Of a stretch of 63,588 bases of DNA, positions 1 to 63,588 are shown piece after piece. Both the position numbers and the translations under genes were made by a program. Under the pieces are notes generated by a model, which was not told the origin of the DNA, did no database searches, and saw nothing but the letters and a program-made list of their open reading frames with translations. Source of the stretch: a virus (Duplodnaviria > Caudoviricetes). The DNA lies in IMG/VR virus record IMGVR_UViG_3300017700_001004, positions 1-63,588 of that record; one strand, 5' to 3'. Position 1 is the stretch's first letter. Every line of letters begins with the position of its first letter.

Positions 1-301
1 CGATCGTGGTCGTGGCCGAGGCCGACTTGTTGGCCGAGCCGCCACCGTAGGTGTCGGACGAGCCGTCAGCGTTGGTCCGCGTGATCGAGGTCGGGATGCC
101 GCCGGCAATCGTCGCGCTCAGGTAGCCCGCGAGGGTCAGAGCGACGCAGATGACCGAGTAGGTCGTGCCGGTTGCGATGGAGCCGCCAGTCGTCGAGCTG
201 ACGAGCGACGGGGTCGGGGTCACGCCGAGGGCGAGGGTGCCGTTGCCGCCGAAGAGCAGCAGCTCCTCCTGCAGCATGAGCGCCTCGAGGCCGGTGCGGC
301 C
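1..301. repeat. Terminal overlap with 63288-63588 (first 103 bp identical, remainder about 88% identical)
   Basis: Direct base-by-base comparison of the two ends. Confidence 0.95.
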
Positions 302-718
302 AGCGACCGCGCGGACGTCGATGAGGTTCTGTGCAGCGTACTGCGCCTCGAAGTCGACGTTGGTCTCCAGGCCGATGCCCTTGTAGGCCGCAGTGTAGTC
401 AGCCGTGCTGACCGCCTGCACGCCACCGCGATTGCCGCCGGACACGCCGACCTGCATGTTGGTGGTGTTGACGCCCGTCACCGCGCGCCAGTTGGCCTGG
501 ATGCCGCCGCGACCCGACACGCGAGGGATCGCGTTGCGGAGCGGGGTGAGCACCGGATAGAGGAACTTCGCCCCGGCCTCGAGGTCGTAGAACGTCAGGC
601 CAGAGGTGGCCGACCCGCTCTGCGAGAAGGTGCTCTTCGCCAGAGCGTCCGGGAGGCGAGGATCAGGGATGCGCTCGGACTTGCGGAGGGCATCCATCAG
701 TTCTGCAATGTTGTCCAC
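1..718 (-). CDS. Major capsid protein, N-terminal part (continues at 63287->62524; about 493 aa in total)
   Basis: GTG at 718 after an AAAGGAAG RBS; reads MDNIAELMDALRKS..GLTFYDLEAGAKFLYPVLTPLRNAIPRVSG; in frame with ORF 62524..63564 across the end overlap; directly follows the protease gene. Confidence 0.85.
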   Translation of the reverse strand, partial: MDNIAELMDALRKSERIPDPRLPDALAKSTFSQSGSATSGLTFYDLEAGAKFLYPVLTPLRNAIPRVSGRGGIQANWRAVTGVNTTNMQVGVSGGNRGGVQAVSTADYTAAYKGIGLETNVDFEAQYAAQNLIDVRAVAGRTGLEALMLQEELLLFGGNGTLALGVTPTPSLVSSTTGGSIATGTTYSVICVALTLAGYLSATIAGGIPTSITRTNADGSSDTYGGGSANKSASATTTI

Positions 719-815
719 TTTGACTTCCTTTCTGTGGGCCGCGCCCACTCATATTCGTTTTCACTCGGGTGGCTCACGTCGCCGCTCGCCGGGGGGGGTG
801 GGCCGTCGCCGGTCC

Positions 816-2708
816 TTATCGCGTAACACCGTTCTCCTGCGCCGCACGAATGGCCGCGTCGGCGAGCATGGCCCGGCCCTCTGCGGTCTTCATCATGTCG
901 GACACCATCGTCTCGGCTGCTGCCTTGTCAACACGAACGGCACCCTCGGGGGCGCTGTCCGCAGTCTTCCCAACCACGCTGGTGCGCGGTGCCATCGGAG
1001 CAGGCGTCGCCTTGAGAGCAACGATCTCCTCCTTCATGGAGGTGATGGTCTTGGTGAGCTCACCAATTCCGTCGACAGCCTCCGTGACCTGAGTCTTCAG
1101 AACATCCCGCTCATCGAGCAGGCTCTTCAGCACAGGATCCGTCTCGGCCCGCTTTGCCAGCTTGGCCGCATCCTCGTCGCCGCACTCGGCTCCGAGCTCA
1201 ACACTGTTGTCGTGGATCTTCTGGATGCGCTCGGCATCCTTCCGGGCATTCCGGGCACCGACCTTCATCAGCTCGGTGTTGCCGAGGACGCCCTTGACGA
1301 AGTCGGCCGCAGCGCCCGCCTCGATGATGTCCACGATGATCTCGGCATTCGGATCCTCGGACACCATGTGCGCGAGGGCCTCGGCGATCTCCTCCTCGCA
1401 CAGGGCGAGGGTCGCGGCACCAAGGGCCTGAGCCGCATCGGCGAGCATCGAGGGAACAGACGAGCCGTCCTCCTCGTACTCCGCCTCCCACGCGGCCGAG
1501 CACTGGATGGAGATGACCGAGTCCAGAACGTCGAGCGCACGGCTCGCGGTCCAGAGGCCCTTCTCCACGAGAGCCTCGAGGGCTGCCTTGGCGACGGGCA
1601 GGCGATCGTCTGCCTCGAACTTGACCATGACGGGACCGCTCACCCCGCTCGCCGCAGCCTGAGCCGCCTTGAGGGCAGCCTGAACAGGCGAGAGCGGGGG
1701 GGCGTCCGTGTCGCCGACGATGTGAGCGACCGCGTCAGCGGCCTTGGCGAACTTCTGGCCGTCCGGGGTCAGCCACACCTGCACGAGGGAGTCGCGAGCG
1801 GCCTTCTTGGCCTTCTCCTTCTTCTCGGCATCGTCGGCCTCCTCGGTCTCCTCGTCGTTCTCCTCGTCGCCGTCGTCGGTGCCCTCGCCGTCGTCCTCCT
1901 CGTCGGCCTCGCTGCCGGCAGGATCCTTCGCGCCCTTCGCCTTATTGGCGTCGTCCGTGGCAGCCGCCACAGTCTCGGTGGACGCGTCGTCAGCCGGGGC
2001 GTCGGGCGCGGGGTCCGCCGCCGGGGCGTCGGCTCCAGCAGCGTGCTCCGCCTTCAGGGCCTGCGTCGCTGCCTCGATGTGATCGGCCCAGAGAGCAGGG
2101 GTGCCTGCTGCCTTGGCCATCGCGGTGGCACGAGCTGCCACCTCCTCATTGGTGGGCTCGTACATGGTTGTCTCCTTGGTGGTGTTGAACTTGCGCAGCT
2201 CCGTGCTGCCGTCTGCCTTGACGTACTCGAATGTTGCCGTGGGCAGACACGGCAGATCGACCAGACTGACCTCGACCGGGTCGGACGCATAGCGGGTCTT
2301 CTTCGGATCATCGGGATCCTTCCAGCGCTGGACGTAGCGCCCGCCCTGAGAGAAGCCGGTGTAGACCCCCTCGAGAACCTTCTGCCACTCGGTGTCGTCG
2401 ACGACCTTGCCGCAGATCATGACCGACTTGCTCTCGTCGTCGAGAACGAACTGGGTCAGCTTGCCTGCGGCGATCGGCTGGTGCATGGAGCGGAGGTTGC
2501 CCAGCGACTTGCCGCCGGACGTCTTCTCCGCGTTCGCGGACCACTGCTCGAAGTAGGGCTTCGACTTCTCGTAGTCCCAGATCTCTCCGGCGCTGTCCTC
2601 TGCCTCTGCCGTCATCTGACCATAGACGAGGCGCTGCTCCTCGTCGACCTTGGTGATCGGGATGAAGAGCCGACTCAGGGTCGGATCCGTGGCTGTCTTC
2701 TTGCTCAT
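816..2708 (-). CDS. Prohead protease (XkdF/HK97-like) fused to an acidic scaffold region
   Basis: LFIPITKVDEEQRLVYG, NLRSMH, YTGFSQGG and EVSLVDLPC motifs; acidic linker and C-terminal coiled coil; lies between portal and capsid. Confidence 0.85.
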   Translation of the reverse strand: MSKKTATDPTLSRLFIPITKVDEEQRLVYGQMTAEAEDSAGEIWDYEKSKPYFEQWSANAEKTSGGKSLGNLRSMHQPIAAGKLTQFVLDDESKSVMICGKVVDDTEWQKVLEGVYTGFSQGGRYVQRWKDPDDPKKTRYASDPVEVSLVDLPCLPTATFEYVKADGSTELRKFNTTKETTMYEPTNEEVAARATAMAKAAGTPALWADHIEAATQALKAEHAAGADAPAADPAPDAPADDASTETVAAATDDANKAKGAKDPAGSEADEEDDGEGTDDGDEENDEETEEADDAEKKEKAKKAARDSLVQVWLTPDGQKFAKAADAVAHIVGDTDAPPLSPVQAALKAAQAAASGVSGPVMVKFEADDRLPVAKAALEALVEKGLWTASRALDVLDSVISIQCSAAWEAEYEEDGSSVPSMLADAAQALGAATLALCEEEIAEALAHMVSEDPNAEIIVDIIEAGAAADFVKGVLGNTELMKVGARNARKDAERIQKIHDNSVELGAECGDEDAAKLAKRAETDPVLKSLLDERDVLKTQVTEAVDGIGELTKTITSMKEEIVALKATPAPMAPRTSVVGKTADSAPEGAVRVDKAAAETMVSDMMKTAEGRAMLADAAIRAAQENGVTR

Positions 2709-5152
2709 TCCTCTGTCTCCTCGACTGTTCCGTCCTCGCCCTCGACGATGGCGACAACGGCGCACTCGCAGTTCGGGTGGGCAGGGGTGTTGTCATCTCC
2801 GCTGGGGAAGTCGTCGTCAAGATCGATTGCACCGGCCTCGGCGTTCTCCTCGCACACGGGGCACGGGTCGGGTCCGAGGATCCACTGCTTCTTCAGCTCG
2901 ACCCCGTCGGCGCGGGCCTCCTGGTAGGAGACCATCGCGGAGTCGGAGTTGGCCATGGCGATCTCGGTCCGGCTGATCATCTCGGCCCGCTCGTCGGAGA
3001 AGGCGTAGCCCTCGACGAGTGCCTCGATGATGGCGTCGGAGCCGATGTTGTCGCGGAGACCACCGGAGATCGTGTCGCGGACCATGTCGCGGGTCGTCTG
3101 GTCGATGGCCCAGCGCGGATCGGGATTGTCGATGATGGTGCCGTCCTCGAGGACGCGCTTGCCAACGAGCTCGGCCGACCGCTCAGTGGCGTAGCTCACC
3201 GCCCGCTCGCTCACGCGGTCGAACAGATCCTCGCGGTCGAGGACGCCCAGCTGCCCGAGGACCACGCGCCCGGTGTCGAGGGCGATCGCCTCGAGGTCCG
3301 CGCGAGTGGCGTCGATCAGGGTGTCCATCTCCGAGAGATCGAGCTGCCCCATCAGTCGCGCGAGGAGGGCGTCGATCTCGTCGTCGGACATTGCCGACAG
3401 GTCAGGCTCGTCGGCCTTGCGGACACCGCTCTCGGTCAGGGCCGAGCGGACCTGCTCAGCGACCGATGCCCCGGTCGCCTCGAGGACGCCCGAGATGGTG
3501 TTCTGCAGCGAGCGACGGATGCGCTTCGCTGCGGGACGGAGGGGCGAGACGGGAGGCACGATCCGGCCAGCCTTTGCGAGGGAGGCGGACGACAGCTTCG
3601 CGGCATCACTCGCGACACTGCCGTCCTCTCCCCCCGCAGTCGCCGCCACTCCAGCGGAGGGCTTGTTCTCGTCGTCTTCCTCGTCCTCGGGGATCTCCTC
3701 GCCGTCGCCACCTGCGAAGGGCGCGAGGGCCGGGGGCGGGGGGAACGCGTCCTGCATCTTCTGCTTGAGCTCGATGGCCGCATCCACGGAGAGGGGCACG
3801 AACGTCCCATCGGCGGACCATGTCCCGAGCATGTCTGCCTCGGGCGACGGATCGGGGTCGAGGCCGAGGTCGTCGCGGATCTGGTTGATGGACTTGATCT
3901 TGCCAAGCTGGGCCGTGTGGATCTCGGACTGGACCTTGGGATCCAGCTCCTTGTCGTCGAGCCAGCTGAACTCGAGCTCTGTCTCTCCGAACTGGTCGAT
4001 GAGGATGCTGTCGATCATCCCCTTGATCCAGTTCATGATCGGCGCCATGCCGTCCGTGATCGCCTGCTCCTTGGCGGTGTCGGCGGTGGCCCGGTTGACC
4101 TCCTTGACGAGCGCCTGATGGCTGATCCCGAAGCAGAAGCAGATGACACGCGCCATCCACTCCTCGGCCGCACCGAAGATCTCGGCCTCCTTGGTGGGGA
4201 CGTAGGACTTGGCCACCTCGCCCGGCACGAAGCGAGCGGAGCGGCGCTCCTGGGTGTTGCCCTGGAGGAGGCTGTCGAACCAGTCCTGGAACTGCTTGAT
4301 CTGGTCCGGGGTCCACGTGCTCGGGACGCCGATGAGGCTGTCCGGAATGTTCCCGTGGGTGAAGTAGGCGAGCTGCCACATCTGCCGACGGAGGGCGATG
4401 TTGACGGTCATGATGACCTGCTCGACGGGCGAGAAGCCATAGAGCTTGTGCACGCGAAGGTTGCGCGGGCGGTAGATCAGGTCCGCCTTGCTGTAGTTCA
4501 CGGCGGGCAGGCCCTTGAGCACCTGCTGGTACGCGGCGAACGGCGGCTCGGGCGTCCGGCCCCCGTCGTCCACGATCCGCTTGATGGTCGCGCCGTCCAG
4601 CTGGTCGAGGGAGTAGACCTCGCCGCCGAGGGTCCGGCGGACATGGATCGTCGGCGCGTCGATGACGAGGAGATCCTCCATGACGTTCCGGATCCAGTCG
4701 CCCCAGAAGAGGTCGCGGTCGGGACGGCGGAACAGATCCTGGTACTTCTTCGCGCGCTCGGCGAGGTCGGTGTTCCTGTCCATCTTCATCTTCGGGTCGC
4801 GAGGCTGGAAGTTGAAGTTGAGACGAGCGAGCTGGTCCTTGCGGGTCTCGATCACGAGGCGCAGGAGGTCGTACCCATCCGAGAGGGCACGGAGCTCGCC
4901 AAAGCCGACAGGCTCGTACACCCGTGGGCGCTGGAGCATGTTGACGCCGACGGGATAGTCGAAGCGACGACCGGCAACATCCGCCGGGGCGCTGGGCGTG
5001 GGGATCTGGCCCGGACCGAACCAGCCCTCGACCTGTCCAGGCTCGGGCGGCGGTGCCTGAGCAGGGATCTCGAGAGGGACGACGGTCCCGCCCCCGGCGC
5101 GAGCGCGGTCCTGCCCTCCGAGTGCCTTGGCGATGGTGGAGATCAGGCCCAT
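2705..5152 (-). CDS. Portal protein fused to a C-terminal MuF/gp7-like head morphogenesis domain
   Basis: Portal motifs (LYGFSPVEQ, YFTHGNIP, SINQIRDDLGLDP) followed by RAEMISRTE..KKQW..CPVC..PAHPNCEC. Confidence 0.88.
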   Translation of the reverse strand: MGLISTIAKALGGQDRARAGGGTVVPLEIPAQAPPPEPGQVEGWFGPGQIPTPSAPADVAGRRFDYPVGVNMLQRPRVYEPVGFGELRALSDGYDLLRLVIETRKDQLARLNFNFQPRDPKMKMDRNTDLAERAKKYQDLFRRPDRDLFWGDWIRNVMEDLLVIDAPTIHVRRTLGGEVYSLDQLDGATIKRIVDDGGRTPEPPFAAYQQVLKGLPAVNYSKADLIYRPRNLRVHKLYGFSPVEQVIMTVNIALRRQMWQLAYFTHGNIPDSLIGVPSTWTPDQIKQFQDWFDSLLQGNTQERRSARFVPGEVAKSYVPTKEAEIFGAAEEWMARVICFCFGISHQALVKEVNRATADTAKEQAITDGMAPIMNWIKGMIDSILIDQFGETELEFSWLDDKELDPKVQSEIHTAQLGKIKSINQIRDDLGLDPDPSPEADMLGTWSADGTFVPLSVDAAIELKQKMQDAFPPPPALAPFAGGDGEEIPEDEEDDENKPSAGVAATAGGEDGSVASDAAKLSSASLAKAGRIVPPVSPLRPAAKRIRRSLQNTISGVLEATGASVAEQVRSALTESGVRKADEPDLSAMSDDEIDALLARLMGQLDLSEMDTLIDATRADLEAIALDTGRVVLGQLGVLDREDLFDRVSERAVSYATERSAELVGKRVLEDGTIIDNPDPRWAIDQTTRDMVRDTISGGLRDNIGSDAIIEALVEGYAFSDERAEMISRTEIAMANSDSAMVSYQEARADGVELKKQWILGPDPCPVCEENAEAGAIDLDDDFPSGDDNTPAHPNCECAVVAIVEGEDGTVEETEE

Positions 5153-6801
5153 TACTGCTCAGTCTCCTCTGCGGGCGCGTAGCCATTCTTGATCATGTGG
5201 ATCGCGTCCTCTGCGTGAACGAGCATGAGTCCGTCGGCCCCGACCGTGTACATGTGACCCTTGATGCCGAATGCGTTCGACGTCCCCTCGGGCGGCACCA
5301 GAGCGACCATCTCGCCCGTGTGGGCGGCGGTCAGGGCGGTGCCCTCGCGGGCCTCCAGTGCCCTCCTGTGGGCGTTCGACTGCTGGCGATAGTAGTCCTG
5401 GACATTGGTCCCGGCGTCGTCGTTGAGCATGAGGTGGGTCACTGCCCACACGAGTGCGTCCACGCGGTCCGGGCTGTAGCCCATCCGCTTCCGGTCGAAG
5501 TTCGAGGTGAACTCGCACATCTGGTCCTCGAGGGTGGCGTGGCATCCGCAGTGGGACACCCGGCCCTGCTCGTACAGGGCGCTCACCGGCTCGGCGCGCG
5601 TGACCTTGCCGCGCGATGCCCAGACTGCCTCAGTGGGCACGAAGTCCACCGACCGCTTGCCCTGCTCGCGCATGGAGCGCGCTGCGGACACGACGGTGTG
5701 GCGGACCATCTCGCCGCCCTGATTGGCCTCGTAGATGACGCGATCCGCGCGATGGTCGTCGTAGGCCATGACCACTGCCTCGCCCCACTCGGCGGGCGTG
5801 GCACCGGCCACGGTCATGTCGGCGAGGACATAGCCCCGCCCGTCGTCGCCGAGGCCAACGACCACGATCCCGACCTCGTCGCCAGTGTTGTCCGCAGTGG
5901 GGTCGTCCTCGCCGAGACCGCCCGATGCGGGATCGACGCCGACCACGATGCGCTGGAGGGAGACCACCTCGCCCGTGTCGAGCAGAATGGTCCCCCTGGA
6001 GGGACGCGCGAGGATGCGGGTCTCGTCGAGCTTGACCCGCTGCCAGAGCGCCCCCGGATTGTCGGTCAGGATCTCGGCGTTGAGCTCCTGGCGACCGAGG
6101 CGCGTTCCCTCGTACCGCTTCAGGATCTTCTGGACGAAGATCTTCGGCAGGTTGTCGAGGTTCGCGTATGTGGAGACCGTGTCGACCCACGTGGTGCTGT
6201 CGGCAACGATCTCCTTGAGACGCTTCAGGGGGCGTGGAGTTGTGGTCGCCACAATGCGCGGCATCTCGCCAAGACGGAGTCCCATGAGCAGGTTGTCGAG
6301 GGTGTCATCGAGATACCTCCATGCTGCAAGCTCGTCGCACCACGCCCGGTGGTGCTGCGGACCGCGAAGACGATCGGGCTCGTCTGCCGAGTAGCCCTGA
6401 TAGATCGTCCCGTTGGTGAGGGTCAGGACCATCTCGCCCCGGTTCCAGTTCGCGACGAGGTGCGGGGGGACGCGTGCCAGCAGGCCCGACTCGCCCTCGA
6501 AGCATGTCTTGCGGCAGTCGCTGTTGGTCGGGCCGACCACGGCATAGCGAATGCCCCGGTTGGTGTGTCCGTACCACCACGCGTCCTCGGCCCCGGCGCG
6601 GGTCTTGCCCGAGCCGCGACCGGCCATCATGAGCCAGAAGAACCAGCTCTCGTCGTCCTCGTCCGGCGGCATCTGGTCAGCGCGCCCGCTGGTGAGCCAG
6701 TCGAGGCGATAGGTGTACGCCTCGAGATCGCTCAGAGGGAGCTGCATGATCTCGCTCTGGACCTGCAGGTTGGAGATGAGAGAGGTTCCGAAGTTCGTCA
6801 C
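5152..6801 (-). CDS. terL: Terminase large subunit
   Basis: AGRGSGKT Walker A, LRGPQ..WCDE Walker B, TTTP coupling motif; nuclease VGVDPA..SPDRVDAL. Confidence 0.95.
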   Translation of the reverse strand: MTNFGTSLISNLQVQSEIMQLPLSDLEAYTYRLDWLTSGRADQMPPDEDDESWFFWLMMAGRGSGKTRAGAEDAWWYGHTNRGIRYAVVGPTNSDCRKTCFEGESGLLARVPPHLVANWNRGEMVLTLTNGTIYQGYSADEPDRLRGPQHHRAWCDELAAWRYLDDTLDNLLMGLRLGEMPRIVATTTPRPLKRLKEIVADSTTWVDTVSTYANLDNLPKIFVQKILKRYEGTRLGRQELNAEILTDNPGALWQRVKLDETRILARPSRGTILLDTGEVVSLQRIVVGVDPASGGLGEDDPTADNTGDEVGIVVVGLGDDGRGYVLADMTVAGATPAEWGEAVVMAYDDHRADRVIYEANQGGEMVRHTVVSAARSMREQGKRSVDFVPTEAVWASRGKVTRAEPVSALYEQGRVSHCGCHATLEDQMCEFTSNFDRKRMGYSPDRVDALVWAVTHLMLNDDAGTNVQDYYRQQSNAHRRALEAREGTALTAAHTGEMVALVPPEGTSNAFGIKGHMYTVGADGLMLVHAEDAIHMIKNGYAPAEETEQ

Positions 6802-7310
6802 TCGGCCTCCTCCGGTGCGCGGATCAGGGCGAGCAGCTCGAGCCTCTGGTCCTCGGAGAGGTGCCACGTGTAGAACTTGGCGTGCACCATGTCCGGTGCA
6901 TCGCCCATCGTGGGACGACTGTAGTGGTTGCGGATGCGCTCGAGCATGGTCGGGCGACCGAGGCGCTCCGGCATGTCGTGCTCCGCAAGGAGGCGGGCGA
7001 TCACCCCCTTGGGGGTCGCCCGGACAGGGAACACGCGTCCGGAGCTGGAGCCGATGCGGCAGGTCTGCCCGGCGATGGGGTTGGGGACGCGGACATAGAA
7101 CTTGTAGTTCTTGGTCGTTCCCTCGAGACGCGCCCGGCCCTCGCGCACGAAGGAGATGAGGTCCTCTGGGTGCATGCTCCCGCAGTAGCTGCAGGTGCGG
7201 AATGTGTTCCTGTACGGTCCGCCATCGTACGGACGGACCTCCCAGCGGCACTTGTGCTCGAGCTGGACGGCCATGGTCGCGTTGCGCTGGCTGGGGCAGG
7301 GCATGGTCAT
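6798..7310 (-). CDS. Hypothetical protein with a CSYC motif
   Basis: 4-bp overlaps with both neighbours. Confidence 0.55.
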   Translation of the reverse strand: MTMPCPSQRNATMAVQLEHKCRWEVRPYDGGPYRNTFRTCSYCGSMHPEDLISFVREGRARLEGTTKNYKFYVRVPNPIAGQTCRIGSSSGRVFPVRATPKGVIARLLAEHDMPERLGRPTMLERIRNHYSRPTMGDAPDMVHAKFYTWHLSEDQRLELLALIRAPEEAE

Positions 7311-7765
7311 GCCTCGTCTCCCTCGGCCGGAGGAGGAGGAGCGTTCTTGCGCGGGGCCTTCTCCTTCTTGGCCTTGGCGGCCATCTCGAGGAGGCCGACG
7401 AGGCGCTCGCTCAGCTCGCGGCGCTGCTCCAGTGTCTCGAGTGCCTCGGGATCTGCCGTGACCTCGACGCTCTTGAGCTTGGGCCGGACATACTGGGCGA
7501 CCTCCGCGTTGCATCGGATGCGGTTCTCGATGGTGGAGCGGCGGTCAACGGCCACGAGCGCAAGGGCCACGACCGGGTCGTAGTCCTCGACGATCTGCTG
7601 TCGCTGTTCCGGGGGGACGCCGTCTGCCTCGTCCTGGCGCATCCGCAGCTCGGTGAACTCGTGCACCTTCTCCTGCAGGAGGGCGCGCAGCTCTGCCTTG
7701 TCCCTGTTCGGGATACCGGCAGGACGGCCCGGTGTGCCCTTCCTCGAAGCAGCTGCAGAAGACAC
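7307..7765 (-). CDS. Probable terminase small subunit
   Basis: N-terminal GRPAGIPNR motif, AQYVRPKLKSVE C-terminal motif, upstream of terL. Confidence 0.65.
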   Translation of the reverse strand: MSSAAASRKGTPGRPAGIPNRDKAELRALLQEKVHEFTELRMRQDEADGVPPEQRQQIVEDYDPVVALALVAVDRRSTIENRIRCNAEVAQYVRPKLKSVEVTADPEALETLEQRRELSERLVGLLEMAAKAKKEKAPRKNAPPPPAEGDEA

Positions 7766-7924
7766 CGTGTCGAAAAACCCCCGTCCGTCAGACCTGGAGA
7801 CACATCGACCCGACCCCACGTCAGAGAGGATGACTCCCAGCGACCCAAACCATATGGGCCTGAACCACGGACCCACAGTACCGCGCACCACGCTCGAAGT
7901 AAAGCGATATCTTCGTCCCCCCGC

Positions 7925-8228
7925 ACACGCTTCTAAAGTCCACATTGACTTGACAGCTCACCACTATTGCTTCCCGACCATCACTATTGACTGGATATTG
8001 AACTCCAGCGCCTCTTCAATAGCCTCTTTACCGTGGTTTTCCGGGGACTTACACCTCGCACTATTGAAACTATTGATCTCAGACGCTCGAAAAACCACAC
8101 CACACCGCCCCCTACGCGGGCGCGCGTAAGGGACCGATAGGACACGACAAAAACCCCGGTGGACCGAGGGCTTAGAGCCTATTGAACAGGACTGTGGCTT
8201 CAATAGCGATCAATATCGCCAATATCGC
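7925..8228. repeat. AT-richer noncoding element A with about 10 CTATTG(AA)/(TT)CAATAG repeats; candidate origin or pac region
   Basis: Copies at about 7964, 7984, 7995, 8015, 8061, 8070, 8179, 8199, 8210, 8220; GC palindrome near 8111-8131. Confidence 0.7.
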
Positions 8229-8416
8229 CGGGGCGACTAAGGGAGCCGGAGAGACGGGAAACCCGCCGAGGAGACACGCCCCTCCGACTCCCAGTGACCG
8301 AGGTCACCGCCGACGCAGGAGCTGGGCTCAACCGCGTCAGCCCCCTGGATACCTCGGCCCACGCCCCACGTAAAGCCCCCGGCGCGTTGTTTTTAATCAG
8401 CCCATCACAAGGGGGC

Positions 8417-8445
8417 TTTACACGCAGAATCACTGCCCCTATGGT
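8417..8445 (+). promoter_or_regulatory. Sigma70-like early promoter TTTACA-17-TATGGT
   Basis: Same motif and 17-bp spacing recur at several sites. Confidence 0.75.
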
Positions 8446-8505
8446 GGCGCCTGCCGAGACCACGGTCCGCCGACCGATGGCCGATCTGCAGAAGGGGAAC
8501 CCGCC

Positions 8506-9024
8506 ATGATACATCCGAGATACCACGACGCATTCCGCAGCCTCACGACCGACGAGGTCGATGCCTGCATCATGGGCCTCATGCCCGCCCATCCCGACCT
8601 CGCCGACCTCGAGGACTTCGACGGAGAGCAGCTGCTCCAGTACTGCCTGAGCGAGCACATCTCGCAGGCCGAGGTCGTCATGGGGATGTGGAGGTCCACC
8701 GACCCCGTCGCCATCAGCGCCACCGAGCGCCTCATCATGAAGCCCATCGACCGCCGCACCCCGACCGAGATCTGGGAGGCCGAGAGGGCCGCTCGTCCCG
8801 TCGTCGCCACGATCCACCCACGCGAGGTGCTCGTCGACAGTCGCATCATCCGCGTCCTCGCGACCGAGTGCCCCAAGCGGGCGGGCACCAAGAGTGCCGA
8901 CCTGTGGCGTCTCTACAGGGACGGACAGACCGTCGCCGCCTACCTCGCCTCGGGCGGCACCCGCGCCGCGCTCCAGTGGGACCAGGAGCGGGGCTTCATC
9001 CGCATCGTCGACGAGGAGTCGTGA
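8506..9024 (+). CDS. Hypothetical protein with C-terminal 'NPKR.GS' domain (paralog 1)
   Basis: CPKRAGTKSADLWRLYRDGQTV..LQWDQERGFI aligns with the genes at 24276 and 33320. Confidence 0.75.
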   Translation: MIHPRYHDAFRSLTTDEVDACIMGLMPAHPDLADLEDFDGEQLLQYCLSEHISQAEVVMGMWRSTDPVAISATERLIMKPIDRRTPTEIWEAERAARPVVATIHPREVLVDSRIIRVLATECPKRAGTKSADLWRLYRDGQTVAAYLASGGTRAALQWDQERGFIRIVDEES

Positions 9025-9215
9025 CCACCCCTCCTCCGGGCCACCACCTCTTGGTCTTCCCGTCGGGCGAGGCCACCCTCCTCCGCGACTATCGTCTCCT
9101 GGACCTCGCCACGGGCCTCGTCCAGGGCACCATCGTCCGCGAGGCCCGCACGGTGGCCGAGCTCGAGGCGTGGCTCCGGCGCGAGCCACTAGCGCCTCCG
9201 CACGGCTCACGCTAA
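9021..9215 (+). CDS. Hypothetical protein
   Basis: GTGA overlap with previous stop; GAGGAG RBS. Confidence 0.55.
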   Translation: MTTPPPGHHLLVFPSGEATLLRDYRLLDLATGLVQGTIVREARTVAELEAWLRREPLAPPHGSR

Positions 9216-9243
9216 GGTGGATCGACACGCCGAGGGAGCCACC

Positions 9244-9363
9244 ATGACACGACCACCGCCGCCGCGACCACGCATCGACTGGTTCCGCACCATCTTCTGG
9301 ATCTGCACGATCGCGGCACTCGCCGCCTTCTGGACCGCAGTTGGCCGGGCGGTGCTCTCGTGA
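9244..9363 (+). CDS. Small single-TM membrane protein
   Basis: MTRPPPPRPRIDWFRTIFWICTIAALAAFW; GAGGGAG RBS. Confidence 0.5.
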   Translation: MTRPPPPRPRIDWFRTIFWICTIAALAAFWTAVGRAVLS

Positions 9364-9458
9364 TGGCGCTGGCCTCCCTCCACCCCGCCGCTCAGGTGGC
9401 CGTGGTCGTCATGGTCGGCCTCGTCGTCCTCTCCCTCATCGCGAGGGTCCGTCGGTGA
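9363..9458 (+). CDS. Small single-TM membrane protein
   Basis: TGATG coupling at both ends; hydrophobic VAVVVMVGLVVLSLI. Confidence 0.45.
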   Translation: MALASLHPAAQVAVVVMVGLVVLSLIARVRR

Positions 9459-9835
9459 TGTGGATGGACGCCACCAATGCCGTCTTCGAGACGATCGGCG
9501 CTCTCGTCGTCCTCCTCAACGTCCGCGCCCTCCTCCGCGACCGCCGCATCGCCGGGGTCCACTGGGCACCGACCGTCTTCTTCACCACGTGGGGCATCTG
9601 GAATGTCCTCTACTATCCGGCCCTCGGCCAGTGGGCGTCAGCCGCCGCCGGTGTCCTCCTCGCCCTCGCCAACATCGCGTGGCTCGTCCTCGTGTGGCGC
9701 TTCCGCCCGCGCCCCGTCCGTGTCCCCGTGACCCGGTGGCACTGTCGTCGGTGCGACGAGGAGGTCGACATGGAGGCGTTCCGGTGCTGCTGCGTGGAGT
9801 CCCCCTCCCCGTGGGAGCCGGTCGTTGGCCGATGA
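9458..9835 (+). CDS. 3-TM PQ-loop/SemiSWEET-like membrane protein with a Cys-rich tail
   Basis: Three hydrophobic segments; ..IAGVHWAP..WGIWNVLYY.. pattern; C-terminal CRRC..CCC. Confidence 0.55.
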   Translation: MWMDATNAVFETIGALVVLLNVRALLRDRRIAGVHWAPTVFFTTWGIWNVLYYPALGQWASAAAGVLLALANIAWLVLVWRFRPRPVRVPVTRWHCRRCDEEVDMEAFRCCCVESPSPWEPVVGR

Positions 9836-10133
9836 GACCACACCCCCACAGGAGGCCCTCGAGCTGGCAGCGTCCCTCCTCCGGCAGGCGGCACTCAGCA
9901 TGCAGCGCCCCGACATGCGCGAGGCAGCCGACGCGATCTGCCCTCCTCGCGTCCGGACGTTCCGCGCCACCCACATGGTCCTCACGCCGGGCCACCCCCC
10001 GCTCTACTGCCTCCGGGAGGACGACGCCCTCCGCAGGTGCGAGGAGCGGGCCACCCCCAGCGAGGTCCACCTGTGCACTCTCGACCGCAGGACTGGCCAG
10101 TGCAGCTGGGGCTTCTGGAGGATGGCGCCATGA
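9825..10133 (+). CDS. Hypothetical protein
   Basis: Coupled ORF in the early operon. Confidence 0.5.
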   Translation: MADETTPPQEALELAASLLRQAALSMQRPDMREAADAICPPRVRTFRATHMVLTPGHPPLYCLREDDALRRCEERATPSEVHLCTLDRRTGQCSWGFWRMAP

Positions 10134-10339
10134 CCGCTGACGAGGACGTCGTCCGTGCCATCGAGCAGGCGGACCCAGACCGACACCCCCTCGACCGGGT
10201 CGAGGCAATTCACACACTGGCGGAGAGCCTCCGACTGATGACCGAGGCGACCGTCCGTGTCGCGCAGGTGGTCGAGAGGTTCTGCCGCATTCTTGAGGAG
10301 ACAGACGTTGACGACGACATTTCTGGTGGTGGACACTGA
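10130..10339 (+). CDS. Hypothetical protein
   Basis: ATGA overlap with previous gene. Confidence 0.5.
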   Translation: MTADEDVVRAIEQADPDRHPLDRVEAIHTLAESLRLMTEATVRVAQVVERFCRILEETDVDDDISGGGH

Positions 10340-11042
10340 GACGCTGGACATGGCCCCACCAGCCGCGCTGATTGAGCTCGGCTGGCACTCGCTCACGGTC
10401 GACGACCACGACCCCAGTCGCACCCGCCACGTGTTCGGCGAGCTGAGCGGCGAGGAGCTCTTCGGCATCCCCGATGGGCAGGTCATGACGTCCGCCAATC
10501 GGGCAATACACCACATCGATCCGGCGAGCCTCTCCGGTCTCGAGCCGTTCGACTTCCACGACTGGGCCGATCGCCACGACGCCGACTATGTCGTCGCCCA
10601 CAACGCAGAGTTCGAGCAGCAGTGGCTCCGCTATGAGGAGCCGTGGATCTGCACGTACAAGATCGCCCTGCGCCTCTGGCCCCACGCCCCGAGCCACTCC
10701 AACACTGCGCTCAAGTACGAGCTGGGGATCCCTGACAGCCCCGACCACCACCCGGCGCACCGTGCCCGCCCCGACGCCATCGTGACGTCTCTCATCCTGT
10801 CCAGGATCCTCCACGAGGCATCCGAGCGGGGCCTGACCGTGGCCGACCTCGTCGCGTGGTCGGCCGAGCCGCGCCTCCTGCCCACCTGCCCGATCGGCAA
10901 GTTCCGGGGACGCCCGTGGGCCGACGTCGAGTGGGGCTTCCTCGACTGGATGCTCCGGCAGGCGGACATGGAGGCCGACCTCAAGTGGAACGCCCGGCGC
11001 GAGCTGGATCGCCGCCGCACCGCCCACCTCGCAGGAGACTGA
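10308..11042 (+). CDS. DEDDh 3'-5' exonuclease (exodeoxyribonuclease X-like)
   Basis: VVDTET, VAHNAEFE, WICT, AHRARPDA motifs; C-terminal PIGKFRG..FLDWML domain. Confidence 0.88.
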   Translation: MTTTFLVVDTETLDMAPPAALIELGWHSLTVDDHDPSRTRHVFGELSGEELFGIPDGQVMTSANRAIHHIDPASLSGLEPFDFHDWADRHDADYVVAHNAEFEQQWLRYEEPWICTYKIALRLWPHAPSHSNTALKYELGIPDSPDHHPAHRARPDAIVTSLILSRILHEASERGLTVADLVAWSAEPRLLPTCPIGKFRGRPWADVEWGFLDWMLRQADMEADLKWNARRELDRRRTAHLAGD

Positions 11043-11046
11043 GACC

Positions 11047-11346
11047 ATGGGACACCACGACGACGCGCGCGAGGAGCAGGCAGCGCAGCACTTCCGCGAG
11101 CAGGCCGAGAGGGCCGGGATCACGGTCGAGCAGTACCTGCTGGAGCGGCAGGAGGCCATCTTCCAGTTCTTCCGCTACAGCCACCTGCCCGAGCACCTGC
11201 AGGCGGTGAGCCAGATGTTCCACCACGCAGCCCAGCGCATCATCCGCGAGCTCCCTCGCAACTCCGAGCGGACCGTGGCCCTGCGCAAGCTGCTCGAGGC
11301 CAAGGACGCAGCCGTCCGCGCCCGGCTCCACGTGGAGCACCGCTGA
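11047..11346 (+). CDS. Small helical-hairpin protein, candidate Acb2/Tad1-like signal sponge
   Basis: QFFRYSHLP..LPRNSERTVALRKLLEAKDAAVRA. Confidence 0.55.
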   Translation: MGHHDDAREEQAAQHFREQAERAGITVEQYLLERQEAIFQFFRYSHLPEHLQAVSQMFHHAAQRIIRELPRNSERTVALRKLLEAKDAAVRARLHVEHR

Positions 11347-11699
11347 TGGAGTACTCAGTGGGATCACGCGAGAACCGACCGTGGGGCACTTGGGAGGTGG
11401 TCGCCGTCGGCCCCGGCCACGTGGTCAAGCGCATCGTCGTCCGGGCCATGAACCGGACCAGCCTCCAGCGCCACCGGGGCCGGGCCGAGAGCTGGACGGT
11501 CGTCGCCGGGCGCGGGCGCTTCGTGCTCGGGAGCCGGGCGCACGGTGTCACGGTCGGCGACATCATGCATGTGCCGAGGGGCCAGATCCACCGGATCGAG
11601 GCCCACCAGGACAGCGACCTCGTCCTGATCGAGGTCCAGACTGGTCGGTGCGACGAGGGCGACATTGAGCGCATCGAGGACGACTACCACCGAGACTGA
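11346..11699 (+). CDS. Cupin resembling the type II phosphomannose isomerase C-terminal domain
   Basis: RPWG, SLQRH..RAESWTVV, HRIE..LVLIEVQTG..EGDIERIEDDY. Confidence 0.88.
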   Translation: MEYSVGSRENRPWGTWEVVAVGPGHVVKRIVVRAMNRTSLQRHRGRAESWTVVAGRGRFVLGSRAHGVTVGDIMHVPRGQIHRIEAHQDSDLVLIEVQTGRCDEGDIERIEDDYHRD

Positions 11700-11708
11700 A
11701 CAATTCTC

Positions 11709-11737
11709 TTTACATCCTTGGCGGGTGGGTCCATGAT
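11709..11737 (+). promoter_or_regulatory. Early promoter TTTACA-17-CATGAT
   Basis: Recurrent motif, upstream of an AAGGAG RBS. Confidence 0.7.
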
Positions 11738-11768
11738 TGCACGCATCGACCCGCCAAGGAGACCAGAC

Positions 11769-12008
11769 ATGAAGCCCACCGCCGAGCAGACCGCAGTTCT
11801 CTCCAAGATCGAGCGCGGCCTTCCCGTGACGCCCTCCCAGCTGGGGATGGGCATCCTCACCGTCGCCGCCTACCAGTGGTCGCGCGACGGCGACACCATC
11901 GTTGCCCACCGCACCGTCCTCCGCGACGCGCCCACCGGCAGCCCCCGCACCGACTACCGCACCGAGCTCTATCGCGTTCGCCGCGACGGCTCCGTGTCCA
12001 AGCTCTGA
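11769..12008 (+). CDS. Hypothetical protein
   Basis: AAGGAG RBS; first gene after promoter. Confidence 0.65.
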   Translation: MKPTAEQTAVLSKIERGLPVTPSQLGMGILTVAAYQWSRDGDTIVAHRTVLRDAPTGSPRTDYRTELYRVRRDGSVSKL

Positions 12009-12019
12009 GGAGACCCGAC

Positions 12020-12409
12020 ATGACCACCAAGACCGACCTCTCCGCCAACGCCGACGGCAGCATCACGCTCTACATCGGCGGCAAGAAGGTGCTCAAGGGC
12101 ACCCTCGCCCAGATCGTGGAGCACCTCTCCGGCCAGAGCGCCCCGGCCCCCAAGCCTCGGAAGGTGAAGCCCAAGAGCCGCACCCAGCGCTGGTCCGAGG
12201 CCGCGTCCGCCGCCGTCTCCGCGCTCGAGGAGCTCCAGTCCATCCAGGAGGAGTTCACTGAGTGGAAGGACAACCTCCCCGAGAACCTCCAGCAGAGCGC
12301 CCTCGGCGAGAAGCTGGAGACCGTCTGCGACCTCGACATCGAGGGCGCGCTCAGCACCGTGCAGGACGCCGACAGCGCCGACCTGCCCCTCGGCTTCGGT
12401 CGCGACTGA
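12020..12409 (+). CDS. Hypothetical protein: shared N-terminal 'NxDGS..Y..GKK' module plus acidic helical domain (DNLPENLQQS)
   Basis: GAGGAG RBS; N-terminus aligns with the genes at 22873 and 30794. Confidence 0.75.
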   Translation: MTTKTDLSANADGSITLYIGGKKVLKGTLAQIVEHLSGQSAPAPKPRKVKPKSRTQRWSEAASAAVSALEELQSIQEEFTEWKDNLPENLQQSALGEKLETVCDLDIEGALSTVQDADSADLPLGFGRD

Positions 12410-12567
12410 TGCGCGTCTGGCTCATCCGCGCTGCCCTCGTGGCCGCTGGCGTCTCCGTCATGTGGCTCGAGGGGCAGCACCAGCCCGCGCCGGGCGTCGG
12501 CTTCGCCGTCGCCATGGTCCTCATCCTCGGGGCCGCATTTGTCCCCTCCGCACGGAGCACCGACTGA
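12409..12567 (+). CDS. Small 2-TM membrane protein
   Basis: TGATG coupling; two hydrophobic stretches. Confidence 0.5.
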   Translation: MRVWLIRAALVAAGVSVMWLEGQHQPAPGVGFAVAMVLILGAAFVPSARSTD

Positions 12568-12803
12568 TGGCACGACGCACCATCTCAGACCGCCTCTGCG
12601 CCGCTCTTATCGCGAGGGGGCACAGGGAGACCACCCACCGCAGCCGCAAGTATCGGGCCTTCGAGAAGGAGCCGGGCGGCGACTGCTACTACGTCGGCAG
12701 GGGCGGCGCGCTCCGCGTTGGCCGGACCGCCACCGAGAGCTTCTCGCTGGAGAGGACAGCCCTCCGTGCCGCCCTCCTCCGCGAGGTGCCCGAGAGGGAC
12801 TAG
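12567..12803 (+). CDS. Hypothetical basic protein
   Basis: TGATG coupling. Confidence 0.55.
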   Translation: MARRTISDRLCAALIARGHRETTHRSRKYRAFEKEPGGDCYYVGRGGALRVGRTATESFSLERTALRAALLREVPERD

Positions 12804-12854
12804 CGCATCGGACCCGCTGAGCGTAGCATTCGACCCACAGACAGGAGACCCACA

Positions 12855-12989
12855 ATGGACCCGACAGGAATCACCACAGCAGCCACCGGCCTTCTCGAGG
12901 CAGCCGCCACCACTGGCGTCGTCGTGCTCGTCGCCGGTCTCGTCCTCGCCGGGGTGTGGGGCTGGCTCACGCGGGGGCGGGGGTACTGA
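12855..12989 (+). CDS. Small membrane protein
   Basis: AGGAG RBS; VVVLVAGLVLAGVWGWL. Confidence 0.5.
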   Translation: MDPTGITTAATGLLEAAATTGVVVLVAGLVLAGVWGWLTRGRGY

Positions 12990-13258
12990 TGCACACAGAG
13001 GAGATGACGCTTCGTGTCGACGTCCGCCCACCATTCTGGCAGCGCCTCCGCGAGGTCTTCTGGCGCGGGCCTCCCCGCCCCCTCCGGATTGGATTCATGT
13101 TTGCTCCTCTGGGGCCTGATGGGCTCAGCGATCTGCAGCATGTCCAGGTGTCTGTCATGGCTCCGTGCGGCCTGCGAGAGGTCGATCTGGCCTTCGAGGT
13201 CACCGTTGCGGCAGGGTACTCAGTCCTCATGGATGCTCCTTCTGCTGCTCGTGAATGA
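12989..13258 (+). CDS. Hypothetical protein
   Basis: TGATG coupling. Confidence 0.45.
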   Translation: MHTEEMTLRVDVRPPFWQRLREVFWRGPPRPLRIGFMFAPLGPDGLSDLQHVQVSVMAPCGLREVDLAFEVTVAAGYSVLMDAPSAARE

Positions 13259-13371
13259 GGTCCGTGGCGCGCAGACCCTCTGGGACGCGACACCGGCCAT
13301 TGCCACTCAGTATGTTCAGGCGTATGAGGTCTGGGCAGACATATTCCGCCGACTGTTCTAGGAGACCCGCC

Positions 13372-13806
13372 GTGACCACAACCGAGACACTCTCGCCCGC
13401 CGACCGGGCGTTCCTGGAGGGCGTCCGCTGGCGAGACGCCAGCTGCGGACAGGGAGGCACCGAGGAGGATCTCCTCCGGACCCTCTCCGCCCACCGTGTC
13501 CGCTGGGACCAGAGCCGCCTCTACTACGAGGCGCACATCACCCTGACGCCCCTGGAGGAGCACCAGCAGAAGCTGCTCACGGTCCTCCTCGCCTATGGCG
13601 GCGGTGTCTGGCGCCAGTCCACCTTCGTCATGGAGACCGACGGCCCGACCCCGGCTGCCTTTCTCTCCTCGCGGAGCGCCAGCCTCATTATCATCACCGA
13701 GGAGACCCGGCGCATGGTCGAGATCATCCGCGACCTCGGCCTCGAGGTCACTCGCTACAAGATCGAGGACACCCTCCTCGACAGCCGCCGGGGCGACGTC
13801 CTGTGA
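13372..13806 (+). CDS. Hypothetical protein (YYEAHIT..RYKIEDTLLDS)
   Basis: AGGAG RBS before GTG. Confidence 0.6.
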   Translation: MTTTETLSPADRAFLEGVRWRDASCGQGGTEEDLLRTLSAHRVRWDQSRLYYEAHITLTPLEEHQQKLLTVLLAYGGGVWRQSTFVMETDGPTPAAFLSSRSASLIIITEETRRMVEIIRDLGLEVTRYKIEDTLLDSRRGDVL

Positions 13807-14309
13807 GCGGTCTCGCCAAGATCCGCTACTACGCCCTCGTGCGCCGGAACTTCGGGGACGTCCAGATCTATGGCATCACCACCGAGAAGAGGGCTCACTG
13901 GTGGGGTCGCCTCCCGGACACCAACGAGGCCTCCCACGGGTCGAGCCGCGACATCCTCTCGTCCCACCAGACCATTGAGGAGGCTCAGAGTCGCCTCTTC
14001 GTCATGCGCACGATCGAGGAGCAGTACCGCGCCCTCAGCAAGATCAGCGAGAGCCTCTGGAGGCGGCTCCACCACATCCACGAGGAGGCCATCAGGCAGG
14101 CCGCGACCGGGGCCGTCCCGCCGCCGCTGCCTGTCCCCATCGTCGTGTGGCCCGACAGCTGCCTCTCTGCCAGAGAGCTCACCACCATTGTCCGCCGCTG
14201 GCTCGACAGCGACGACGCAACCCACTGGGGCGACTTCGAGAAGAGTCTCGACGCCCTGCTCACCAAGGAGACCCGCCATGATCGTATTCCAGAACCCAGG
14301 ACTGATTGA
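13803..14309 (+). CDS. Hypothetical protein
   Basis: GTGA coupling. Confidence 0.55.
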   Translation: MSGLAKIRYYALVRRNFGDVQIYGITTEKRAHWWGRLPDTNEASHGSSRDILSSHQTIEEAQSRLFVMRTIEEQYRALSKISESLWRRLHHIHEEAIRQAATGAVPPPLPVPIVVWPDSCLSARELTTIVRRWLDSDDATHWGDFEKSLDALLTKETRHDRIPEPRTD

Positions 14310-15549
14310 CCTCGACGCCGTCCGCACGATGGGCGTGAACGTCAAGGTCCACCCCGGCGCATTCGGCCACTTCGGCACGGGCCTCAAGTTCGCCATCGCC
14401 ACCGTCCTCAGGGGCGGGGGAGGCGTCGTCCTCTACCGGGGCACGGAGTCGTTTGACTTCACGCTGGTCGAGAAGACCATTCGCGGCGAGCAGTTCCGCA
14501 TTGTCTGCATGAACGGACAGGAGATGGGCTTCACCGACCAGCTGGGCCGGAACTGGGAGCCGTGGATGGTTCTCCGGGAGTTCGGCTGCAACGCCCTCGA
14601 CGAGCAGGGCACGTTCTGGCAGGCCGAGGTCGACTGCTACTCCCAGGAGGACATGACCACCTTCGAGGTCAGCTGGGATGCCCTGGACGAGGTGTGGGCC
14701 GAGCGCGATCAGGTGTTCATCGGCGACCGCCCGGTCCTCCTGGAGACGCCTCAGGTCCAGGTGCTCGAGGGCGAGAGCCAGTATCTCTTCTATCGCGGCA
14801 TCCGGGCCTACCGGCTGCAGAAGCCGTCGGTCGTCACGTACAACATCCTCTCCCAGCAGATCCTCTCCGAGGACCGCAACATCGCCCACTTCTACTATCC
14901 CATGGGCGAGATCCGTCGCCTCTGGCTCGAGTGCGAGAGCAAGGAGGCTCTGGAGCGTGTGCTGGTTGCCGGCGAGGGCCGCTTCGAGCACAGCATCGAC
15001 TACATGGAGACCAATCGCCACCCGACCCGCGAGTTTCTCGACGTGGTCCTGGATGCCCGGATGGTCAAGGAGCTCAAGAAGAGCATCAACGAGAGCGCTG
15101 TCAAGCTCCTCCACAAGTCCATCCGCAGCAGCAAGGAGGAGGGCGTCGGCTACTCCACCAGTCGCTACATGCAGGACGAGTTCGGCGCGGCAATGGAGGC
15201 CCTCGACGACGTCTTCCCCGGCAACTCCCTCCGGCTCGACAGCATCAGGATGGTGCTGGTCGAGGAGGACGAGGTTCGCGAGGGCAGCCTCGCCATGCTC
15301 GAGGACGGACGGCTGTACGTCGCCCGGCCCCTTCTCCGGAGGGGGCGGCGGGAGATCGCCCAGACCGTGCTCCCGCTGGTCCTGGAGCTCCTCTGCGAGG
15401 ACATGGAGAGCCTGATCGAGCTGGTCGTCCCGGCCCTGCTCCAGTCGAACTCCGACCTGCGCGAGAGCAGGCACAATCTTCCTCTGGACCTCGACCGGGA
15501 TCCGGAGACGGAGACTGAGGAGGATCCCGAGGGCGTTCTTCTCGGCTGA
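14278..15549 (+). CDS. GHKL/HATPase-like protein
   Basis: FQNPG..GHFGTGLKFAIA (G boxes) and LREFGCNALDE (N box); AAGGAG RBS. Confidence 0.7.
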   Translation: MIVFQNPGLIDLDAVRTMGVNVKVHPGAFGHFGTGLKFAIATVLRGGGGVVLYRGTESFDFTLVEKTIRGEQFRIVCMNGQEMGFTDQLGRNWEPWMVLREFGCNALDEQGTFWQAEVDCYSQEDMTTFEVSWDALDEVWAERDQVFIGDRPVLLETPQVQVLEGESQYLFYRGIRAYRLQKPSVVTYNILSQQILSEDRNIAHFYYPMGEIRRLWLECESKEALERVLVAGEGRFEHSIDYMETNRHPTREFLDVVLDARMVKELKKSINESAVKLLHKSIRSSKEEGVGYSTSRYMQDEFGAAMEALDDVFPGNSLRLDSIRMVLVEEDEVREGSLAMLEDGRLYVARPLLRRGRREIAQTVLPLVLELLCEDMESLIELVVPALLQSNSDLRESRHNLPLDLDRDPETETEEDPEGVLLG

Positions 15550-15587
15550 CACCAGCCACACCACCAAACCAATAGGAGCATCACATC

Positions 15588-16928
15588 ATGAGCATCTACC
15601 TCATCGGAGGAGGCACTGTCGCCGTCCTCCTGGCACTGGCGACCGTCGTCGCCTTCGTTCTCCGCCGGGTCGTCCCGACGAACATGGTCGACATCGTCCA
15701 GTACAAGAAGCGCACCGTGTCCTACGGCAAGGACAGCACTGCCGGCAACGTGTACTACGAGTGGCCCGCCTTTCTTCCGCTGCTCGGCGTCACCGTCACC
15801 CGGCTGCCGGTCTCGGTGTTCGACGTCACCCTCAAGGACTATCCGGCCTACGACTATGGTCGCCTGCCCTTCATGGTCGACATCATGGCCTTCTTCCGCA
15901 TCGAGGACTCCGGCATCGCGGCACACCGGGTCGCGAACTTCGCCGAGCTCACCCAGCAGCTGATCGGCGTTCTCCAGGGCGCGGTCCGCGTGACGCTCGC
16001 CAAGCACAAGCTGGAGGAGATCATGGAGGACCGGGCCAACCTCGGCAAGACCTTCACCGACGAGGTCACCGCCCAGCTGCGCGAGTGGGGTGTCACCACG
16101 GTCAAGAACATCGAGTTCATGGACCTCCGCGACGCTCAGGGCTCACAGGTCATCCACAACATCATGGCCAAGGAGCAGTCTCGCATCGACATGGAGAGCC
16201 GGACCGCCGTCGCTGAGAACAATCGCGCCGCCCAGGAGCGCGAGATCGAGGCCCAGCGTCAGGTCGACCTCCAGGCCCAGGACGCCCTCCAGCAGGTCGG
16301 CCAGCGCACGGCCGAGCAGGAGAAGGAGGTCGGGATCGCCCGCGAGAAGAGCCAGCAGGACATCCTTGCTCAGGCGCAGACCACTGCCGAGCGCGAGATG
16401 GCGGTCAAGCAGGTGCAGGACACCAAGGCTGCAGAGATCGCTCGTCAGGTGGCCGAGATCACTGCCGACCAGGAGCGGAAGGTCACGATCGTGACCGCCG
16501 ACGCCGAGAAGCAGCGCCTCACGGTCGTGGCCGAGGGCAAGCTGGCAGAGGCCGAGAAGGACGCCGAGGCGATCCGCGTCCGGGGCGAGGCCGAGGGTGC
16601 CGCCAAGACTGCCATCCTCCAGGCCGAGGTCTCTCCGCAGATCACGCTGGCCAAGGAGATTGGTGCCAACGACGGATACCAGAAGTATCTCGTCAGCATC
16701 GAGCAGGTCAAGGCCAGCCGCGACGTCGGCATGGAGCAGGCCAAGACCCTCGCCACCGCTGACGTCCGGGTCATTGCGACCGGTGGTGATGTCGGCACCG
16801 GCATCTCCAGCATCGGCGAGATCTTCTCCGCACGGGGCGGAGCCAAGCTGGCCGCTGCCCTTGCCGGCTTCGCCCAGACCGAGGAGGGTGCAGCCCTTCT
16901 CGAGAAGGTGTCCACCCCTAGCGCCTGA
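15588..16928 (+). CDS. SPFH/band-7 flotillin-like membrane protein
   Basis: N-terminal TM, SPFH core, long EA-rich coiled coil. Confidence 0.9.
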   Translation: MSIYLIGGGTVAVLLALATVVAFVLRRVVPTNMVDIVQYKKRTVSYGKDSTAGNVYYEWPAFLPLLGVTVTRLPVSVFDVTLKDYPAYDYGRLPFMVDIMAFFRIEDSGIAAHRVANFAELTQQLIGVLQGAVRVTLAKHKLEEIMEDRANLGKTFTDEVTAQLREWGVTTVKNIEFMDLRDAQGSQVIHNIMAKEQSRIDMESRTAVAENNRAAQEREIEAQRQVDLQAQDALQQVGQRTAEQEKEVGIAREKSQQDILAQAQTTAEREMAVKQVQDTKAAEIARQVAEITADQERKVTIVTADAEKQRLTVVAEGKLAEAEKDAEAIRVRGEAEGAAKTAILQAEVSPQITLAKEIGANDGYQKYLVSIEQVKASRDVGMEQAKTLATADVRVIATGGDVGTGISSIGEIFSARGGAKLAAALAGFAQTEEGAALLEKVSTPSA

Positions 16929-16949
16929 CGCCCGTCGACGCTAGGGTAG

Positions 16950-16975
16950 GTGCCCCGGCCCGCCAGCCGGGGCAC
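16950..16975 (+). terminator. GC hairpin after the SPFH gene
   Basis: gtgccccggc...gccggggcac. Confidence 0.5.
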
Positions 16976-17005
16976 AGCTCAACCACAAGTCCAGGAGACC
17001 CGCCG

Positions 17006-17503
17006 ATGGTACTCGTACCAGAGAAGCCAGCCCTTGTCGGCCTCAACGGCCAGCCACTGATTCCGCCGCGACCCGCCCGACCCCCCGAGAAGATCACCGC
17101 CGTCAAGTTCATCCGCAAGCTGGGCGACGACCTCGGAGGCATCCACTCCGCACGAGGCTCCGCCGTCCACCGCCTCGCCGGACACTTCATTGCCCTCCAG
17201 GAGGAACTGGCCCGCGTCGGGCAGCTCAAGGACCTCTCCGGAGACCACACCCCCGAGCGCATCGATGCAGCCGCCGCTGGCATCTATGCCGTCGCCCGCC
17301 ACGAGATGGCCAAGGCGTCCGGAGGGGAGCGCATCCCCGATGACTGGCCGGTCGTGGTGCGAGAGCGCCCCGAGGAGGCCGAGATGTATCGCGTGATGGC
17401 ACTGGCGGCACTCGGCGGCCCCGTGTTCATTCCTGTAGCCAGCGCCGAGGATCTTGCCGAGGGGGCACTCAATGACGACACGACCGGGACTGCTGACGCC
17501 TAG
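17006..17503 (+). CDS. Hypothetical protein
   Basis: AGGAG RBS. Confidence 0.6.
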   Translation: MVLVPEKPALVGLNGQPLIPPRPARPPEKITAVKFIRKLGDDLGGIHSARGSAVHRLAGHFIALQEELARVGQLKDLSGDHTPERIDAAAAGIYAVARHEMAKASGGERIPDDWPVVVRERPEEAEMYRVMALAALGGPVFIPVASAEDLAEGALNDDTTGTADA

Positions 17504-18500
17504 CCTGACCTACAAGCCAATCCGATATCCGTGGGCGCTCGAGTACTGCAAGCAGCAGCACAAGATCCACTGGGTGCCGGAGGAGGTTCCGCTGGCAGAG
17601 GACGTGAGGGACTGGGCACAGTCCCTCGAGCCGAGCGAGAAGTCCCTGCTGACGCACATCTTCCGCTTCTTCACCCAGTCCGACGTCGAGGTGAACGACT
17701 GCTACATGGGGCGCTACGCCCGCGTGTTCGGTCCGGCCGAGGTCAAGATGATGCTCTCGGCCTTCTCCTCGATGGAGACGATCCACATCCTCGCCTACGC
17801 CCTCCTGATCGAGACGATCGGGATGCCGGACGAGGAGTTCTCGGCCTTCATGCAGTACGAGGTGATGCGCGAGAAGCAGGACTACATGCGGTCCTTCGGC
17901 GTCGACAGCGAGGACGACATCCTCCGGACCACGGCCATGTTCGGCGGGGCGACGGAGGGCCTGTCCCTCTTCGCCTCGTTCGCCATGCTGATGAACTTCC
18001 CGCGCCACAACCGGATGAAGGGCATGGGCCAGATCGTCAGCTGGTCCATCCGCGACGAGAGCCTCCACTGCGACGGGATCATCCAGCTGCACAACACCCT
18101 CGCCCACGAGATGGGCGGGCGCTCGCGGGCCGTCGAGCAGGACATTCTCGACTGCTTCTCGACGCAGGTCCGTCTCGAGGAGACCTTCGTCGACCTCGCC
18201 TTCGAGATGGGGCCGGTGCCGGGCCTCACGGCTCGCGAGGTCAAGCACTACATCCACTTCATCGCGGACTGGCGACTCCGCCAGCTCCGGCTCCCCCCGC
18301 TCTTCGGCGACATGGCGCACAATCCCCTCGGGTGGCTCCCTGCCCTGATCTCCGGCGTCGAGCACGCCAATTTCTTCGAGACGCGGGCGACCGAGTACTC
18401 GAAGGGATCGAGCCGGGGCAACTGGACGGACACGTGGTTCGCCTTCGACCAGAGGCGCGCGAGGGCGGGGGAGCAGGATGACGTTTCGGCCGCAGCGTAG
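17472..18500 (+). CDS. nrdB: Class I ribonucleotide reductase beta subunit
   Basis: W..EEVPL, FFTQSD, ETIH..AY (radical Tyr), EG..LF.SF, RDESLH, NFFE.R.TEY. Confidence 0.95.
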   Translation: MTTRPGLLTPSLTYKPIRYPWALEYCKQQHKIHWVPEEVPLAEDVRDWAQSLEPSEKSLLTHIFRFFTQSDVEVNDCYMGRYARVFGPAEVKMMLSAFSSMETIHILAYALLIETIGMPDEEFSAFMQYEVMREKQDYMRSFGVDSEDDILRTTAMFGGATEGLSLFASFAMLMNFPRHNRMKGMGQIVSWSIRDESLHCDGIIQLHNTLAHEMGGRSRAVEQDILDCFSTQVRLEETFVDLAFEMGPVPGLTAREVKHYIHFIADWRLRQLRLPPLFGDMAHNPLGWLPALISGVEHANFFETRATEYSKGSSRGNWTDTWFAFDQRRARAGEQDDVSAAA

Positions 18501-18699
18501 GGGTGATCGCTGGCACGTGGTCGACGAGGAGGCCGGGACAGAGCTCTGCCCGGTCTTCGACCACGAGATCACTGCGACCGAGGTGGCCATCAAGGTCAGC
18601 GATGGCCACCCATTCTTCACCCACATCCCGGTGACCCACCTCGGCGACGCCTATCCTCGGATCGGGCAGCCGTGGCATCCTGTTCTGGAGCTCCCATGA
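18478..18699 (+). CDS. Hypothetical protein
   Basis: Fills the gap between nrdB and the nucleotidyltransferase. Confidence 0.45.
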   Translation: MTFRPQRRGDRWHVVDEEAGTELCPVFDHEITATEVAIKVSDGHPFFTHIPVTHLGDAYPRIGQPWHPVLELP

Positions 18700-19139
18700 T
18701 CGCCATCGTCTCTGGGGGCTTCGACCCCATCCACTCCGGCCACGTTGCCATGATCCTCGAGGCCGGAGAGCTCGGCGAGGTCCACGTCATCCTGAACACG
18801 GACGAGTGGCTCGAGCGCAAGAAGGGCCGCGCCTTCATGCCGTGGGAGGAGCGGGCGGCGGTCGTCGGTGCCATCCGTGGTGTGGCCGCTGTGCATCGTG
18901 CACAGGACGACGACGAGACCGTGGCCCCTAGCCTGCGGGCGCTGGCCCCGGCGCTCCTCGAGCGTGGTCCAGTGGTGTTCTGCAACGGTGGCGACCGGAC
19001 CGTGGGCACGACCCCGGAGCAGGCAGTGTGCGCCGAGCTGGGCATCGCCGTGGCGTGGGCCGTGGGCGGCGGCAAGACGCAGTCCAGCTCGTGGCTGCTG
19101 GAAAAGTTCACAGATGGGGTTGCCTTCCGTCCGAGGTGA
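18696..19139 (+). CDS. Cytidylyl/adenylyltransferase (HxGH family, RfaE/TagD-like)
   Basis: VSGGFDPIHSGH, LNTDEWLERKKG..MPWEER, NGGDR, KTQSSSWL. Confidence 0.9.
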   Translation: MIAIVSGGFDPIHSGHVAMILEAGELGEVHVILNTDEWLERKKGRAFMPWEERAAVVGAIRGVAAVHRAQDDDETVAPSLRALAPALLERGPVVFCNGGDRTVGTTPEQAVCAELGIAVAWAVGGGKTQSSSWLLEKFTDGVAFRPR

Positions 19140-19175
19140 GTGTATGGTGAGCTCTCCTAGCCGAGGAGAACCACC

Positions 19176-19943
19176 ATGTCTGAGGACACAATCATCCGCC
19201 GAGTCCGCGCCCTGCTGGCGAAGGCGAAGAGCACCGACAACGAGCACGAGGCTGCGGCCTTCGCCGCGAAGGCAGCCGAGATGCTGCAGACCCACAACCT
19301 CGACCTCGCCTCGATCGAGCGCAGCGCCGGAGAGCAGGGCGAGGCGGTCTCGGAGGTCAGGCTCAACTGGCGCTACTGCGATCCCTGGAGGAAGAGCATC
19401 GCCCGCGCATGCGCCGAGCTCTACTTCTGCAAGATCTATCGCCACCACATCGTCGAGCAGAACAAGAAGGGGACCTGGACCTACCGCTGGGGGATCACCA
19501 TCGTCGGGAAGCCCCACAATGCCGCCGTCGCGGAGTCCATGATCGAGTACCTGATCGGCACGACGCTTCGCCTGATGCGCGAGTACAGCTCAGTCCGCGC
19601 CGAGCAGCTGCCCTTCGCCCGTGGCTGCGGCGAGCGCCTCGCCGCCCGGCTCCGCGAGATGGAGCGAGAGGCCAAGAGGAAGTCCGCAGCGGCCACCGGT
19701 CACGCCACCGTCCGCGCCGCCGAGGAGGCTGGCTCCGGCAACCTCCCCGCCCTCTACAAGACCGAGCTGGAGCTCGTCGAGAGCCACATGGAGACGCTCG
19801 GTCTGGAGAAGGGACGGCGCTCCGCCGGGTCCGACCTCTCGGGCCACCACGCAGCCGAGGGCATCGCCGCCGGCAACACCGTCAGCCTCGCTCCTCAGGT
19901 GGGCGACGGCACCTGCACCTCGAGGATGCTCTCTCATGGCTGA
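19176..19943 (+). CDS. DUF2786-like protein
   Basis: RRVRALLAKA.STDNEHEA.AFAAKA.EML..HNL; preceded by TTGCCT-17-TATGGT. Confidence 0.8.
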   Translation: MSEDTIIRRVRALLAKAKSTDNEHEAAAFAAKAAEMLQTHNLDLASIERSAGEQGEAVSEVRLNWRYCDPWRKSIARACAELYFCKIYRHHIVEQNKKGTWTYRWGITIVGKPHNAAVAESMIEYLIGTTLRLMREYSSVRAEQLPFARGCGERLAARLREMEREAKRKSAAATGHATVRAAEEAGSGNLPALYKTELELVESHMETLGLEKGRRSAGSDLSGHHAAEGIAAGNTVSLAPQVGDGTCTSRMLSHG

Positions 19944-20319
19944 CCCCATTCTTCGTCTCATCGAGCTCGCCGAGCGCCTGACTCCCAGCGGAGTCATCGG
20001 CGACGGCATGGTCGCCACCTTCCACGAGACTGCCACTCTGGCCCGCCTCGCCCACATGGGCGGGGGAGGCTCTCGCGCACTCGCTCTCGTCGCCGAGATG
20101 GAGTGGAGTGGTGTCCGCCACGGGCAGGGGTCCGGGCCTCACGGCTCTGGCTCCGATGGGCATCCCTACGACGCATGCCCCCGGTGCGGAGGCCTCCGCG
20201 AGCCGAGCGGTGAGTTCGTCTCCAGCGCCGTCGGGCACCGCCCCGGCTGCCCCATTGCCGACGTCCTCGGACGGGAGACCGTCATCGAGCCGGGCGAGAC
20301 TGGGAGGCTGGCGCTGTGA
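19936..20319 (+). CDS. Hypothetical protein with CPRC..H...C motif
   Basis: Overlapping coupled ORF. Confidence 0.55.
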   Translation: MADPILRLIELAERLTPSGVIGDGMVATFHETATLARLAHMGGGGSRALALVAEMEWSGVRHGQGSGPHGSGSDGHPYDACPRCGGLREPSGEFVSSAVGHRPGCPIADVLGRETVIEPGETGRLAL

Positions 20320-20678
20320 GCAGGCAGAAGATCACCACCGAGCGCTGCGCCGACTACTGCGGCCATCCCTCCTGCAACAAGGTGTGGCTGGTCGGCATGG
20401 GCAGCTTTGTCCAGGGCTCAGGCTTCACGCCCGAGGAGGCAGAGGAGATTGTCCACGCGGTCAACTCCCGCCGCCGGGCAGGGCACGTCAACTACATCGT
20501 GGACGATGGAGGACACCACTACAGGGTCACGCTGACTCAGTACGGGCGCTGCCTCGGCGTCTGGCGCCAGATGCTCCACGGCGAGACCTTCGTCTCTCCC
20601 ACGCTCAGGCGCGGTCGCCACCTCGCCCGCCTCGCCCTGAGGCAGCACGTGGCAGCAGGAGGACGGGCCGATGTCTGA
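20316..20678 (+). CDS. Hypothetical protein
   Basis: GTGA coupling. Confidence 0.5.
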   Translation: MSRQKITTERCADYCGHPSCNKVWLVGMGSFVQGSGFTPEEAEEIVHAVNSRRRAGHVNYIVDDGGHHYRVTLTQYGRCLGVWRQMLHGETFVSPTLRRGRHLARLALRQHVAAGGRADV

Positions 20679-20898
20679 CTGGGACCGCGTCTGCAACGAC
20701 ACGTTCGAGGGCAGGCTGACCGGGAACGCTCAGCATGCTCGCGACTGTCGGGACACACCGCTCGAGGCCGACGCCATCCTGGACCTCGTCGTCTCCAATC
20801 TTGGCTACTATGGCGATCCGTACTGCCGACCCCTCACGGACCCGGTGGACTGGCGGGTCGCCGAGTACTACGCCAGCATCGGGAAGGCCCAGCCATGA
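20671..20898 (+). CDS. Hypothetical protein
   Basis: GGAGG RBS. Confidence 0.5.
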   Translation: MSDWDRVCNDTFEGRLTGNAQHARDCRDTPLEADAILDLVVSNLGYYGDPYCRPLTDPVDWRVAEYYASIGKAQP

Positions 20899-21137
20899 GA
20901 AGAGTCACCCGCGTCCAGACCAGAGACGGAGTTCTCCACAACAGCGAGCACGAGGCCCGCGCCTACTGCGAGCGGAAGGTGGGGCCTCTCCTCACGAGCC
21001 ACGCCCACAGGCTCGTGCACCTGGACAAGTACAGCCAGATCCTCTCCCACCTGGAGGAGGCCCTTCCCGACTTCGTACTCGCCGCCCGCTGGCGGGCCGA
21101 GGCGACCGAGCCAATGGAGAACGACGATGACGACTGA
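20895..21137 (+). CDS. Hypothetical protein
   Basis: ATGA coupling. Confidence 0.5.
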   Translation: MRRVTRVQTRDGVLHNSEHEARAYCERKVGPLLTSHAHRLVHLDKYSQILSHLEEALPDFVLAARWRAEATEPMENDDDD

Positions 21138-21339
21138 GGGCCTCTTCCCGTCCGACCTCTGGCAGCGGGAGCCGATCAGGGGACAGATGTTCATCTGGGC
21201 CTACTGGGACGACATCAAGCAGACATGGGCATCAGGCCTCGGATACTGGAACGTGTCCGGCGGATGGTCGGACGCATACGGACGTCCTCCCAGACAGGCT
21301 GACTGGTTCCATCCAATGCCGGAGCCGCCCCGTGGCTAA
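21127..21339 (+). CDS. Trp-rich small protein (DUF551-like C-terminus WFHPMPEPP)
   Basis: C-terminal motif. Confidence 0.5.
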   Translation: MTTEGLFPSDLWQREPIRGQMFIWAYWDDIKQTWASGLGYWNVSGGWSDAYGRPPRQADWFHPMPEPPRG

Positions 21340-21706
21340 GGTCATCCGAGCAGTGGTAGAGGTCGGCGTCCCCGACAGCATCACCGAGAAGCGGCTGGTC
21401 CAGAAGCTGAGGGAGATCCTCCGCTACCCGATCCAGCTTGGACACACGGGGGATCGCGACACGCTTCGTCGGGCCGAGGTCAAGTCGTACTCTCGGGTCC
21501 GGGCCGCTGGCGTTCGCGCCTCGTGGTCGCGGAGTCAGGCCCCGAGGGCTGGCGACGTTGCCTTCTCCTCGGGCTGGGACGTCTCGGCCAACCCCCACGA
21601 CCCGGCCACCGTCGACGCCATGAGGTGGACGAGCGACTGGTGGCGAGCCAACGCCGACGCCTTCGAGGATCACGTACACGGACACGAGGAGGATCCATCA
21701 GCATGA
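21332..21706 (+). CDS. Hypothetical protein
   Basis: Coupled ORF. Confidence 0.5.
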   Translation: MAKVIRAVVEVGVPDSITEKRLVQKLREILRYPIQLGHTGDRDTLRRAEVKSYSRVRAAGVRASWSRSQAPRAGDVAFSSGWDVSANPHDPATVDAMRWTSDWWRANADAFEDHVHGHEEDPSA

Positions 21707-21882
21707 GTGAAGACGCCATCCGAGCAGCCCGCATGATGCAGTCGGCAGCCGACGACATGCTCCAGGCAGCCCGCAACATCCAGGGATCCGTCGATCAGAT
21801 GCAGCGCATCCTCGATCAGGCCAGCTGCGACGGGGCCTCCCTCGTCAGCAGGCTCGAGGAGATCGCGAGGAAGAGGACATGA
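21703..21882 (+). CDS. Small coiled-coil protein
   Basis: ATGA coupling; GAGGAGG RBS. Confidence 0.5.
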   Translation: MSEDAIRAARMMQSAADDMLQAARNIQGSVDQMQRILDQASCDGASLVSRLEEIARKRT

Positions 21883-22142
21883 CCTGCAAGCCAGACGCCC
21901 GCCGGGCATGGGACGACATTCCTCTGCAGCTGGGCGAGGTGCTCACCTGCGAGCAGGGCATTCGCCATGTCTTCATTGGCTGGCGCTCCAACAGCGTCGG
22001 CCCGTTCCCCGTCTTCGTCAAGGAGCAGATCGGAGAGATCGCCCGCGACGGGTGGGCGAACACCGTCCACATCTACAAGGCCTCGGTGACCGAGACAGTC
22101 GTCCGGAAGTTCCCCGAGCTGGCAGCGAGGGTCCGACCGTGA
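21879..22142 (+). CDS. Hypothetical protein
   Basis: ATGA coupling. Confidence 0.5.
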   Translation: MTCKPDARRAWDDIPLQLGEVLTCEQGIRHVFIGWRSNSVGPFPVFVKEQIGEIARDGWANTVHIYKASVTETVVRKFPELAARVRP

Positions 22143-22414
22143 CCGTTCTCTTCGTCGATGGCTTCGACCAGTACACGAGCGGGGCGCTCGTTCTCCACTT
22201 CCCGAGGCACAAGCTCTACAGGTGTCCTCCGGAGTGCGAGGGCTGCTACGTGTGCCGTGGGGGCCTGACCTCCTGCGTCCGCTGCGGCGGGGCCGAGGCC
22301 TCCCTCCCGACCGACTGCCCCGGCCATCAGATCGATCACGGGACACAGGACGACATCGCCGCCGGTCTCGTCGACTATCGCTGGCGCGAGGGCGGCTGGG
22401 TCCGGAGGACGTAG
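22139..22414 (+). CDS. Cys-rich small protein (CxxC pairs, GGAEASLPTDCPG)
   Basis: GTGA coupling; multiple Cys pairs. Confidence 0.6.
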   Translation: MTVLFVDGFDQYTSGALVLHFPRHKLYRCPPECEGCYVCRGGLTSCVRCGGAEASLPTDCPGHQIDHGTQDDIAAGLVDYRWREGGWVRRT

Positions 22415-22425
22415 CGGCCCACGGG

Positions 22426-22454
22426 TTTACATGTGGCGGGGCGGGGGCTATAGT
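22426..22454 (+). promoter_or_regulatory. Early promoter TTTACA-17-TATAGT
   Basis: Recurrent motif, near consensus. Confidence 0.75.
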
Positions 22455-22531
22455 CACAGCCCTGCCGAGAGGAGACACACATGACAGCATCGCGTCCCCA
22501 ACGCCCCTGAGGCGCTGAGAAGGAGAATCAC

Positions 22532-22762
22532 TTGACACACTACACCGACAGAGTTCACGCCATTCGCATGCGCGGGACGTCGGACTTCGCCTTCGAGCAG
22601 GACGACGGCACGATGGGCTTTGCGCCCCTCTGCGCCCGGACGCTCTTCTTCGACCCGGAGTCGGACGACGAGGCCATCGCCTCGCACATGTCCGCTGCCC
22701 CCGGTGGGCATGAGGCGGTGGAGGAGGTCGCGCTGGACAGGGCCATCACCCTGATCGGCTAG
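22532..22762 (+). CDS. Hypothetical protein
   Basis: AAGGAG RBS before TTG. Confidence 0.55.
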   Translation: MTHYTDRVHAIRMRGTSDFAFEQDDGTMGFAPLCARTLFFDPESDDEAIASHMSAAPGGHEAVEEVALDRAITLIG

Positions 22763-22770
22763 GCCCCGGC

Positions 22771-22809
22771 AGGCCCCGTGGCAGAAATGTTGCGGGGCCT
22801 GCTGCTTTT
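22771..22809 (+). terminator. Intrinsic terminator
   Basis: aggccccg...cggggcct followed by gctgctttt. Confidence 0.6.
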
Positions 22810-22812
22810 CAC

Positions 22813-22841
22813 TTTACAATTGCATGGGTCGCCTGTATGGA
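22813..22841 (+). promoter_or_regulatory. Early promoter TTTACA-17-TATGGA
   Basis: Recurrent motif. Confidence 0.7.
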
Positions 22842-22872
22842 GAGTGGGTCAACACCGCTGAGGAGACCCACC

Positions 22873-23244
22873 ATGACCAAGACCCGCATCCAACTCCACA
22901 CCAACACCGATGGCTCCGTGACTGTGTACGTCGGCGGCAAGAAGGCATTCCGAGGCACCGCCGCCGAGGCAGCCGCCTTCTCGCCCGAGGCGACCAGCAC
23001 CCCCGACCAGCTCCTGACCGCCACCAGCTACAAGCTGTTCTGCGACCTCGCCAACGACGCGGGCAACTGGAGCGGCGAGCCGATGCTCGGCGGAAACGTC
23101 GGCAGCGACGCGGCTCTTCGCGGCAACATCGCCGACCTCAAGAAGAAGGGCCTCATCACCACCTTCCGCGACGAGGGCTGCACCTTCGTGCAGTTCACCG
23201 ACGCCGGTGTCGCCTATGCCGCCAGCCTCGGCATCACCCTCTGA
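22873..23244 (+). CDS. Shared N-terminal module plus winged-helix-like domain
   Basis: NTDGSVTVYVGGKKAFRG; RGNIADLKKKGLI..VQFTDAG resembles a wHTH. Confidence 0.7.
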   Translation: MTKTRIQLHTNTDGSVTVYVGGKKAFRGTAAEAAAFSPEATSTPDQLLTATSYKLFCDLANDAGNWSGEPMLGGNVGSDAALRGNIADLKKKGLITTFRDEGCTFVQFTDAGVAYAASLGITL

Positions 23245-23295
23245 CCACCGGGCCGGGGCCAGCGCCCCGGCCACCCACCGCCGAGGAGACACAGC

Positions 23296-23523
23296 ATGGC
23301 AAGACAGGATGTGGCAGGAGCCGTCGCCGACGCCCTAGTCGAGATGGGCGTGGAGCACGTGGCCATCGACCGCAGGAGGAGCCACCCTCGCGTCCTCTGG
23401 GAGGACAGGGGCGGCACCCTCCGGGGCATCGTCACGTGCCCCGGCTCCGCGAGCGACCGGCGCTCCATGATCAACTGCGTCATGACGGCCCGCCGCATGG
23501 TGCGGCAGGCGAGGGGCGACTAG
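23296..23523 (+). CDS. HicA-like small protein
   Basis: SHPRV..IVTCPGSASDRRS..N pattern; GAGGAG RBS. Confidence 0.5.
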   Translation: MARQDVAGAVADALVEMGVEHVAIDRRRSHPRVLWEDRGGTLRGIVTCPGSASDRRSMINCVMTARRMVRQARGD

Positions 23524-23966
23524 CGCCGCCCGATCACCCAGTCCGTCAGGGTCGACTGAACGAGGTCCCAGTCCCAGAGGCTGGGGCCTCCCTCCATGTG
23601 GAGGACCGGCGGTGCGGCGAGCAGGCCCTCGGCCCTCAGGACCGCAGCATCCCACCCCTCGTGCATCCACAGCTCGTCCACCGCCGGGCCGAGCCGAGGC
23701 CCGCCCTCGTGCCTGCGGCGAGTGGCCACGAAGACCCGGCCCCCGGCCCGCATCCGCCTCAGGATCCAGCCCACCTGCTCCGGCTCCAGCCCCACGGCAT
23801 GCGAGGTCGTCGCCTTCATCTCGATCCAGCCCTCGGCCCCCTGCCAGCAGAAGTTGGTGTCGGGCACCCCCCGCCCCACCACGCCGAGCTCGATCGCCTG
23901 CCAGTGGACGCGCGGCATCCTGCTGTGGAAGATGGCCCTGAGGCCGTCGTCGGGCTTTCCTGCCAT
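23520..23966 (-). CDS. PD-(D/E)xK nuclease (VRR-NUC or Holliday junction resolvase-like)
   Basis: GVPD..WIEMK..EQVGW..AGG. Confidence 0.8.
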   Translation of the reverse strand: MAGKPDDGLRAIFHSRMPRVHWQAIELGVVGRGVPDTNFCWQGAEGWIEMKATTSHAVGLEPEQVGWILRRMRAGGRVFVATRRRHEGGPRLGPAVDELWMHEGWDAAVLRAEGLLAAPPVLHMEGGPSLWDWDLVQSTLTDWVIGRR

Positions 23967-24193
23967 CACCTGTCTCCGTGGGGCGGGGGAGGGGCGTCTG
24001 TGGAGCGTGTGGACCCCGGCGACCGGCCTATGCCCCCGTCCGCTATTCTGTGCAGCTCCCTCGAGGCGGAGGCGAGATCCTCCGCCCACTGCCGAATGTC
24101 GGCCCGGCTCGCGCGCCCGTGCACCACGGCTGCGAGAGTCATTCGGCCCCCGATCTGGTTGACGACGGTCGTGAGCTGGTCAAGCGTGAGCAA
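23966..24193 (-). CDS. Hypothetical protein
   Basis: TGATG coupling to the nuclease gene. Confidence 0.45.
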   Translation of the reverse strand: MLTLDQLTTVVNQIGGRMTLAAVVHGRASRADIRQWAEDLASASRELHRIADGGIGRSPGSTRSTDAPPPPHGDR

Positions 24194-24198
24194 TTGTC

Positions 24199-24227
24199 TT
24201 TACTCCTCGCGACCATGAGCCTAGAGT
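24199..24227 (+). promoter_or_regulatory. Promoter TTTACT-17-TAGAGT
   Basis: Variant of the recurrent motif ahead of a solo + strand gene. Confidence 0.6.
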
Positions 24228-24275
24228 CGTCATGTGGGTAGCATCGCCCACGGCCATACTGCAAGGAGTGCCGCC

Positions 24276-24692
24276 ATGGCCAAGACTCTCGCTCAGCGCC
24301 TCGATGCGCTGACAAATGCCCAGCTCGCCGACGTCTACAACTCTGTCGCTGAGCGCCACGTCACCAAGTTCAGCGACCACTCGACAGCGGTCAAGCGCAC
24401 CCAGCTCGCGCTGGAGGCGGTCAGCATGGACTTCACCGTCGACGGCGACACGATCACGGTCGGACCCCTCCGGTCCCCCGGTCGCGAGGGCGACGCCCGC
24501 ATCATCACGGTGATGGTCGAGAAGAACCCGAAGACGCTCGGCTCCAAGAGCCACGCCCGCTTCGGCATGTACAAGACGGGCATGACCGTCGGTGACTACG
24601 TCGCCGCAGTCATCCGGTCGGGACGCGCCCGCCGCCTCGCCATCCGCGACATCACGTGGGATCGCGAGCACGGATACATCACGGTCGACTAG
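24276..24692 (+). CDS. Hypothetical protein with C-terminal 'NPKR.GS' domain (paralog 2)
   Basis: NPKTLGSKSHARFGMYKTGMTV..DITWDREHGYI. Confidence 0.75.
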   Translation: MAKTLAQRLDALTNAQLADVYNSVAERHVTKFSDHSTAVKRTQLALEAVSMDFTVDGDTITVGPLRSPGREGDARIITVMVEKNPKTLGSKSHARFGMYKTGMTVGDYVAAVIRSGRARRLAIRDITWDREHGYITVD

Positions 24693-24719
24693 GGAGAGGG
24701 GCCTCACCGGCCTCTCTCC
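24693..24719. terminator. Hairpin between convergent genes
   Basis: ggagagggg...cctctctcc. Confidence 0.5.
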
Positions 24720-26746
24720 ACCATTCGGACTGCCTCGCTGTAGGTGTACTTCGCGCGGCCCCAGTCCGGTCCGTGCTCGTTGTCCACGCGCACCGGCACG
24801 AGCAGGGGGACGACGTCCCTCATGATCTCCGCCGGGCGCTCGGCCTCGTGCTCCGACGAGGAGCTGAAGCAGAGCTCGTCGTGCATCTGCAGCATCGGCA
24901 GCAGCCCCTCGCGCGCGCACGCGAGCAGGGCCATCTTGGTCTGCACTGCGGCCCCGCCCTGAATGATCGAGTTGCCGGCCTTCCGCGTGTCGGCCCGGCG
25001 GAGGCGCTTGCCCCGCCACGGGTGGTCGTCCAGGGACTGCCTCTTGTGGGCCTCCTCGAGGCTGCATGGCGTCATCAGGTGACCGGCCCGGCGACCCTCC
25101 TCCCACTCCTCCTTGGGGATCCAGCTGGCCTCCCAGTCGTCGAAGCGGCGACGCCTGCCGTCGAGCAGGCGGACGTATCCCTTCCGGTCCGCCATCCCCT
25201 TCGCCTTGGCGGCGAACTCAGCGACGAACGGCAGCTTCTCGTCGTACGTCTGCATGATCTCCTGGGCCTCGTCGAGGGACAGGCCCGCCATCAGGGCGAA
25301 CTTTGGCACCCCGGCCCCGAATGCCTTGGCGAAGTTGCAGTCCTTGGCCCGCTTCCGGGTCAGGCCCGTCATCTCGACCACGAGGTTGTGGTAGTCGGCC
25401 TTCTCGTTCTCGTGATAGTACGAGACCGCCTCCTCGGAGCGCCTGAGCTCCAGCCGGGCGGCATAGTGCACGATGAGGCGATACTCCTGCTGGCTGTAGT
25501 CGGGCGCGGACCAGACGCAGCCCCGCTCCGGCACGAAGCACTCCCGGATCATGGTGCCGATGTCGACGTATCCCGGGATGTGGTCCTTGTGGTCGGGGTT
25601 GGCCTTGTCCGGCTCCGGCCTGTTCATCTGCTGGAGCGGAGGGTTGGAGTACGAGAAGCGATAGGTCCGCGTCCCGCCGTCGGCCGACCTCAGCTGGTGG
25701 ATCTCCGCGTGGAGCCTCCCCCGATCGAGGTGCTCGAGAATGTATGTGCCGATGAACTTCTCGGCTCCGTCGTGGTAGGCCCGCGCCCGCGCGATGTGCT
25801 GGGCGGCAGGGTGGGCGCAGTTCTCGAGAAACTCCTTGTCGAAGCTGCCCTGCTCGGTCTTGGCAGTGCGGGGGAACGCGATGCCGAGCTCAGTGAATGT
25901 GTGCTCGAGCCAGCGAGGCGAGCGGACGTCGTCGATGGTGAGCTCTCGGCGCGAGCTCAGCTTGCTCTTGAGCTCCGCCAGCTCCCGGCGGGCGTGGCCA
26001 CGGAGAAGCTCCTGGTTCTGCTCCGCCCGGTCGATGCTGATGGGGATGCCGCGCGTCCTCATCTCGAGAACGTGTGGCGTCAGCTCGCACTCGAGATCGT
26101 ACGCAGCCATCAGGCCGTTGGTCTCGAGCTGCGGGATCATGCGCCTCGCGGCCTCCAGGGTCGCCACAGCGTCCTGCTCCGCGTAGGGGCCGACGTAGCG
26201 GGCGGGCAGCTGCCAGAGGAACTCCTTGACGCGTCTCGGGTTGCCACCGTGGGTGATCACCGCCTCGCGGAGGAGGGCCTCGTCCTTGCCCTCGATGCCC
26301 TGCCACGCGCAGATTGAGTCGAGGTCGTAGGCCGGTCGGTTCTCGTCCAGGAGGACCGCCATCGTGTGCGTGTCGTGGGGCCGCATCGGGCGGATGCCCG
26401 TCCAGCCCATGTCGTACGGACCGTTCTGGAAGACCACGTGGCATCGGCGGCACAGATCCCCCAGCCACGCGACGACGATGTCGTGGTCGAAGCATGCGGG
26501 CGTGTCCGGATGGCGGATGGGGGCATAGCCCGACCCACCGTCCCACGCCCACGACACTCCGCAGAGCCAGCCATCCCGGTGGACCCAGCCCGGCCCTACG
26601 CCACGCTGCAGGCCCCGGTCGTTCGTCTCCGTGTCGATGGCAATCCATGCCCCGTCCGGCACCACCGGAAGGGACGTCGGAGCCTGCCACTCGGAGTCCG
26701 GCTTGAAGAGGTCGTGCTGTCCAACTCCGTACTGGGGACGCGCCAT
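24704..26746 (-). CDS. polA: Family A DNA polymerase with 3'-5' exonuclease domain
   Basis: IDTET, QNGPYD, YAEQDA; PDYSQQEYR (motif A), RKRAKDCNFAKAFG (B), QMHDE (C). Confidence 0.95.
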   Translation of the reverse strand: MARPQYGVGQHDLFKPDSEWQAPTSLPVVPDGAWIAIDTETNDRGLQRGVGPGWVHRDGWLCGVSWAWDGGSGYAPIRHPDTPACFDHDIVVAWLGDLCRRCHVVFQNGPYDMGWTGIRPMRPHDTHTMAVLLDENRPAYDLDSICAWQGIEGKDEALLREAVITHGGNPRRVKEFLWQLPARYVGPYAEQDAVATLEAARRMIPQLETNGLMAAYDLECELTPHVLEMRTRGIPISIDRAEQNQELLRGHARRELAELKSKLSSRRELTIDDVRSPRWLEHTFTELGIAFPRTAKTEQGSFDKEFLENCAHPAAQHIARARAYHDGAEKFIGTYILEHLDRGRLHAEIHQLRSADGGTRTYRFSYSNPPLQQMNRPEPDKANPDHKDHIPGYVDIGTMIRECFVPERGCVWSAPDYSQQEYRLIVHYAARLELRRSEEAVSYYHENEKADYHNLVVEMTGLTRKRAKDCNFAKAFGAGVPKFALMAGLSLDEAQEIMQTYDEKLPFVAEFAAKAKGMADRKGYVRLLDGRRRRFDDWEASWIPKEEWEEGRRAGHLMTPCSLEEAHKRQSLDDHPWRGKRLRRADTRKAGNSIIQGGAAVQTKMALLACAREGLLPMLQMHDELCFSSSSEHEAERPAEIMRDVVPLLVPVRVDNEHGPDWGRAKYTYSEAVRMVERGR

Positions 26747-27444
26747 CAGTCCAGCTCCGCCTCCAGCCCGAGCTCCCTCGCAACCTCGAGAACACGTGTG
26801 CGGAAGAGCCTCACACGGTCCTCCAGGGGCGCGGGCGGGGCGGCGGTAGGGGCCGGGGCCTCGGCAGCGTCCACAGAGCTCTCCACGGGCGCTCGACCGA
26901 CGGGCGGAGGCGGCGGGGCGGCGCGGTCGGCGCACCCCTGCGAGCAGTAGGCCTCGCCGCCGCGCTCCCAGCGTCCGGTCAGCTCGCTCAGCGGGGTGTC
27001 GCACTGCGGGCATGCCTCCGGCTGGAGGGCGTGGTGCCCGCCGTCGTCGGGTGTTCCGGGACGAGGGTCCTCCTCCGCTGGCCACGCATACGGGGCGAGG
27101 TCGAGAGGCTCCTCCGCCCGGCGGGCCGGGCCGTGGGGACCGACGCCGAGGGCGGCGCGGGCGTGGGCCTCGATGAGGATCATGTAGTTCATGACGTCGC
27201 GGACGCAGGCAAGGGCCGAGCCGTCCTGTCCAGTGGGGTCTGCCTCGATCGCCGCGAAGATGTCTCCGCCGTGGCGAGACACGATGCCCTCGAGGCGATC
27301 CAGGGGCCGCACAACAGTGAACCACGCGCCGGGGCCACCCCTCCGCTTCCAGCTGTCGCCGTATGTCTCGGTCTTGAGACGAATGAGGCCGACCGCATCG
27401 GCGGCGACCACGTCGAGGTGGCTCATGTATCGCATGTCTGTCAC
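26746..27444 (-). CDS. Nucleotide-modification-associated domain 1 (Nmad1/DUF1599-like) with a Zn-ribbon tail
   Basis: K..TYGDSWKRRG..DRL..DVMNYMIL; CPQC..YCSQGC. Confidence 0.7.
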   Translation of the reverse strand: MTDMRYMSHLDVVAADAVGLIRLKTETYGDSWKRRGGPGAWFTVVRPLDRLEGIVSRHGGDIFAAIEADPTGQDGSALACVRDVMNYMILIEAHARAALGVGPHGPARRAEEPLDLAPYAWPAEEDPRPGTPDDGGHHALQPEACPQCDTPLSELTGRWERGGEAYCSQGCADRAAPPPPPVGRAPVESSVDAAEAPAPTAAPPAPLEDRVRLFRTRVLEVARELGLEAELD

Positions 27445-28052
27445 AGTTCCATTCCCTTCGCTGCTCTGTATCGCGCCCACCGGTCGAGGAGATACTTGGT
27501 GACCTCTGGCTCGTCGGCGTGGCCCCTGACTCGTGCCATGATCTCCCTGTCCATGGCGAGCGCCACGGGGATGCCGAACTTGTTGCCCATGAGAGTCTCC
27601 TCCATCCCCTTCTCGAGCATCTCGATCAGGTCGGCGGTCTTGATCCTCCAGCGCCAGACATCGTCGACCCACTGGGGACGAATGCCCTGATCGGACAGGG
27701 ACTCCTCCTCGAGGGCGCTGATGATCTCCTTCAGGGCCGGGTGTCGGGCCTTGTACGGATACGGGATGTCCCCCGCCCCCAGCTCACCACTGTCGTGGAA
27801 GACTGCGAACTCGGCCGCACGGGCGGGGGCGTCCGGCCAGATGGTCATGAGGATGCGGAGAACCTGCCACGTGTGCTCGGCGTTGGTCTGCTGGACCAGA
27901 ACGGGCCACGTGCTGTATCGCTTGACGGCCCCGGCGAGCCGGGCGTCTCCGCGAACCAGATCATGCAGCGCTGTTGTAGCGCCGCTCGAGCCACTCGACG
28001 CAGGCTCGGCGCCAGTCGTGTCCGGGGATGTCTCCTGCAATGCTGAGTGCAC
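27441..28052 (-). CDS. HD-domain 5'-deoxynucleotidase (YfbR-like)
   Basis: KRY..QTNAEHTW, FHDSGE..GDIPYP.K, K.AD..E. Confidence 0.85.
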   Translation of the reverse strand: MHSALQETSPDTTGAEPASSGSSGATTALHDLVRGDARLAGAVKRYSTWPVLVQQTNAEHTWQVLRILMTIWPDAPARAAEFAVFHDSGELGAGDIPYPYKARHPALKEIISALEEESLSDQGIRPQWVDDVWRWRIKTADLIEMLEKGMEETLMGNKFGIPVALAMDREIMARVRGHADEPEVTKYLLDRWARYRAAKGMEL

Positions 28053-29043
28053 GTTCCTTGTCCTTTGCCTTGTGGGCCGCGTGGGCCTCGCGCATCAGCA
28101 CCAGAGTGGTGATGCCCTCGAATGTGAAGAAGTCGCGGAGGTCGCCCGGCGAGCCGACGCTGTCGGACCCGTCCCAGAACGCCTCCAGCTGGCGGAAGAT
28201 CTCGGCGACCGGGATCTCCGGAGAGGGCCGAAAGATCCTCGTCGGCGAGAGGTCGCCCTCGTACAGCGTCGGACATGTCCGCTGGCTCATGGCGTGGTCG
28301 TAGGTGACGAGGACCGGCGGCTCGGGCGTCCCGACCCGGTCCATCGTCTCGAGATATCCGTGGAGGTTGTTGCTCAGCTGGTACATGTGGCCGAGGGCGA
28401 GGCCGCATGCCGCAGCCACGAACTCCTGGAGCACCGACATGTGGACAGCGTTCGCGCCGTAGGCTCCCCAGACCGCATCGTTGCTGCGGTTGCAGATCGT
28501 CATGTCGAGACGCGAGTAGTCGTCGGCGTCCTGCCGAACACGGAAGTAGATCTGGGTGTTGCACGGAAAGTCGGCACCCTGTCGGCCGAGGTCCCAGGTC
28601 GGGTCCCACATCTGCAGAACAATGCGGCGGTCGCCCGGATTGGCCCGGAGGAGCTCGATGATGCGGGCGAGCTGGTCGAGGTAGCGGCCACCGAAGTCGG
28701 AGCTCTCGAAGTGGACGCGCCAGCGGTGGCCGTAGGCACCGTGGTAGATCTCTCCGTCGTCGCTGTACTTCTTCAGCGTCCCGAGGAAGCGACCGATGCT
28801 GGCGACGTCGTTGCGCCCGGCCAGCATCCAGATGCTCTCCATCAGGTGGAAGAAGGGGTTGGCGTCGCGGGCCGGGTCCAGGAGGACGCGCTCGTCGGGT
28901 CGCTCGTACACCGTGACGACTGGCCACGGGACCACGAGGGCTGGGCCGTTGCGGGTCTCCTCGCGGACACCGTGCTCTCGGACGAGCCTGCTGCCGAGGA
29001 CGTATGCCTCCTGGACGTTTCTTGCCTGTATGCTACTGAACAC
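27961..29043 (-). CDS. Thymidylate synthase-fold protein, probable dUMP hydroxymethylase
   Basis: ETRNG, RDANPFFH..E..W, DFPCN (catalytic Cys), RSND..WG..GAN (Asn indicates dUMP specificity), NNLHGY. Confidence 0.85.
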   Translation of the reverse strand: MFSSIQARNVQEAYVLGSRLVREHGVREETRNGPALVVPWPVVTVYERPDERVLLDPARDANPFFHLMESIWMLAGRNDVASIGRFLGTLKKYSDDGEIYHGAYGHRWRVHFESSDFGGRYLDQLARIIELLRANPGDRRIVLQMWDPTWDLGRQGADFPCNTQIYFRVRQDADDYSRLDMTICNRSNDAVWGAYGANAVHMSVLQEFVAAACGLALGHMYQLSNNLHGYLETMDRVGTPEPPVLVTYDHAMSQRTCPTLYEGDLSPTRIFRPSPEIPVAEIFRQLEAFWDGSDSVGSPGDLRDFFTFEGITTLVLMREAHAAHKAKDKERALSIAGDIPGHDWRRACVEWLERRYNSAA

Positions 29044-29419
29044 TTCCGGTCCCCGGCCCTGCGAGTGCAATTCTCTCCGACCGGGCCATGAGGGCATTCA
29101 GGCGCTCGATCAGGGCGGGATGGATCTCCCGCAGCTTGGTGTTGAAGAGACCCGGCACCGGCTCGGTGGCGTCGTCCGGGGTCTCCTGTGCGGCGAGGTC
29201 CGCCGCGAAGCGGGCCGTCATCATGTGGGCGACCAGCGCCACGAGGTATGGCGCAGTCGACGGGCAGAGGCCGTTGAGGGTGGCGTTCATGTGCACCATG
29301 CGGGACATGGCGTCGGCCAGTCCGTACATGACCTCGTGCATCTCTCCGTCGCCCTCGGCGAAGCAGCGGCATCTCGGGAAGTGCTCGCTCCCGAGAGCGT
29401 CTCTGGCCCCGCCCATCAC
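29033..29419 (-). CDS. Hypothetical protein
   Basis: GTGA coupling to the glycosyltransferase gene. Confidence 0.5.
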   Translation of the reverse strand: MMGGARDALGSEHFPRCRCFAEGDGEMHEVMYGLADAMSRMVHMNATLNGLCPSTAPYLVALVAHMMTARFAADLAAQETPDDATEPVPGLFNTKLREIHPALIERLNALMARSERIALAGPGTGSVQ

Positions 29420-30240
29420 TTGAGACCTGCCGCCTTCTTCCAGAAGATGGTCACCTCGGTCCGAGTGCCGAGACCCGCCGCGTCCGTCTTGTTCTGCTTC
29501 TGGCGCAGGCGGACGAGCCGATCTCCGTGGAGCTCCTGGAGCCGACGAGCCGCCGTGTCCTGGACCTCGTGGCTGCGATAGGTCGAGCAGCCGCCGGGCA
29601 TGTTCGTCATCTTCTGGCCGTTGGCGTAGTAGAAGAGGCAGCAGTTGCCGCGCCCGGCGCGGAGCAGCTGGAGCTGGAGGTCGAAGTCCTCCATGACCTC
29701 GACGCGACCGTGCTCCATCTCGAGCCAGTCGGCCGTCCGGCAGCCGAACATGCGCATGACGCGGGTGGCGATGGCCACCATGTTCTCGTCGCGCGGCCCG
29801 CCGACCCCGGCCCGGTTGTTGCCCTCGCGGCTGCTGATGCCGACAGAGGCGTATGTGTCGAGCCAGTGGTCGATCTCGCGGAACATCTCGTCGGTCTGCT
29901 CCTCGGTCTGGGCGACCAGCCGCCAGTCGTCGGCCGACTTGCGAACGAGGAAGTCGATGTCGTCGTCCATCATCACGAACTTGTCGGCTCCGATGGACTG
30001 GGCATGCTCGCCAATCCAGTGGCGCGTCGGCCCGATGCCGCGCATGCCCTCCGGAGTCTCGAGAATGTCGAAGGTCGGGATGCCCAGACCACGCAGGACG
30101 AGGTCGTACGCCTCGAGCTGGCCGTGGGGCACGACGTAGTGTGTGCGGCGGCGAAGCTCCGGCGAGAGACGGAGCAGCGGCCCCATCCGGACGTTCGCCT
30201 CCGTTGCGCGCATGTGGGACGGGATGTACAGGTGCATCAT
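29416..30240 (-). CDS. TET-associated (TAGT/GREB1/JGT-like) GT-A glycosyltransferase
   Basis: LYIPS..R, GIGPTRHWI, MMDDDI, MEDFDL.LQLL..G, PGGCS.YR. Confidence 0.8.
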   Translation of the reverse strand: MMHLYIPSHMRATEANVRMGPLLRLSPELRRRTHYVVPHGQLEAYDLVLRGLGIPTFDILETPEGMRGIGPTRHWIGEHAQSIGADKFVMMDDDIDFLVRKSADDWRLVAQTEEQTDEMFREIDHWLDTYASVGISSREGNNRAGVGGPRDENMVAIATRVMRMFGCRTADWLEMEHGRVEVMEDFDLQLQLLRAGRGNCCLFYYANGQKMTNMPGGCSTYRSHEVQDTAARRLQELHGDRLVRLRQKQNKTDAAGLGTRTEVTIFWKKAAGLK

Positions 30241-30293
30241 AGTCAGGTCTCCTCGGTGGGTTCTGTCACCATACTCTGGCGGGGCGTCAGGCG

Positions 30294-30695
30294 CTAGGGC
30301 TCAGGCCACACGTATGCGTTGGCCGGAGTCTCGGTCCAGCCGAACTGGGCATAGTGGCGCGGATCCTTGAGCAGGAGCGCGGCCCGGTGGCTGGCGTGGA
30401 AGTCCTCCCGCCCCAGCCAGGACGGCATGACGATCGTCTCGGGCGGGGGGAGGAACTGGGGCATGTTGTTGACGTAGCCCCGGCGCTCCCACTCCCGGAC
30501 CATGACGTCGTGGTACAGCTGGAGAGCCGCCTCGTGCCCGCGCCACATCCTGACGGCAGGGTGGTTGCGCCAGCCGCCGCCGTTGCGTATTGCGTTGAGG
30601 ATCTGGACGCACTCGAGGCGCTGCTTGCCGAGACGCTGTCGGTCGAGCACCATTGCGGAGCACGCAAAGTTCGGAGCGGGAAGGAATGTCTGCAT
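30294..30695 (-). CDS. Pyrimidine-dimer DNA glycosylase-like protein (MSMEG_6728 family)
   Basis: MQTFLP..LDRQRLGKQRLE, NHPAVRMW.G, PSWLG..FHASHR..LL.KDP..Y..YVWP. Confidence 0.88.
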   Translation of the reverse strand: MQTFLPAPNFACSAMVLDRQRLGKQRLECVQILNAIRNGGGWRNHPAVRMWRGHEAALQLYHDVMVREWERRGYVNNMPQFLPPPETIVMPSWLGREDFHASHRAALLLKDPRHYAQFGWTETPANAYVWPEP

Positions 30696-30735
30696 GTCTC
30701 TTTCATACCCTGTCTGAGTGCGATGAACAAACTGC

Positions 30736-30764
30736 TTTACAAGTTGGGCCATTGGCTCTATGAG
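30736..30764 (+). promoter_or_regulatory. Early promoter TTTACA-17-TATGAG
   Basis: Recurrent motif ahead of a counter-oriented gene. Confidence 0.7.
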
Positions 30765-30793
30765 AGTCGGACAACCCGCCAAGGAGACGTACC

Positions 30794-31120
30794 ATGAAAG
30801 TCACTCGTACCAGCAACCGCGACGGATCAGTCACCATCTACCTCAACGGCAAGAAGGCGTTTCGCGGAAACGCTGTTGATGCCGAGACTTTCGCGCTTGA
30901 GTCTGTCTTCGACGCCGACGTCTGGATTGCCCAGGAGCTCGCCAAGGCCACGAGCGCCGCCGACGCCGACCGCTACCTCGCGATGGGTCCGGAGTTCACC
31001 AAGGACTACCACCACCGCCTCGCGGAAAAGATCCGTGCCAAGTTTCCCACAGCAGAACGCATGAAGGCTCGCGAGCAGACCGCAAAGCGCCTCGCCGCCG
31101 AGATCTTCCGCAAGCAATAG
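30794..31120 (+). CDS. Shared N-terminal module plus helical domain; moron-like insertion
   Basis: NRDGSVTIYLNGKKAFRG; own promoter and AAGGAG RBS; opposite strand to its neighbours. Confidence 0.75.
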   Translation: MKVTRTSNRDGSVTIYLNGKKAFRGNAVDAETFALESVFDADVWIAQELAKATSAADADRYLAMGPEFTKDYHHRLAEKIRAKFPTAERMKAREQTAKRLAAEIFRKQ

Positions 31121-31122
31121 TT

Positions 31123-31620
31123 CTACAGGAGCAGCTCAGCCTGCCGAGGCCCCGTCCCAGTGGCGGGGCCTTCTTGCGTCTGGGACCAGTGGACCAGCTC
31201 CTGCATGAACACGGAGAGCAGGTGCTGGTGCATCGGCTCGTTGTAGAAGTGGTTCAGGCCCGACGGGTGCGGGACGAGGGCATGCCATCCTCCGTGCCCG
31301 TCCGGTGTCCAGACGAAGGCCCGCGCCAGCTCGTGCTTGGTGCCCCCGCGTATGATGCTGTTGACGGGTGCGCCGAGAAGCACGACCGTGCGGCCGAGAA
31401 GCTCCTCGCGCAGCGCCGGGGCCAGCGTCCGCGCCTCCTTGGCGGACCACTCCCGACCAGAGATCACGTTGCGGCGATCGAATGTGTCGAGATAGACCCG
31501 CTTCTCGAGGCCCGAGAACTTGAGCAGCCGCGCCCCGGTGCACGAGGGCGGATGCGGATACAGGGCATGAGCCGGGTCGGAGCTGACCGGATTGTTCATG
31601 CCGAGCAGAACTGGCTTCAC
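31123..31620 (-). CDS. Uracil-DNA glycosylase superfamily-like protein
   Basis: LLGMNNP (motif A-like), TG.RL, VVLLG, VPHPSGLN (motif B). Confidence 0.7.
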   Translation of the reverse strand: MKPVLLGMNNPVSSDPAHALYPHPPSCTGARLLKFSGLEKRVYLDTFDRRNVISGREWSAKEARTLAPALREELLGRTVVLLGAPVNSIIRGGTKHELARAFVWTPDGHGGWHALVPHPSGLNHFYNEPMHQHLLSVFMQELVHWSQTQEGPATGTGPRQAELLL

Positions 31621-32519
31621 CTGAACCTCCCTCGCGGAGTCCCCTCACCGAGGCGGACGCGCTCGTACTTGTCGAACTCACAGAGCGTGTGCTCGACCTC
31701 TCTCATCTCCCACTCCGGCCACAGGCGACCGTGCTCCGGCCACGCGGTGAGGTCGGAGCGGGCAATCGACAGGAGATCCTGCATCTCGCGGCATGCCTGT
31801 GCCTGACTGAGGGACTTCCTGTGGTCGCGCCCGTGGACGCGATGGAGACCACGGACAGCCCCCGGCCCCGCATTGGCCCACGACATGATGTCAGGGGCGT
31901 CCCGCAGGATCGGCAGGTGGCGCAGATCGGTCACTATCTCGTAGCCGGTGAAGCCCCCGATGTAGGGGAACTTCTGGAGCGCCAGCCAGAAGGCCTCGAG
32001 CGTCCGTGGAGTCGTCTGGAGCGGGTGGCCGCCGACTAGGGCGGGGAGGCGCTTGCGGGCCTCCTCGACGATCCACAGCGCCCCGGTCAGCTTGTCCATT
32101 CCGTCCGGCGTCTTGACGATGTAGGCCCCGGTCACCCACGGTCCCCGTGGGATCGCGGTGCGAAGGTTCGCCTCGACCTCCTCGATCGTGGCCAGCCCCT
32201 TGACGTAGCGCCAGCCGACCGGCTCCCCACGAAAGAGGTCGTTCTGCTGGAAGAGGATCTCGCCACTCTCGGTGCGATTGAGTGTGCGGAACAGGATCGT
32301 CCCGAGCACCTGACACTCCTCCGACATCTTGGACAGCCAGCACCGGACGTAGTGCCGGAACCAGAGGGACGTTCGGTCCTCCTCGCGGAAGACATTGGTG
32401 AACCGATACTGCTGGAGGATCGGGTCGTCGGTCCACGGGCGGGGCTTCCCCGAGTTGCGGTCGAGGAAGATCTGGTGCCGGGCGCGGGCGAAGGCGAAGA
32501 ACGCCTCTGGCGAGCTCAT
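31617..32519 (-). CDS. aGPT-Pplase1 / 5-hmdU DNA kinase helical-domain family base-hypermodification protein
   Basis: PWTDDPILQQYRFTNVFRE.DR, GAY, GF..YEI..DL, GPGA.RGL, VEHTLCEFDKY. Confidence 0.85.
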   Translation of the reverse strand: MSSPEAFFAFARARHQIFLDRNSGKPRPWTDDPILQQYRFTNVFREEDRTSLWFRHYVRCWLSKMSEECQVLGTILFRTLNRTESGEILFQQNDLFRGEPVGWRYVKGLATIEEVEANLRTAIPRGPWVTGAYIVKTPDGMDKLTGALWIVEEARKRLPALVGGHPLQTTPRTLEAFWLALQKFPYIGGFTGYEIVTDLRHLPILRDAPDIMSWANAGPGAVRGLHRVHGRDHRKSLSQAQACREMQDLLSIARSDLTAWPEHGRLWPEWEMREVEHTLCEFDKYERVRLGEGTPRGRFR

Positions 32520-33214
32520 CGTCTCCAGGCCCCGATGGTCTGCCAGTGTCCGCCCTCGAACTTCGGCGCACGGACGCACTCCCAGTCGGCGAAGCGGGCA
32601 GCGATGGCCGGGCCGTCGGTCGTGCGCCAGTGGGGCCGCGACAGGTGGATCTCCATCGTGACCTGCCGAACGCAGTCGGGCAGGGGAGCCGTGCTGAAGA
32701 AGTCGTACTCGGCTCCCTCGACGTCGATCTTCAGAACGTCGGGCATGAACTCCAGCACCTCGCGGAAGGACAGCATGGGGATCTCGCCCTGTGATACGCG
32801 GCCCCTGTACTTGACCGAGCTGGTGTTGCCGGGGTTCTTGCCCGTGGGCGAGAGCCAGATCTCGCCGACGCCCGACTCTGCGGCCACGAGCGCCCGGCTG
32901 CTCTGCATGATCTGCAGGCCCTGATTCTCTCCGAGCTGGACGCGGGTGTTCTGTCCGAGGCATGCGAAGTTGCTGGCCTCAGGCTCGATCGACCACACGC
33001 TCGAGGCTCCGTGGTCCAGCGCCCAGCGGGCATAGGCCCCGATGTTGCCTCCGATGTCGAGGACGCGGAGTCCCCTGACGTCCATCCACCCATAGGTGGA
33101 CGCGATCTCCTTGGCGACGAAGTCGTCGAGTGTGCCCTCTCGGCAGATGACCCCGAGAACCTCTCGGGTGTTGCGCATCTCGGTCTCTGTGCCGAGTGTC
33201 ACGGGAAGCTGCAT
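32516..33214 (-). CDS. FkbM-family SAM-dependent methyltransferase
   Basis: VLDIGGNIG, IEPEASNF, LKIDVEGAEY, MEIH. Confidence 0.88.
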   Translation of the reverse strand: MQLPVTLGTETEMRNTREVLGVICREGTLDDFVAKEIASTYGWMDVRGLRVLDIGGNIGAYARWALDHGASSVWSIEPEASNFACLGQNTRVQLGENQGLQIMQSSRALVAAESGVGEIWLSPTGKNPGNTSSVKYRGRVSQGEIPMLSFREVLEFMPDVLKIDVEGAEYDFFSTAPLPDCVRQVTMEIHLSRPHWRTTDGPAIAARFADWECVRAPKFEGGHWQTIGAWRR

Positions 33215-33319
33215 GGCGGTGTTTCTCCTGTGGTGTCAGCGGCCACCATAGCCTGCAAGTCGTGCAGGAGAAAGGGGCCGAGGCTCGCGCCCCGACCCCT
33301 CTCAGTGTCCCCAGCAGGA

Positions 33320-34003
33320 TCAGGCGATCTTGATGAAGTCGTGCTCGCTGTCCCACTTCAGGGCGGCGGCGGTGAGGCCGGCAGCAGCGGCCTGCTCGAC
33401 GGTCATGCCGTCCTTGTACTTCTCGAACAGGGCGGCGGACGCCGAGCCAGCGCGCTTCGGGTTGTTGTCCTTCCCGTATGCCTTGCCCTCCTTGTCCTTG
33501 CCGAGGGTGATCTTCGCCGTCAGGGCGAAACCGCCGACGGTCTTGGCCTTCTCCTCTTTCGGAGCGGCAGCAGCGGTGGTCTTTGCGGCTTCAGTCACAG
33601 AACTTCTCCTTGCGTTTTCACGTCTGTGCCACTCGTCGGTCCGGATGCGATCCCTGACAATCATCTCGCAGATGGTCTTGTGTGCAGAGGGCGGCGTCTT
33701 TGACTTGCGACAGAGGGCATCGTACACTGCCCGGCTGAGCTCCTGCATGCGCTCCTCGCGCACGCGATCGCTCTCGGCGGTGCTGATTCTCTCTCTTGCT
33801 CTCTCGGACGCAACCTTGTCACCAAGCACCTCGGCACACATGCGAGGAAGGAACAGATAGTTCCAGTTCTTCGCAACATCCTCGGCAGAGTTGATGATCA
33901 CGTCGCACGTGTCGATCAGGGGATGAAGACGGGCTTCCTCCGGACCCTCGAAGGCCCAGATGTCACCCCATCCCCAGCACGTCACGGCAACACAGGTCGG
34001 CAT
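33320..34003 (-). CDS. Protein with C-terminal 'NPKR.GS' domain (paralog 3); second strong in-frame start at 33598
   Basis: NNPKRAGSASAALFEKYKDGMTV..LKWDSEHDFI; AGGAG RBS before both ATG 34003 and GTG 33598; promoter TTTACC-17-TAGGGT at about 34085-34057. Confidence 0.7.
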   Translation of the reverse strand: MPTCVAVTCWGWGDIWAFEGPEEARLHPLIDTCDVIINSAEDVAKNWNYLFLPRMCAEVLGDKVASERARERISTAESDRVREERMQELSRAVYDALCRKSKTPPSAHKTICEMIVRDRIRTDEWHRRENARRSSVTEAAKTTAAAAPKEEKAKTVGGFALTAKITLGKDKEGKAYGKDNNPKRAGSASAALFEKYKDGMTVEQAAAAGLTAAALKWDSEHDFIKIA

Positions 34004-34064
34004 TGGCGGATGCGACTCCTGGCAGCTTGGCCCCACGGAATTGTGGACCCAAGTGCACCCTAGC

Positions 34065-35594
34065 CTACCATCGCCTGAGGGTAAAGTGCCTATCAGTAGA
34101 TGGCCTGACGACAGTCAGCACCTCCTTGGCCCGAGTGGTCGCGACGTACCACACGCGAGCCTCGGCCTCCGGATCGCGAAGCATCTCCCTGTAGGTCCGT
34201 GGCGCCATGTCCGTCAGGAGCACCACCTCGCGCGCCTCCCCGCCCTTCGAGCCGTGGATCGTGCTGAGGCGAATGCGGGGAGGCGCGGACATCTTCTCCT
34301 TCTTGCGGACGCAGCTCCGGATGTACTCTCGCTCGGTCGGCTTGATCTTGTCCATGGCGTCGAACCACGGAAGGTCCGGCACGAGCAGGCCCCCGGCCTG
34401 GACCAGATCGGCCATCGTGACCATCGCGTCCCTCGGGAAGTTCTTCAGCTCCTTGTATCCGCGCTTGACGCCGACGCCCGAGGACATCTCCTCGTAGATG
34501 CGGAGGACGTCCTCCACGACGACCGGCTCGCCCTTCCTGAGGCGCATGTCCCAGTTGACGATCTGGCTCCGTCGCTTGTCGGAGATCGACCGCTTCTGGC
34601 CGAACTCGTACATGTATCCGGCCCGGTGGATCTGGCGTCGGACCTCCTCGATGAACATGCTGTTGCGGCCGAGCACGAGGATGTCTGGCTGCGACCAGTC
34701 GACATCGGCGAGGCCCAGCTGGCGGACGACGCCCTCCTCCTCGCGCGGCGACCACTCCTTGTCGCGGCGGTGGCGGACCTGCCCGATGATGTTGTTGGCG
34801 ACCCTCTGGATGCTGGTCGGGACGCGCCAGCTCTTGTCGAGAACGCGGACCTGTCCGGGCATGTCGACGAAGAAGTCGACCGCCGCCCCGGCCCAGTTGT
34901 AGATGGCCTGATCGTCGTCGCCCGCCACCACGACCCGGCGGCATCCCTTGGCCAGCTTCTGGACCACGCTCCACTGGAGCATGGAGAGATCCTGCGCCTC
35001 GTCGACGAAGAGGACGTCGAGCGGTGGCTTCCATGCCTGCTCCACGAACAGCTCGAGCATGTCGGTGAAGTCGTGCAGGCCCCGCGCCCGCTTGAACTCG
35101 GCGAGGCCCCTGGAGACCCTCTCCACCTCCCACCACGAGAGATCGTCGCTGTCCTCGTCGTACAGGGCGCGGAGGTCCATGTTGCGGATGCGGGCCTTGT
35201 TCTCCATCTGGAGGATGCGGTCGCCTCGCTCGTTGCCGAACAGCTGGCCCTCCTCGCCGAAGTCTCCGCCCCGGCGGCGGTGCTTCGGCGTGACCGGGAT
35301 GCCGATCCAGTCGGCGAACTCCATGATGGCCTCGCCCTCGAAGACGTCGGCGTTGGTCATTCCGAGGCACTTGAAGCACAGGGAGTGGAGCGTCCGGAAG
35401 TACTCGAACCTCTTGCGGTCCAGAGAGAACTTCTCGCAGGCGCGATCCCTCGCCTCGTGCGCCGCCTTCCTGGTGAAGGAGACGAAGCCAATGTGCTCCG
35501 GGGCGATGCCACGGTCCAGCTCCGCCTCCACCATGCCGAGCAGAGTCGTCGTCTTGCCGGTGCCCGGCGGTCCGAGGATGATCTCAGGGTTCAT
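34065..35594 (-). CDS. SF1 UvrD/Rep-like helicase
   Basis: GPPGTGKTT, SFTRKAA, RTLHS, VDEAQD, GDDDQAIY, STIHGSKGGEA, YVATTRAK. Confidence 0.92.
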   Translation of the reverse strand: MNPEIILGPPGTGKTTTLLGMVEAELDRGIAPEHIGFVSFTRKAAHEARDRACEKFSLDRKRFEYFRTLHSLCFKCLGMTNADVFEGEAIMEFADWIGIPVTPKHRRRGGDFGEEGQLFGNERGDRILQMENKARIRNMDLRALYDEDSDDLSWWEVERVSRGLAEFKRARGLHDFTDMLELFVEQAWKPPLDVLFVDEAQDLSMLQWSVVQKLAKGCRRVVVAGDDDQAIYNWAGAAVDFFVDMPGQVRVLDKSWRVPTSIQRVANNIIGQVRHRRDKEWSPREEEGVVRQLGLADVDWSQPDILVLGRNSMFIEEVRRQIHRAGYMYEFGQKRSISDKRRSQIVNWDMRLRKGEPVVVEDVLRIYEEMSSGVGVKRGYKELKNFPRDAMVTMADLVQAGGLLVPDLPWFDAMDKIKPTEREYIRSCVRKKEKMSAPPRIRLSTIHGSKGGEAREVVLLTDMAPRTYREMLRDPEAEARVWYVATTRAKEVLTVVRPSTDRHFTLRRW

Positions 35595-35910
35595 CAGGTC
35601 CGCCTCGAATGTGGTCGCGGATCAGAACGTCCAGCGGTGCTGCGTCAGGGAGGCGAGTCCAGAAGACACGGTGAAGATCCTCCTCTCTGAAGGGCCACCC
35701 TCCAATCGTCCACTCCAGATGAGTGCTTGGTCCGGTCTCCAGATATCTGGAGAGCACGAGATCAGCACGGACGACCCGGCCAAGGTCCAGCGGCGACCCG
35801 ACCCACGGGGCCTCCTCGATTGGCCAGAGCCACCAGAGAACGTCGCCGTCCTCCTCGGTCCACTCGTGGTGGGGCCGGGGTGTCAGCATGTCCTGCACCT
35901 GTGGGTCCAC
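35584..35910 (-). CDS. Hypothetical protein (EWTEEDGDVLWW..EAPWVGSPLD)
   Basis: Coupled ORF. Confidence 0.6.
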   Translation of the reverse strand: MDPQVQDMLTPRPHHEWTEEDGDVLWWLWPIEEAPWVGSPLDLGRVVRADLVLSRYLETGPSTHLEWTIGGWPFREEDLHRVFWTRLPDAAPLDVLIRDHIRGGPDEP

Positions 35911-36053
35911 TCGTCGCCGACCTTCTCGGTCCGCCAGCCCTCGGCGCGGATGTGCTCGCGGGCCTCGTTGAAGTCACGGGTGTCGGTCTCCTCCACCTCT
36001 CCGCAGTGGTCGCAGGTGAAGACGATCTTGCCTCTCTCACGCTCCAGCGCCAT
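35883..36053 (-). CDS. Small Zn-ribbon protein
   Basis: CDHC..GW..HRCRTC. Confidence 0.6.
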   Translation of the reverse strand: MALERERGKIVFTCDHCGEVEETDTRDFNEAREHIRAEGWRTEKVGDEWTHRCRTC

Positions 36054-36276
36054 TGCGTGCCTCCTTTGCCTTGGCATCGAGCTCACGCTCGCGCATCACT
36101 GCTCGCTCCAGCCGGTCCCAGTGCCACTTGGCCTCGGCCCAGCCCTGCTCGGTGCAGATGCTGACGGCGGCGAGCCTCTTGAGGCAGTCCTTCCAGCACT
36201 CCACTGCCCATGTGTAGGCAGCGTTCGCAGCCTCCTGCTCATCGGTCGGAGCAGCGATCTTGGTGTAGTCGGCCAT
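36037..36276 (-). CDS. Hypothetical protein
   Basis: GGAGG RBS. Confidence 0.5.
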   Translation of the reverse strand: MADYTKIAAPTDEQEAANAAYTWAVECWKDCLKRLAAVSICTEQGWAEAKWHWDRLERAVMRERELDAKAKEARNGAGA

Positions 36277-36909
36277 CTATGCCTCCATCGTCGAGAGGGT
36301 GCCTGCCGGCATGGTGGGCAGCGGGATCGAGGTCTGCGGGACGCCCGTCGGCCAGCGGAGGGCCTTGGTGTCCGAGACGAGGATGTCGATGATGCAGACC
36401 CGGTTGCCCTGATTCGCGCCGAGGGCCTTGTAGCGGGTCCGGTCGGCGGTGATGCCGACGATCATGTACACGTGGTTGCCGCCCGTGCGCTGCTTGACCC
36501 CGATCGCTCCGACCTGAGGCCTGCAGGCCTCGCCCCAGGACATCCAGTTCGCGGCCCGGTAGCCCTGAGGCGGCGGCACGAGACCAGACTCCTTGACCCA
36601 CGCAGCCATGGCAGTGCCGCACCACGGGGTCTCGTCGTCCGAGAACGGATAGGAGAGCAGGTTGAGCATCCGCTGAATGCGCGGTGCGGTCCTCGCTCCG
36701 GGGATCTCGGCGAGACCGAGGTCGGCGACCGCCCTCTGCATCCACGGGGGACCGGACGGGTGCGCGCCCGAGACGGCGTCCGGCTGGTTGATGCCCTCCG
36801 CGAGGCAGCGATCGATGGCTGGGTTCAGGATGTCGACCTGAGCCTGCGTGAGCTTTCCTCCGAAGAACGGGCGAATGGCGGCATAGAAGCCTGCGTGGTC
36901 GAATGGCAC
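36277..36909 (-). CDS. NlpC/P60-type (TIGR02594-like) peptidoglycan hydrolase, probable endolysin
   Basis: PPWM..A..DLG..EIPG, DDETPWCG, GNHV, LGANQGN.V. Confidence 0.8.
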   Translation of the reverse strand: MPFDHAGFYAAIRPFFGGKLTQAQVDILNPAIDRCLAEGINQPDAVSGAHPSGPPWMQRAVADLGLAEIPGARTAPRIQRMLNLLSYPFSDDETPWCGTAMAAWVKESGLVPPPQGYRAANWMSWGEACRPQVGAIGVKQRTGGNHVYMIVGITADRTRYKALGANQGNRVCIIDILVSDTKALRWPTGVPQTSIPLPTMPAGTLSTMEA

Positions 36910-38441
36910 TAGAGTATCTCCTCCTTGATCTCGGGCAGATCGTGAGGCTCCGTCTGCACACTGAACACATCGATGGGGAGCCAGAACGTGTTGACGCCCT
37001 TCCCCTTGGCGTTCAGGAACTGGTTGCCTCCGCCCATCTCCCTGATTCGGTTCGTCATCTGCGTCCGGGTCATGTCCCGGAACTTGACCTTCTCCAGATA
37101 CTCCTGAATGTCCCTGAGGCGAAAGTGGACCCGGCCCGTCTTCTCGTCGTGCCACGCCTTGCCCAGCACGATCTCCTCCACGGTCTGGGCCTGCTGCCTG
37201 TCCGTGCAGAATGTCTCGAGGTGCTCGAGGAACTGGCCCGAGAGAGACACATCCCCCGGTGCCTCGATGATGGTGAGGTTCTCGTACAGGCCCGCGAGGA
37301 TCTGGTCCCATGTCTCCTTCTTCAGGATCGGGACGACCATGTGGATGGTCTCCATGCACTTCTTCTGGAAGCGCGACGGCTGCTGGAGATCGTCGGTCGT
37401 CAGCTCCAGCCGCTCCCCGCCCACGTCAAGAAACCAGATCGGCTGGTCGGTGTTCAGGACGGCGAGACTTCCCATGACGGGGAGTGTTCCCTTGGTGCCG
37501 ACACCGTGCTTCCTCGTCCTGCACAGGCCCGCGTTGCAGTGGTTGGCCAGAGGGATGTCCGAGCACTTGTACTTGTAGTCCTTCGATCGCAGGTTCTTGA
37601 TCATCTGCGTGACCTCGGCTGCGGGGAGCGGGGGGCTGAAGTAGCGCTGGTTCATCTGCTCGAGCAGGAGGTCCCACTTGTCCGGATACTTCTTCTTGAG
37701 GAAGGTGCCCAGCCCGAAGAGGCCATTGTTGCGCGTCCCCTCCGGGAAGCCCACGGAGGAGAGGTGCTGGAGGCACGGAGGACCGTCCCTGAACTCGTCG
37801 TCCGCCTTCTCCGCCACGCGGAGAGAGACCATCTCGTCGGAGGTCAGCCGGGCAGCCTCCGCCCGCGCGAGGAACTGGCGCAGGGTCAGGCCCCGGCCCT
37901 GCTCGTTGACAGCGTAGCGGTCGGTCTCGTCGCCCCGATAGTAGGGCATGTTCAGCCAGTTCCCGAGGTCGCCGCTCTCGGTCAGGACCTTGGTCTGCTT
38001 GGGAAAGATCTCGGACCCGCCGAAGCCGAGCATGGCTGCGAGGTCGCGGAGCTTGGCCTGTATCTCGGCGGCGGGCACAGGCTCGAGCATGAAGAGGAAT
38101 AGGTGGGCACCGCCCGACTTGGTGCGGCACAGGATGAGCGGAAGGTGGGCCTCCTTGAGCTGGCGCACGATCGCGCCGTGGTCGATGTCGTATCGGTCGA
38201 CGTCAATGCATCCCCAGACGCACGTGTTGTCGCCCCGGATGGGGATGATGCCTATCGGCCTGCGACCCTCGACATGGTCGAGCCAGAGATCCTCGGTGAC
38301 CATCTCCCGGACCGTGCGGGCCGAGGTCTTGATCTCCAGCTTCTCGTGCTTGTCGGGGTTGCGGACCATCTCCCCGTGTGTGCCGTGCGCCCCGTCGTAG
38401 CCATCGAACAGGGCCATGAGGCGTCTTGTTTCTTCAATCAT
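36909..38441 (-). CDS. AEP-superfamily primase with a PriCT-like domain
   Basis: WGCIDVD, TKSGGAHLFLF, EIFPKQ, LNMPY, PPCL..EGTRNNGLF. Confidence 0.85.
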   Translation of the reverse strand: MIEETRRLMALFDGYDGAHGTHGEMVRNPDKHEKLEIKTSARTVREMVTEDLWLDHVEGRRPIGIIPIRGDNTCVWGCIDVDRYDIDHGAIVRQLKEAHLPLILCRTKSGGAHLFLFMLEPVPAAEIQAKLRDLAAMLGFGGSEIFPKQTKVLTESGDLGNWLNMPYYRGDETDRYAVNEQGRGLTLRQFLARAEAARLTSDEMVSLRVAEKADDEFRDGPPCLQHLSSVGFPEGTRNNGLFGLGTFLKKKYPDKWDLLLEQMNQRYFSPPLPAAEVTQMIKNLRSKDYKYKCSDIPLANHCNAGLCRTRKHGVGTKGTLPVMGSLAVLNTDQPIWFLDVGGERLELTTDDLQQPSRFQKKCMETIHMVVPILKKETWDQILAGLYENLTIIEAPGDVSLSGQFLEHLETFCTDRQQAQTVEEIVLGKAWHDEKTGRVHFRLRDIQEYLEKVKFRDMTRTQMTNRIREMGGGNQFLNAKGKGVNTFWLPIDVFSVQTEPHDLPEIKEEIL

Positions 38442-38467
38442 TGTCAGCTGCCCCCGTCGAGAAGAGT

Positions 38468-38492
38468 GGGCCGGGACGCTAGGCCCCGGCCC
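38468..38492 (-). terminator. Hairpin after the SSB-like gene
   Basis: gggccggg...cccggccc. Confidence 0.45.
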
Positions 38493-38525
38493 GTTCTGCC
38501 AGTCACTCCATGGCGGTGGAGAGGA

Positions 38526-39359
38526 CTAGAGAACCTCCTCGTCGAGTGCGCTGTCACCGGACGCGGCCTCGCCGCCGTCGGGCTGTGCAGTCTTGACCGC
38601 GCCGGACGCGACCTGAGTGGCCAGCTCGCGGGCGACCCGGTACTCGTCGGACGAGACCCAGCTGCCCTGAGTGATCTTCCAGACGAACCACTCGTTGTTG
38701 TTCTTCGAGACCAGCGTGGTCTGGAAGCGATAGTGAACAGCGAACGAGGGCGCGATGGCGTTGTTCGGCAGACGGAGCCGCTTCTTCATGCCCTCGAGCT
38801 CGCGGCTGCTCTTGATCATGGTCGATGCCATGCCGATGACCGCAGGCTCCCAGTTGCCGGCAGGCTGGTCGGCGGTCGCCGAGCGGCGATAGAGACCGTA
38901 GTGGTACTTGGTCTCGGTCAGCGTGTTGCCCGACGGCAGGGTCGGGACCATCTTGTCGCCGTCCTGCACCATGCGGATCTCCGACTTGAGCGGAGTGTCG
39001 TGCGGGTGCTTGGCGACGAAGCCACCCCGGTTGGGGCGCCACTCGACCTGAGCGGCCTCGAAGCCGACCTCGATCCAGTCGATGCCGACGGAGGCAGGGA
39101 TGACCTCCTTGGTGACGTTGTTGTAGATGTCGCCGACCTCGGCTCCCTCGATGTACTGCTCGTCGCGCTTCTTGACCTGCGGTGAGAGATCCTGCAGAAT
39201 GTACAGGAACGGGATGCCGACCTCGTTCGGATCCTCGCTGACGCCCATGCCGGCGTCGGCCATCATGTCCTGCATCATCTCGGCAGGCAGACCGGCTGCT
39301 GCTGCCACTGCGGGCAGGTTCTCGGCGGTCTCGGCGGTGTTGGTGGGTGCTTTTGCCAT
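38526..39359 (-). CDS. Probable single-stranded DNA-binding protein
   Basis: IPFL.ILQ.LSPQ..EGA..GD..N pattern; acidic C-terminal tail; replication context. Confidence 0.65.
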   Translation of the reverse strand: MAKAPTNTAETAENLPAVAAAAGLPAEMMQDMMADAGMGVSEDPNEVGIPFLYILQDLSPQVKKRDEQYIEGAEVGDIYNNVTKEVIPASVGIDWIEVGFEAAQVEWRPNRGGFVAKHPHDTPLKSEIRMVQDGDKMVPTLPSGNTLTETKYHYGLYRRSATADQPAGNWEPAVIGMASTMIKSSRELEGMKKRLRLPNNAIAPSFAVHYRFQTTLVSKNNNEWFVWKITQGSWVSSDEYRVARELATQVASGAVKTAQPDGGEAASGDSALDEEVL

Positions 39360-39360
39360 G

Positions 39361-40035
39361 TTACCTCTTCTTCCTCTTCACGATCTTCACAATGCGACCG
39401 ACTGTTGCGCCAAGGGCCTCCAGCGGAAGGTCGGACCTCTTCCGCTCTCGGACCTGCTCCTTGACGTACGACGTGAGAGTTGCCCAGTGGGCACCCTCCT
39501 CGAGCTTCACGCGCCCCGGCTCGAGGCCCATGCCCTGCTCGGAGGTGAGATACCCCACGATCTCCCGCGCCTGCTCCAGGCTCCCCTTCGGCAGGGTGAC
39601 GGTGACGGTGGTGGTGAGAATGTCGGGGGCGTCCTCGGTCAGGAACGCGATGCCCTGCTCCCTGAGCTCGACCAGCCGGGCGCGCTCCTCGGGAGAGATC
39701 TTCGGGTCGGCGTCGGGGTTGGGCAGGCCCGCCTTGAAGTAGTCGTCGAGCTTCAGGTCCACGCCCTGATCGCCCAGACCGATGACGTCCTGACCGACAG
39801 CATCCATCGCGTCGACCAGCACCCTCATCTGGAGCTCCTGCTTGCGGGCGACCAGCTCCTTGGCCACCTGAGCATACTTCTCGAGGCGCTGATCGATCTC
39901 GACCAGCTCGAGGCCGAGGGTCGTGATGTTGCGGCTCTCCTCCTCCGTTGGTGCTCGCTTGAACGCGGCTCCGTCGCGCTCCATCTCTTCGAAAATTGAC
40001 ACTTGGCGGGTCTCCTTCTGTGGCGTCAGTGACAC
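39361..40035 (-). CDS. Conserved phage replication-region protein
   Basis: H..TL.SYVKE motif; upstream of the SSB-like gene. Confidence 0.6.
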   Translation of the reverse strand: MSLTPQKETRQVSIFEEMERDGAAFKRAPTEEESRNITTLGLELVEIDQRLEKYAQVAKELVARKQELQMRVLVDAMDAVGQDVIGLGDQGVDLKLDDYFKAGLPNPDADPKISPEERARLVELREQGIAFLTEDAPDILTTTVTVTLPKGSLEQAREIVGYLTSEQGMGLEPGRVKLEEGAHWATLTSYVKEQVRERKRSDLPLEALGATVGRIVKIVKRKKR

Positions 40036-40077
40036 CTATACGCTGGCAGGCTGCCATCGCAAATGGGCCGTGACGAC

Positions 40078-40295
40078 GAGCCTATTGAAATATCGGCCCT
40101 ATTACGCGCGGGGCGGATACGGCGTGTGGTGTGCCGTGCTAAATCCGTCTAAAAGTAATAGCTTCAATAGGACCGAGGCGAAAGCCTCTGTAAACGGGAG
40201 TTTATGTCGTATTGAAACGACTATTGAACAGCTTTAGAAGCGCGCCCAAAGTAATATCTTCAATAGTCTCTCACGCGCCCGCGCGTATAGGAGGG
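40078..40295. repeat. AT-richer noncoding element B with CTATTGAA/TTCAATAG repeats; candidate replication origin
   Basis: Copies at about 40082, 40163, 40209, 40221, 40259; direct repeat AAAGTAATA[GT]CTTCAATAG at 40152 and 40248. Confidence 0.7.
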
Positions 40296-40395
40296 CGGCG
40301 CACAAGTAAACTCTGAACCAATGGGCCGTCCGCCGGGGCTATCGACTGGCGCCCGCAGAGGCTATGCTCCCCGCTCACCCCACCGAGGAGAAGAC

Positions 40396-41844
40396 ATGAA
40401 GTATGTTCCTGCGCTGCCGCCGCGCGCTCACCAGATCGAGGGACTCAACAAGGCACGAGGCCGACCGGGCTTCGGCTGGCTCATGGAGATGGGCACCGGC
40501 AAGACGAAGACCGACCTCGACGAGACGGGAGAGCTGTACTGCGAGGGCGAGATCACTGCCTGTCTCATGCTCGCGCCCAAGGGCGTGTACACGAACTGGG
40601 AGACCGACGAGATCCCGAAGCACTGGACCGACGACTTTCGCCAGGAGGTCACGATCGGTGCGTGGAGGGGCGGGGGGACGCGCGCCAACAGGGACGAGAT
40701 CGAGAGACTGTTCACCCCCGACCCCACGCTCAAGTTCTTCGCCATGAACATCGAGGCGCTGGGCGCGTCCGATCGGGCGTTCGACATTGCCCACGAGTTC
40801 GTGAGCCGCCACCGGGGCCGCATCAAGATCTCCATCGACGAGAGCACCGCGATCAAGAACCCGACAGCTGTCCGGACCAAGGCGGTCGATCGCCTGCGCG
40901 ACATGGCCAACTATCGGCGCATTCTCTGCGGCCAGCCGGTGCCGAACGGTCCGATGGACCTCTTCAGCCAGATGAACTGGGCAGTGCCCGGCTCCCTCGG
41001 CTCGAGCTTCTATGCCTACCGCGCGCGATACGCGATCCTGCAGAAGCAGATGTTCGGGACGCGGGCCGTGCAGCAGATCGTCGGCTATCGCGACATCGAC
41101 GAGCTGGCCGAGCGCATCAGGCCCCACACCTTCCGGAAGCGCAAGGACGAGTGCCTCGACCTTCCCGAGCAGATCTATCTCCCGCCCCGGACGGTCGAGC
41201 TGACCGACCAGCAGCGCCGCATCTACAACGAGGTCAAGGAGAACGCCACGGCTCTGCTCTCGGGCGACGACTACGTCACCGCGACGCTGGCCCTGACGCA
41301 GGTGCTGAGGCTCCACCAGATCCTGTGCGGCCACGTGGTCGACGAGATGGGCAGGACGCACCGGCTGGACAGCAATCGGCCGAGGGTGATGCTCGAGGCG
41401 ACCGAGGAGATGGCCGGGTCGGGCATCATCTGGGCGACCTATCGCGACGACATTGAGCGCATCGAGGAGACCCTCCGCAAGGCATACGGGGCCGACAAGG
41501 TTGTCTCCTACCACGGAGGCGTTCCCCAGGACCAGCGCGACATTGCCAAGCGGCGGTTCCAGGACGGATACGCAGACTGGTTCGTGGGCACCCCGCAGGC
41601 AGCCTCCAGGGGCCTCACCCTCGTGAGAACGCCGAACAGCCTCTACTACTCCAACAGCCACAACCTCGACCACCGAGACCAGAGCGAGAGCCGGACCCAC
41701 CGCGACGGCCAGCACTGGCCATGCGTGTACGGAGACCTGCAGGTTCCCGGCACCGTCGAGGAGAAGATTGTCCAGGCACTGCGCAAGAAGATCGATCTGG
41801 CAACTGCCGTCCTGAAGGACGGATATCGCAGCTGGGTGATCTGA
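40396..41844 (+). CDS. SNF2-like SF2 helicase
   Basis: HQ, EMGTGKT, IDEST.IKN, CGQP..N.P.DL.SQ, GLTL, QSESRTHR.GQ. Confidence 0.9.
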   Translation: MKYVPALPPRAHQIEGLNKARGRPGFGWLMEMGTGKTKTDLDETGELYCEGEITACLMLAPKGVYTNWETDEIPKHWTDDFRQEVTIGAWRGGGTRANRDEIERLFTPDPTLKFFAMNIEALGASDRAFDIAHEFVSRHRGRIKISIDESTAIKNPTAVRTKAVDRLRDMANYRRILCGQPVPNGPMDLFSQMNWAVPGSLGSSFYAYRARYAILQKQMFGTRAVQQIVGYRDIDELAERIRPHTFRKRKDECLDLPEQIYLPPRTVELTDQQRRIYNEVKENATALLSGDDYVTATLALTQVLRLHQILCGHVVDEMGRTHRLDSNRPRVMLEATEEMAGSGIIWATYRDDIERIEETLRKAYGADKVVSYHGGVPQDQRDIAKRRFQDGYADWFVGTPQAASRGLTLVRTPNSLYYSNSHNLDHRDQSESRTHRDGQHWPCVYGDLQVPGTVEEKIVQALRKKIDLATAVLKDGYRSWVI

Positions 41845-41845
41845 C

Positions 41846-42493
41846 ATGATGGCTCGCGAGCTGTACGCAGTCCTCGGCGTCTCGGAGAGCGCGACACAGG
41901 ACGAGATCCGCCGGGCCTACCGCCGCCGGGCGAAGGTGCTCCACCCCGACAAGGGCGGAGACCCGGACGAGTTCGACCACCTCCGGCAGGCATACGACAC
42001 CCTCTCCGATCCCGAGCGGAGGCGGAGGTACGACCAGACCGGAGACCGGGCCGGGCCGCAGGCGGACGAGCCGAGCGAGGACACCAAGATGATGGTGATC
42101 CTGAGCCAGATCATCCAGAACGTGGTCTGCGGACAGGAGGGCGGGGGTGGCGACGTCACGACGATTGACGTTGTCGCGGCTGTCAAGATGAACATGCGCC
42201 AGATGGAGCAGAAGATCGTCTCCGGCATCATGACCACGGAGGATCGCATCCGCCGCAACAAGGAGGTCACTCGTCGGCTGCGCAAGAAGCGCCGCCGGGC
42301 CGACGGTCAGGATCTCCTGAGGATGGTGCTTCGCGGCCAGCGCGAGGAGCTTCGCCGTGTCAAGCAGAAGCAGTCGGAGGATCTCTCGCTGCACCGTCGG
42401 GTCATTCGCGTGTTCGAGGGATACGACTACGAGACCGACATTGTCGAGCGGGCGATGTCGATGACCACCTGGACCATCACCGGCACCCGATAG
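41846..42493 (+). CDS. J-domain (DnaJ-like) protein
   Basis: LYAVLGV..IRRAYRR.AK.LHPDKGGD..F..AYDTLSDPERRRRYD. Confidence 0.9.
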   Translation: MMARELYAVLGVSESATQDEIRRAYRRRAKVLHPDKGGDPDEFDHLRQAYDTLSDPERRRRYDQTGDRAGPQADEPSEDTKMMVILSQIIQNVVCGQEGGGGDVTTIDVVAAVKMNMRQMEQKIVSGIMTTEDRIRRNKEVTRRLRKKRRRADGQDLLRMVLRGQREELRRVKQKQSEDLSLHRRVIRVFEGYDYETDIVERAMSMTTWTITGTR

Positions 42494-42542
42494 GGGCCTC
42501 TGTGGAGCCGTGCGTCCCGCCCCGGCGGGCTAGGCCCCACGG

Positions 42543-42825
42543 GAAAGGCCCCGGCCTTGCGACCGGGGCCTCCCGCGACCCTTCAGGGTTTGCTGAATCT
42601 GGCTGCCGAGACGCTGGCACTGAGACACTCGGCGTTGACTCTGGTTACTCGCCAGCTGAGCCCAGCCCTTGTCCTCTTGGGGGCTGGTAATCCAGTTCGC
42701 CCTGCTCGAGAGAGGGCGGAGGAGGATCACCTCGTAAACTGTCAGCAGGACGGATTCACCGATTATCTCCATGCCACCTCGCGCTGGTGGTACCACGGCT
42801 GGGGAGCCTGCCAGACCCCTCTGAG
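42543..42825 (-). ncRNA. Candidate structured noncoding RNA (about 280 nt)
   Basis: Phage-type promoter at 42859-42831, several consecutive stems, terminal GCAA-loop hairpin with a short T run. Confidence 0.45.
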
Positions 42826-42865
42826 CCCCATGGATACCCTCCAAGGGGCCGAGGGTAAAGCCCCC

Positions 42866-44437
42866 TTAGCGGCGCTCCCTGTCGTCGCTGCGGAGACCAG
42901 AGACGATGTGGAGCACCTTCTTGGCGCGGGTGACGGCGACATACTGGAGGTTGATCTCCTGGTCCATCTGCCAGTCGCGGCTGCAGCGAGCGGGCTGGAC
43001 CTCGGTCAGGCCGAGCACGTGGACGCGGTCCCACTCCAGGCCCTTGGAGCGGTGCTCGGAGCAGAGCACGATCATGCGGCTGGTGTCGCCCATCTTCTCG
43101 GCGTCCTCGAAGAGCGACATGATCATGTCCTGCAGCTCGGCGACCGTCGACATCTTCTGCTCGCGGGCGCGCTCGATGAGGACCATCATCGTCTCGAGCC
43201 GGTCGTTGGCCTCCTCGATCTTGCGGTCGTCGTCCTTGAGCTTGGCCTTGGCGACCTCCTTCTCGGTGAACTCGACCAGCTTGCCCTCGAGGGCGTTCAG
43301 CGTCTTGATCGACTTCCACCGACCGGCCAGCTTGGCGAGGCCCTGACCGATGGAGCGACCCTCGATCTTGGCCGAGACGCCAGCGCGGATGAAGCGGAAG
43401 ACCAGCGAGACGAGATACTTGTTGAACCGGCAGAGGATGGCGTCGCCCGGCTGGGCGTGGTCCATGATGTCTGCGTAGTCGTAGCCGATCACCTCTCCGT
43501 CGGGGGCGGTCTCGTGGGCCGTGATGTGGCCGACGAACTGGCGAGCCACGGCGACCACCGCCTTCGGGCAGCGGTAGGTGACGGTCAGCGGCAGACGGGT
43601 GCAGCGGAAGTCCTCGGCGATCTGCTCGAGGCTGTTGTTGTCGGTGCCGGTGAAGCCGTAGATGGCCTGATGGGGATCGCCCACCGCGACGAGGCGACCG
43701 CCGGGGCGGAGCATGCGACGGGCCATCTCGCGGCGGGTCGGGTTGGTGTCCTGGGCCTCGTCGATGACGACCCAGTCGTGCTGCCACAGGCGAAGGTTGC
43801 GGAGCAGCGGAATGTAGATCATGTCGTCGTAGTCGTACGACTCGGCGATCTGCTCGTTCGAGCGGCGAAGGCAGATCTGGGCCATCTTGATGACGTGGGG
43901 CACCATGTGCTCCTGGCCCTCGGGCAGGGCGTCGTCGAGGGCGAAGTGCTCGACCATCTCCTCCCACGCCTGCTGGTCGTCGATGCGGCAGAGCGCACCG
44001 ATGCCGCGCTGCTTGGCCATGGAGACAATCTTGGCGACGGCAGGCTCCAGGCCCTCCAGGTCGCGGCGAGCCTTCTCCCGGACCAGCTCCTCGACGATGC
44101 GGATGACCTTCTTGTCGGTCGGCTCGACGCTCTTGAGCTGCGGGAATGCCTTGAGGAGGGCCGAGCGCCCGGCGGAGTGGAAGGTCTTGCCCTCCTTGCG
44201 GGTGCGCCAGTCACCGGCTGCGAGGCCGCGATCCTTCAGGCGGTTGTCGATCTCCTTGGCGATCTTGCTGTTGAAGGCCATGAAGGCGGCGGATCCGCTC
44301 ATCAGCTCGGCACCCTCGATCAGGGTGGTGGTCTTGCCGGCCCCGGCGACTGCCTCGACGACTGCGCTTCCGCGACCGTCGACGACCCAGTCGAAGAATG
44401 CCTGCTGCTGAATGGAGGGGGTGAACTTGCGTGTCAT
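42866..44437 (-). CDS. Second SF1 UvrD/Rep-like helicase
   Basis: AVAGAGKTT, AFN, TFHS, IDEAQD, VGDPHQAIYGF, TYRCP, HRSKGLEW, YVAVTRAK; own promoter TTTACA-17-TATCGA at about 44517-44489. Confidence 0.92.
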   Translation of the reverse strand: MTRKFTPSIQQQAFFDWVVDGRGSAVVEAVAGAGKTTTLIEGAELMSGSAAFMAFNSKIAKEIDNRLKDRGLAAGDWRTRKEGKTFHSAGRSALLKAFPQLKSVEPTDKKVIRIVEELVREKARRDLEGLEPAVAKIVSMAKQRGIGALCRIDDQQAWEEMVEHFALDDALPEGQEHMVPHVIKMAQICLRRSNEQIAESYDYDDMIYIPLLRNLRLWQHDWVVIDEAQDTNPTRREMARRMLRPGGRLVAVGDPHQAIYGFTGTDNNSLEQIAEDFRCTRLPLTVTYRCPKAVVAVARQFVGHITAHETAPDGEVIGYDYADIMDHAQPGDAILCRFNKYLVSLVFRFIRAGVSAKIEGRSIGQGLAKLAGRWKSIKTLNALEGKLVEFTEKEVAKAKLKDDDRKIEEANDRLETMMVLIERAREQKMSTVAELQDMIMSLFEDAEKMGDTSRMIVLCSEHRSKGLEWDRVHVLGLTEVQPARCSRDWQMDQEINLQYVAVTRAKKVLHIVSGLRSDDRERR

Positions 44438-44576
44438 GCTGCGTCTCCTGTCTCGGATTGGCTCTGGGATATTCCTCGGCGTTCACTCTCGATAGGCCCA
44501 ACCTCACAAGATGTAAACCCCCTTTGGCTTTTAATGCGACCTAATGCACCGTATGGTGGGGCAGAGGAGACCCACC

Positions 44577-45068
44577 ATGATCGCAAACCCATTCGCCGGT
44601 GTCAAGACCGCAGCACTGGTCATCGCCGGTGTGGCCACGTTCGGTGCTGGCTTCGCCGCCGCCGAGCTGTACGAGAACTATGCCCCGTGGGGCATCGGAG
44701 CTCGCCTCACCAAGCTCACCAACGCCCTCCCCCGCAAGCTGGACGATGCTCGAGCAGCCGGGGCCAAGGCCCAGCTCGAGCGAGACCGCCCCATCGTCGC
44801 GGAGTGGCGGGGGAGGCTCGCCACCTGCGAGGCGACGGCCCGGACTGCGAGCGAGACAGAGACCCAGCGGCTCGAGGCTGCGATCAGGACCACCAGCGCA
44901 AGTCGCGATGCCGCGTATCGGCTCGGCCTTGCCTCATGCAGAGCGGAGAAGAGAGATGAACCGAAGACTGGCACCACTCCTGGCACTGTCCCTCCTGGCG
45001 GCCTGCCAGACGACACAGAGCTCAGATCCATCCTTGGCGGGGCTGCCTACGCCCCCGGCGCGCGCTGA
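44577..45068 (+). CDS. Probable inner-membrane spanin (Rz-like)
   Basis: N-terminal TM and coiled coil; overlaps a lipoprotein gene. Confidence 0.65.
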   Translation: MIANPFAGVKTAALVIAGVATFGAGFAAAELYENYAPWGIGARLTKLTNALPRKLDDARAAGAKAQLERDRPIVAEWRGRLATCEATARTASETETQRLEAAIRTTSASRDAAYRLGLASCRAEKRDEPKTGTTPGTVPPGGLPDDTELRSILGGAAYAPGAR

Positions 45069-45324
45069 GACCGCTCCAGCGGTCGCTCGACAGCTGCTCC
45101 AGGCCGAGCCAGCGCCCCCGGCGGGCGTAGGGGCCGTCGCCGTCCGGAGCGCTCTGGAGGACGCTGTGGGGCCTGAGCGGGCCGAGGCCCTGTGGCGGTG
45201 GATGACGATCGACATGCCCGAGTGGGGCCGCGAGGGCTGGAGGCGCACGGAGGAGATGTCAGCAGAGCTCCTCCGTCGCGAGCGCGAGACTACGGTGCCG
45301 GCTCCTCAGCCGCCACAGCCTTAG
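44956..45324 (+). CDS. Probable outer-membrane lipoprotein spanin (Rz1-like)
   Basis: MNRRLAPLLALSLLAA|C lipobox; Pro-rich. Confidence 0.7.
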   Translation: MNRRLAPLLALSLLAACQTTQSSDPSLAGLPTPPARAETAPAVARQLLQAEPAPPAGVGAVAVRSALEDAVGPERAEALWRWMTIDMPEWGREGWRRTEEMSAELLRRERETTVPAPQPPQP

Positions 45325-45646
45325 ACTCCACAGGAGGCTTCGGCTCGGTGGGGTTGGTCAGGGTGATCAGCCCCACGGTCGACCCGGCGAGGGCCGGAAT
45401 GTAGAGCACCATCGAGTTGATGAACTGCACCCACTCGTCCATCGTGATGGTCCTGTTCCACGACATGTGGACGACGACCGCCGACGGTGCCAGGATCCCG
45501 AACACCAGCAGAATGACGCCGAGCAGACGACCGACCGCATAGGTCTCGCCGTCCGCCGCCGTGAACATGTGCTTGGCGACCTCGCGGAGGACGCCCCGGA
45601 AGCCGCGCTTGATGCCGTCGGTGACGGAGATCCTGAGCATGCTCAT
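45290..45646 (-). CDS. 2-TM membrane protein, holin candidate
   Basis: Two TM segments; last gene of the late operon. Confidence 0.5.
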   Translation of the reverse strand: MSMLRISVTDGIKRGFRGVLREVAKHMFTAADGETYAVGRLLGVILLVFGILAPSAVVVHMSWNRTITMDEWVQFINSMVLYIPALAGSTVGLITLTNPTEPKPPVESKAVAAEEPAP

Positions 45647-46080
45647 CGGTCGGCTCCCTCTCCGATACCGCGCATCTTCATGTCGATGGCTCGGACGGTG
45701 TGCTTGACCTCGTCCAGCGACTTGTCTGTGTGGACCTGATGTGCCCTGAGGCTGTCGGCGAGGTGCTCGATCGACTTGCCCATGCCGACTACCGCACTCG
45801 CGACATGGGAGAAGCCCTCGAGAACCTTCTCGACCCGGTCGATCTCTCGGCGTCGGTCGGTCCTCTCCGTCGTCATGTGCTCAGTGAGCTCCTTCCTGAC
45901 CTCCGCCACCATGTCCTCAGCCTTTCCGTGACTGCCGCTGACACGTGTGTGGAGCTCCCTGATCTTCTCCTCGGTCCGTGTGTCCGAGGCGGAGATCTGG
46001 GCATGCACATACGCAATGCAGCCAGCAGTCATCGCCAGTGCGGTCAGCCCGATGCCGACCCATGCAGATACGTCCCCCAC
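45643..46080 (-). CDS. 1-TM coiled-coil protein, holin or antiholin candidate
   Basis: AGGAG RBS before GTG; N-terminal TM. Confidence 0.55.
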   Translation of the reverse strand: MGDVSAWVGIGLTALAMTAGCIAYVHAQISASDTRTEEKIRELHTRVSGSHGKAEDMVAEVRKELTEHMTTERTDRRREIDRVEKVLEGFSHVASAVVGMGKSIEHLADSLRAHQVHTDKSLDEVKHTVRAIDMKMRGIGEGADR

Positions 46081-46090
46081 TCGAATTCTC

Positions 46091-46420
46091 CTAGCAGATG
46101 AGATAAACGAAGCCGTCATCTGTGGCGGCTCCACCAATGGACCGGAGCACCTCGACCCCGATCCAGGATGTGCGAGAGGCACCAGCACCATCATGCAGTG
46201 TCTCCGCACCAATCCACGACAGACGGGCAGCGCCCGCGCCATCGTGCAGTGTCTCGGCACCAATCCAGGACGTCCGTGGCGGGGGGACGCTGATGGTGAC
46301 CGTGAGTGTGTATCCGGCATAGACGAGGCTCGCCGGGCCGAGTGTGTAGTTGGTCGCGACCCCGGAGCCGGCAGGCACCGAGGCGACGGGAAAGGATCCG
46401 ACTGGGCTGAAGCCCGCCAT
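46091..46420 (-). CDS. Small tail-associated protein with 17-aa repeats
   Basis: RTSWIGAETLHDGAGAA repeated about 2.6 times. Confidence 0.65.
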   Translation of the reverse strand: MAGFSPVGSFPVASVPAGSGVATNYTLGPASLVYAGYTLTVTISVPPPRTSWIGAETLHDGAGAARLSWIGAETLHDGAGASRTSWIGVEVLRSIGGAATDDGFVYLIC

Positions 46421-46423
46421 GGC

Positions 46424-47236
46424 TTATGGGATCCCGCGAAGAACGGCATACGACCCTGCCACCATGGCGCCAGATCCGCCGATCGTGAGGAAGTCGATGG
46501 ACGTGATGGCAGCCGTCGACCTCCACCCTCCGGTGATGTGCATGACATACTGGCTGTATGTCGTGGTCGAGTTCGGCCACTTGTACGCTCTGGCGTGTAT
46601 CGACTTGTGGAACGACGTCTGGGAGTATCCCGGAAGCTCGATCAGGAAGCCAGCGGCCTGACCCGCCGGGAAGCTGGTTCCCGGTAGCGTTCCCACATCG
46701 TTGAAGGACGTCTGCGCCAGTGAGTTGCTCGCAGTGTTCGTGGTTGCCGTGGCATACTGGCGCTGGAAGTCGTAGATCGCGCTCGAGCTGCCGTTGAGGC
46801 GCCACGTCAGAGGGGTCGCCGCCGCCACCGTCTGCAGGCGTCCGTACACCTCCAGCTGCAGGGAGGTGAAGTCCTGCGGGATGTCCGAGAACGAGAACGA
46901 TGTCTCGCCACCCGCGAACACCTTCTTCTCGATGACCTGAGGGCTGTCGGATGCCTTCGCCACGGAGGCAATCGTCGCCGATCCGGAGAGGTTGAGGAGA
47001 GCGCCAGTGGACGAGGCGATCAGGCCGCGCGTGACCGTGCCCGCGCCGGAGTCGTAGACGCCCTCGCCGATCTCCCATGCGGTGCCGTCCTCGATGAGGT
47101 AGGAGTACTTGCGGGTCGTGCCGAGCGCCCCGGCGGCGGACCAGGACTGGAACGGAGAGATGGTCGAGCCGAGGGTGACCGTGCCGGTGCCGGTGGTCGC
47201 AGTGTTGGCCTTGGCCCTGTTCAGAATGAGACTCAT
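46424..47236 (-). CDS. Tail fibre-like protein
   Basis: NRAK..T.TTGTGT.TLG..WEIG.G N-terminus; FSDIPQ.F..L..W.STAAITSI C-terminal domain. Confidence 0.7.
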   Translation of the reverse strand: MSLILNRAKANTATTGTGTVTLGSTISPFQSWSAAGALGTTRKYSYLIEDGTAWEIGEGVYDSGAGTVTRGLIASSTGALLNLSGSATIASVAKASDSPQVIEKKVFAGGETSFSFSDIPQDFTSLQLEVYGRLQTVAAATPLTWRLNGSSSAIYDFQRQYATATTNTASNSLAQTSFNDVGTLPGTSFPAGQAAGFLIELPGYSQTSFHKSIHARAYKWPNSTTTYSQYVMHITGGWRSTAAITSIDFLTIGGSGAMVAGSYAVLRGIP

Positions 47237-47691
47237 GGTGCGCTCCAATCGAGAAGGCCGCTGACGCTCGGCGTGTACTGAAGTGTCCCGGTGAGGGCAC
47301 TGATGGATCCGCCTCCGGTGTCCATGTCGCAGAAGCAGAGGAGATCCTTGTTCGTCGCCGTGTCGCTGTAGATGGCGACGTACTTGAACGTGATCGTGCC
47401 GGAGAGCGTCCACCCGAACGCGTCGGCGTCCCATGTTACCGTGCTGCCAGACCGGGTGAGCGTGACCGTTGTCAGGGCCACGCCCCCGGCGGTGTATCCA
47501 CTCGCGGTCGCCAGCTCGGCGGTCAGGTCGGCGTAGCGCCCATCAGTGGACGCCCCGGCGAAGGTCTTGCTGATAGCCTGCGTCGACGCGAGGAGGACAG
47601 CCTTGAAGGTGTCCGTCGTGAGGTCGATCGTCCCGTCCGCAATCTTGTCGAGTGCGAGGTCGAACCAAGTGAGTGGTCCCTGTGTCGCCAT
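47233..47691 (-). CDS. Tail structural protein
   Basis: IDL.TDTFKA.L..GYTAGG..WDA; tail context. Confidence 0.7.
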   Translation of the reverse strand: MATQGPLTWFDLALDKIADGTIDLTTDTFKAVLLASTQAISKTFAGASTDGRYADLTAELATASGYTAGGVALTTVTLTRSGSTVTWDADAFGWTLSGTITFKYVAIYSDTATNKDLLCFCDMDTGGGSISALTGTLQYTPSVSGLLDWSAP

Positions 47692-47694
47692 GGT

Positions 47695-48753
47695 CTAGCT
47701 CGCCAGCTTGGGCCCGATCTGCAGGGCGTCGACGGCTGCGCCGGTCCACGCGACGCTGCCGTCGGGATTGAGGTTGAGGAGGCGCGGATAGTGGCTGTAT
47801 GTCGCCGAGAGAGCAAAGGCCGTCCCGTCGCTGTTGGTCGCTCCGCTCTTGAGGCTGTTGTACTGTGTCCTCGCGGTCGCGTCGGTCCTCCTCGGGAAGG
47901 AGACAATCTGCACCGCGTCGATGGTCCCCGGCGTGGAGCTGAGATTGGCGATGTCGTAGAGGTCCTGATTGCCGACGGTGCTCGTCTCGACGTAGGTCGT
48001 GTCTCCGTCGACAACGCTCTCGTCGACCATCGCGTAGTTGTCTGTTCCGGACAGCGCGGTCCACTGCTTCTGGGCCGTGTCGGAGGTCGGCCGCAGGGTC
48101 TCGATGCGGCGGATACCGAGGAAGGTGGCCGCGTCCGTGACATAGAGATCATCGAAGTAGTTGCTGCCTCCACTCAGCGCGGAGTTGTAGAAGTAGATCT
48201 CGTCGACCAGAGCCACGCCCGATCGTGCCGTCGTGACACCCGTGGCCGAGCCGGCAGAGGCACCATCGATGAAGAGCTCGATGCTTCCGGTCCCGGCTGT
48301 TCCCATCGTGAACACCAGACCCATGTGGTACCACGTGGCTGCTGCGATGGGGACAGTTGTACGGAACATCTCAGCCGTGATTGTTCCGGCGGCGCTGTAT
48401 GTGTTGACGACAAGAATGCCCGTCGAGAGGAGCTGGATGCCGAACTGGAACGCACCAGCATTGCGGAAGTAGACAACGGCTGAGCTACTCCTGGTCGACA
48501 TCCCAGACACACTGGTCGTGTAGAAGTGGAACCCAACACAAGATGTTGAGACAGTGGACGGGAGAACACGAGAGAAGTAGCCGATGTTAAACTGGACGTC
48601 TCCGATGACACGGAGAGCCTGTCCATTCGTGAATGGTGTCGTCGTGGTCGTTGTGTACTGGCCAGTCTGGCTGGTGATCCAGCGAGACTGCAAACCGATC
48701 GCGGCCTGCACGCCATTGTACATGTCGAAGCCATCCATGAAGACAACGGCCAT
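47695..48753 (-). CDS. Virion protein with LamG/ConA-like domain (paralog of 54347..55462)
   Basis: FMDGFD, WYH..ELFIDG, YFDDLY, NP.G..WT..V. Confidence 0.7.
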   Translation of the reverse strand: MAVVFMDGFDMYNGVQAAIGLQSRWITSQTGQYTTTTTTPFTNGQALRVIGDVQFNIGYFSRVLPSTVSTSCVGFHFYTTSVSGMSTRSSSAVVYFRNAGAFQFGIQLLSTGILVVNTYSAAGTITAEMFRTTVPIAAATWYHMGLVFTMGTAGTGSIELFIDGASAGSATGVTTARSGVALVDEIYFYNSALSGGSNYFDDLYVTDAATFLGIRRIETLRPTSDTAQKQWTALSGTDNYAMVDESVVDGDTTYVETSTVGNQDLYDIANLSSTPGTIDAVQIVSFPRRTDATARTQYNSLKSGATNSDGTAFALSATYSHYPRLLNLNPDGSVAWTGAAVDALQIGPKLAS

Positions 48754-51380
48754 CAGCGATACCCCACAATCGAGCCAAAGAGCCGCCCGGTCATCCCGTT
48801 CAGGGACGCGGGCAGGACGATCTTGGCGGTCTGGTCTGCGGCGACAGCCGTGCTGCTCGCCTTGATGAAGGTCGCGACGTTCGACGATGCGGCGAAGCGG
48901 ATCGTGCCCACCGAGACACCGTTGACCTGCAGATCGAAGTCAGTCTGTGCAGACGGAGCCGTGCCGGTGTTCTTGACGGTCGCGTCCGGGAGCGACGCGG
49001 GCATGGTCCACGCGACACCACTCGCGAACTCGCAGAAGTCGGCCCCGAGAGTGCCCGATCCGAGATCCTTGTCGAAGCCGAAGCCATAGGGCGCGGTCCC
49101 CGAGACAGGTGTCAGGTCGACCCCGGCGGTGTTCGCGCTGGAGCCGACAGCGTTCACGGCCACGAGGAAGTATGTGTACACCTGCCCCCCGCTCACCGCA
49201 GAGTCCGTGTACTCGGAGGCGGCAGCCGTCGTCGTCCCGATCAGGACCGCCGAGCCGAAGGGCTGGGCCGAGCCGACCGCCCGCCAGACCTGATAGCCCG
49301 TCACGTTGTCGTTGACGGAGTTCTGTGTCCAGGTGAGCTTCGCGTATGTCGTGCCGGTCGTGCCGCCCAGACCAGTGGGGGTGGCGGGGAGGCCTCCCGT
49401 GCCGGTGCCGAAGCCGGTGCCGGTCGGAGTGTAGGTGTACACCGTGACGGAGGAGATGTCCTCGACACCGCCGCCGAAGATGTTGTACGACTGGAACTTG
49501 AGGTAGAGCGTCTGCCCGATGTACGCCTCAGGGAGGTCGTACTTGAAGACTGCGTCGTCCAGACGAGCGAACTGCGTGCCGGTCGCGTGGGATCCGATGG
49601 TCGATCCGTACAGGCCGCGATACAGGTTGTCCGCATCGTAGAGGTCGGCCCCGGTCAGGGTCACGTCCTCGTAGGAGAGGAGCTCGCCGTCGACGTAGCT
49701 CAGAGTCACGCCCGCCGCCGCGTCGGCCGCACTCGCCGCGTCCTCCAGCTCTCCGTTGCTCATGGTCATGTCGAGCTGGAGCGTGTGGACCGTGTCGGGG
49801 TTGGCGCCACCGTATGTCGCGAGGGTCGACGTCAGCTTGCCCTGACGCGCGGCCTGCGTGATGTCGCCGATCTGGTTGAAGGTCACGTTGTCTGTGCTGA
49901 TCCAGACGTAGCACCCGCCCCAGTTCGGGTTGTATGTCGTGCCGTTGCCGCCGGACACCGCCGCCCAGACCTGAGGCACGGACGAGAGGGACGCGGGCGG
50001 CTCGAAGATCACCGGAGGATTCACCGGGCCGGGGCTGACGGCGGTGTTCACCGGGGTGTTGGCCACCGGCTGGGTGGTGTTGGTCGAGTTGGTCGAGATG
50101 CTCGAGGGGTACTCCTCGGCCACGATCCGCAGCTCGTCCTGGTCGGTCTCGTCGATCTCGCGGATGAGGACGTTGAAGGTGCCGAGCTCGGCGTCCGTGC
50201 ACTCCAGGACGTCCATCGGCTCGAGCCGGCAGAACTTGACGGGCAGCGTGAATTCGAAGGTGTTGCGGATGTATGCCTTGCGCTGGCCCATGTAGGTGAC
50301 CATGATGGCCGCCATCTCTGGGTCGGTGATCTCCTTGGCGTCGAGCGTGTCGGCGTTCTTGAGCTCGTACTGGTCGATGAGACCCTGATCGCGCCACGGA
50401 ACAGGCAGATCGTTGTACTCGTTGTCGCGATTGGAGATCACGATCGAGAACGAGTTGAAGGCGTCCGCCGGGTCGGTCCGATTGAACTTGATCGGATCCT
50501 CGCCCCGGCTGTAGACGTAGTCGTCGTCCGTGAGCGAGTAGCGCACGGGGAAGTCGGGCAGATAGGTCACGCCATTGGCGGTGATCGTGTCCGGACCGTA
50601 GGGGTGGAACTTGAGGGCGTAGCCTGTCCAGACGATGGCAGTGTTGAAGAGGTCGGCCCAGCGGTTGATGATCTCGCTCGCCTGCTGCTGGCTGGAGAGG
50701 AACGGCGAGAAGGCGAAGCCCATTGCCTGGCAGTATGTCTGGAAGGTGCTGTCGCCAGTCGTCGGTGCATCGACCGTCGACATCAGGTTGGAGAGGATCG
50801 CGGTGTTGAAGCCGACCCCGTGCGTCGGGTCGGCGAGGAAGTCCTCGATGACGAGCGCCGGGTCTGCATCGGTGACCGTGCCGCCGACGCCCGTTCCCTG
50901 GAGCAGGGCCTCGACCTCGAAGCTGTGCTGCGGGAATGCGTTCGACTGGCCGAGGTCGTAGTTCTGGACCGCGAGATACGCGATGTCCGGATAGCCGAGC
51001 GCCTCGGTCGGGTGGGCGGTGGTGAGGTAGCCCCAAGGGGCCTGTGGGTTGGTGCCGGTGAAGAGCGAGAAGCCGAGGGCCGTGTAGTCGGTCTCCTTCG
51101 ACTGGTCCTTCCAGACCCGCGTGATGCCGCCGATCTCGCCCCAGCAGAGACCGACCTCGTACGAGCCGGAGTATGTGTAGCCGGTCGCGCCCTTGCCGCC
51201 ACCGCCCTTGCCGCCCTGCTTCTGCTTGTGGGACTGGAAGTCGCCCTGCCAGATGATGTTGCCAGCGCCTCGGTTCTTCCCGTACCAGAGACCAATCGCG
51301 ACCGCAGACGAGGAGGTCTGGATGGCGAGACCGGTGAACTGTGGCTTGACCTTGCTGCCGCCGCCGAAGAGAAGACTCAT
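48753..51380 (-). CDS. Tail tip / central fibre protein (GTA-like) with an FN3 domain
   Basis: P.HSFEV, LEP.D, RGLYGS..H..G..F.RLD, LKFQSYN..G; FN3 LTW..GY.VWR..YTD..YTY.LVAVN. Confidence 0.82.
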   Translation of the reverse strand: MSLLFGGGSKVKPQFTGLAIQTSSSAVAIGLWYGKNRGAGNIIWQGDFQSHKQKQGGKGGGGKGATGYTYSGSYEVGLCWGEIGGITRVWKDQSKETDYTALGFSLFTGTNPQAPWGYLTTAHPTEALGYPDIAYLAVQNYDLGQSNAFPQHSFEVEALLQGTGVGGTVTDADPALVIEDFLADPTHGVGFNTAILSNLMSTVDAPTTGDSTFQTYCQAMGFAFSPFLSSQQQASEIINRWADLFNTAIVWTGYALKFHPYGPDTITANGVTYLPDFPVRYSLTDDDYVYSRGEDPIKFNRTDPADAFNSFSIVISNRDNEYNDLPVPWRDQGLIDQYELKNADTLDAKEITDPEMAAIMVTYMGQRKAYIRNTFEFTLPVKFCRLEPMDVLECTDAELGTFNVLIREIDETDQDELRIVAEEYPSSISTNSTNTTQPVANTPVNTAVSPGPVNPPVIFEPPASLSSVPQVWAAVSGGNGTTYNPNWGGCYVWISTDNVTFNQIGDITQAARQGKLTSTLATYGGANPDTVHTLQLDMTMSNGELEDAASAADAAAGVTLSYVDGELLSYEDVTLTGADLYDADNLYRGLYGSTIGSHATGTQFARLDDAVFKYDLPEAYIGQTLYLKFQSYNIFGGGVEDISSVTVYTYTPTGTGFGTGTGGLPATPTGLGGTTGTTYAKLTWTQNSVNDNVTGYQVWRAVGSAQPFGSAVLIGTTTAAASEYTDSAVSGGQVYTYFLVAVNAVGSSANTAGVDLTPVSGTAPYGFGFDKDLGSGTLGADFCEFASGVAWTMPASLPDATVKNTGTAPSAQTDFDLQVNGVSVGTIRFAASSNVATFIKASSTAVAADQTAKIVLPASLNGMTGRLFGSIVGYR

Positions 51381-51850
51381 GCCGCATCCCTCCAGACAGA
51401 GTAGTGGCGAACGGGCCTCCTGAAGACAGGAGTGTTCATGACGCTGACCTCCTCGACCACGCGCGAGGGCGCGGATGCGTGGACCACGCAGGGCCACTCG
51501 GTGACAATGGCGCTGTGGCTGTATGTCCTGCCGACCCTCCAGACGAGGATGTCGCCTGCGGGGGGAGCGTAGCCCTCGTCGTCCCAGAGGTGGATCGAGG
51601 TGTCCTCGCGCAGGGGACTTCCGGCATAGCGCTCAATCGTCTGGAGATACCGCTCCTCGTCGCGGTGCAGGTGCCAGTCGCGCGTGTACTTGCCCGGATC
51701 GAAGCGCTCGATGAGACCGGCCTCGGCATAGACCTCGATCAGGATGCGCGCGCAGTCGACCCCGACGCCACGGATCGCGCCCCGGTGGTGGTACGGAGTG
51801 CCCACCCAGCTCCTGGCAATGTCGCGCACCAGAGCTCTCTGATCGGCCAT
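51377..51850 (-). CDS. Tail-associated NlpC/P60 peptidase
   Basis: ARSWVGTPYHH..GVDC, GD..SHSAIV..VVHA. Confidence 0.9.
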   Translation of the reverse strand: MADQRALVRDIARSWVGTPYHHRGAIRGVGVDCARILIEVYAEAGLIERFDPGKYTRDWHLHRDEERYLQTIERYAGSPLREDTSIHLWDDEGYAPPAGDILVWRVGRTYSHSAIVTEWPCVVHASAPSRVVEEVSVMNTPVFRRPVRHYSVWRDAA

Positions 51851-51852
51851 CG

Positions 51853-52779
51853 TCAAATTCCGGTCTCCGCAACAGGGGTGAACGGGAAGCCCTTGAACTT
51901 GCTCCGCCACGCGGGGTCGCCGTGATACTTCGGGCAGCCGGTGGTGGCGTCGTCCGTGCGCGAGCAGCCGGGGAACGCCACGAAGGCCGCGCCCGCGATG
52001 GGGTCGAAGTCCAGGGGATAGGCGAGATAGAGATGGGTGGCGGTCGCCCGAGCGATGGTGCGGACGCGCGTGACGCTGTCCCCATTCTCGATGTGGATCT
52101 TGCCCTGATTGTAGTCCGTGCTGGAGGACGACCACGGGAGCACGGTCCGGGTCGGCGACGCGCCGAGCACTCCAGCGACCGCCCAGTCGGTCTGCACGAT
52201 GCCGCAGGCCGGGTCGCCCCACGTGTTCTTGCAGTTCGGCTCCCAGAGGAAGGCCGGGGCCTGTCGGTTGAGGAGGACGAGGTCGGACTTGACGTTGACG
52301 GTGGCCGACTGGCGACCGACCGTCGAGAGCGAGGACACCAGACCGAGGAACATCGGGAAGCCACCCAGCCAGACAGTTCCCCCGTTCCCGTCGTTGCCGA
52401 AGGCCTCGGCGATGTAGCGGTCCCGGCGGATCGACGCCCCGTCCAGTCGGCCCTGGAGCAGGGCCTGAGGCCAAGTCAGCGCCGCCTGATAGAGCTGTGT
52501 GCCCGGATAGCTCATCTCGATCTGCTGCTCGTCCACCTCGACACCAAGATTGTTGTGGACGCGGAGACCCCGGATGAGCACCTGATTGCCGAAGTATGTC
52601 TGGCGGGCGACGTCTCCGACAGGGACGACGCTGACGTCCTGCTGGGCAGTCGTGTAGCGGAGCGGGTCGCCGATCTTCGGGATGAAGGTGAAGCAGTCGG
52701 CATAGACGAACTGCCCGGAGTTCATCGCGGCCTCGACCTCGGCCTCGGTGTGGCCCGGCTGTGGTGTGATCGGCCTCAC
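51853..52779 (-). CDS. Baseplate hub protein (DUF2163/BR0599-like)
   Basis: G.LDGA, C...GD..CG, PGC..C..F.GFPF.P. Confidence 0.85.
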   Translation of the reverse strand: MRPITPQPGHTEAEVEAAMNSGQFVYADCFTFIPKIGDPLRYTTAQQDVSVVPVGDVARQTYFGNQVLIRGLRVHNNLGVEVDEQQIEMSYPGTQLYQAALTWPQALLQGRLDGASIRRDRYIAEAFGNDGNGGTVWLGGFPMFLGLVSSLSTVGRQSATVNVKSDLVLLNRQAPAFLWEPNCKNTWGDPACGIVQTDWAVAGVLGASPTRTVLPWSSSSTDYNQGKIHIENGDSVTRVRTIARATATHLYLAYPLDFDPIAGAAFVAFPGCSRTDDATTGCPKYHGDPAWRSKFKGFPFTPVAETGI

Positions 52780-54347
52780 TGGATGACACTCTTGAAGCTA
52801 CACTCGTTGAGGTTCCAGAGCTTGTCGTAGAACTTCTCGAAGTCGAGGGTGTCCTCGAGGAACCTGCAGGCGAAGTAGAACTGGAAGTCCGCCGTCAGCG
52901 TCCCGGTCGGAGGGGCACTGTCGAAGACCACGAGGTTCGGAAGCGTGACTGTGTAGTCGAGGGGATCGATCTCGTAGCGATACGAGATGACGACCGCGTC
53001 GCTCTCGTCCGTCGCGCTGAATGTGTAGACCCCGGTGGTCTCGTTCACGGAGTACTGGCTCGCCGCCGGGGCGCTCGCGACCCGTGTCAGGGGGGTGCCG
53101 CCCTTGGTGACACCGAGATCCTCCACGAACGTCGCTGCCTCCGCGACAGTGATCGTGTAGGGGCCGGGCGTGGCCGGAATGGTCCCGGCCTCGTCGATCG
53201 AGAGATAGAGCGTGATGGTGTTCACGGTGTCCACCTGCCCGACCTTCTCGTGGAACTCGCCCATGGTCCGGCAGAAGGGGAACTGCGTCGTGACTCCATC
53301 GGTCGTGCCGCAGTATCCGTTGGTGACGAGATAGTCGTCCGGATCCTTGAACAGCCAGCTGTCGAAGCTGCCCTGCCGAGCGAGGAAGAAGCCCATGATC
53401 GTCTTGAGCGAGGAGTCAGCGCCGCTCCTGTCCTCGAGGAACTCGTAGGTCAGCTCGAACTCCCAGCGCGGATACTGGGCGAGGGCGTTGCGGACCTCGG
53501 ATCCGGAGGGTGCCTCCTTGATGTTCGTGTTGAACATCGGCCTCTTGTGCACAGAGAAGGCCAGACCTGGAAGGTCCGTGTTGAACGGGGAGGCCCCGGC
53601 GGGGACGGCGGGATCCGAGGCGGAGTTGCCGAAGCCAGGAAAGGGAATGGTGCTCATGGGAAGCTCCGGTGGGACAGGGTGGAGAGACTCCTGGACGAGG
53701 AGGGCGATCTGGACATTAGGATACCCCTCCGACAGGACGTCCTGCGTTATGAGTGGGACCTGCACGGTGGGCATGCCCTCGGACATGGCCTCCTGCACGA
53801 TCAGCGGAACCTGGACACTGGGGACGCCCTGCGAGGCGACCTCCTGCACCATCATGGGAACCTCGACGTTGCTCGTACCGGGGTCTGTTGCGCTGCCAGT
53901 CACGGTCAGCGGCACGATGTTGTCCGCCAGCCCTCCGCTCAGCATGAAGGTTCCCGAGAAGGCAGAGGATCCGGCAGTCCACGCCCTGATCAGGGCGTCC
54001 GTTGCCCCGACCCCGGACGCACTCAGCGTGGTCGCGGCGCGAACGAAGAGCCAGACTGTCTGCCCGTCCTCCACGCCGATCGGGTCGCCGGAGACTGCGA
54101 ACGTGTTCGTGCCCACGGCCACCGAGGAGAGGATGTCCGAGACGCCCATCAGGATGCCCGGAAGTCCGTCCTCGTCCGTGTACACCGCGCACTGGTGTGT
54201 GGCCGTGCGGGCGGTGGTCACGTTCAGCAGGTCGAACTGCGTGATGTACACGCGGCCCCCGGTCGTGTTCGTGAACTGGCTGCCCATCTGCCCGGAGGAG
54301 AGGTTCACCGCACCGCCCGTGCCCGTGGTGTATCCGAAGGTTGGCAT
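52776..54347 (-). CDS. Distal tail protein (DUF2460-like) with an N-terminal extension and 17-aa repeats
   Basis: P.FNT.I..SG.E.R..YPRWEF, FF.AR.G..DS.LF.DP.D, FYF.CRF..D. Confidence 0.82.
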   Translation of the reverse strand: MPTFGYTTGTGGAVNLSSGQMGSQFTNTTGGRVYITQFDLLNVTTARTATHQCAVYTDEDGLPGILMGVSDILSSVAVGTNTFAVSGDPIGVEDGQTVWLFVRAATTLSASGVGATDALIRAWTAGSSAFSGTFMLSGGLADNIVPLTVTGSATDPGTSNVEVPMMVQEVASQGVPSVQVPLIVQEAMSEGMPTVQVPLITQDVLSEGYPNVQIALLVQESLHPVPPELPMSTIPFPGFGNSASDPAVPAGASPFNTDLPGLAFSVHKRPMFNTNIKEAPSGSEVRNALAQYPRWEFELTYEFLEDRSGADSSLKTIMGFFLARQGSFDSWLFKDPDDYLVTNGYCGTTDGVTTQFPFCRTMGEFHEKVGQVDTVNTITLYLSIDEAGTIPATPGPYTITVAEAATFVEDLGVTKGGTPLTRVASAPAASQYSVNETTGVYTFSATDESDAVVISYRYEIDPLDYTVTLPNLVVFDSAPPTGTLTADFQFYFACRFLEDTLDFEKFYDKLWNLNECSFKSVIQ

Positions 54348-55462
54348 CAGGCATCGACCTTGAACCCTGCCTGAGTGCCGTTGGCCTCAGTGCCCGTGAA
54401 GAACGTCGCCGTGTCGGGATTGATCTCGATGATGTCACGGTGGACGGAGACGGTCTGGTTGAGATAGAAGTCCGTGCCCGGCTCGATCAGTGTGCCGGCA
54501 GGGGTCTTGAGAAGATTGTGCAGAACACGCTGCGTCGCGTCGTCCTGCCGCGCCCCGGTCCGAACCTGGATGGCGTGGACGTAGGGGGCGTTGACGTTCG
54601 GGTCGATCTCGTACAGGTCATAGTCGCCGACGGTCGGTGAGTAGACGAGCTTGGTGAGATTGAGGCTGGTGTTCTGGACAGACTGCCAGTTGGTCGCCGC
54701 CGGGGCCGAGCCGCCGATCAGGAAGTCGATGTTGTCGCCGTCGGCGGTGGTGAACTGCGTCTTGACGCGCACGTTGCCGAGGTAGCCATTGTTGACCGTG
54801 CCCGCAGTGTCGCAGAAGTACATGTCGTCGAAGTACTGATTCTCGACCCATGCGGCCGAGCCGGAGGAGTTGCGCCCGCGCATCCCGACCATGTCGAAGT
54901 AGGGGCGTCCGGTGGCATTCGTGTCGCTGGCGATGAGGTCGATGACGACCTTCGTGTTCACCCGGACCTGGACCTCGCCAGCCGTGTCGTGGATCTTGAC
55001 GTATGCCTCGAGGTAGAACCACGATCCCATGTAGAACGAGCCGGGGTCGGACGTGATCAGCAGGGTGCCGGAGAAGGGCGCTCCGCGATAGACATAGATC
55101 ATTCCGTTCGGGCGGCAGACGATGCTGATCTGGTTGCCCCCGCTCACCGCGTCGTAGAACGTCATCCCGAGCCAGCCGGTGTGGTCCGGCTGGACGAGGA
55201 TGCGATATCCCATGTATCCCTCGTCGAGCGGGCCGACGGGATAGTAGAGCTGGTTGAGCGTGTCGTACTGGGCGTCCGTGTAGTTGACCCGGAGTGAGTT
55301 GCCGTAGCTGAACGCAGTCGTCGTGTTGATGTCCCATGTCGCCGGGTCGCTCAGGATGCTCGACGCGAAGTAGTAGTGGGACTGGCCCATGAGGGCCTGG
55401 AAGGTGGCGTTGTCCGCCGTGGTGGGGAGCCAGTCAAAGCCCTCGATCAGCCGGAGTGTCAT
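54347..55462 (-). CDS. Virion protein with LamG/ConA-like domain
   Basis: IEGFD, WFYLE..G.VQVRVN, YFDDMY, NPDT. Confidence 0.7.
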   Translation of the reverse strand: MTLRLIEGFDWLPTTADNATFQALMGQSHYYFASSILSDPATWDINTTTAFSYGNSLRVNYTDAQYDTLNQLYYPVGPLDEGYMGYRILVQPDHTGWLGMTFYDAVSGGNQISIVCRPNGMIYVYRGAPFSGTLLITSDPGSFYMGSWFYLEAYVKIHDTAGEVQVRVNTKVVIDLIASDTNATGRPYFDMVGMRGRNSSGSAAWVENQYFDDMYFCDTAGTVNNGYLGNVRVKTQFTTADGDNIDFLIGGSAPAATNWQSVQNTSLNLTKLVYSPTVGDYDLYEIDPNVNAPYVHAIQVRTGARQDDATQRVLHNLLKTPAGTLIEPGTDFYLNQTVSVHRDIIEINPDTATFFTGTEANGTQAGFKVDA

Positions 55463-58239
55463 CGGAAGCTCAGCCCTCCATTCCGCATCTCGTTCTTGAT
55501 CCACTTGCGCAGGGTGCGACCGTCCTCCTTGAGGAGGGTCTCCATGCTAGCACCCATGTTGCTGTGGCTGGGCTGATAGTTGAAGTTGACGTCGCCGCTC
55601 TTCTTGCTGTTGTCGACGAGCGAGCCTCGCGTCGCCGCGCCTGCCTCCGCCGCCATGCCCGCCGCCGCGCCCATCGGGCCGGGCGACCAGCCCCCGGCGA
55701 GGGACTTGCGGAGAGGGTTGGCGAACTTGGCCGGAAGGACCATCTCGTTCTTGTGCAGCTCGGTCATGGCCCCGTCGTACGGAACCTTGTCCCAGCCGCC
55801 CTCGGCCGAGAAGACGCTCTTGCCGAGCGCGATGACGCCCGCGAAGGCGGCAGCTGCCATGGCCGGGGCCAGGAACGGGCCGACGACCGGGATCGCCGCG
55901 ATGGCGGCATATGCACCGGCTGCGGCATTCGCGGCCTTGGCCCCGATCTCCGTCAGCACCGACCCGATGGTGATGCTCTTCGTGGCAGCCGCTGCAGTCG
56001 TCTCGAGGCCGACACGCGTCGCCGCCCCGGTAGCGGTCGCCGCCGTCTTGACCGCCTCTCCAGCGACCACCAGACCGGTCTCTGCGGTCGTCGTCGCCGC
56101 CGTGATTGCCTTCTTGGCGAGCAGGCTCGCTGCCCAGTCGCCCACCATCTCGATGCCCTTCTGGGCCCAGTGCATGATGATGCTGTCCGCGACCTGGAGC
56201 ATCGCCTGCTTGAAGGTGGTCTGCCGATTGTAGAGCTGCTGGAATGCGCTCGACAGGGCGCTCGTGATCGGCTGGGTGACGCTCTTCCATGCGTTGACCG
56301 AGGCAGTCGCTGCGTCGCGAGCGTTCTGGGCCATCTGCTGGTTGTGCCGCGCACCGAGCGCCGCCATCTGCTGGTTGTGCTGCGCCTCGAGAACTGCGAT
56401 GTCGTTGAGGACACGCTGGCGCTCCTGCGGGCGGAGGTTCTGCAGGGCGAGCTCGCTCTGGAGCTCTCCGAGACGGAGCTGGTAGATCCTCCGCGAGAGC
56501 TCAACCTCGAGCTGGTACTCCTCCTCGTCCACTGCGGCGAGGGCAGCCAGCTTCTCCTGGTCGGAGAGCCTGCCGAGGCTGGCCTCGAACTCGATCCGCT
56601 GGCGCTTCTCCGCGAGGCGTGTCTCGCCGAGCTGGCGCTCCGTGTCGGCGGAGATCTGGTCGAGCTGCAGCTGGTGCTGGAGACGCTGCCTCTCCATCTG
56701 CACCACGACCTGATTGTGGTCGCGCTGCATCTTCTCCCTGTCGCGGAGGGCCTTGACATACTCCCGGCTGCCCTCGCCGTATGCCTGCCTGATGAGCTCG
56801 ATCTTCTGGTCCTCGAGGCGCATCTGCTCCTCGAAGTCGTCGCGGGCCATGTCCTTCCGGAACTCGAGCTCCTCGAGCGCGGCCTGCAGGCGCTCGCGCG
56901 CGGCAGCCTTGGCCTCGGCTCCGCCCCTGCTACTCCTGCTCGACCCACCTCCCGGACCGAAGCCCTCGATGTCGAAGTCCCCCGACCCCGTCGGACGGGA
57001 GCGGGGGGAGCTCGGCGCGGCGGTTCCCCAGAGCCTCTTCTGGCGGTTCCACCAGTCGGTGCCGGCATTGCCCATGGCGTTGTAGTAGCCAATGGTCGAC
57101 CGCGCGGTGCTGGCCATGTTGCCCTGGAAGCGATCCCACATCCCGCTCCAGTTGCCGGAGAGGGCGTCGCCCATGGCGGACCCGACCGCCCGAAGCAGTC
57201 CGATGATGGGGTTGAGCGCCGCCATTGCCGCATAGTACATCTGCGAGAACGCAACGATGACTGTGTCGATGACAGATACGATGGCCCTCAGCCCGACGCC
57301 CACGAGGTCGAGGGCCTGACGGGCAATACCGCCCGAGCGGTAGCTGTCGATGAAGGCCCGGATCATGTTGTTGAGGCCCTCGACGACGACCTCGATCACG
57401 GGCGCGAGAGCCTCGAACATGGTGTTGCGGATGCCCTGCATGCCGAGGTTCATCTCGTCCATCGCGTCGTCAACGCGGAGGCCCGCTGCCACGAGGTCGT
57501 CCGAGAGGACGGCTCCGTAGCTCTCGGCGAGGTCCATCTGCTCCTTCAGGGCGTCGCGGCCCTGATTGAGGATCGGGATCAGCTCGGCCCCGGCCCGGCC
57601 CATGGTGGCCATGGCGAGCGTGACCTTCTTCGGGCCGTCCTCCATCTTGGAGAACTTGTCGGCCATCTGGAGCATGAGCTCGTTCTGGGTCGTCGTCTCG
57701 CTGATCGTGATGCCCAGCTCGGCGAAGGCTGCCGTCTGCTGCTTGCCTCCGTTGGCCGCCATCACCTGAGCGCGGGCCAGACGGGTCATCGCCGAGGACC
57801 ACTGCTCCGTGGTCATTCCGGCCATGCCCGCGACGGCGCTCCACTGGCTGACCTCGGAGGTCGCCATGCCCAGCTTGCTGGCAATCTGGTCAGTCTTCTC
57901 GGCGATGTCGCCCATCTTGGCGCCGAAGGCCAGGAGGGGACCGGCGACCGCAGCGCCGATGGCCACGACCGCCACGGTCACGAGGCCGAGGGCTGCCGCC
58001 GCAGTGCCAGCGGCAGTGGTCACACCGCCGAGGCCGGACGTCAGGCCACCGATCGCACTCCGCGCGGCACCGAGGTCCGGGAGGTTGAAGGACGAGGAGA
58101 TCTGGTCCTTGAGACCGCCGAGTGTTCCCTGCAGGCCCTGGACCGCCGGGCGGAGAGACGTGATGTCAGCCTTGGCGCGACGAGTGGCCGCGTCGAGACC
58201 CCGTGTGTCACCCCCAAACCTGACATTCACATCACTCAC
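55459..58239 (-). CDS. Tape measure protein
   Basis: 926 aa, Ala-rich and helical; GRAGAELIP.LNQG; C-terminal SAEGG..LHKNEMVLP. Confidence 0.9.
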   Translation of the reverse strand: MSDVNVRFGGDTRGLDAATRRAKADITSLRPAVQGLQGTLGGLKDQISSSFNLPDLGAARSAIGGLTSGLGGVTTAAGTAAAALGLVTVAVVAIGAAVAGPLLAFGAKMGDIAEKTDQIASKLGMATSEVSQWSAVAGMAGMTTEQWSSAMTRLARAQVMAANGGKQQTAAFAELGITISETTTQNELMLQMADKFSKMEDGPKKVTLAMATMGRAGAELIPILNQGRDALKEQMDLAESYGAVLSDDLVAAGLRVDDAMDEMNLGMQGIRNTMFEALAPVIEVVVEGLNNMIRAFIDSYRSGGIARQALDLVGVGLRAIVSVIDTVIVAFSQMYYAAMAALNPIIGLLRAVGSAMGDALSGNWSGMWDRFQGNMASTARSTIGYYNAMGNAGTDWWNRQKRLWGTAAPSSPRSRPTGSGDFDIEGFGPGGGSSRSSRGGAEAKAAARERLQAALEELEFRKDMARDDFEEQMRLEDQKIELIRQAYGEGSREYVKALRDREKMQRDHNQVVVQMERQRLQHQLQLDQISADTERQLGETRLAEKRQRIEFEASLGRLSDQEKLAALAAVDEEEYQLEVELSRRIYQLRLGELQSELALQNLRPQERQRVLNDIAVLEAQHNQQMAALGARHNQQMAQNARDAATASVNAWKSVTQPITSALSSAFQQLYNRQTTFKQAMLQVADSIIMHWAQKGIEMVGDWAASLLAKKAITAATTTAETGLVVAGEAVKTAATATGAATRVGLETTAAAATKSITIGSVLTEIGAKAANAAAGAYAAIAAIPVVGPFLAPAMAAAAFAGVIALGKSVFSAEGGWDKVPYDGAMTELHKNEMVLPAKFANPLRKSLAGGWSPGPMGAAAGMAAEAGAATRGSLVDNSKKSGDVNFNYQPSHSNMGASMETLLKEDGRTLRKWIKNEMRNGGLSFR

Positions 58240-58457
58240 TGGATAGTGCCTCCCGGGAACATCCTCAGCAGATCGCCGAGGTCACCTGCATCTGCGCTTT
58301 TCTTGCCGGGTCTCTTCCTGGGCTTCCATCCCATGAAGCCGGCAATCAGGACATCCAGTGGGGGCGCTACCTCCTGCCAGTAGTCCTGCATCGCGTAGTA
58401 GCGCGAGAGGGTCCAGTTCTCCAGGATGTCATCCCAAGTTCCGCACCCCCGCGCCAC
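58236..58457 (-). CDS. Tail assembly chaperone, C-terminal (T-like) frame
   Basis: In the -1 frame relative to 58469..58849; directly before the tape measure gene. Confidence 0.65.
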   Translation of the reverse strand: MARGCGTWDDILENWTLSRYYAMQDYWQEVAPPLDVLIAGFMGWKPRKRPGKKSADAGDLGDLLRMFPGGTIQ

Positions 58458-58468
58458 CAGCTCGGCGA

Positions 58469-58849
58469 TCAGTCTGTCGTAGTCTCCGTCGAAGGGCTCG
58501 CCGCCGCGCCCTCCTCCGGCTCGGCTTCCCCCACGCCGGTCGCCGTCCTCTGCATGAAGCCGGACTCGACCATGATGTCAACGATGGTGACGTCGAGCGC
58601 CTTGCACTCGTTCGCCGTGATGCGCTCCTCGATGCCTTCGGGGGTCAGCTCGGGATGGTCCGCCACGAGACCGGCGGAGATGATCGCGATGGCGTTCTCC
58701 ATCGACTCAATCGGGTCCGGATCGCGGCCCTCCTGGACGCCCTGAGCGAGCTCCTGGTTCTTCTTGATGTAGGGCCACGCAGCCTTGAGAGACTTGAACT
58801 TCAGCTCTCCGATCTGGTACTCCTGGCCTCCGATGATGACCTTTGCCAT
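58469..58849 (-). CDS. Tail assembly chaperone (G-like)
   Basis: Lies between major tail and tape measure genes. Confidence 0.7.
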   Translation of the reverse strand: MAKVIIGGQEYQIGELKFKSLKAAWPYIKKNQELAQGVQEGRDPDPIESMENAIAIISAGLVADHPELTPEGIEERITANECKALDVTIVDIMVESGFMQRTATGVGEAEPEEGAAASPSTETTTD

Positions 58850-58919
58850 GACTTGTGTTCCTCCAATGGCGGTTGGGATGTGGACCCGGCCCCGCCTAGA
58901 CGGAGCCGGGGTTGGTGGG

Positions 58920-59654
58920 TCAGCCGGTGATCGTGATGAACCCGATGTTGCCTGCGTCGTTTGCCTGAGCCTGGAAGTCGATCTCCGGGATCTGGTAGTC
59001 GTCCTGCTTCAGGGGCATGGACAGCTTCTCGGAGACGCAGGAGTACAGAACGAGCGTCAGGAACTTGCTGTTGTACTCCTGGGAGAGCACGATCTGGAAC
59101 TTGGGCGTGTTGCCCATCAGCAGGTTCTCGATCTCGATCGTCTTGCCGGCAGCCGCGTCCGTGTAGAGATAGTTGAAGAACATCGCCACACCGGCCTGAG
59201 CCGCGTTGAACGTGTACACGCCAGCACCACTGACGCTGTACTCGCCGGACGCCGGGGCCGAGGCCACCTGCGTCAGCGGCACACCCGTTGACTGGATGTA
59301 GACGCCGAGGTCCATGTAGAAGGTGGCGCCATTCGTGACGGTGACCGTGTACGTGGACATCGCCGGAACGGTGCCGGTCTCGTTGAAGACCTGCTTCTTC
59401 TGGCCGGTCGAGAGCGTCTGGCCGAAGAAGATGTTGTTGAATGCGGTGGCATTGATCTCGCCAGTGCCCGCCTTCCCCTCGATCTTCGTCTTGCCGCGCG
59501 CAACATCGAGCGGAAACTGGTACTGACCGAACAGCTGCTTGATGTCGGACGAGAAGTCGACCGAGACATCCTGCAGTGCACCAACGCGAAGCGGGGCACC
59601 ACCGCCAACGGGCATCGTGAAGAGCTGCCCCGTGCCAAACGAATACTGAGCCAT
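58920..59654 (-). CDS. Major tail (tube) protein
   Basis: FG.G..G.LQDVSVDF..K.LFGQ.QFP..VARGK; followed by a hairpin at 58884-58912. Confidence 0.82.
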   Translation of the reverse strand: MAQYSFGTGQLFTMPVGGGAPLRVGALQDVSVDFSSDIKQLFGQYQFPLDVARGKTKIEGKAGTGEINATAFNNIFFGQTLSTGQKKQVFNETGTVPAMSTYTVTVTNGATFYMDLGVYIQSTGVPLTQVASAPASGEYSVSGAGVYTFNAAQAGVAMFFNYLYTDAAAGKTIEIENLLMGNTPKFQIVLSQEYNSKFLTLVLYSCVSEKLSMPLKQDDYQIPEIDFQAQANDAGNIGFITITG

Positions 59655-59655
59655 G

Positions 59656-59973
59656 TTAGAAGACCTCCTTCAGGATCTTGGCCGTCAGGTCCGGAGCTGC
59701 CCGATCGCGCAGGTAGTTCAGGGCCGGAGTGGCACGGGAGATGGGAGTGCCGAAGCAGTGCTCTGCGAGCCACTTCTGCACACCCACAGAGATGGCCTCC
59801 GCCAGCTGCTCAGGGCTGACGGTGACCGGGTCGACCGGCACGGGGCCGGGCGTCGGGGCGTCCGAGGCGCTGGAGAGGTCTCCAGGCGTCTCGACAACGG
59901 GGTCGGAGGCGGCGGTAGCGGCGGTGGTCTCCGCCGCTCCAGCGTCCTCCACAGGGGTCTTGGTCTTGCTCAT
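59656..59973 (-). CDS. Hypothetical protein
   Basis: AGGAGG RBS. Confidence 0.55.
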   Translation of the reverse strand: MSKTKTPVEDAGAAETTAATAASDPVVETPGDLSSASDAPTPGPVPVDPVTVSPEQLAEAISVGVQKWLAEHCFGTPISRATPALNYLRDRAAPDLTAKILKEVF

Positions 59974-59981
59974 GCTGCCTC

Positions 59982-60437
59982 CTATGGTACGAGAATGCGG
60001 ATTGGTACTGTCATGACGCCCTGTCCGTCCAGATCGCCACCATCCTGAAAGCTCTGACCGCCAATGAAGGCGTGGTACACCAGACCCCCGAGAGTGTTCC
60101 GATTGTCGTACGGAATGCCTGCCTCGGGACGCGGCTCCATCGCCGCCTGCAGGGCGTCCAGAATTGTGTTGTTCAGGCGGCTGCCCTGAACGGTCTTGTC
60201 GGCGGCTGCGTTCTGGTAGATGACCCATGTCGCCTGCAGCTCGACCTTGTACGGCATGCCCGAGACCTGCTGGAAGTCGTTGTCGTGGGCGACCTGATAG
60301 AAGGCTGGCTGGGCCGGGCACTCGGTCCAGATGTCGAGACGCTGGGAGGTGTACTGCCATGTCTCCGAGGGGGTGCCCCAGCTGATGCCGGCACCGATCT
60401 CGAAGAGGGCGTCGTAGATTGCGTTGCGGTCCATCAT
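59982..60437 (-). CDS. Tail terminator/completion protein
   Basis: R.AIY.ALF..QPA..TLGGLV; position in operon. Confidence 0.7.
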   Translation of the reverse strand: MMDRNAIYDALFEIGAGISWGTPSETWQYTSQRLDIWTECPAQPAFYQVAHDNDFQQVSGMPYKVELQATWVIYQNAAADKTVQGSRLNNTILDALQAAMEPRPEAGIPYDNRNTLGGLVYHAFIGGQSFQDGGDLDGQGVMTVPIRILVP

Positions 60438-60937
60438 GCCCTCCCGCTCTGGGCGCGGAGGAGACCCTGGATGACGGCCTCCTTCATCTCGCGCTGGATG
60501 GTCTGGGTCATCTCGCGCAGGCTCGAGCGCATGAACGAGCGCTCGGGCATCACCGAGCCGGGATGGTGGACGACCTTGGCGAAGACGCGGCGTCCGCCCA
60601 TCATGAACGAGAGGGCATCGGCCTTCCTCGGATAGATGTCGTGCGCGCGGGTCTTGCCGCCGAGCTCATGGATGCGGGCATACTTGACGTCGCCCGACGA
60701 GAAGACCTCGCCGATGACGGAGGTGGCGTCCTCGTGGATCTGGTCCTGGATCGAGCGGCGGAGAGCGCCGGTCACGACGTTCAGCACCTGACCCGACAGC
60801 TTGTCCCGCTGGATCTTGGTCTTCAGGCGGAGAGCGAGGGAGCGGATCTTCTGGCGCAGCATCACGCGGACGCTCGGCGGCATCCGATCCATCTCGGCAA
60901 TGACCTGAGTGTCTCCGACGAGGACGATGTTCAGCAT
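60434..60937 (-). CDS. HK97 gp10-like neck/tail completion protein
   Basis: TGALRRSI, KYA.IHE.GG, HPG..P.RSFMR. Confidence 0.8.
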   Translation of the reverse strand: MLNIVLVGDTQVIAEMDRMPPSVRVMLRQKIRSLALRLKTKIQRDKLSGQVLNVVTGALRRSIQDQIHEDATSVIGEVFSSGDVKYARIHELGGKTRAHDIYPRKADALSFMMGGRRVFAKVVHHPGSVMPERSFMRSSLREMTQTIQREMKEAVIQGLLRAQSGRA

Positions 60938-61731
60938 CAGATGACCCTCCGGTAGGAGAAGACGACGCTGCGGATGTTCTCGCTCATGTCGCGGATCAGG
61001 AAGCTCACCGTCTCGCCGTTCGGCAGGGACTTGGAGTTGAGGCCGATGCGATCGCGCTGCTTGTAGCGCTCGCCGACCAGCTCAATGACGGCCTGCTCGA
61101 GGTCGTACGGAACCGACGAGTAGGAGATGGCGACGGTCGCCTCCGCCTGTGCGTCGTTGAAGGTGTACACGCCCGAGTCGGACACGGAGTACTCCCCCGC
61201 CCCCGGCGTCGCATCGACCCGCGTCATCGCCACGCCACCGAGGGTGACGCCGAGGTCGGAGAGCCAGCACGCATTGGTCGTGACGGTCAGGGGAGCTGCT
61301 GGTGTCGGGATCTCCGGCACCACGTGGGGCTCGCCCATCGTGGCGTAGCCTGCCCGATACTGGACCCTCACGGTCGAGCGCCCGCGCGGGAAGGTGTAGT
61401 TGGTCACCATCAGCCGGGTCGGAGGATCGAGACGCCATCCGTTGAGCGGGGGGACGCCGGTGGCCTCGTCCGTGATCTGGATGGAGGCGAACTGCACCAG
61501 CGAGACGTCGATGACGGGCCACTCGCGGAGGTTCAGGAAGTTCTGTCCTCCGCTGTCATACCACTCGTCGTAGTCCGTCACGACGATCTCGCGGCTGATG
61601 ATGTTGAGCACGAAGGCGCTCGCCGCTGAGATGAGGCGCGAGAGCAGGGCGTCGTTCGTGTCCGCAAGAGTGCCAGAGCCGGGCGCGAGCCAAGCCTTGA
61701 CGTTTGCGAGAGTGGTCAGATCGCCCTGCAT
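60937..61731 (-). CDS. Head-tail connector (gp6-like) with an inserted domain
   Basis: LTTLANVKAWL..D.LL..LI.AAS; P.DLEQA..ELV. Confidence 0.8.
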   Translation of the reverse strand: MQGDLTTLANVKAWLAPGSGTLADTNDALLSRLISAASAFVLNIISREIVVTDYDEWYDSGGQNFLNLREWPVIDVSLVQFASIQITDEATGVPPLNGWRLDPPTRLMVTNYTFPRGRSTVRVQYRAGYATMGEPHVVPEIPTPAAPLTVTTNACWLSDLGVTLGGVAMTRVDATPGAGEYSVSDSGVYTFNDAQAEATVAISYSSVPYDLEQAVIELVGERYKQRDRIGLNSKSLPNGETVSFLIRDMSENIRSVVFSYRRVI

Positions 61732-61736
61732 CTCAG

Positions 61737-62429
61737 TTACTCGCCCCGTGCCGCAGCAATGAGTGCGTCGGCGCGAGCCTCGGCCTCAGTGATGAGGTCG
61801 TCCTTGGCCGCATTCGGCGCCAGCTCGGTGCCGCCATTGGCGACCAGCCATGCGTGGATGCCGCCCCGGTTCATCTTGTTGAAGGTCGGGTTGCCGATGT
61901 CGTCCTTGGGGACGTCTGCGAGCGCGGGGATCTCCGCCGCCGGGGCCTCCTGGCCCTCGCCGCCGGTCTCATCGCCGCTCTCCTCGCCTTCAGTGCCCTG
62001 CTCACCATCGGTCTGCTCGCCCTCGGCCTGATCGTTGACATCCGGGTTGGGCTCCTGCTCGCCCTCGCCCTCGGCAGGCTCCTCCGGCTCGAGCACGGTC
62101 TCTCCGACGATGGTGCCCTCCTCGGCCTCGATCTGCTCAGGGGTCTTGGGCAGCTGTCCCTCGATGACGTCGAGCAGGCCCTCGGCGGTGTGCACCGTCG
62201 AGATGTTGATGCCCGACTGGACCATTCCGTGAATGACGCGCGGGAAGCGGGCCTGCAGCTCGGCGCAGACACCAGTGGTCTGCTCCTCGGTCAGGAAGCC
62301 CATCCCGCAGAGGGTCTCGACGTGACCGCCGTTGTCGATGTCGAAGAGACCGTCCTCTCCGACGTCGTAGTCAATCCCGTCGACCTGTACATGTGTGGCC
62401 CCATCGGGACCCTTCAGCTTGGTGCTCAT
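61737..62429 (-). CDS. Post-capsid protein, possible DNA-packaging chaperone (FI-like architecture)
   Basis: N-terminal domain similar to the TerL C-terminal tail; acidic linker; C-terminal HeH-like helices. Confidence 0.55.
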   Translation of the reverse strand: MSTKLKGPDGATHVQVDGIDYDVGEDGLFDIDNGGHVETLCGMGFLTEEQTTGVCAELQARFPRVIHGMVQSGINISTVHTAEGLLDVIEGQLPKTPEQIEAEEGTIVGETVLEPEEPAEGEGEQEPNPDVNDQAEGEQTDGEQGTEGEESGDETGGEGQEAPAAEIPALADVPKDDIGNPTFNKMNRGGIHAWLVANGGTELAPNAAKDDLITEAEARADALIAAARGE

Positions 62430-62489
62430 GATGTGTCTCCTTGGCTGGCACTCAGGAGAGGGTCGGGTGCTCCGGCCCTCACCAGAGTG

Positions 62490-62511
62490 GAGGCCCCGTC
62501 GCCGGGGCCTC
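62490..62511 (-). terminator. Hairpin after the capsid gene
   Basis: gaggccccg...cggggcctc. Confidence 0.5.
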
Positions 62512-62523
62512 GCACCTGTTGGA

Positions 62524-63588
62524 TCAGCCCGCGCCGATGCCGGTGATGACGGCCATCGAGAACGGAGCGTAGTGCTGGAGCACCTCGTCCGCATAGATGC
62601 CGTACTCGTACCGGCGGCTGCGCAGCGGCCACTCGATCTGGTAGTAGTCCTGGCGGCAGAGAACCTGCATGATGTTCCCGACGTTGTTCACCGGATAGGG
62701 GAGCGACTTCGAGGTCATGAGGATCGTGCCGGGCGGGCAGTTCGGATGGATCTTGATGTCGATCGCCGCCGCGCCGGTCATGGTGAACCGGTTCAGGTAG
62801 CTGGTCGCCATCACGCCACCAACCATCATGCCCTGCTGCTGGTTGACGTTGATGCGGAATGCACCGTTCGCCGACCCGGCCAGGATCTTCTTGGAGATGT
62901 CCAGCGCCTGCTGGCTGTTGACCCACATGGTGTCCGGGGTGAGCCGGAAGTTGTCCCACATGTACTTCAGCGCAGTGTCGATCTGCACGATGCCAGCGTC
63001 GCCGTCGGCCGTCAGAGTGGCACCGGCCAGATCCGCCCAGTAGGCGTTGCTGGTCGACTGCATGGCCTGCGTGAACAGACCGTCGAACACCAGAGTGTTG
63101 CGCGAGTTGTCAGCAGTGATCGCCGAGGCGTTCTGCGTGCCAGTCGCGGCAGCGGTGATGGTGACAGTGCAGCTGGTCGTGATCGCCGTCAGGAGCTCGG
63201 AGCCAACGGCACCGAAGAACCATGCGTAGGCAACCGCGCCACGGACCGCCGCCACGGTGGCCGCGATCGAGCCGGTCGAGCCGGAGGCGATCGTGGTCGT
63301 GGCCGAGGCCGACTTGTTGGCCGAGCCGCCACCGTAGGTGTCGGACGAGCCGTCAGCGTTGGTCCGCGTGATCGAGGTCGGGATGCCGCCCGCGATCGTT
63401 GCGCCCAGATAGCCCGCGAGGGTCAGGGCGACGCAGATGACCGACCACGTGGTGCCGGTCGCGATCGATCCACCCGTGGTCGAGCTGACCAGCGAGGGGG
63501 TCGGGGTCACGCCGAGCGCGAGGGTGCCGTTGCCGCCGAAGAGCAGGAGCTCCTCCTGCAGCATCAGTGCCTCGAGACCGGTCCGGCC
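62524..63588 (-). CDS. Major capsid protein, C-terminal part
   Basis: LMLQEE..GGN, FDGL, IHPN.PPG, QDYYQ.EWP..R.YEYG.Y.DEVL. Confidence 0.85.
   Translation of the reverse strand, partial: GRTGLEALMLQEELLLFGGNGTLALGVTPTPSLVSSTTGGSIATGTTWSVICVALTLAGYLGATIAGGIPTSITRTNADGSSDTYGGGSANKSASATTTIASGSTGSIAATVAAVRGAVAYAWFFGAVGSELLTAITTSCTVTITAAATGTQNASAITADNSRNTLVFDGLFTQAMQSTSNAYWADLAGATLTADGDAGIVQIDTALKYMWDNFRLTPDTMWVNSQQALDISKKILAGSANGAFRINVNQQQGMMVGGVMATSYLNRFTMTGAAAIDIKIHPNCPPGTILMTSKSLPYPVNNVGNIMQVLCRQDYYQIEWPLRSRRYEYGIYADEVLQHYAPFSMAVITGIGAG

What the first reader, a model, noticed from the sequence alone, without database searches (positions are those of the whole stretch)
26746..33214. Thymine-hypermodification locus with an unusual enzyme set: candidate glycosylated and/or O-methylated 5-hmU base
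Seen: a - strand block directly upstream of PolA encodes FkbM methyltransferase, an aGPT-Pplase1-family helical protein, a UDG-like protein, a pyrimidine-dimer glycosylase-like protein, a TAGT/JGT-type glycosyltransferase (DDD and EDFD motifs), a TS-fold enzyme (catalytic PCN, RSND..GAN), an HD nucleotidase and Nmad1. Established: Asn at this position marks dUMP rather than dCMP specificity. 5-hmdU phages (SP10, phiW-14, ViI, M6/YuA) modify 5-hmU after replication via a DNA kinase plus amine or amino-acid transferases, and kinetoplastid JGT glucosylates 5-hmU to base J. Here I see no P-loop kinase, amino-acid:DNA transferase, PLP or radical-SAM gene. The FkbM gene instead overlaps the aGPT-Pplase1 gene by 4 bp. 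Inference: T is replaced by 5-hmU, which is then glycosylated (base-J-like) and O-methylated, or directly methyl-etherified, giving a base I do not recognise as described.
Basis: partly seen in the sequence, partly recalled or inferred. Interest (0 to 1): 0.9.

Follow-up and report, generated by a model that had tools for sequence, protein, structure and literature searches.

The report
Kinase-less thymine hypermodification operon in phage
This phage carries a tightly packed gene set that should replace thymine with hydroxymethyl-uracil and then add a sugar and a methyl group to it, by a route that lacks the kinase and amino-acid transferase of all characterised pathways, so its DNA probably holds a base that nobody has yet described chemically.

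Summary
The window is a 97%-complete phage genome related to PhiJL001. Its - strand operon 33214-24704 encodes an FkbM methyltransferase, a standalone clade-1 aGPT-Pplase (Pfam HMUDK_hel), a TDG/MUG-fold protein, a Pyr_excise protein, a TAGT glycosyltransferase, a thymidylate-synthase-fold enzyme with the dUMP-hydroxymethylase signature, an HD nucleotidase and PolA. 'Nmad1' was not confirmed by Pfam. No 5-hmdU kinase, amino-acid:DNA transferase, PLP or radical-SAM gene was found anywhere in the genome.

- The gene set is not unique. FkbM+HEL+TAGT+TS recurs in 6 other viral contigs.
- FkbM lies within 45 bp of TAGT in 17 of 21 loci that have both. It therefore most likely methylates the sugar, not hmU directly.
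- HEL keeps an invariant Cys-Glu motif that aligns, weakly, with the catalytic Cys of PaMx11 gp46. It is probably an enzyme whose reaction is unknown.

The two glycosylase-fold genes may simply be uracil repair.

Kinase-less HEL loci are common among the contigs fetched. Among 83 relatives, 50 pair HEL with a class-I methyltransferase and only 7 with the kinase. Earlier notes of this scan describe such kinase-less relatives on other genomes.

No product is known, and I found no cultured phage with this FkbM. I rate it a new variant of a known kind, with interest about 0.6.

The parts
32516..33214 (-). FkbM-family SAM-dependent methyltransferase (232 aa). It is the first gene of the operon, and its stop overlaps the next start (ATGA).
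   Evidence: Pfam PF05050 6.2e-11; NCBIfam TIGR01444 2.2e-15, above its cut-off. It keeps all 13 invariant columns of a 55-sequence alignment, including the LDIG.N.G SAM motif. The overlap was read.
31617..32519 (-). Standalone clade-1 aGPT-Pplase (Pfam HMUDK_hel; 'HEL'), 300 aa. All-alpha, HhH-glycosylase-like, with an invariant Cys280-Glu281.
   Evidence: PF18723 6.1e-42. C280, E281 and K284 are invariant in 52 of 52 sequences; E276 is kept in 46 of 52. Model pLDDT 93. Only weak HhH-glycosylase fold matches, best E 0.18. hhalign puts C280 on C247 of PaMx11 gp46, E 0.016, probability 2.8%.
31123..31620 (-). UDG-superfamily protein of TDG/MUG type (165 aa). Its start overlaps the HEL stop by 4 bp.
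   Evidence: No Pfam hit; phrog_12275 4e-29. Model pLDDT 91. Foldseek against PDB: 13 matches at E<=0.001, all TDG or UdgX; the best is human TDG with 5hmU (4fnc, 1.5e-4). Invariant G7, N10, P11, P117, H118 and G121 in 40 sequences.
30794..31120 (+). Possible 108-aa ORF on the opposite strand, between the two glycosylase-fold genes (uncertain).
   Evidence: Picked by my codon-usage score; no Pfam hit (it was among the 44 ORFs). A 96-aa ORF on the - strand (30827-31117) also exists.
30294..30782 (-). Pyrimidine-dimer-glycosylase-like protein (Pyr_excise; MSMEG_6728 family). The true start is perhaps 30695.
   Evidence: PF03013 7.7e-26; NCBIfam NF038085 2.1e-42, above its cut-off.
29416..30240 (-). 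TAGT-family GT-A glycosyltransferase (274 aa), the candidate hmU-DNA glycosyltransferase.
   Evidence: PF20691 5e-25 and phrog_842 6.8e-41. 40% identical to PhiJL001 gp22 and 73% to L020. The DDD and EDFD strings are seen.
29033..29419 (-). 128-aa ORF of unknown function between TAGT and TS. PhiJL001 has an Nmad5 gene at this position.
   Evidence: No Pfam hit; a homologue in L020 at 33%; PhiJL001 gp23 matches Nmad5 at 1.7e-16.
27961..29097 (-). Thymidylate-synthase-fold enzyme, read as a dUMP hydroxymethylase.
   Evidence: PF00303 3.7e-21; phrog_5131 1.2e-99. 42% identical to PaMx11 gp51. Active-site columns.
27441..28052 (-). HD-domain 5'-deoxynucleotidase-like protein (start uncertain).
   Evidence: PF12917 YfbR-like 6e-9, HD_3 9e-5. 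A gene in the same position follows TS in PaMx11 and PhiJL001.
26746..27444 (-). 232-aa protein. Its first ~100 aa form a conserved small domain found next to TS and PolA in 62 loci.
   Evidence: No Pfam hit in 0 of 32 members; cluster 4 is present in 62 loci; atlas lead to DUF1599.
24704..26746 (-). Family A DNA polymerase, the last gene of the operon.
   Evidence: PF00476 4.6e-40.
11397..11699 (+). Cupin similar to the C-terminal domain of type II phosphomannose isomerase. It may help supply a sugar donor (speculative).
   Evidence: PF01050 6e-17; TIGR01479 7.8e-16, far below its cut-off.
18696..19139 (+). Small nucleotidyltransferase of the cytidylyl/adenylyl-transferase family. It may help activate a sugar (speculative).
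   Evidence: PF01467 5.1e-9. The best NCBIfam match is rfaE domain II, 1.2e-10, far below its cut-off.

Best explanation
The block 33214-24704 is a replication-linked operon for thymidine hypermodification that works without a kinase.

Step 1 (inferred from the active-site pattern and homology): the TS-fold enzyme makes 5-hydroxymethyl-dUMP. The HD nucleotidase helps keep dTMP out of the pool. PolA then builds DNA with 5-hmU in place of T.

Step 2 (inferred from family membership): on the DNA, the TAGT GT-A glycosyltransferase puts a sugar on the 5-hydroxymethyl group, giving a base-J-like glycosyl-hmU.

Step 3 (inferred from gene linkage in other phages): the FkbM methyltransferase O-methylates that sugar, giving a methylated glycosyl-hmU.

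The clade-1 aGPT-Pplase (HEL) is a core component with a Cys-Glu active site like that of the amino-acid:DNA transferases. It acts on hmU in DNA, but its reaction is unknown.

The TDG/MUG-fold protein and the Pyr_excise protein are most simply a uracil or AP-site repair pair that guards a genome built from dUMP-derived nucleotides.
For: (a) TS-fold enzyme. At E. coli ThyA positions it has C146, R166, S167 and D169 conserved, Asn at 177, Asp at 143 and Asn at 147. This is identical to YuA gp17, PaMx11 gp51 and PhiJL001 gp24. YuA is the phage described as resembling M6 (title in the reference list seen). M6 and PaMx11 DNA carry hmdU-derived bases (PMC8989533, passages).
(b) Gene order TS-HD-small ORF(s)-PolA is shared with PaMx11 and PhiJL001.
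(c) TAGT matches its Pfam family above the cut-off. GT-A phage DNA glycosyltransferases resemble the putative JGT of T. cruzi structurally (bioRxiv 10.1101/2023.12.21.572611, passages).
(d) Of 80 viral loci fetched with an FkbM profile, 33 hold a GT. Of the 23 that hold a TS gene, 19 hold a GT. FkbM is within 45 bp of TAGT in 17 of the 21 loci that have both. The same four genes occur in L103, L117, L119, L121, L129 and L130.
(e) FkbM keeps every invariant residue of its family alignment.
(f) HEL has invariant C280 and E281. C280 and E276 align with C247 and E243 of gp46, and Cys247 is the catalytic nucleophile there (PMC11472151, passages).
(g) No kinase or transferase is found in the genome or in four complete relatives.
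(h) A UDG activity in phages with T-modified genomes excises U and bypasses modified T (PMC13697223, passages).
Against: - No chemistry is shown. The donor sugar, the acceptor and the methyl acceptor are all inferred.
- In this window FkbM is not next to TAGT. It is translationally coupled to HEL, 2.3 kb away from TAGT.
- Four FkbM+HEL+TS loci (L007, L057, L077, L083) have no detectable GT within the fetched DNA. So FkbM can work without TAGT, or an undetected GT is present.
- The closest relative, L020, has the whole operon without FkbM, so methylation is an add-on.
- The HEL-gp46 alignment is statistically weak (probability 2.8%, E 0.016), and Foldseek did not retrieve a gp46 structure.
- Of the 80 FkbM loci, 37 showed none of the labelled partner genes. 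Many of these are distant FkbM relatives or short contigs.
- T4 beta-GT glucosylates hmU in duplex DNA only when it is mispaired (abstract of PMC4111573), so activity of a GT on hmU cannot be assumed.
Confidence: 0.45

Rival explanations
1. FkbM and HEL form a functional pair that acts on hmU itself, independently of TAGT. HEL recognises, flips or covalently activates hmU, and the methyltransferase O-methylates the 5-hydroxymethyl group to give 5-methoxymethyl-uracil. The DNA would then carry a mixture of methylated and glycosylated hmU.
For: - FkbM's stop overlaps HEL's start. This is the slot that the P-loop kinase holds in PaMx11 (gp49/gp50).
- An unrelated class-I methyltransferase holds the same slot in 50 of 83 HEL loci, with a median gap of 0 bp.
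- FkbM lies directly next to HEL, in either order, in L057, L077 and L083. These loci have no detectable GT.
Against: - FkbM is far more often next to TAGT: 17 of 21 loci.
- Of the 23 FkbM loci with a TS gene, 19 have a GT.
- In vitro, M6 gp54 (the kinase) and gp51 were sufficient without gp55, so a clade-1 partner is not needed for the kinase step (PMC8989533).
Confidence: 0.2
2. HEL is itself a Cys-dependent transferase that works on unphosphorylated hmU. It forms the exocyclic methylene and adds an unknown small nucleophile or linker. TAGT and FkbM then decorate that linker, as in the linker-plus-sugar bases of SP-15 and YerA41.
For: - The invariant Cys-Glu aligns with the catalytic Cys of the amino-acid:DNA transferase.
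- The Pfam ADDT profile weakly hits the C-terminal part of PhiJL001 gp19: E 7.8e-4, below its cut-off.
- aGPT-Pplase1 without a detectable kinase is reported in RP13, EP_H11 and EcoM_IME92. These belong to a phage group in which SP-15 and YerA41 carry glycosylated linkers on T (PMC13697223).
- HEL is kept in kinase-less genomes.
Against: No donor-making genes are evident. The homology to clade 2 is weak. Hydroxide is a poor leaving group without activation. There is no experimental precedent for clade-1 activity.
Confidence: 0.15
3. The DNA carries only 5-hmU (or T). The glycosyltransferase and methyltransferase act on something other than DNA, such as host envelope glycans or phage proteins.
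For: FkbM-family and GT-A enzymes are widely used for glycans (recalled). The window also holds a PMI-like cupin and a nucleotidyltransferase far from the operon.
Against: - Both genes sit inside an operon of nucleotide and DNA enzymes with overlapping stop and start codons.
- TAGT is a family defined by its link with DNA base modification (Pfam name).
- The co-occurrence with TS, HEL and PolA recurs across unrelated phages with GC content from 44% to 66%.
Confidence: 0.08

Closest known systems
Thymidine hypermodification clusters of Pseudomonas phages M6/YuA and PaMx11 (Lee et al. 2018, 2021; Wen et al. 2024)
   Same: The same virus family context, and the same order: clade-1 aGPT-Pplase, dUMP hydroxymethylase, HD, small ORFs, PolA. 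TS is 42% and HEL 41.5% identical to PaMx11. Modification is post-replicative, on 5-hmU.
   Different: There is no P-loop 5-hmdU DNA kinase, no clade-2 amino-acid:DNA transferase, and no PLP, radical-SAM, FAD or acetyltransferase tailoring genes. Instead there are a TAGT glycosyltransferase, an FkbM methyltransferase and two glycosylase-fold genes. FkbM holds the kinase's position upstream of HEL.
Alphaproteobacteria phage PhiJL001 (Keylargovirus, AY576273) and the uncultured genomes L020, L021 and L073
   Same: The same operon: UDG-like, gp18-like, HEL (46%), TAGT (40%), TS (39%), PolA, plus GTA-like tail genes. L020 shares PolA at 75%, TAGT at 73% and UDG-like at 72%. All are kinase-less.
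   Different: None of them has FkbM. PhiJL001 has Nmad5 where the window has a 128-aa ORF. L073 adds a radical-SAM/SPASM gene. I could not read the 2005 PhiJL001 paper, so whether its DNA was analysed is unknown to me.
Base J pathway of kinetoplastids (JBP hydroxylase + JGT)
   Same: hmU in DNA, glycosylated by a GT-A enzyme. Phage GT-A DNA glycosyltransferases are structural relatives of a putative JGT.
   Different: Here hmU is made before replication by a TS-fold enzyme, not by a dioxygenase. An O-methyltransferase and a Cys-Glu HhH-like protein are added. The sugar is unknown.
Phage 5hmC glycosylation clusters (C5-MT + 5mYOX/TET + GT; Pyle et al. 2023/2024; PNAS 2026 T-dioxygenase paper)
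   Same: TAGT-type GTs, and O-methyltransferases noted as co-occurring domains in metavirome mining.
   Different: Those clusters start from 5mC or T oxidised on DNA. Here the start is a dUMP hydroxymethylase. No product with a methylated sugar is reported in the passages I read.

Membership tests
M6/PaMx11/ViI-type thymidine hypermodification pathway | dUMP hydroxymethylase (TS fold, Asn at ThyA position 177) | tested here: met
   Alignment with E. coli ThyA, YuA gp17 and PaMx11 gp51.
M6/PaMx11/ViI-type thymidine hypermodification pathway | P-loop 5-hmdU DNA kinase (PF18748 / AAA_33-like) | tested here: not met
   No six-frame hit at E<=1. tblastn with PaMx11 gp49: best E 0.16.
M6/PaMx11/ViI-type thymidine hypermodification pathway | Clade-2 aGPT-Pplase, i.e. 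amino acid:DNA transferase (PF18724) | tested here: not met
   No hit at E<=1. tblastn with gp46: best E 0.26.
M6/PaMx11/ViI-type thymidine hypermodification pathway | Clade-1 aGPT-Pplase (PF18723) | tested here: met
   6.1e-42, 144 bits against a cut-off of 25.
Base-J-like hmU glycosylation | GT-A DNA glycosyltransferase of the TAGT/JGT type with a DxD motif | tested here: met
   PF20691, 89 bits against a cut-off of 27.5; DDD seen in the translation.
Base-J-like hmU glycosylation | Glycosyl transfer to 5-hmU in DNA; identity of the sugar | not testable with these tools
   Needs an enzyme assay or nucleoside mass spectrometry.
FkbM-family O-methyltransferases | Family profile above the curated cut-off, and an intact SAM-binding motif | tested here: met
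   PF05050, 43 bits against 22.7; TIGR01444, 57 bits against 37.7. Invariant D53, G55, G59 and E77 are kept.
FkbM-family O-methyltransferases | Hydroxyl acceptor (sugar or hmU) | not testable with these tools
   Only gene linkage is available: 17 of 21 loci have FkbM next to TAGT.
UDG superfamily, family 2 (MUG/TDG) | UDG alpha/beta fold, with an N-terminal G-x-N-x-P-type motif and a C-terminal motif | tested here: met
   Foldseek probability 1.00 to TDG and MUG, best E 1.5e-4. Invariant G7, N10, P11 and P117, H118, G121. The motif comparison with TDG/SMUG1 is recalled.
UDG superfamily, family 2 (MUG/TDG) | Glycosylase activity and substrate (U, hmU or neither) | not testable with these tools
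   Needs an assay.
5-hydroxy-dCMP synthases (RB69/DLP3 type) | Asn replacing Asp169 of ThyA | tested here: not met
   Asp is retained (RSND). The criterion comes from PMC13326640 section 28.
Nmad1 (DUF1599) for ORF 26746-27444 | Match to the Pfam family | tested here: not met
   0 of 32 family members matched at E<=1. There is only an atlas lead.

The most novel reading that the evidence does not exclude
Clade-1 aGPT-Pplase (HMUDK_hel) is not a kinase accessory. It is a Cys-dependent enzyme that defines a large branch of thymidine hypermodification that works without a kinase. It pairs with interchangeable partners: a class-I methyltransferase, an FkbM methyltransferase, a GT-A or a GT-B glycosyltransferase. 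In this phage the result is a base not yet described: an O-methylated glycosyl-hmU, or a linker-bearing derivative. The 50 of 83 loci with methyltransferase-HEL-TS operons would make yet another unknown base.
Probability: 0.25. Interest if true: 0.8.

Novelty: new variant of a known kind. Interest (0 to 1): 0.6.

Why it matters
All thymidine hypermodification pathways solved so far activate 5-hmU with a DNA kinase and then substitute the phosphate with an amine or amino acid. This operon and its many uncultured relatives lack both steps. They keep only the uncharacterised clade-1 aGPT-Pplase and add sugar and methyl transferases.

If the prediction holds, three things would follow:
- a methylated glycosyl-hmU base would be added to the list of natural DNA bases;
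- the clade-1 protein would get a function;
- a common class of marine and environmental phage genomes would be marked as carrying bases that can hinder sequencing and resist restriction enzymes.

The enzymes could also serve as tools for labelling 5-hmU.

Tried and rejected
- Complex prediction of HEL (A4) with FkbM (A2) gave no verdict (score 0.00). It is not evidence either way.
- Foldseek of the HEL model against PDB gave only weak HhH-glycosylase matches and did not retrieve a gp46 structure.
- phmmer of HEL, the UDG-like protein, FkbM and the class-I methyltransferase against PDB sequences gave nothing useful. The FkbM profile gave only generic SAM-motif hits plus one FkbM entry, 2py6.
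- The search for fused forms of HEL found 5 proteins. Two carry PolA domains and three have unannotated extensions. None is fused to a methyltransferase or GT.
- The genome-contig scan with FkbM found no relative. The metagenome-contig scan gave only the source contig of L007 plus distant relatives.
- The idea that FkbM never needs a GT, taken from L007, L057, L077 and L083, was weakened by the larger FkbM set.
- A 5-hydroxy-dCMP synthase reading of the TS-fold enzyme was rejected.
- Literature searches for a methoxymethyl-deoxyuridine base in phage, and for FkbM in phage DNA modification, listed no paper that describes this system. Only listings and abstracts were seen for most hits.
- Iyer et al. 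2013 and Lohr et al. 2005 are not held. What I say about them is recalled.
The contig lists and co-occurrence tables behind Fig. 2 of PMC8989533, Table S4 of the 2023 glycosyltransferase preprint and Dataset S10 of PMC13229309 may already list loci of this kind.

Full report
WHAT THE WINDOW IS. The window is one whole virus record (63,588 bp, 97% complete by CheckV) with about 66% G+C. Its tail genes match PhiJL001- and GTA-type families: DUF2460, Phage_phiJL001_Gp84_N, BR0599 and Rcc01698_C. Its replication genes are closest to the Mesyanzhinovviridae: the HEL protein is 46% identical to PhiJL001 gp19 and 41.5% to PaMx11 gp50, and a TS gene segment is 74% identical at DNA level to YuA-like phages.

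CHECK OF THE OBSERVATION. I called genes with a codon-usage score trained on the long ORFs and scanned them against Pfam, PHROGs and NCBIfam. On the - strand, from 33214 down to 24704, lie these genes:
- FkbM methyltransferase
- a standalone PF18723 protein (the former aGPT-Pplase1, now called 'HMUDK_hel'; I call it HEL)
- a 165-aa protein with no Pfam hit
- a Pyr_excise protein
- a TAGT glycosyltransferase
- a 128-aa ORF
- a thymidylate-synthase-fold enzyme
- an HD nucleotidase
- a 232-aa ORF
- PolA

Stops and starts overlap at several junctions. The FkbM/HEL junction reads ATGA.

The 165-aa protein is a UDG-superfamily member. A model built on 40 homologues (pLDDT 91) matches TDG, MUG and UdgX structures, with human TDG bound to 5hmU as the best hit (E 1.5e-4, TMq 0.58-0.64).

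The label 'Nmad1' for the 232-aa ORF was not confirmed. Neither it nor any of 32 members of its family hits a Pfam model. The atlas gives only a lead to DUF1599.

- No PF18748, PF13671 or PF18724 match in six frames at E<=1.
- No tblastn match to the PaMx11 kinase or transferase.
- No PLP or radical-SAM family among the other 75 ORFs scanned.

THE FIRST STEP. I aligned the TS-fold enzyme with E. coli ThyA and phage homologues. It keeps the catalytic Cys146, Arg166, Ser167 and Asp169. It has Asn at position 177, Asp at 143 and Asn at 147, which is exactly the pattern of YuA gp17, PaMx11 gp51 and PhiJL001 gp24.

PMC13326640 (section 28, read) names three positions: N177 as the substrate-specificity position, L143 as correlated with hydroxymethyl versus methyl products, and D169N as the mark of 5-hydroxy-dCMP synthases. 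The window's enzyme lacks D169N. I therefore read it as a dUMP hydroxymethylase. This is inference from pattern and homology, not proof.

COMPARISON WITH CHARACTERISED CLUSTERS. In PaMx11 the order is gp46 transferase, gp47 FAD enzyme, gp48 acetyltransferase, gp49 P-loop kinase, gp50 HEL, gp51 TS, gp52 HD, two small ORFs, then PolA (functions from Table 1 of PMC8989533). In the window, FkbM sits exactly where the kinase sits, coupled to HEL.

PhiJL001 has UDG-like, gp18, HEL, two small ORFs, TAGT, Nmad5, TS, HD-position gene, then PolA. The uncultured genome L020 is the closest relative (PolA 75%, TAGT 73%, UDG-like 72%, Pyr_excise 71%, HEL 60%). It has the same order as the window but no FkbM.

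The whole genomes of L020, L021, L073 and PhiJL001 hold no kinase and no transferase above the cut-off. Kinase-less HEL+TAGT is therefore the norm in this clade, and FkbM is an addition in the window's lineage.

Close FkbM homologues do exist: 84% identity on a 50,844-bp contig and 77% on a 64,410-bp contig. UDG-like homologues come from contigs of the same two lengths.

HOW COMMON IS THIS? I fetched the best 80 of 123 confirmed viral loci with HEL relatives. I clustered their + strand ORFs together with those of the window, L004, L006 and L007 and labelled families with iterated HMMs. Of the 84 loci, one (L089) had no full HEL ORF and was dropped. The remaining 83 pair HEL as follows:

| Partner of HEL | Loci (of 83) |
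|---|---|
| class-I methyltransferase (Methyltransf_23/11), median gap to HEL 0 bp | 50 |
| TAGT only | 11 |
| P-loop kinase | 7 |
| GT-B only | 5 |
| FkbM only | 4 |
| FkbM + TAGT (the window) | 1 |
| FkbM + GT-B | 1 |
| none of these | 4 |

After merging HEL proteins that are at least 90% identical, there are 52 groups, with counts 21, 10, 6, 5, 4, 1, 1 and 4 in the same order. This sample is biased towards relatives of the window's HEL. No record in the phage collection searched holds a close relative of the class-I methyltransferase: three records matched at about 30% identity.

WHAT DOES FkbM ACT ON? I fetched the best 80 of 208 confirmed viral loci found with a profile of 55 FkbM homologues. 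Among them:
- 33 hold a glycosyltransferase.
- 23 hold a TS gene. Of these, 19 hold a GT and 15 hold HEL.
- The same four genes as in the window occur in L103, L117, L119, L121, L129 and L130.
- Nine loci have FkbM+HEL+GT-B+TS.
- FkbM lies within 45 bp of TAGT in 17 of the 21 loci that have both.
- 37 loci showed none of the labelled partners. Many of these are distant FkbM relatives, fusions or short contigs.

Four loci (L007, L057, L077, L083) have FkbM next to HEL and TS with no detectable GT. L126 and L127 combine FkbM with a kinase.

The strong FkbM-TAGT linkage favours methylation of the sugar. My recollection that FkbM-family enzymes often O-methylate sugars points the same way. The window's own FkbM-HEL coupling keeps direct action on hmU, or on a HEL product, as a live alternative.

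In the phage record collection only two metagenome-assembled records hold this FkbM. In that record FkbM follows PolA, and the TS homologue has Asp at position 177, which is the dCMP type.

WHAT IS HEL? In 52 sequences, C280, E281 and K284 are invariant and E276 is kept in 46. A profile-sequence comparison with PaMx11 gp46 is weak overall (E 0.016, probability 2.8%). It does align C280 with Cys247 and E276 with Glu243. Cys247 is the nucleophile proposed for gp46 (PMC11472151), and a conserved Cys and a neighbouring Glu are essential in M6 gp51 and ViI gp247 (PMC8989533). The Pfam ADDT profile also weakly touches the C-terminal third of PhiJL001 gp19.

The HEL model is confident (pLDDT 93) and all-alpha. 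It shows only faint similarity to HhH glycosylases, much as was reported for gp46. I therefore think HEL is an enzyme that uses the same thiol chemistry on the C5 substituent of hmU. Its reaction in the absence of a kinase is unknown.

In M6, gp55 (one of the two aG/PT-PPlase paralogues listed for M6 in Table 3 of PMC5889632) could be left out of the lysate reconstitution without loss of the glycinylated product (PMC8989533). PMC13697223 reports aGPT-Pplase1 without a detectable kinase in RP13, EP_H11 and EcoM_IME92, which are relatives of phages with glycosylated linkers on T.

THE TWO GLYCOSYLASE-FOLD GENES. The TDG/MUG-fold protein keeps an N-terminal G-M-N-N-P motif and a C-terminal P-H-P-S-G motif. 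The Pyr_excise protein belongs to the MSMEG_6728 family. In phages with T-modified DNA, a UDG activity linked to the polymerase removes U and bypasses modified T (PMC13697223). A repair role is therefore the simplest reading. A role in recognising hmU cannot be excluded.

SUGAR SUPPLY. A PMI-type cupin (11397-11699) and a small nucleotidyltransferase (18696-19139) lie in the early region. Their link to the glycosyltransferase is speculative.

LITERATURE.
- The characterised pathways all use a kinase plus an amino-acid:DNA transferase (PMC8989533 and PMC5889632, passages read; PMC11472151, passages read).
- Metavirome mining has noted GTs near thymidylate synthase homologues (bioRxiv 10.1101/2023.12.21.572611, passages).
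- It has also noted O-methyltransferases among the domains that co-occur with phage dioxygenases (PMC13229309, passages).
- My searches listed no paper that describes this gene set or a methylated glycosyl-hmU or methoxymethyl-U base in phage DNA. These are full-text searches of the held library only.

EARLIER SCAN NOTES. Notes of this scan on other genomes describe kinase-less clusters of three kinds: GT type, GT+radical-SAM type and methyltransferase+HEL+TS type. My tallies agree with them.

VERDICT. Methylation of the sugar is the best-supported role for FkbM. The product remains unknown.

Noticed in passing
L023:6162-7001 and 49 other loci among L020-L099: A class-I SAM methyltransferase (Methyltransf_23/11) lies directly upstream of HEL (median gap 0 bp) in 50 of 83 HEL loci. 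It forms a compact operon of methyltransferase, HEL, TS, a small domain and PolA, with no kinase and no GT. No record in the phage collection searched holds a close relative.
   Followed up: partly
P0002 and P0005: HEL domains fused to family A DNA polymerase domains, in one case together with an exonuclease domain and PF13481. This suggests HEL can work at the replication fork. These may also be gene-calling run-throughs.
   Followed up: no
L005 (MW202657) 1939-2835 and 8959-9669: A FkbM homologue (33%) sits directly after PolA in a siphovirus whose TS homologue has Asp at the ThyA-177 position (dCMP type). The FkbM clade may therefore also serve cytosine-based modifications.
   Followed up: partly
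L126 and L127: Loci that combine a P-loop hmdU-kinase-like gene with FkbM and TS (and with TAGT in L126).
   Followed up: no
L073:8861-9847: A radical-SAM/SPASM gene sits next to TAGT in a complete 60.6-kb relative. An earlier scan note on another genome describes the same type.
   Followed up: no
window 30794-31120 (+): A 108-aa ORF with good codon score on the opposite strand, inside the - strand operon, between the two glycosylase-fold genes. No family match.
   Followed up: no
window 33320-34036 (-): A 238-aa protein upstream of FkbM. Its last ~50 residues match PhiJL001 gp18 (46%). Homologues precede HEL in L020, L021 and L073.
   Followed up: no
window 48753-63564 and 2-7666 (-): The structural module has GTA- and PhiJL001-type tail and baseplate families (DUF2460, Phage_phiJL001_Gp84_N, BR0599, Rcc01698_C). 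This points to an alphaproteobacterial host.
   Followed up: no
W01 (PhiJL001) 12757-13086: The Pfam amino-acid:DNA transferase profile weakly hits the C-terminal part of the clade-1 protein gp19 (E 7.8e-4, below its cut-off). This is consistent with a shared catalytic region between the two clades.
   Followed up: partly
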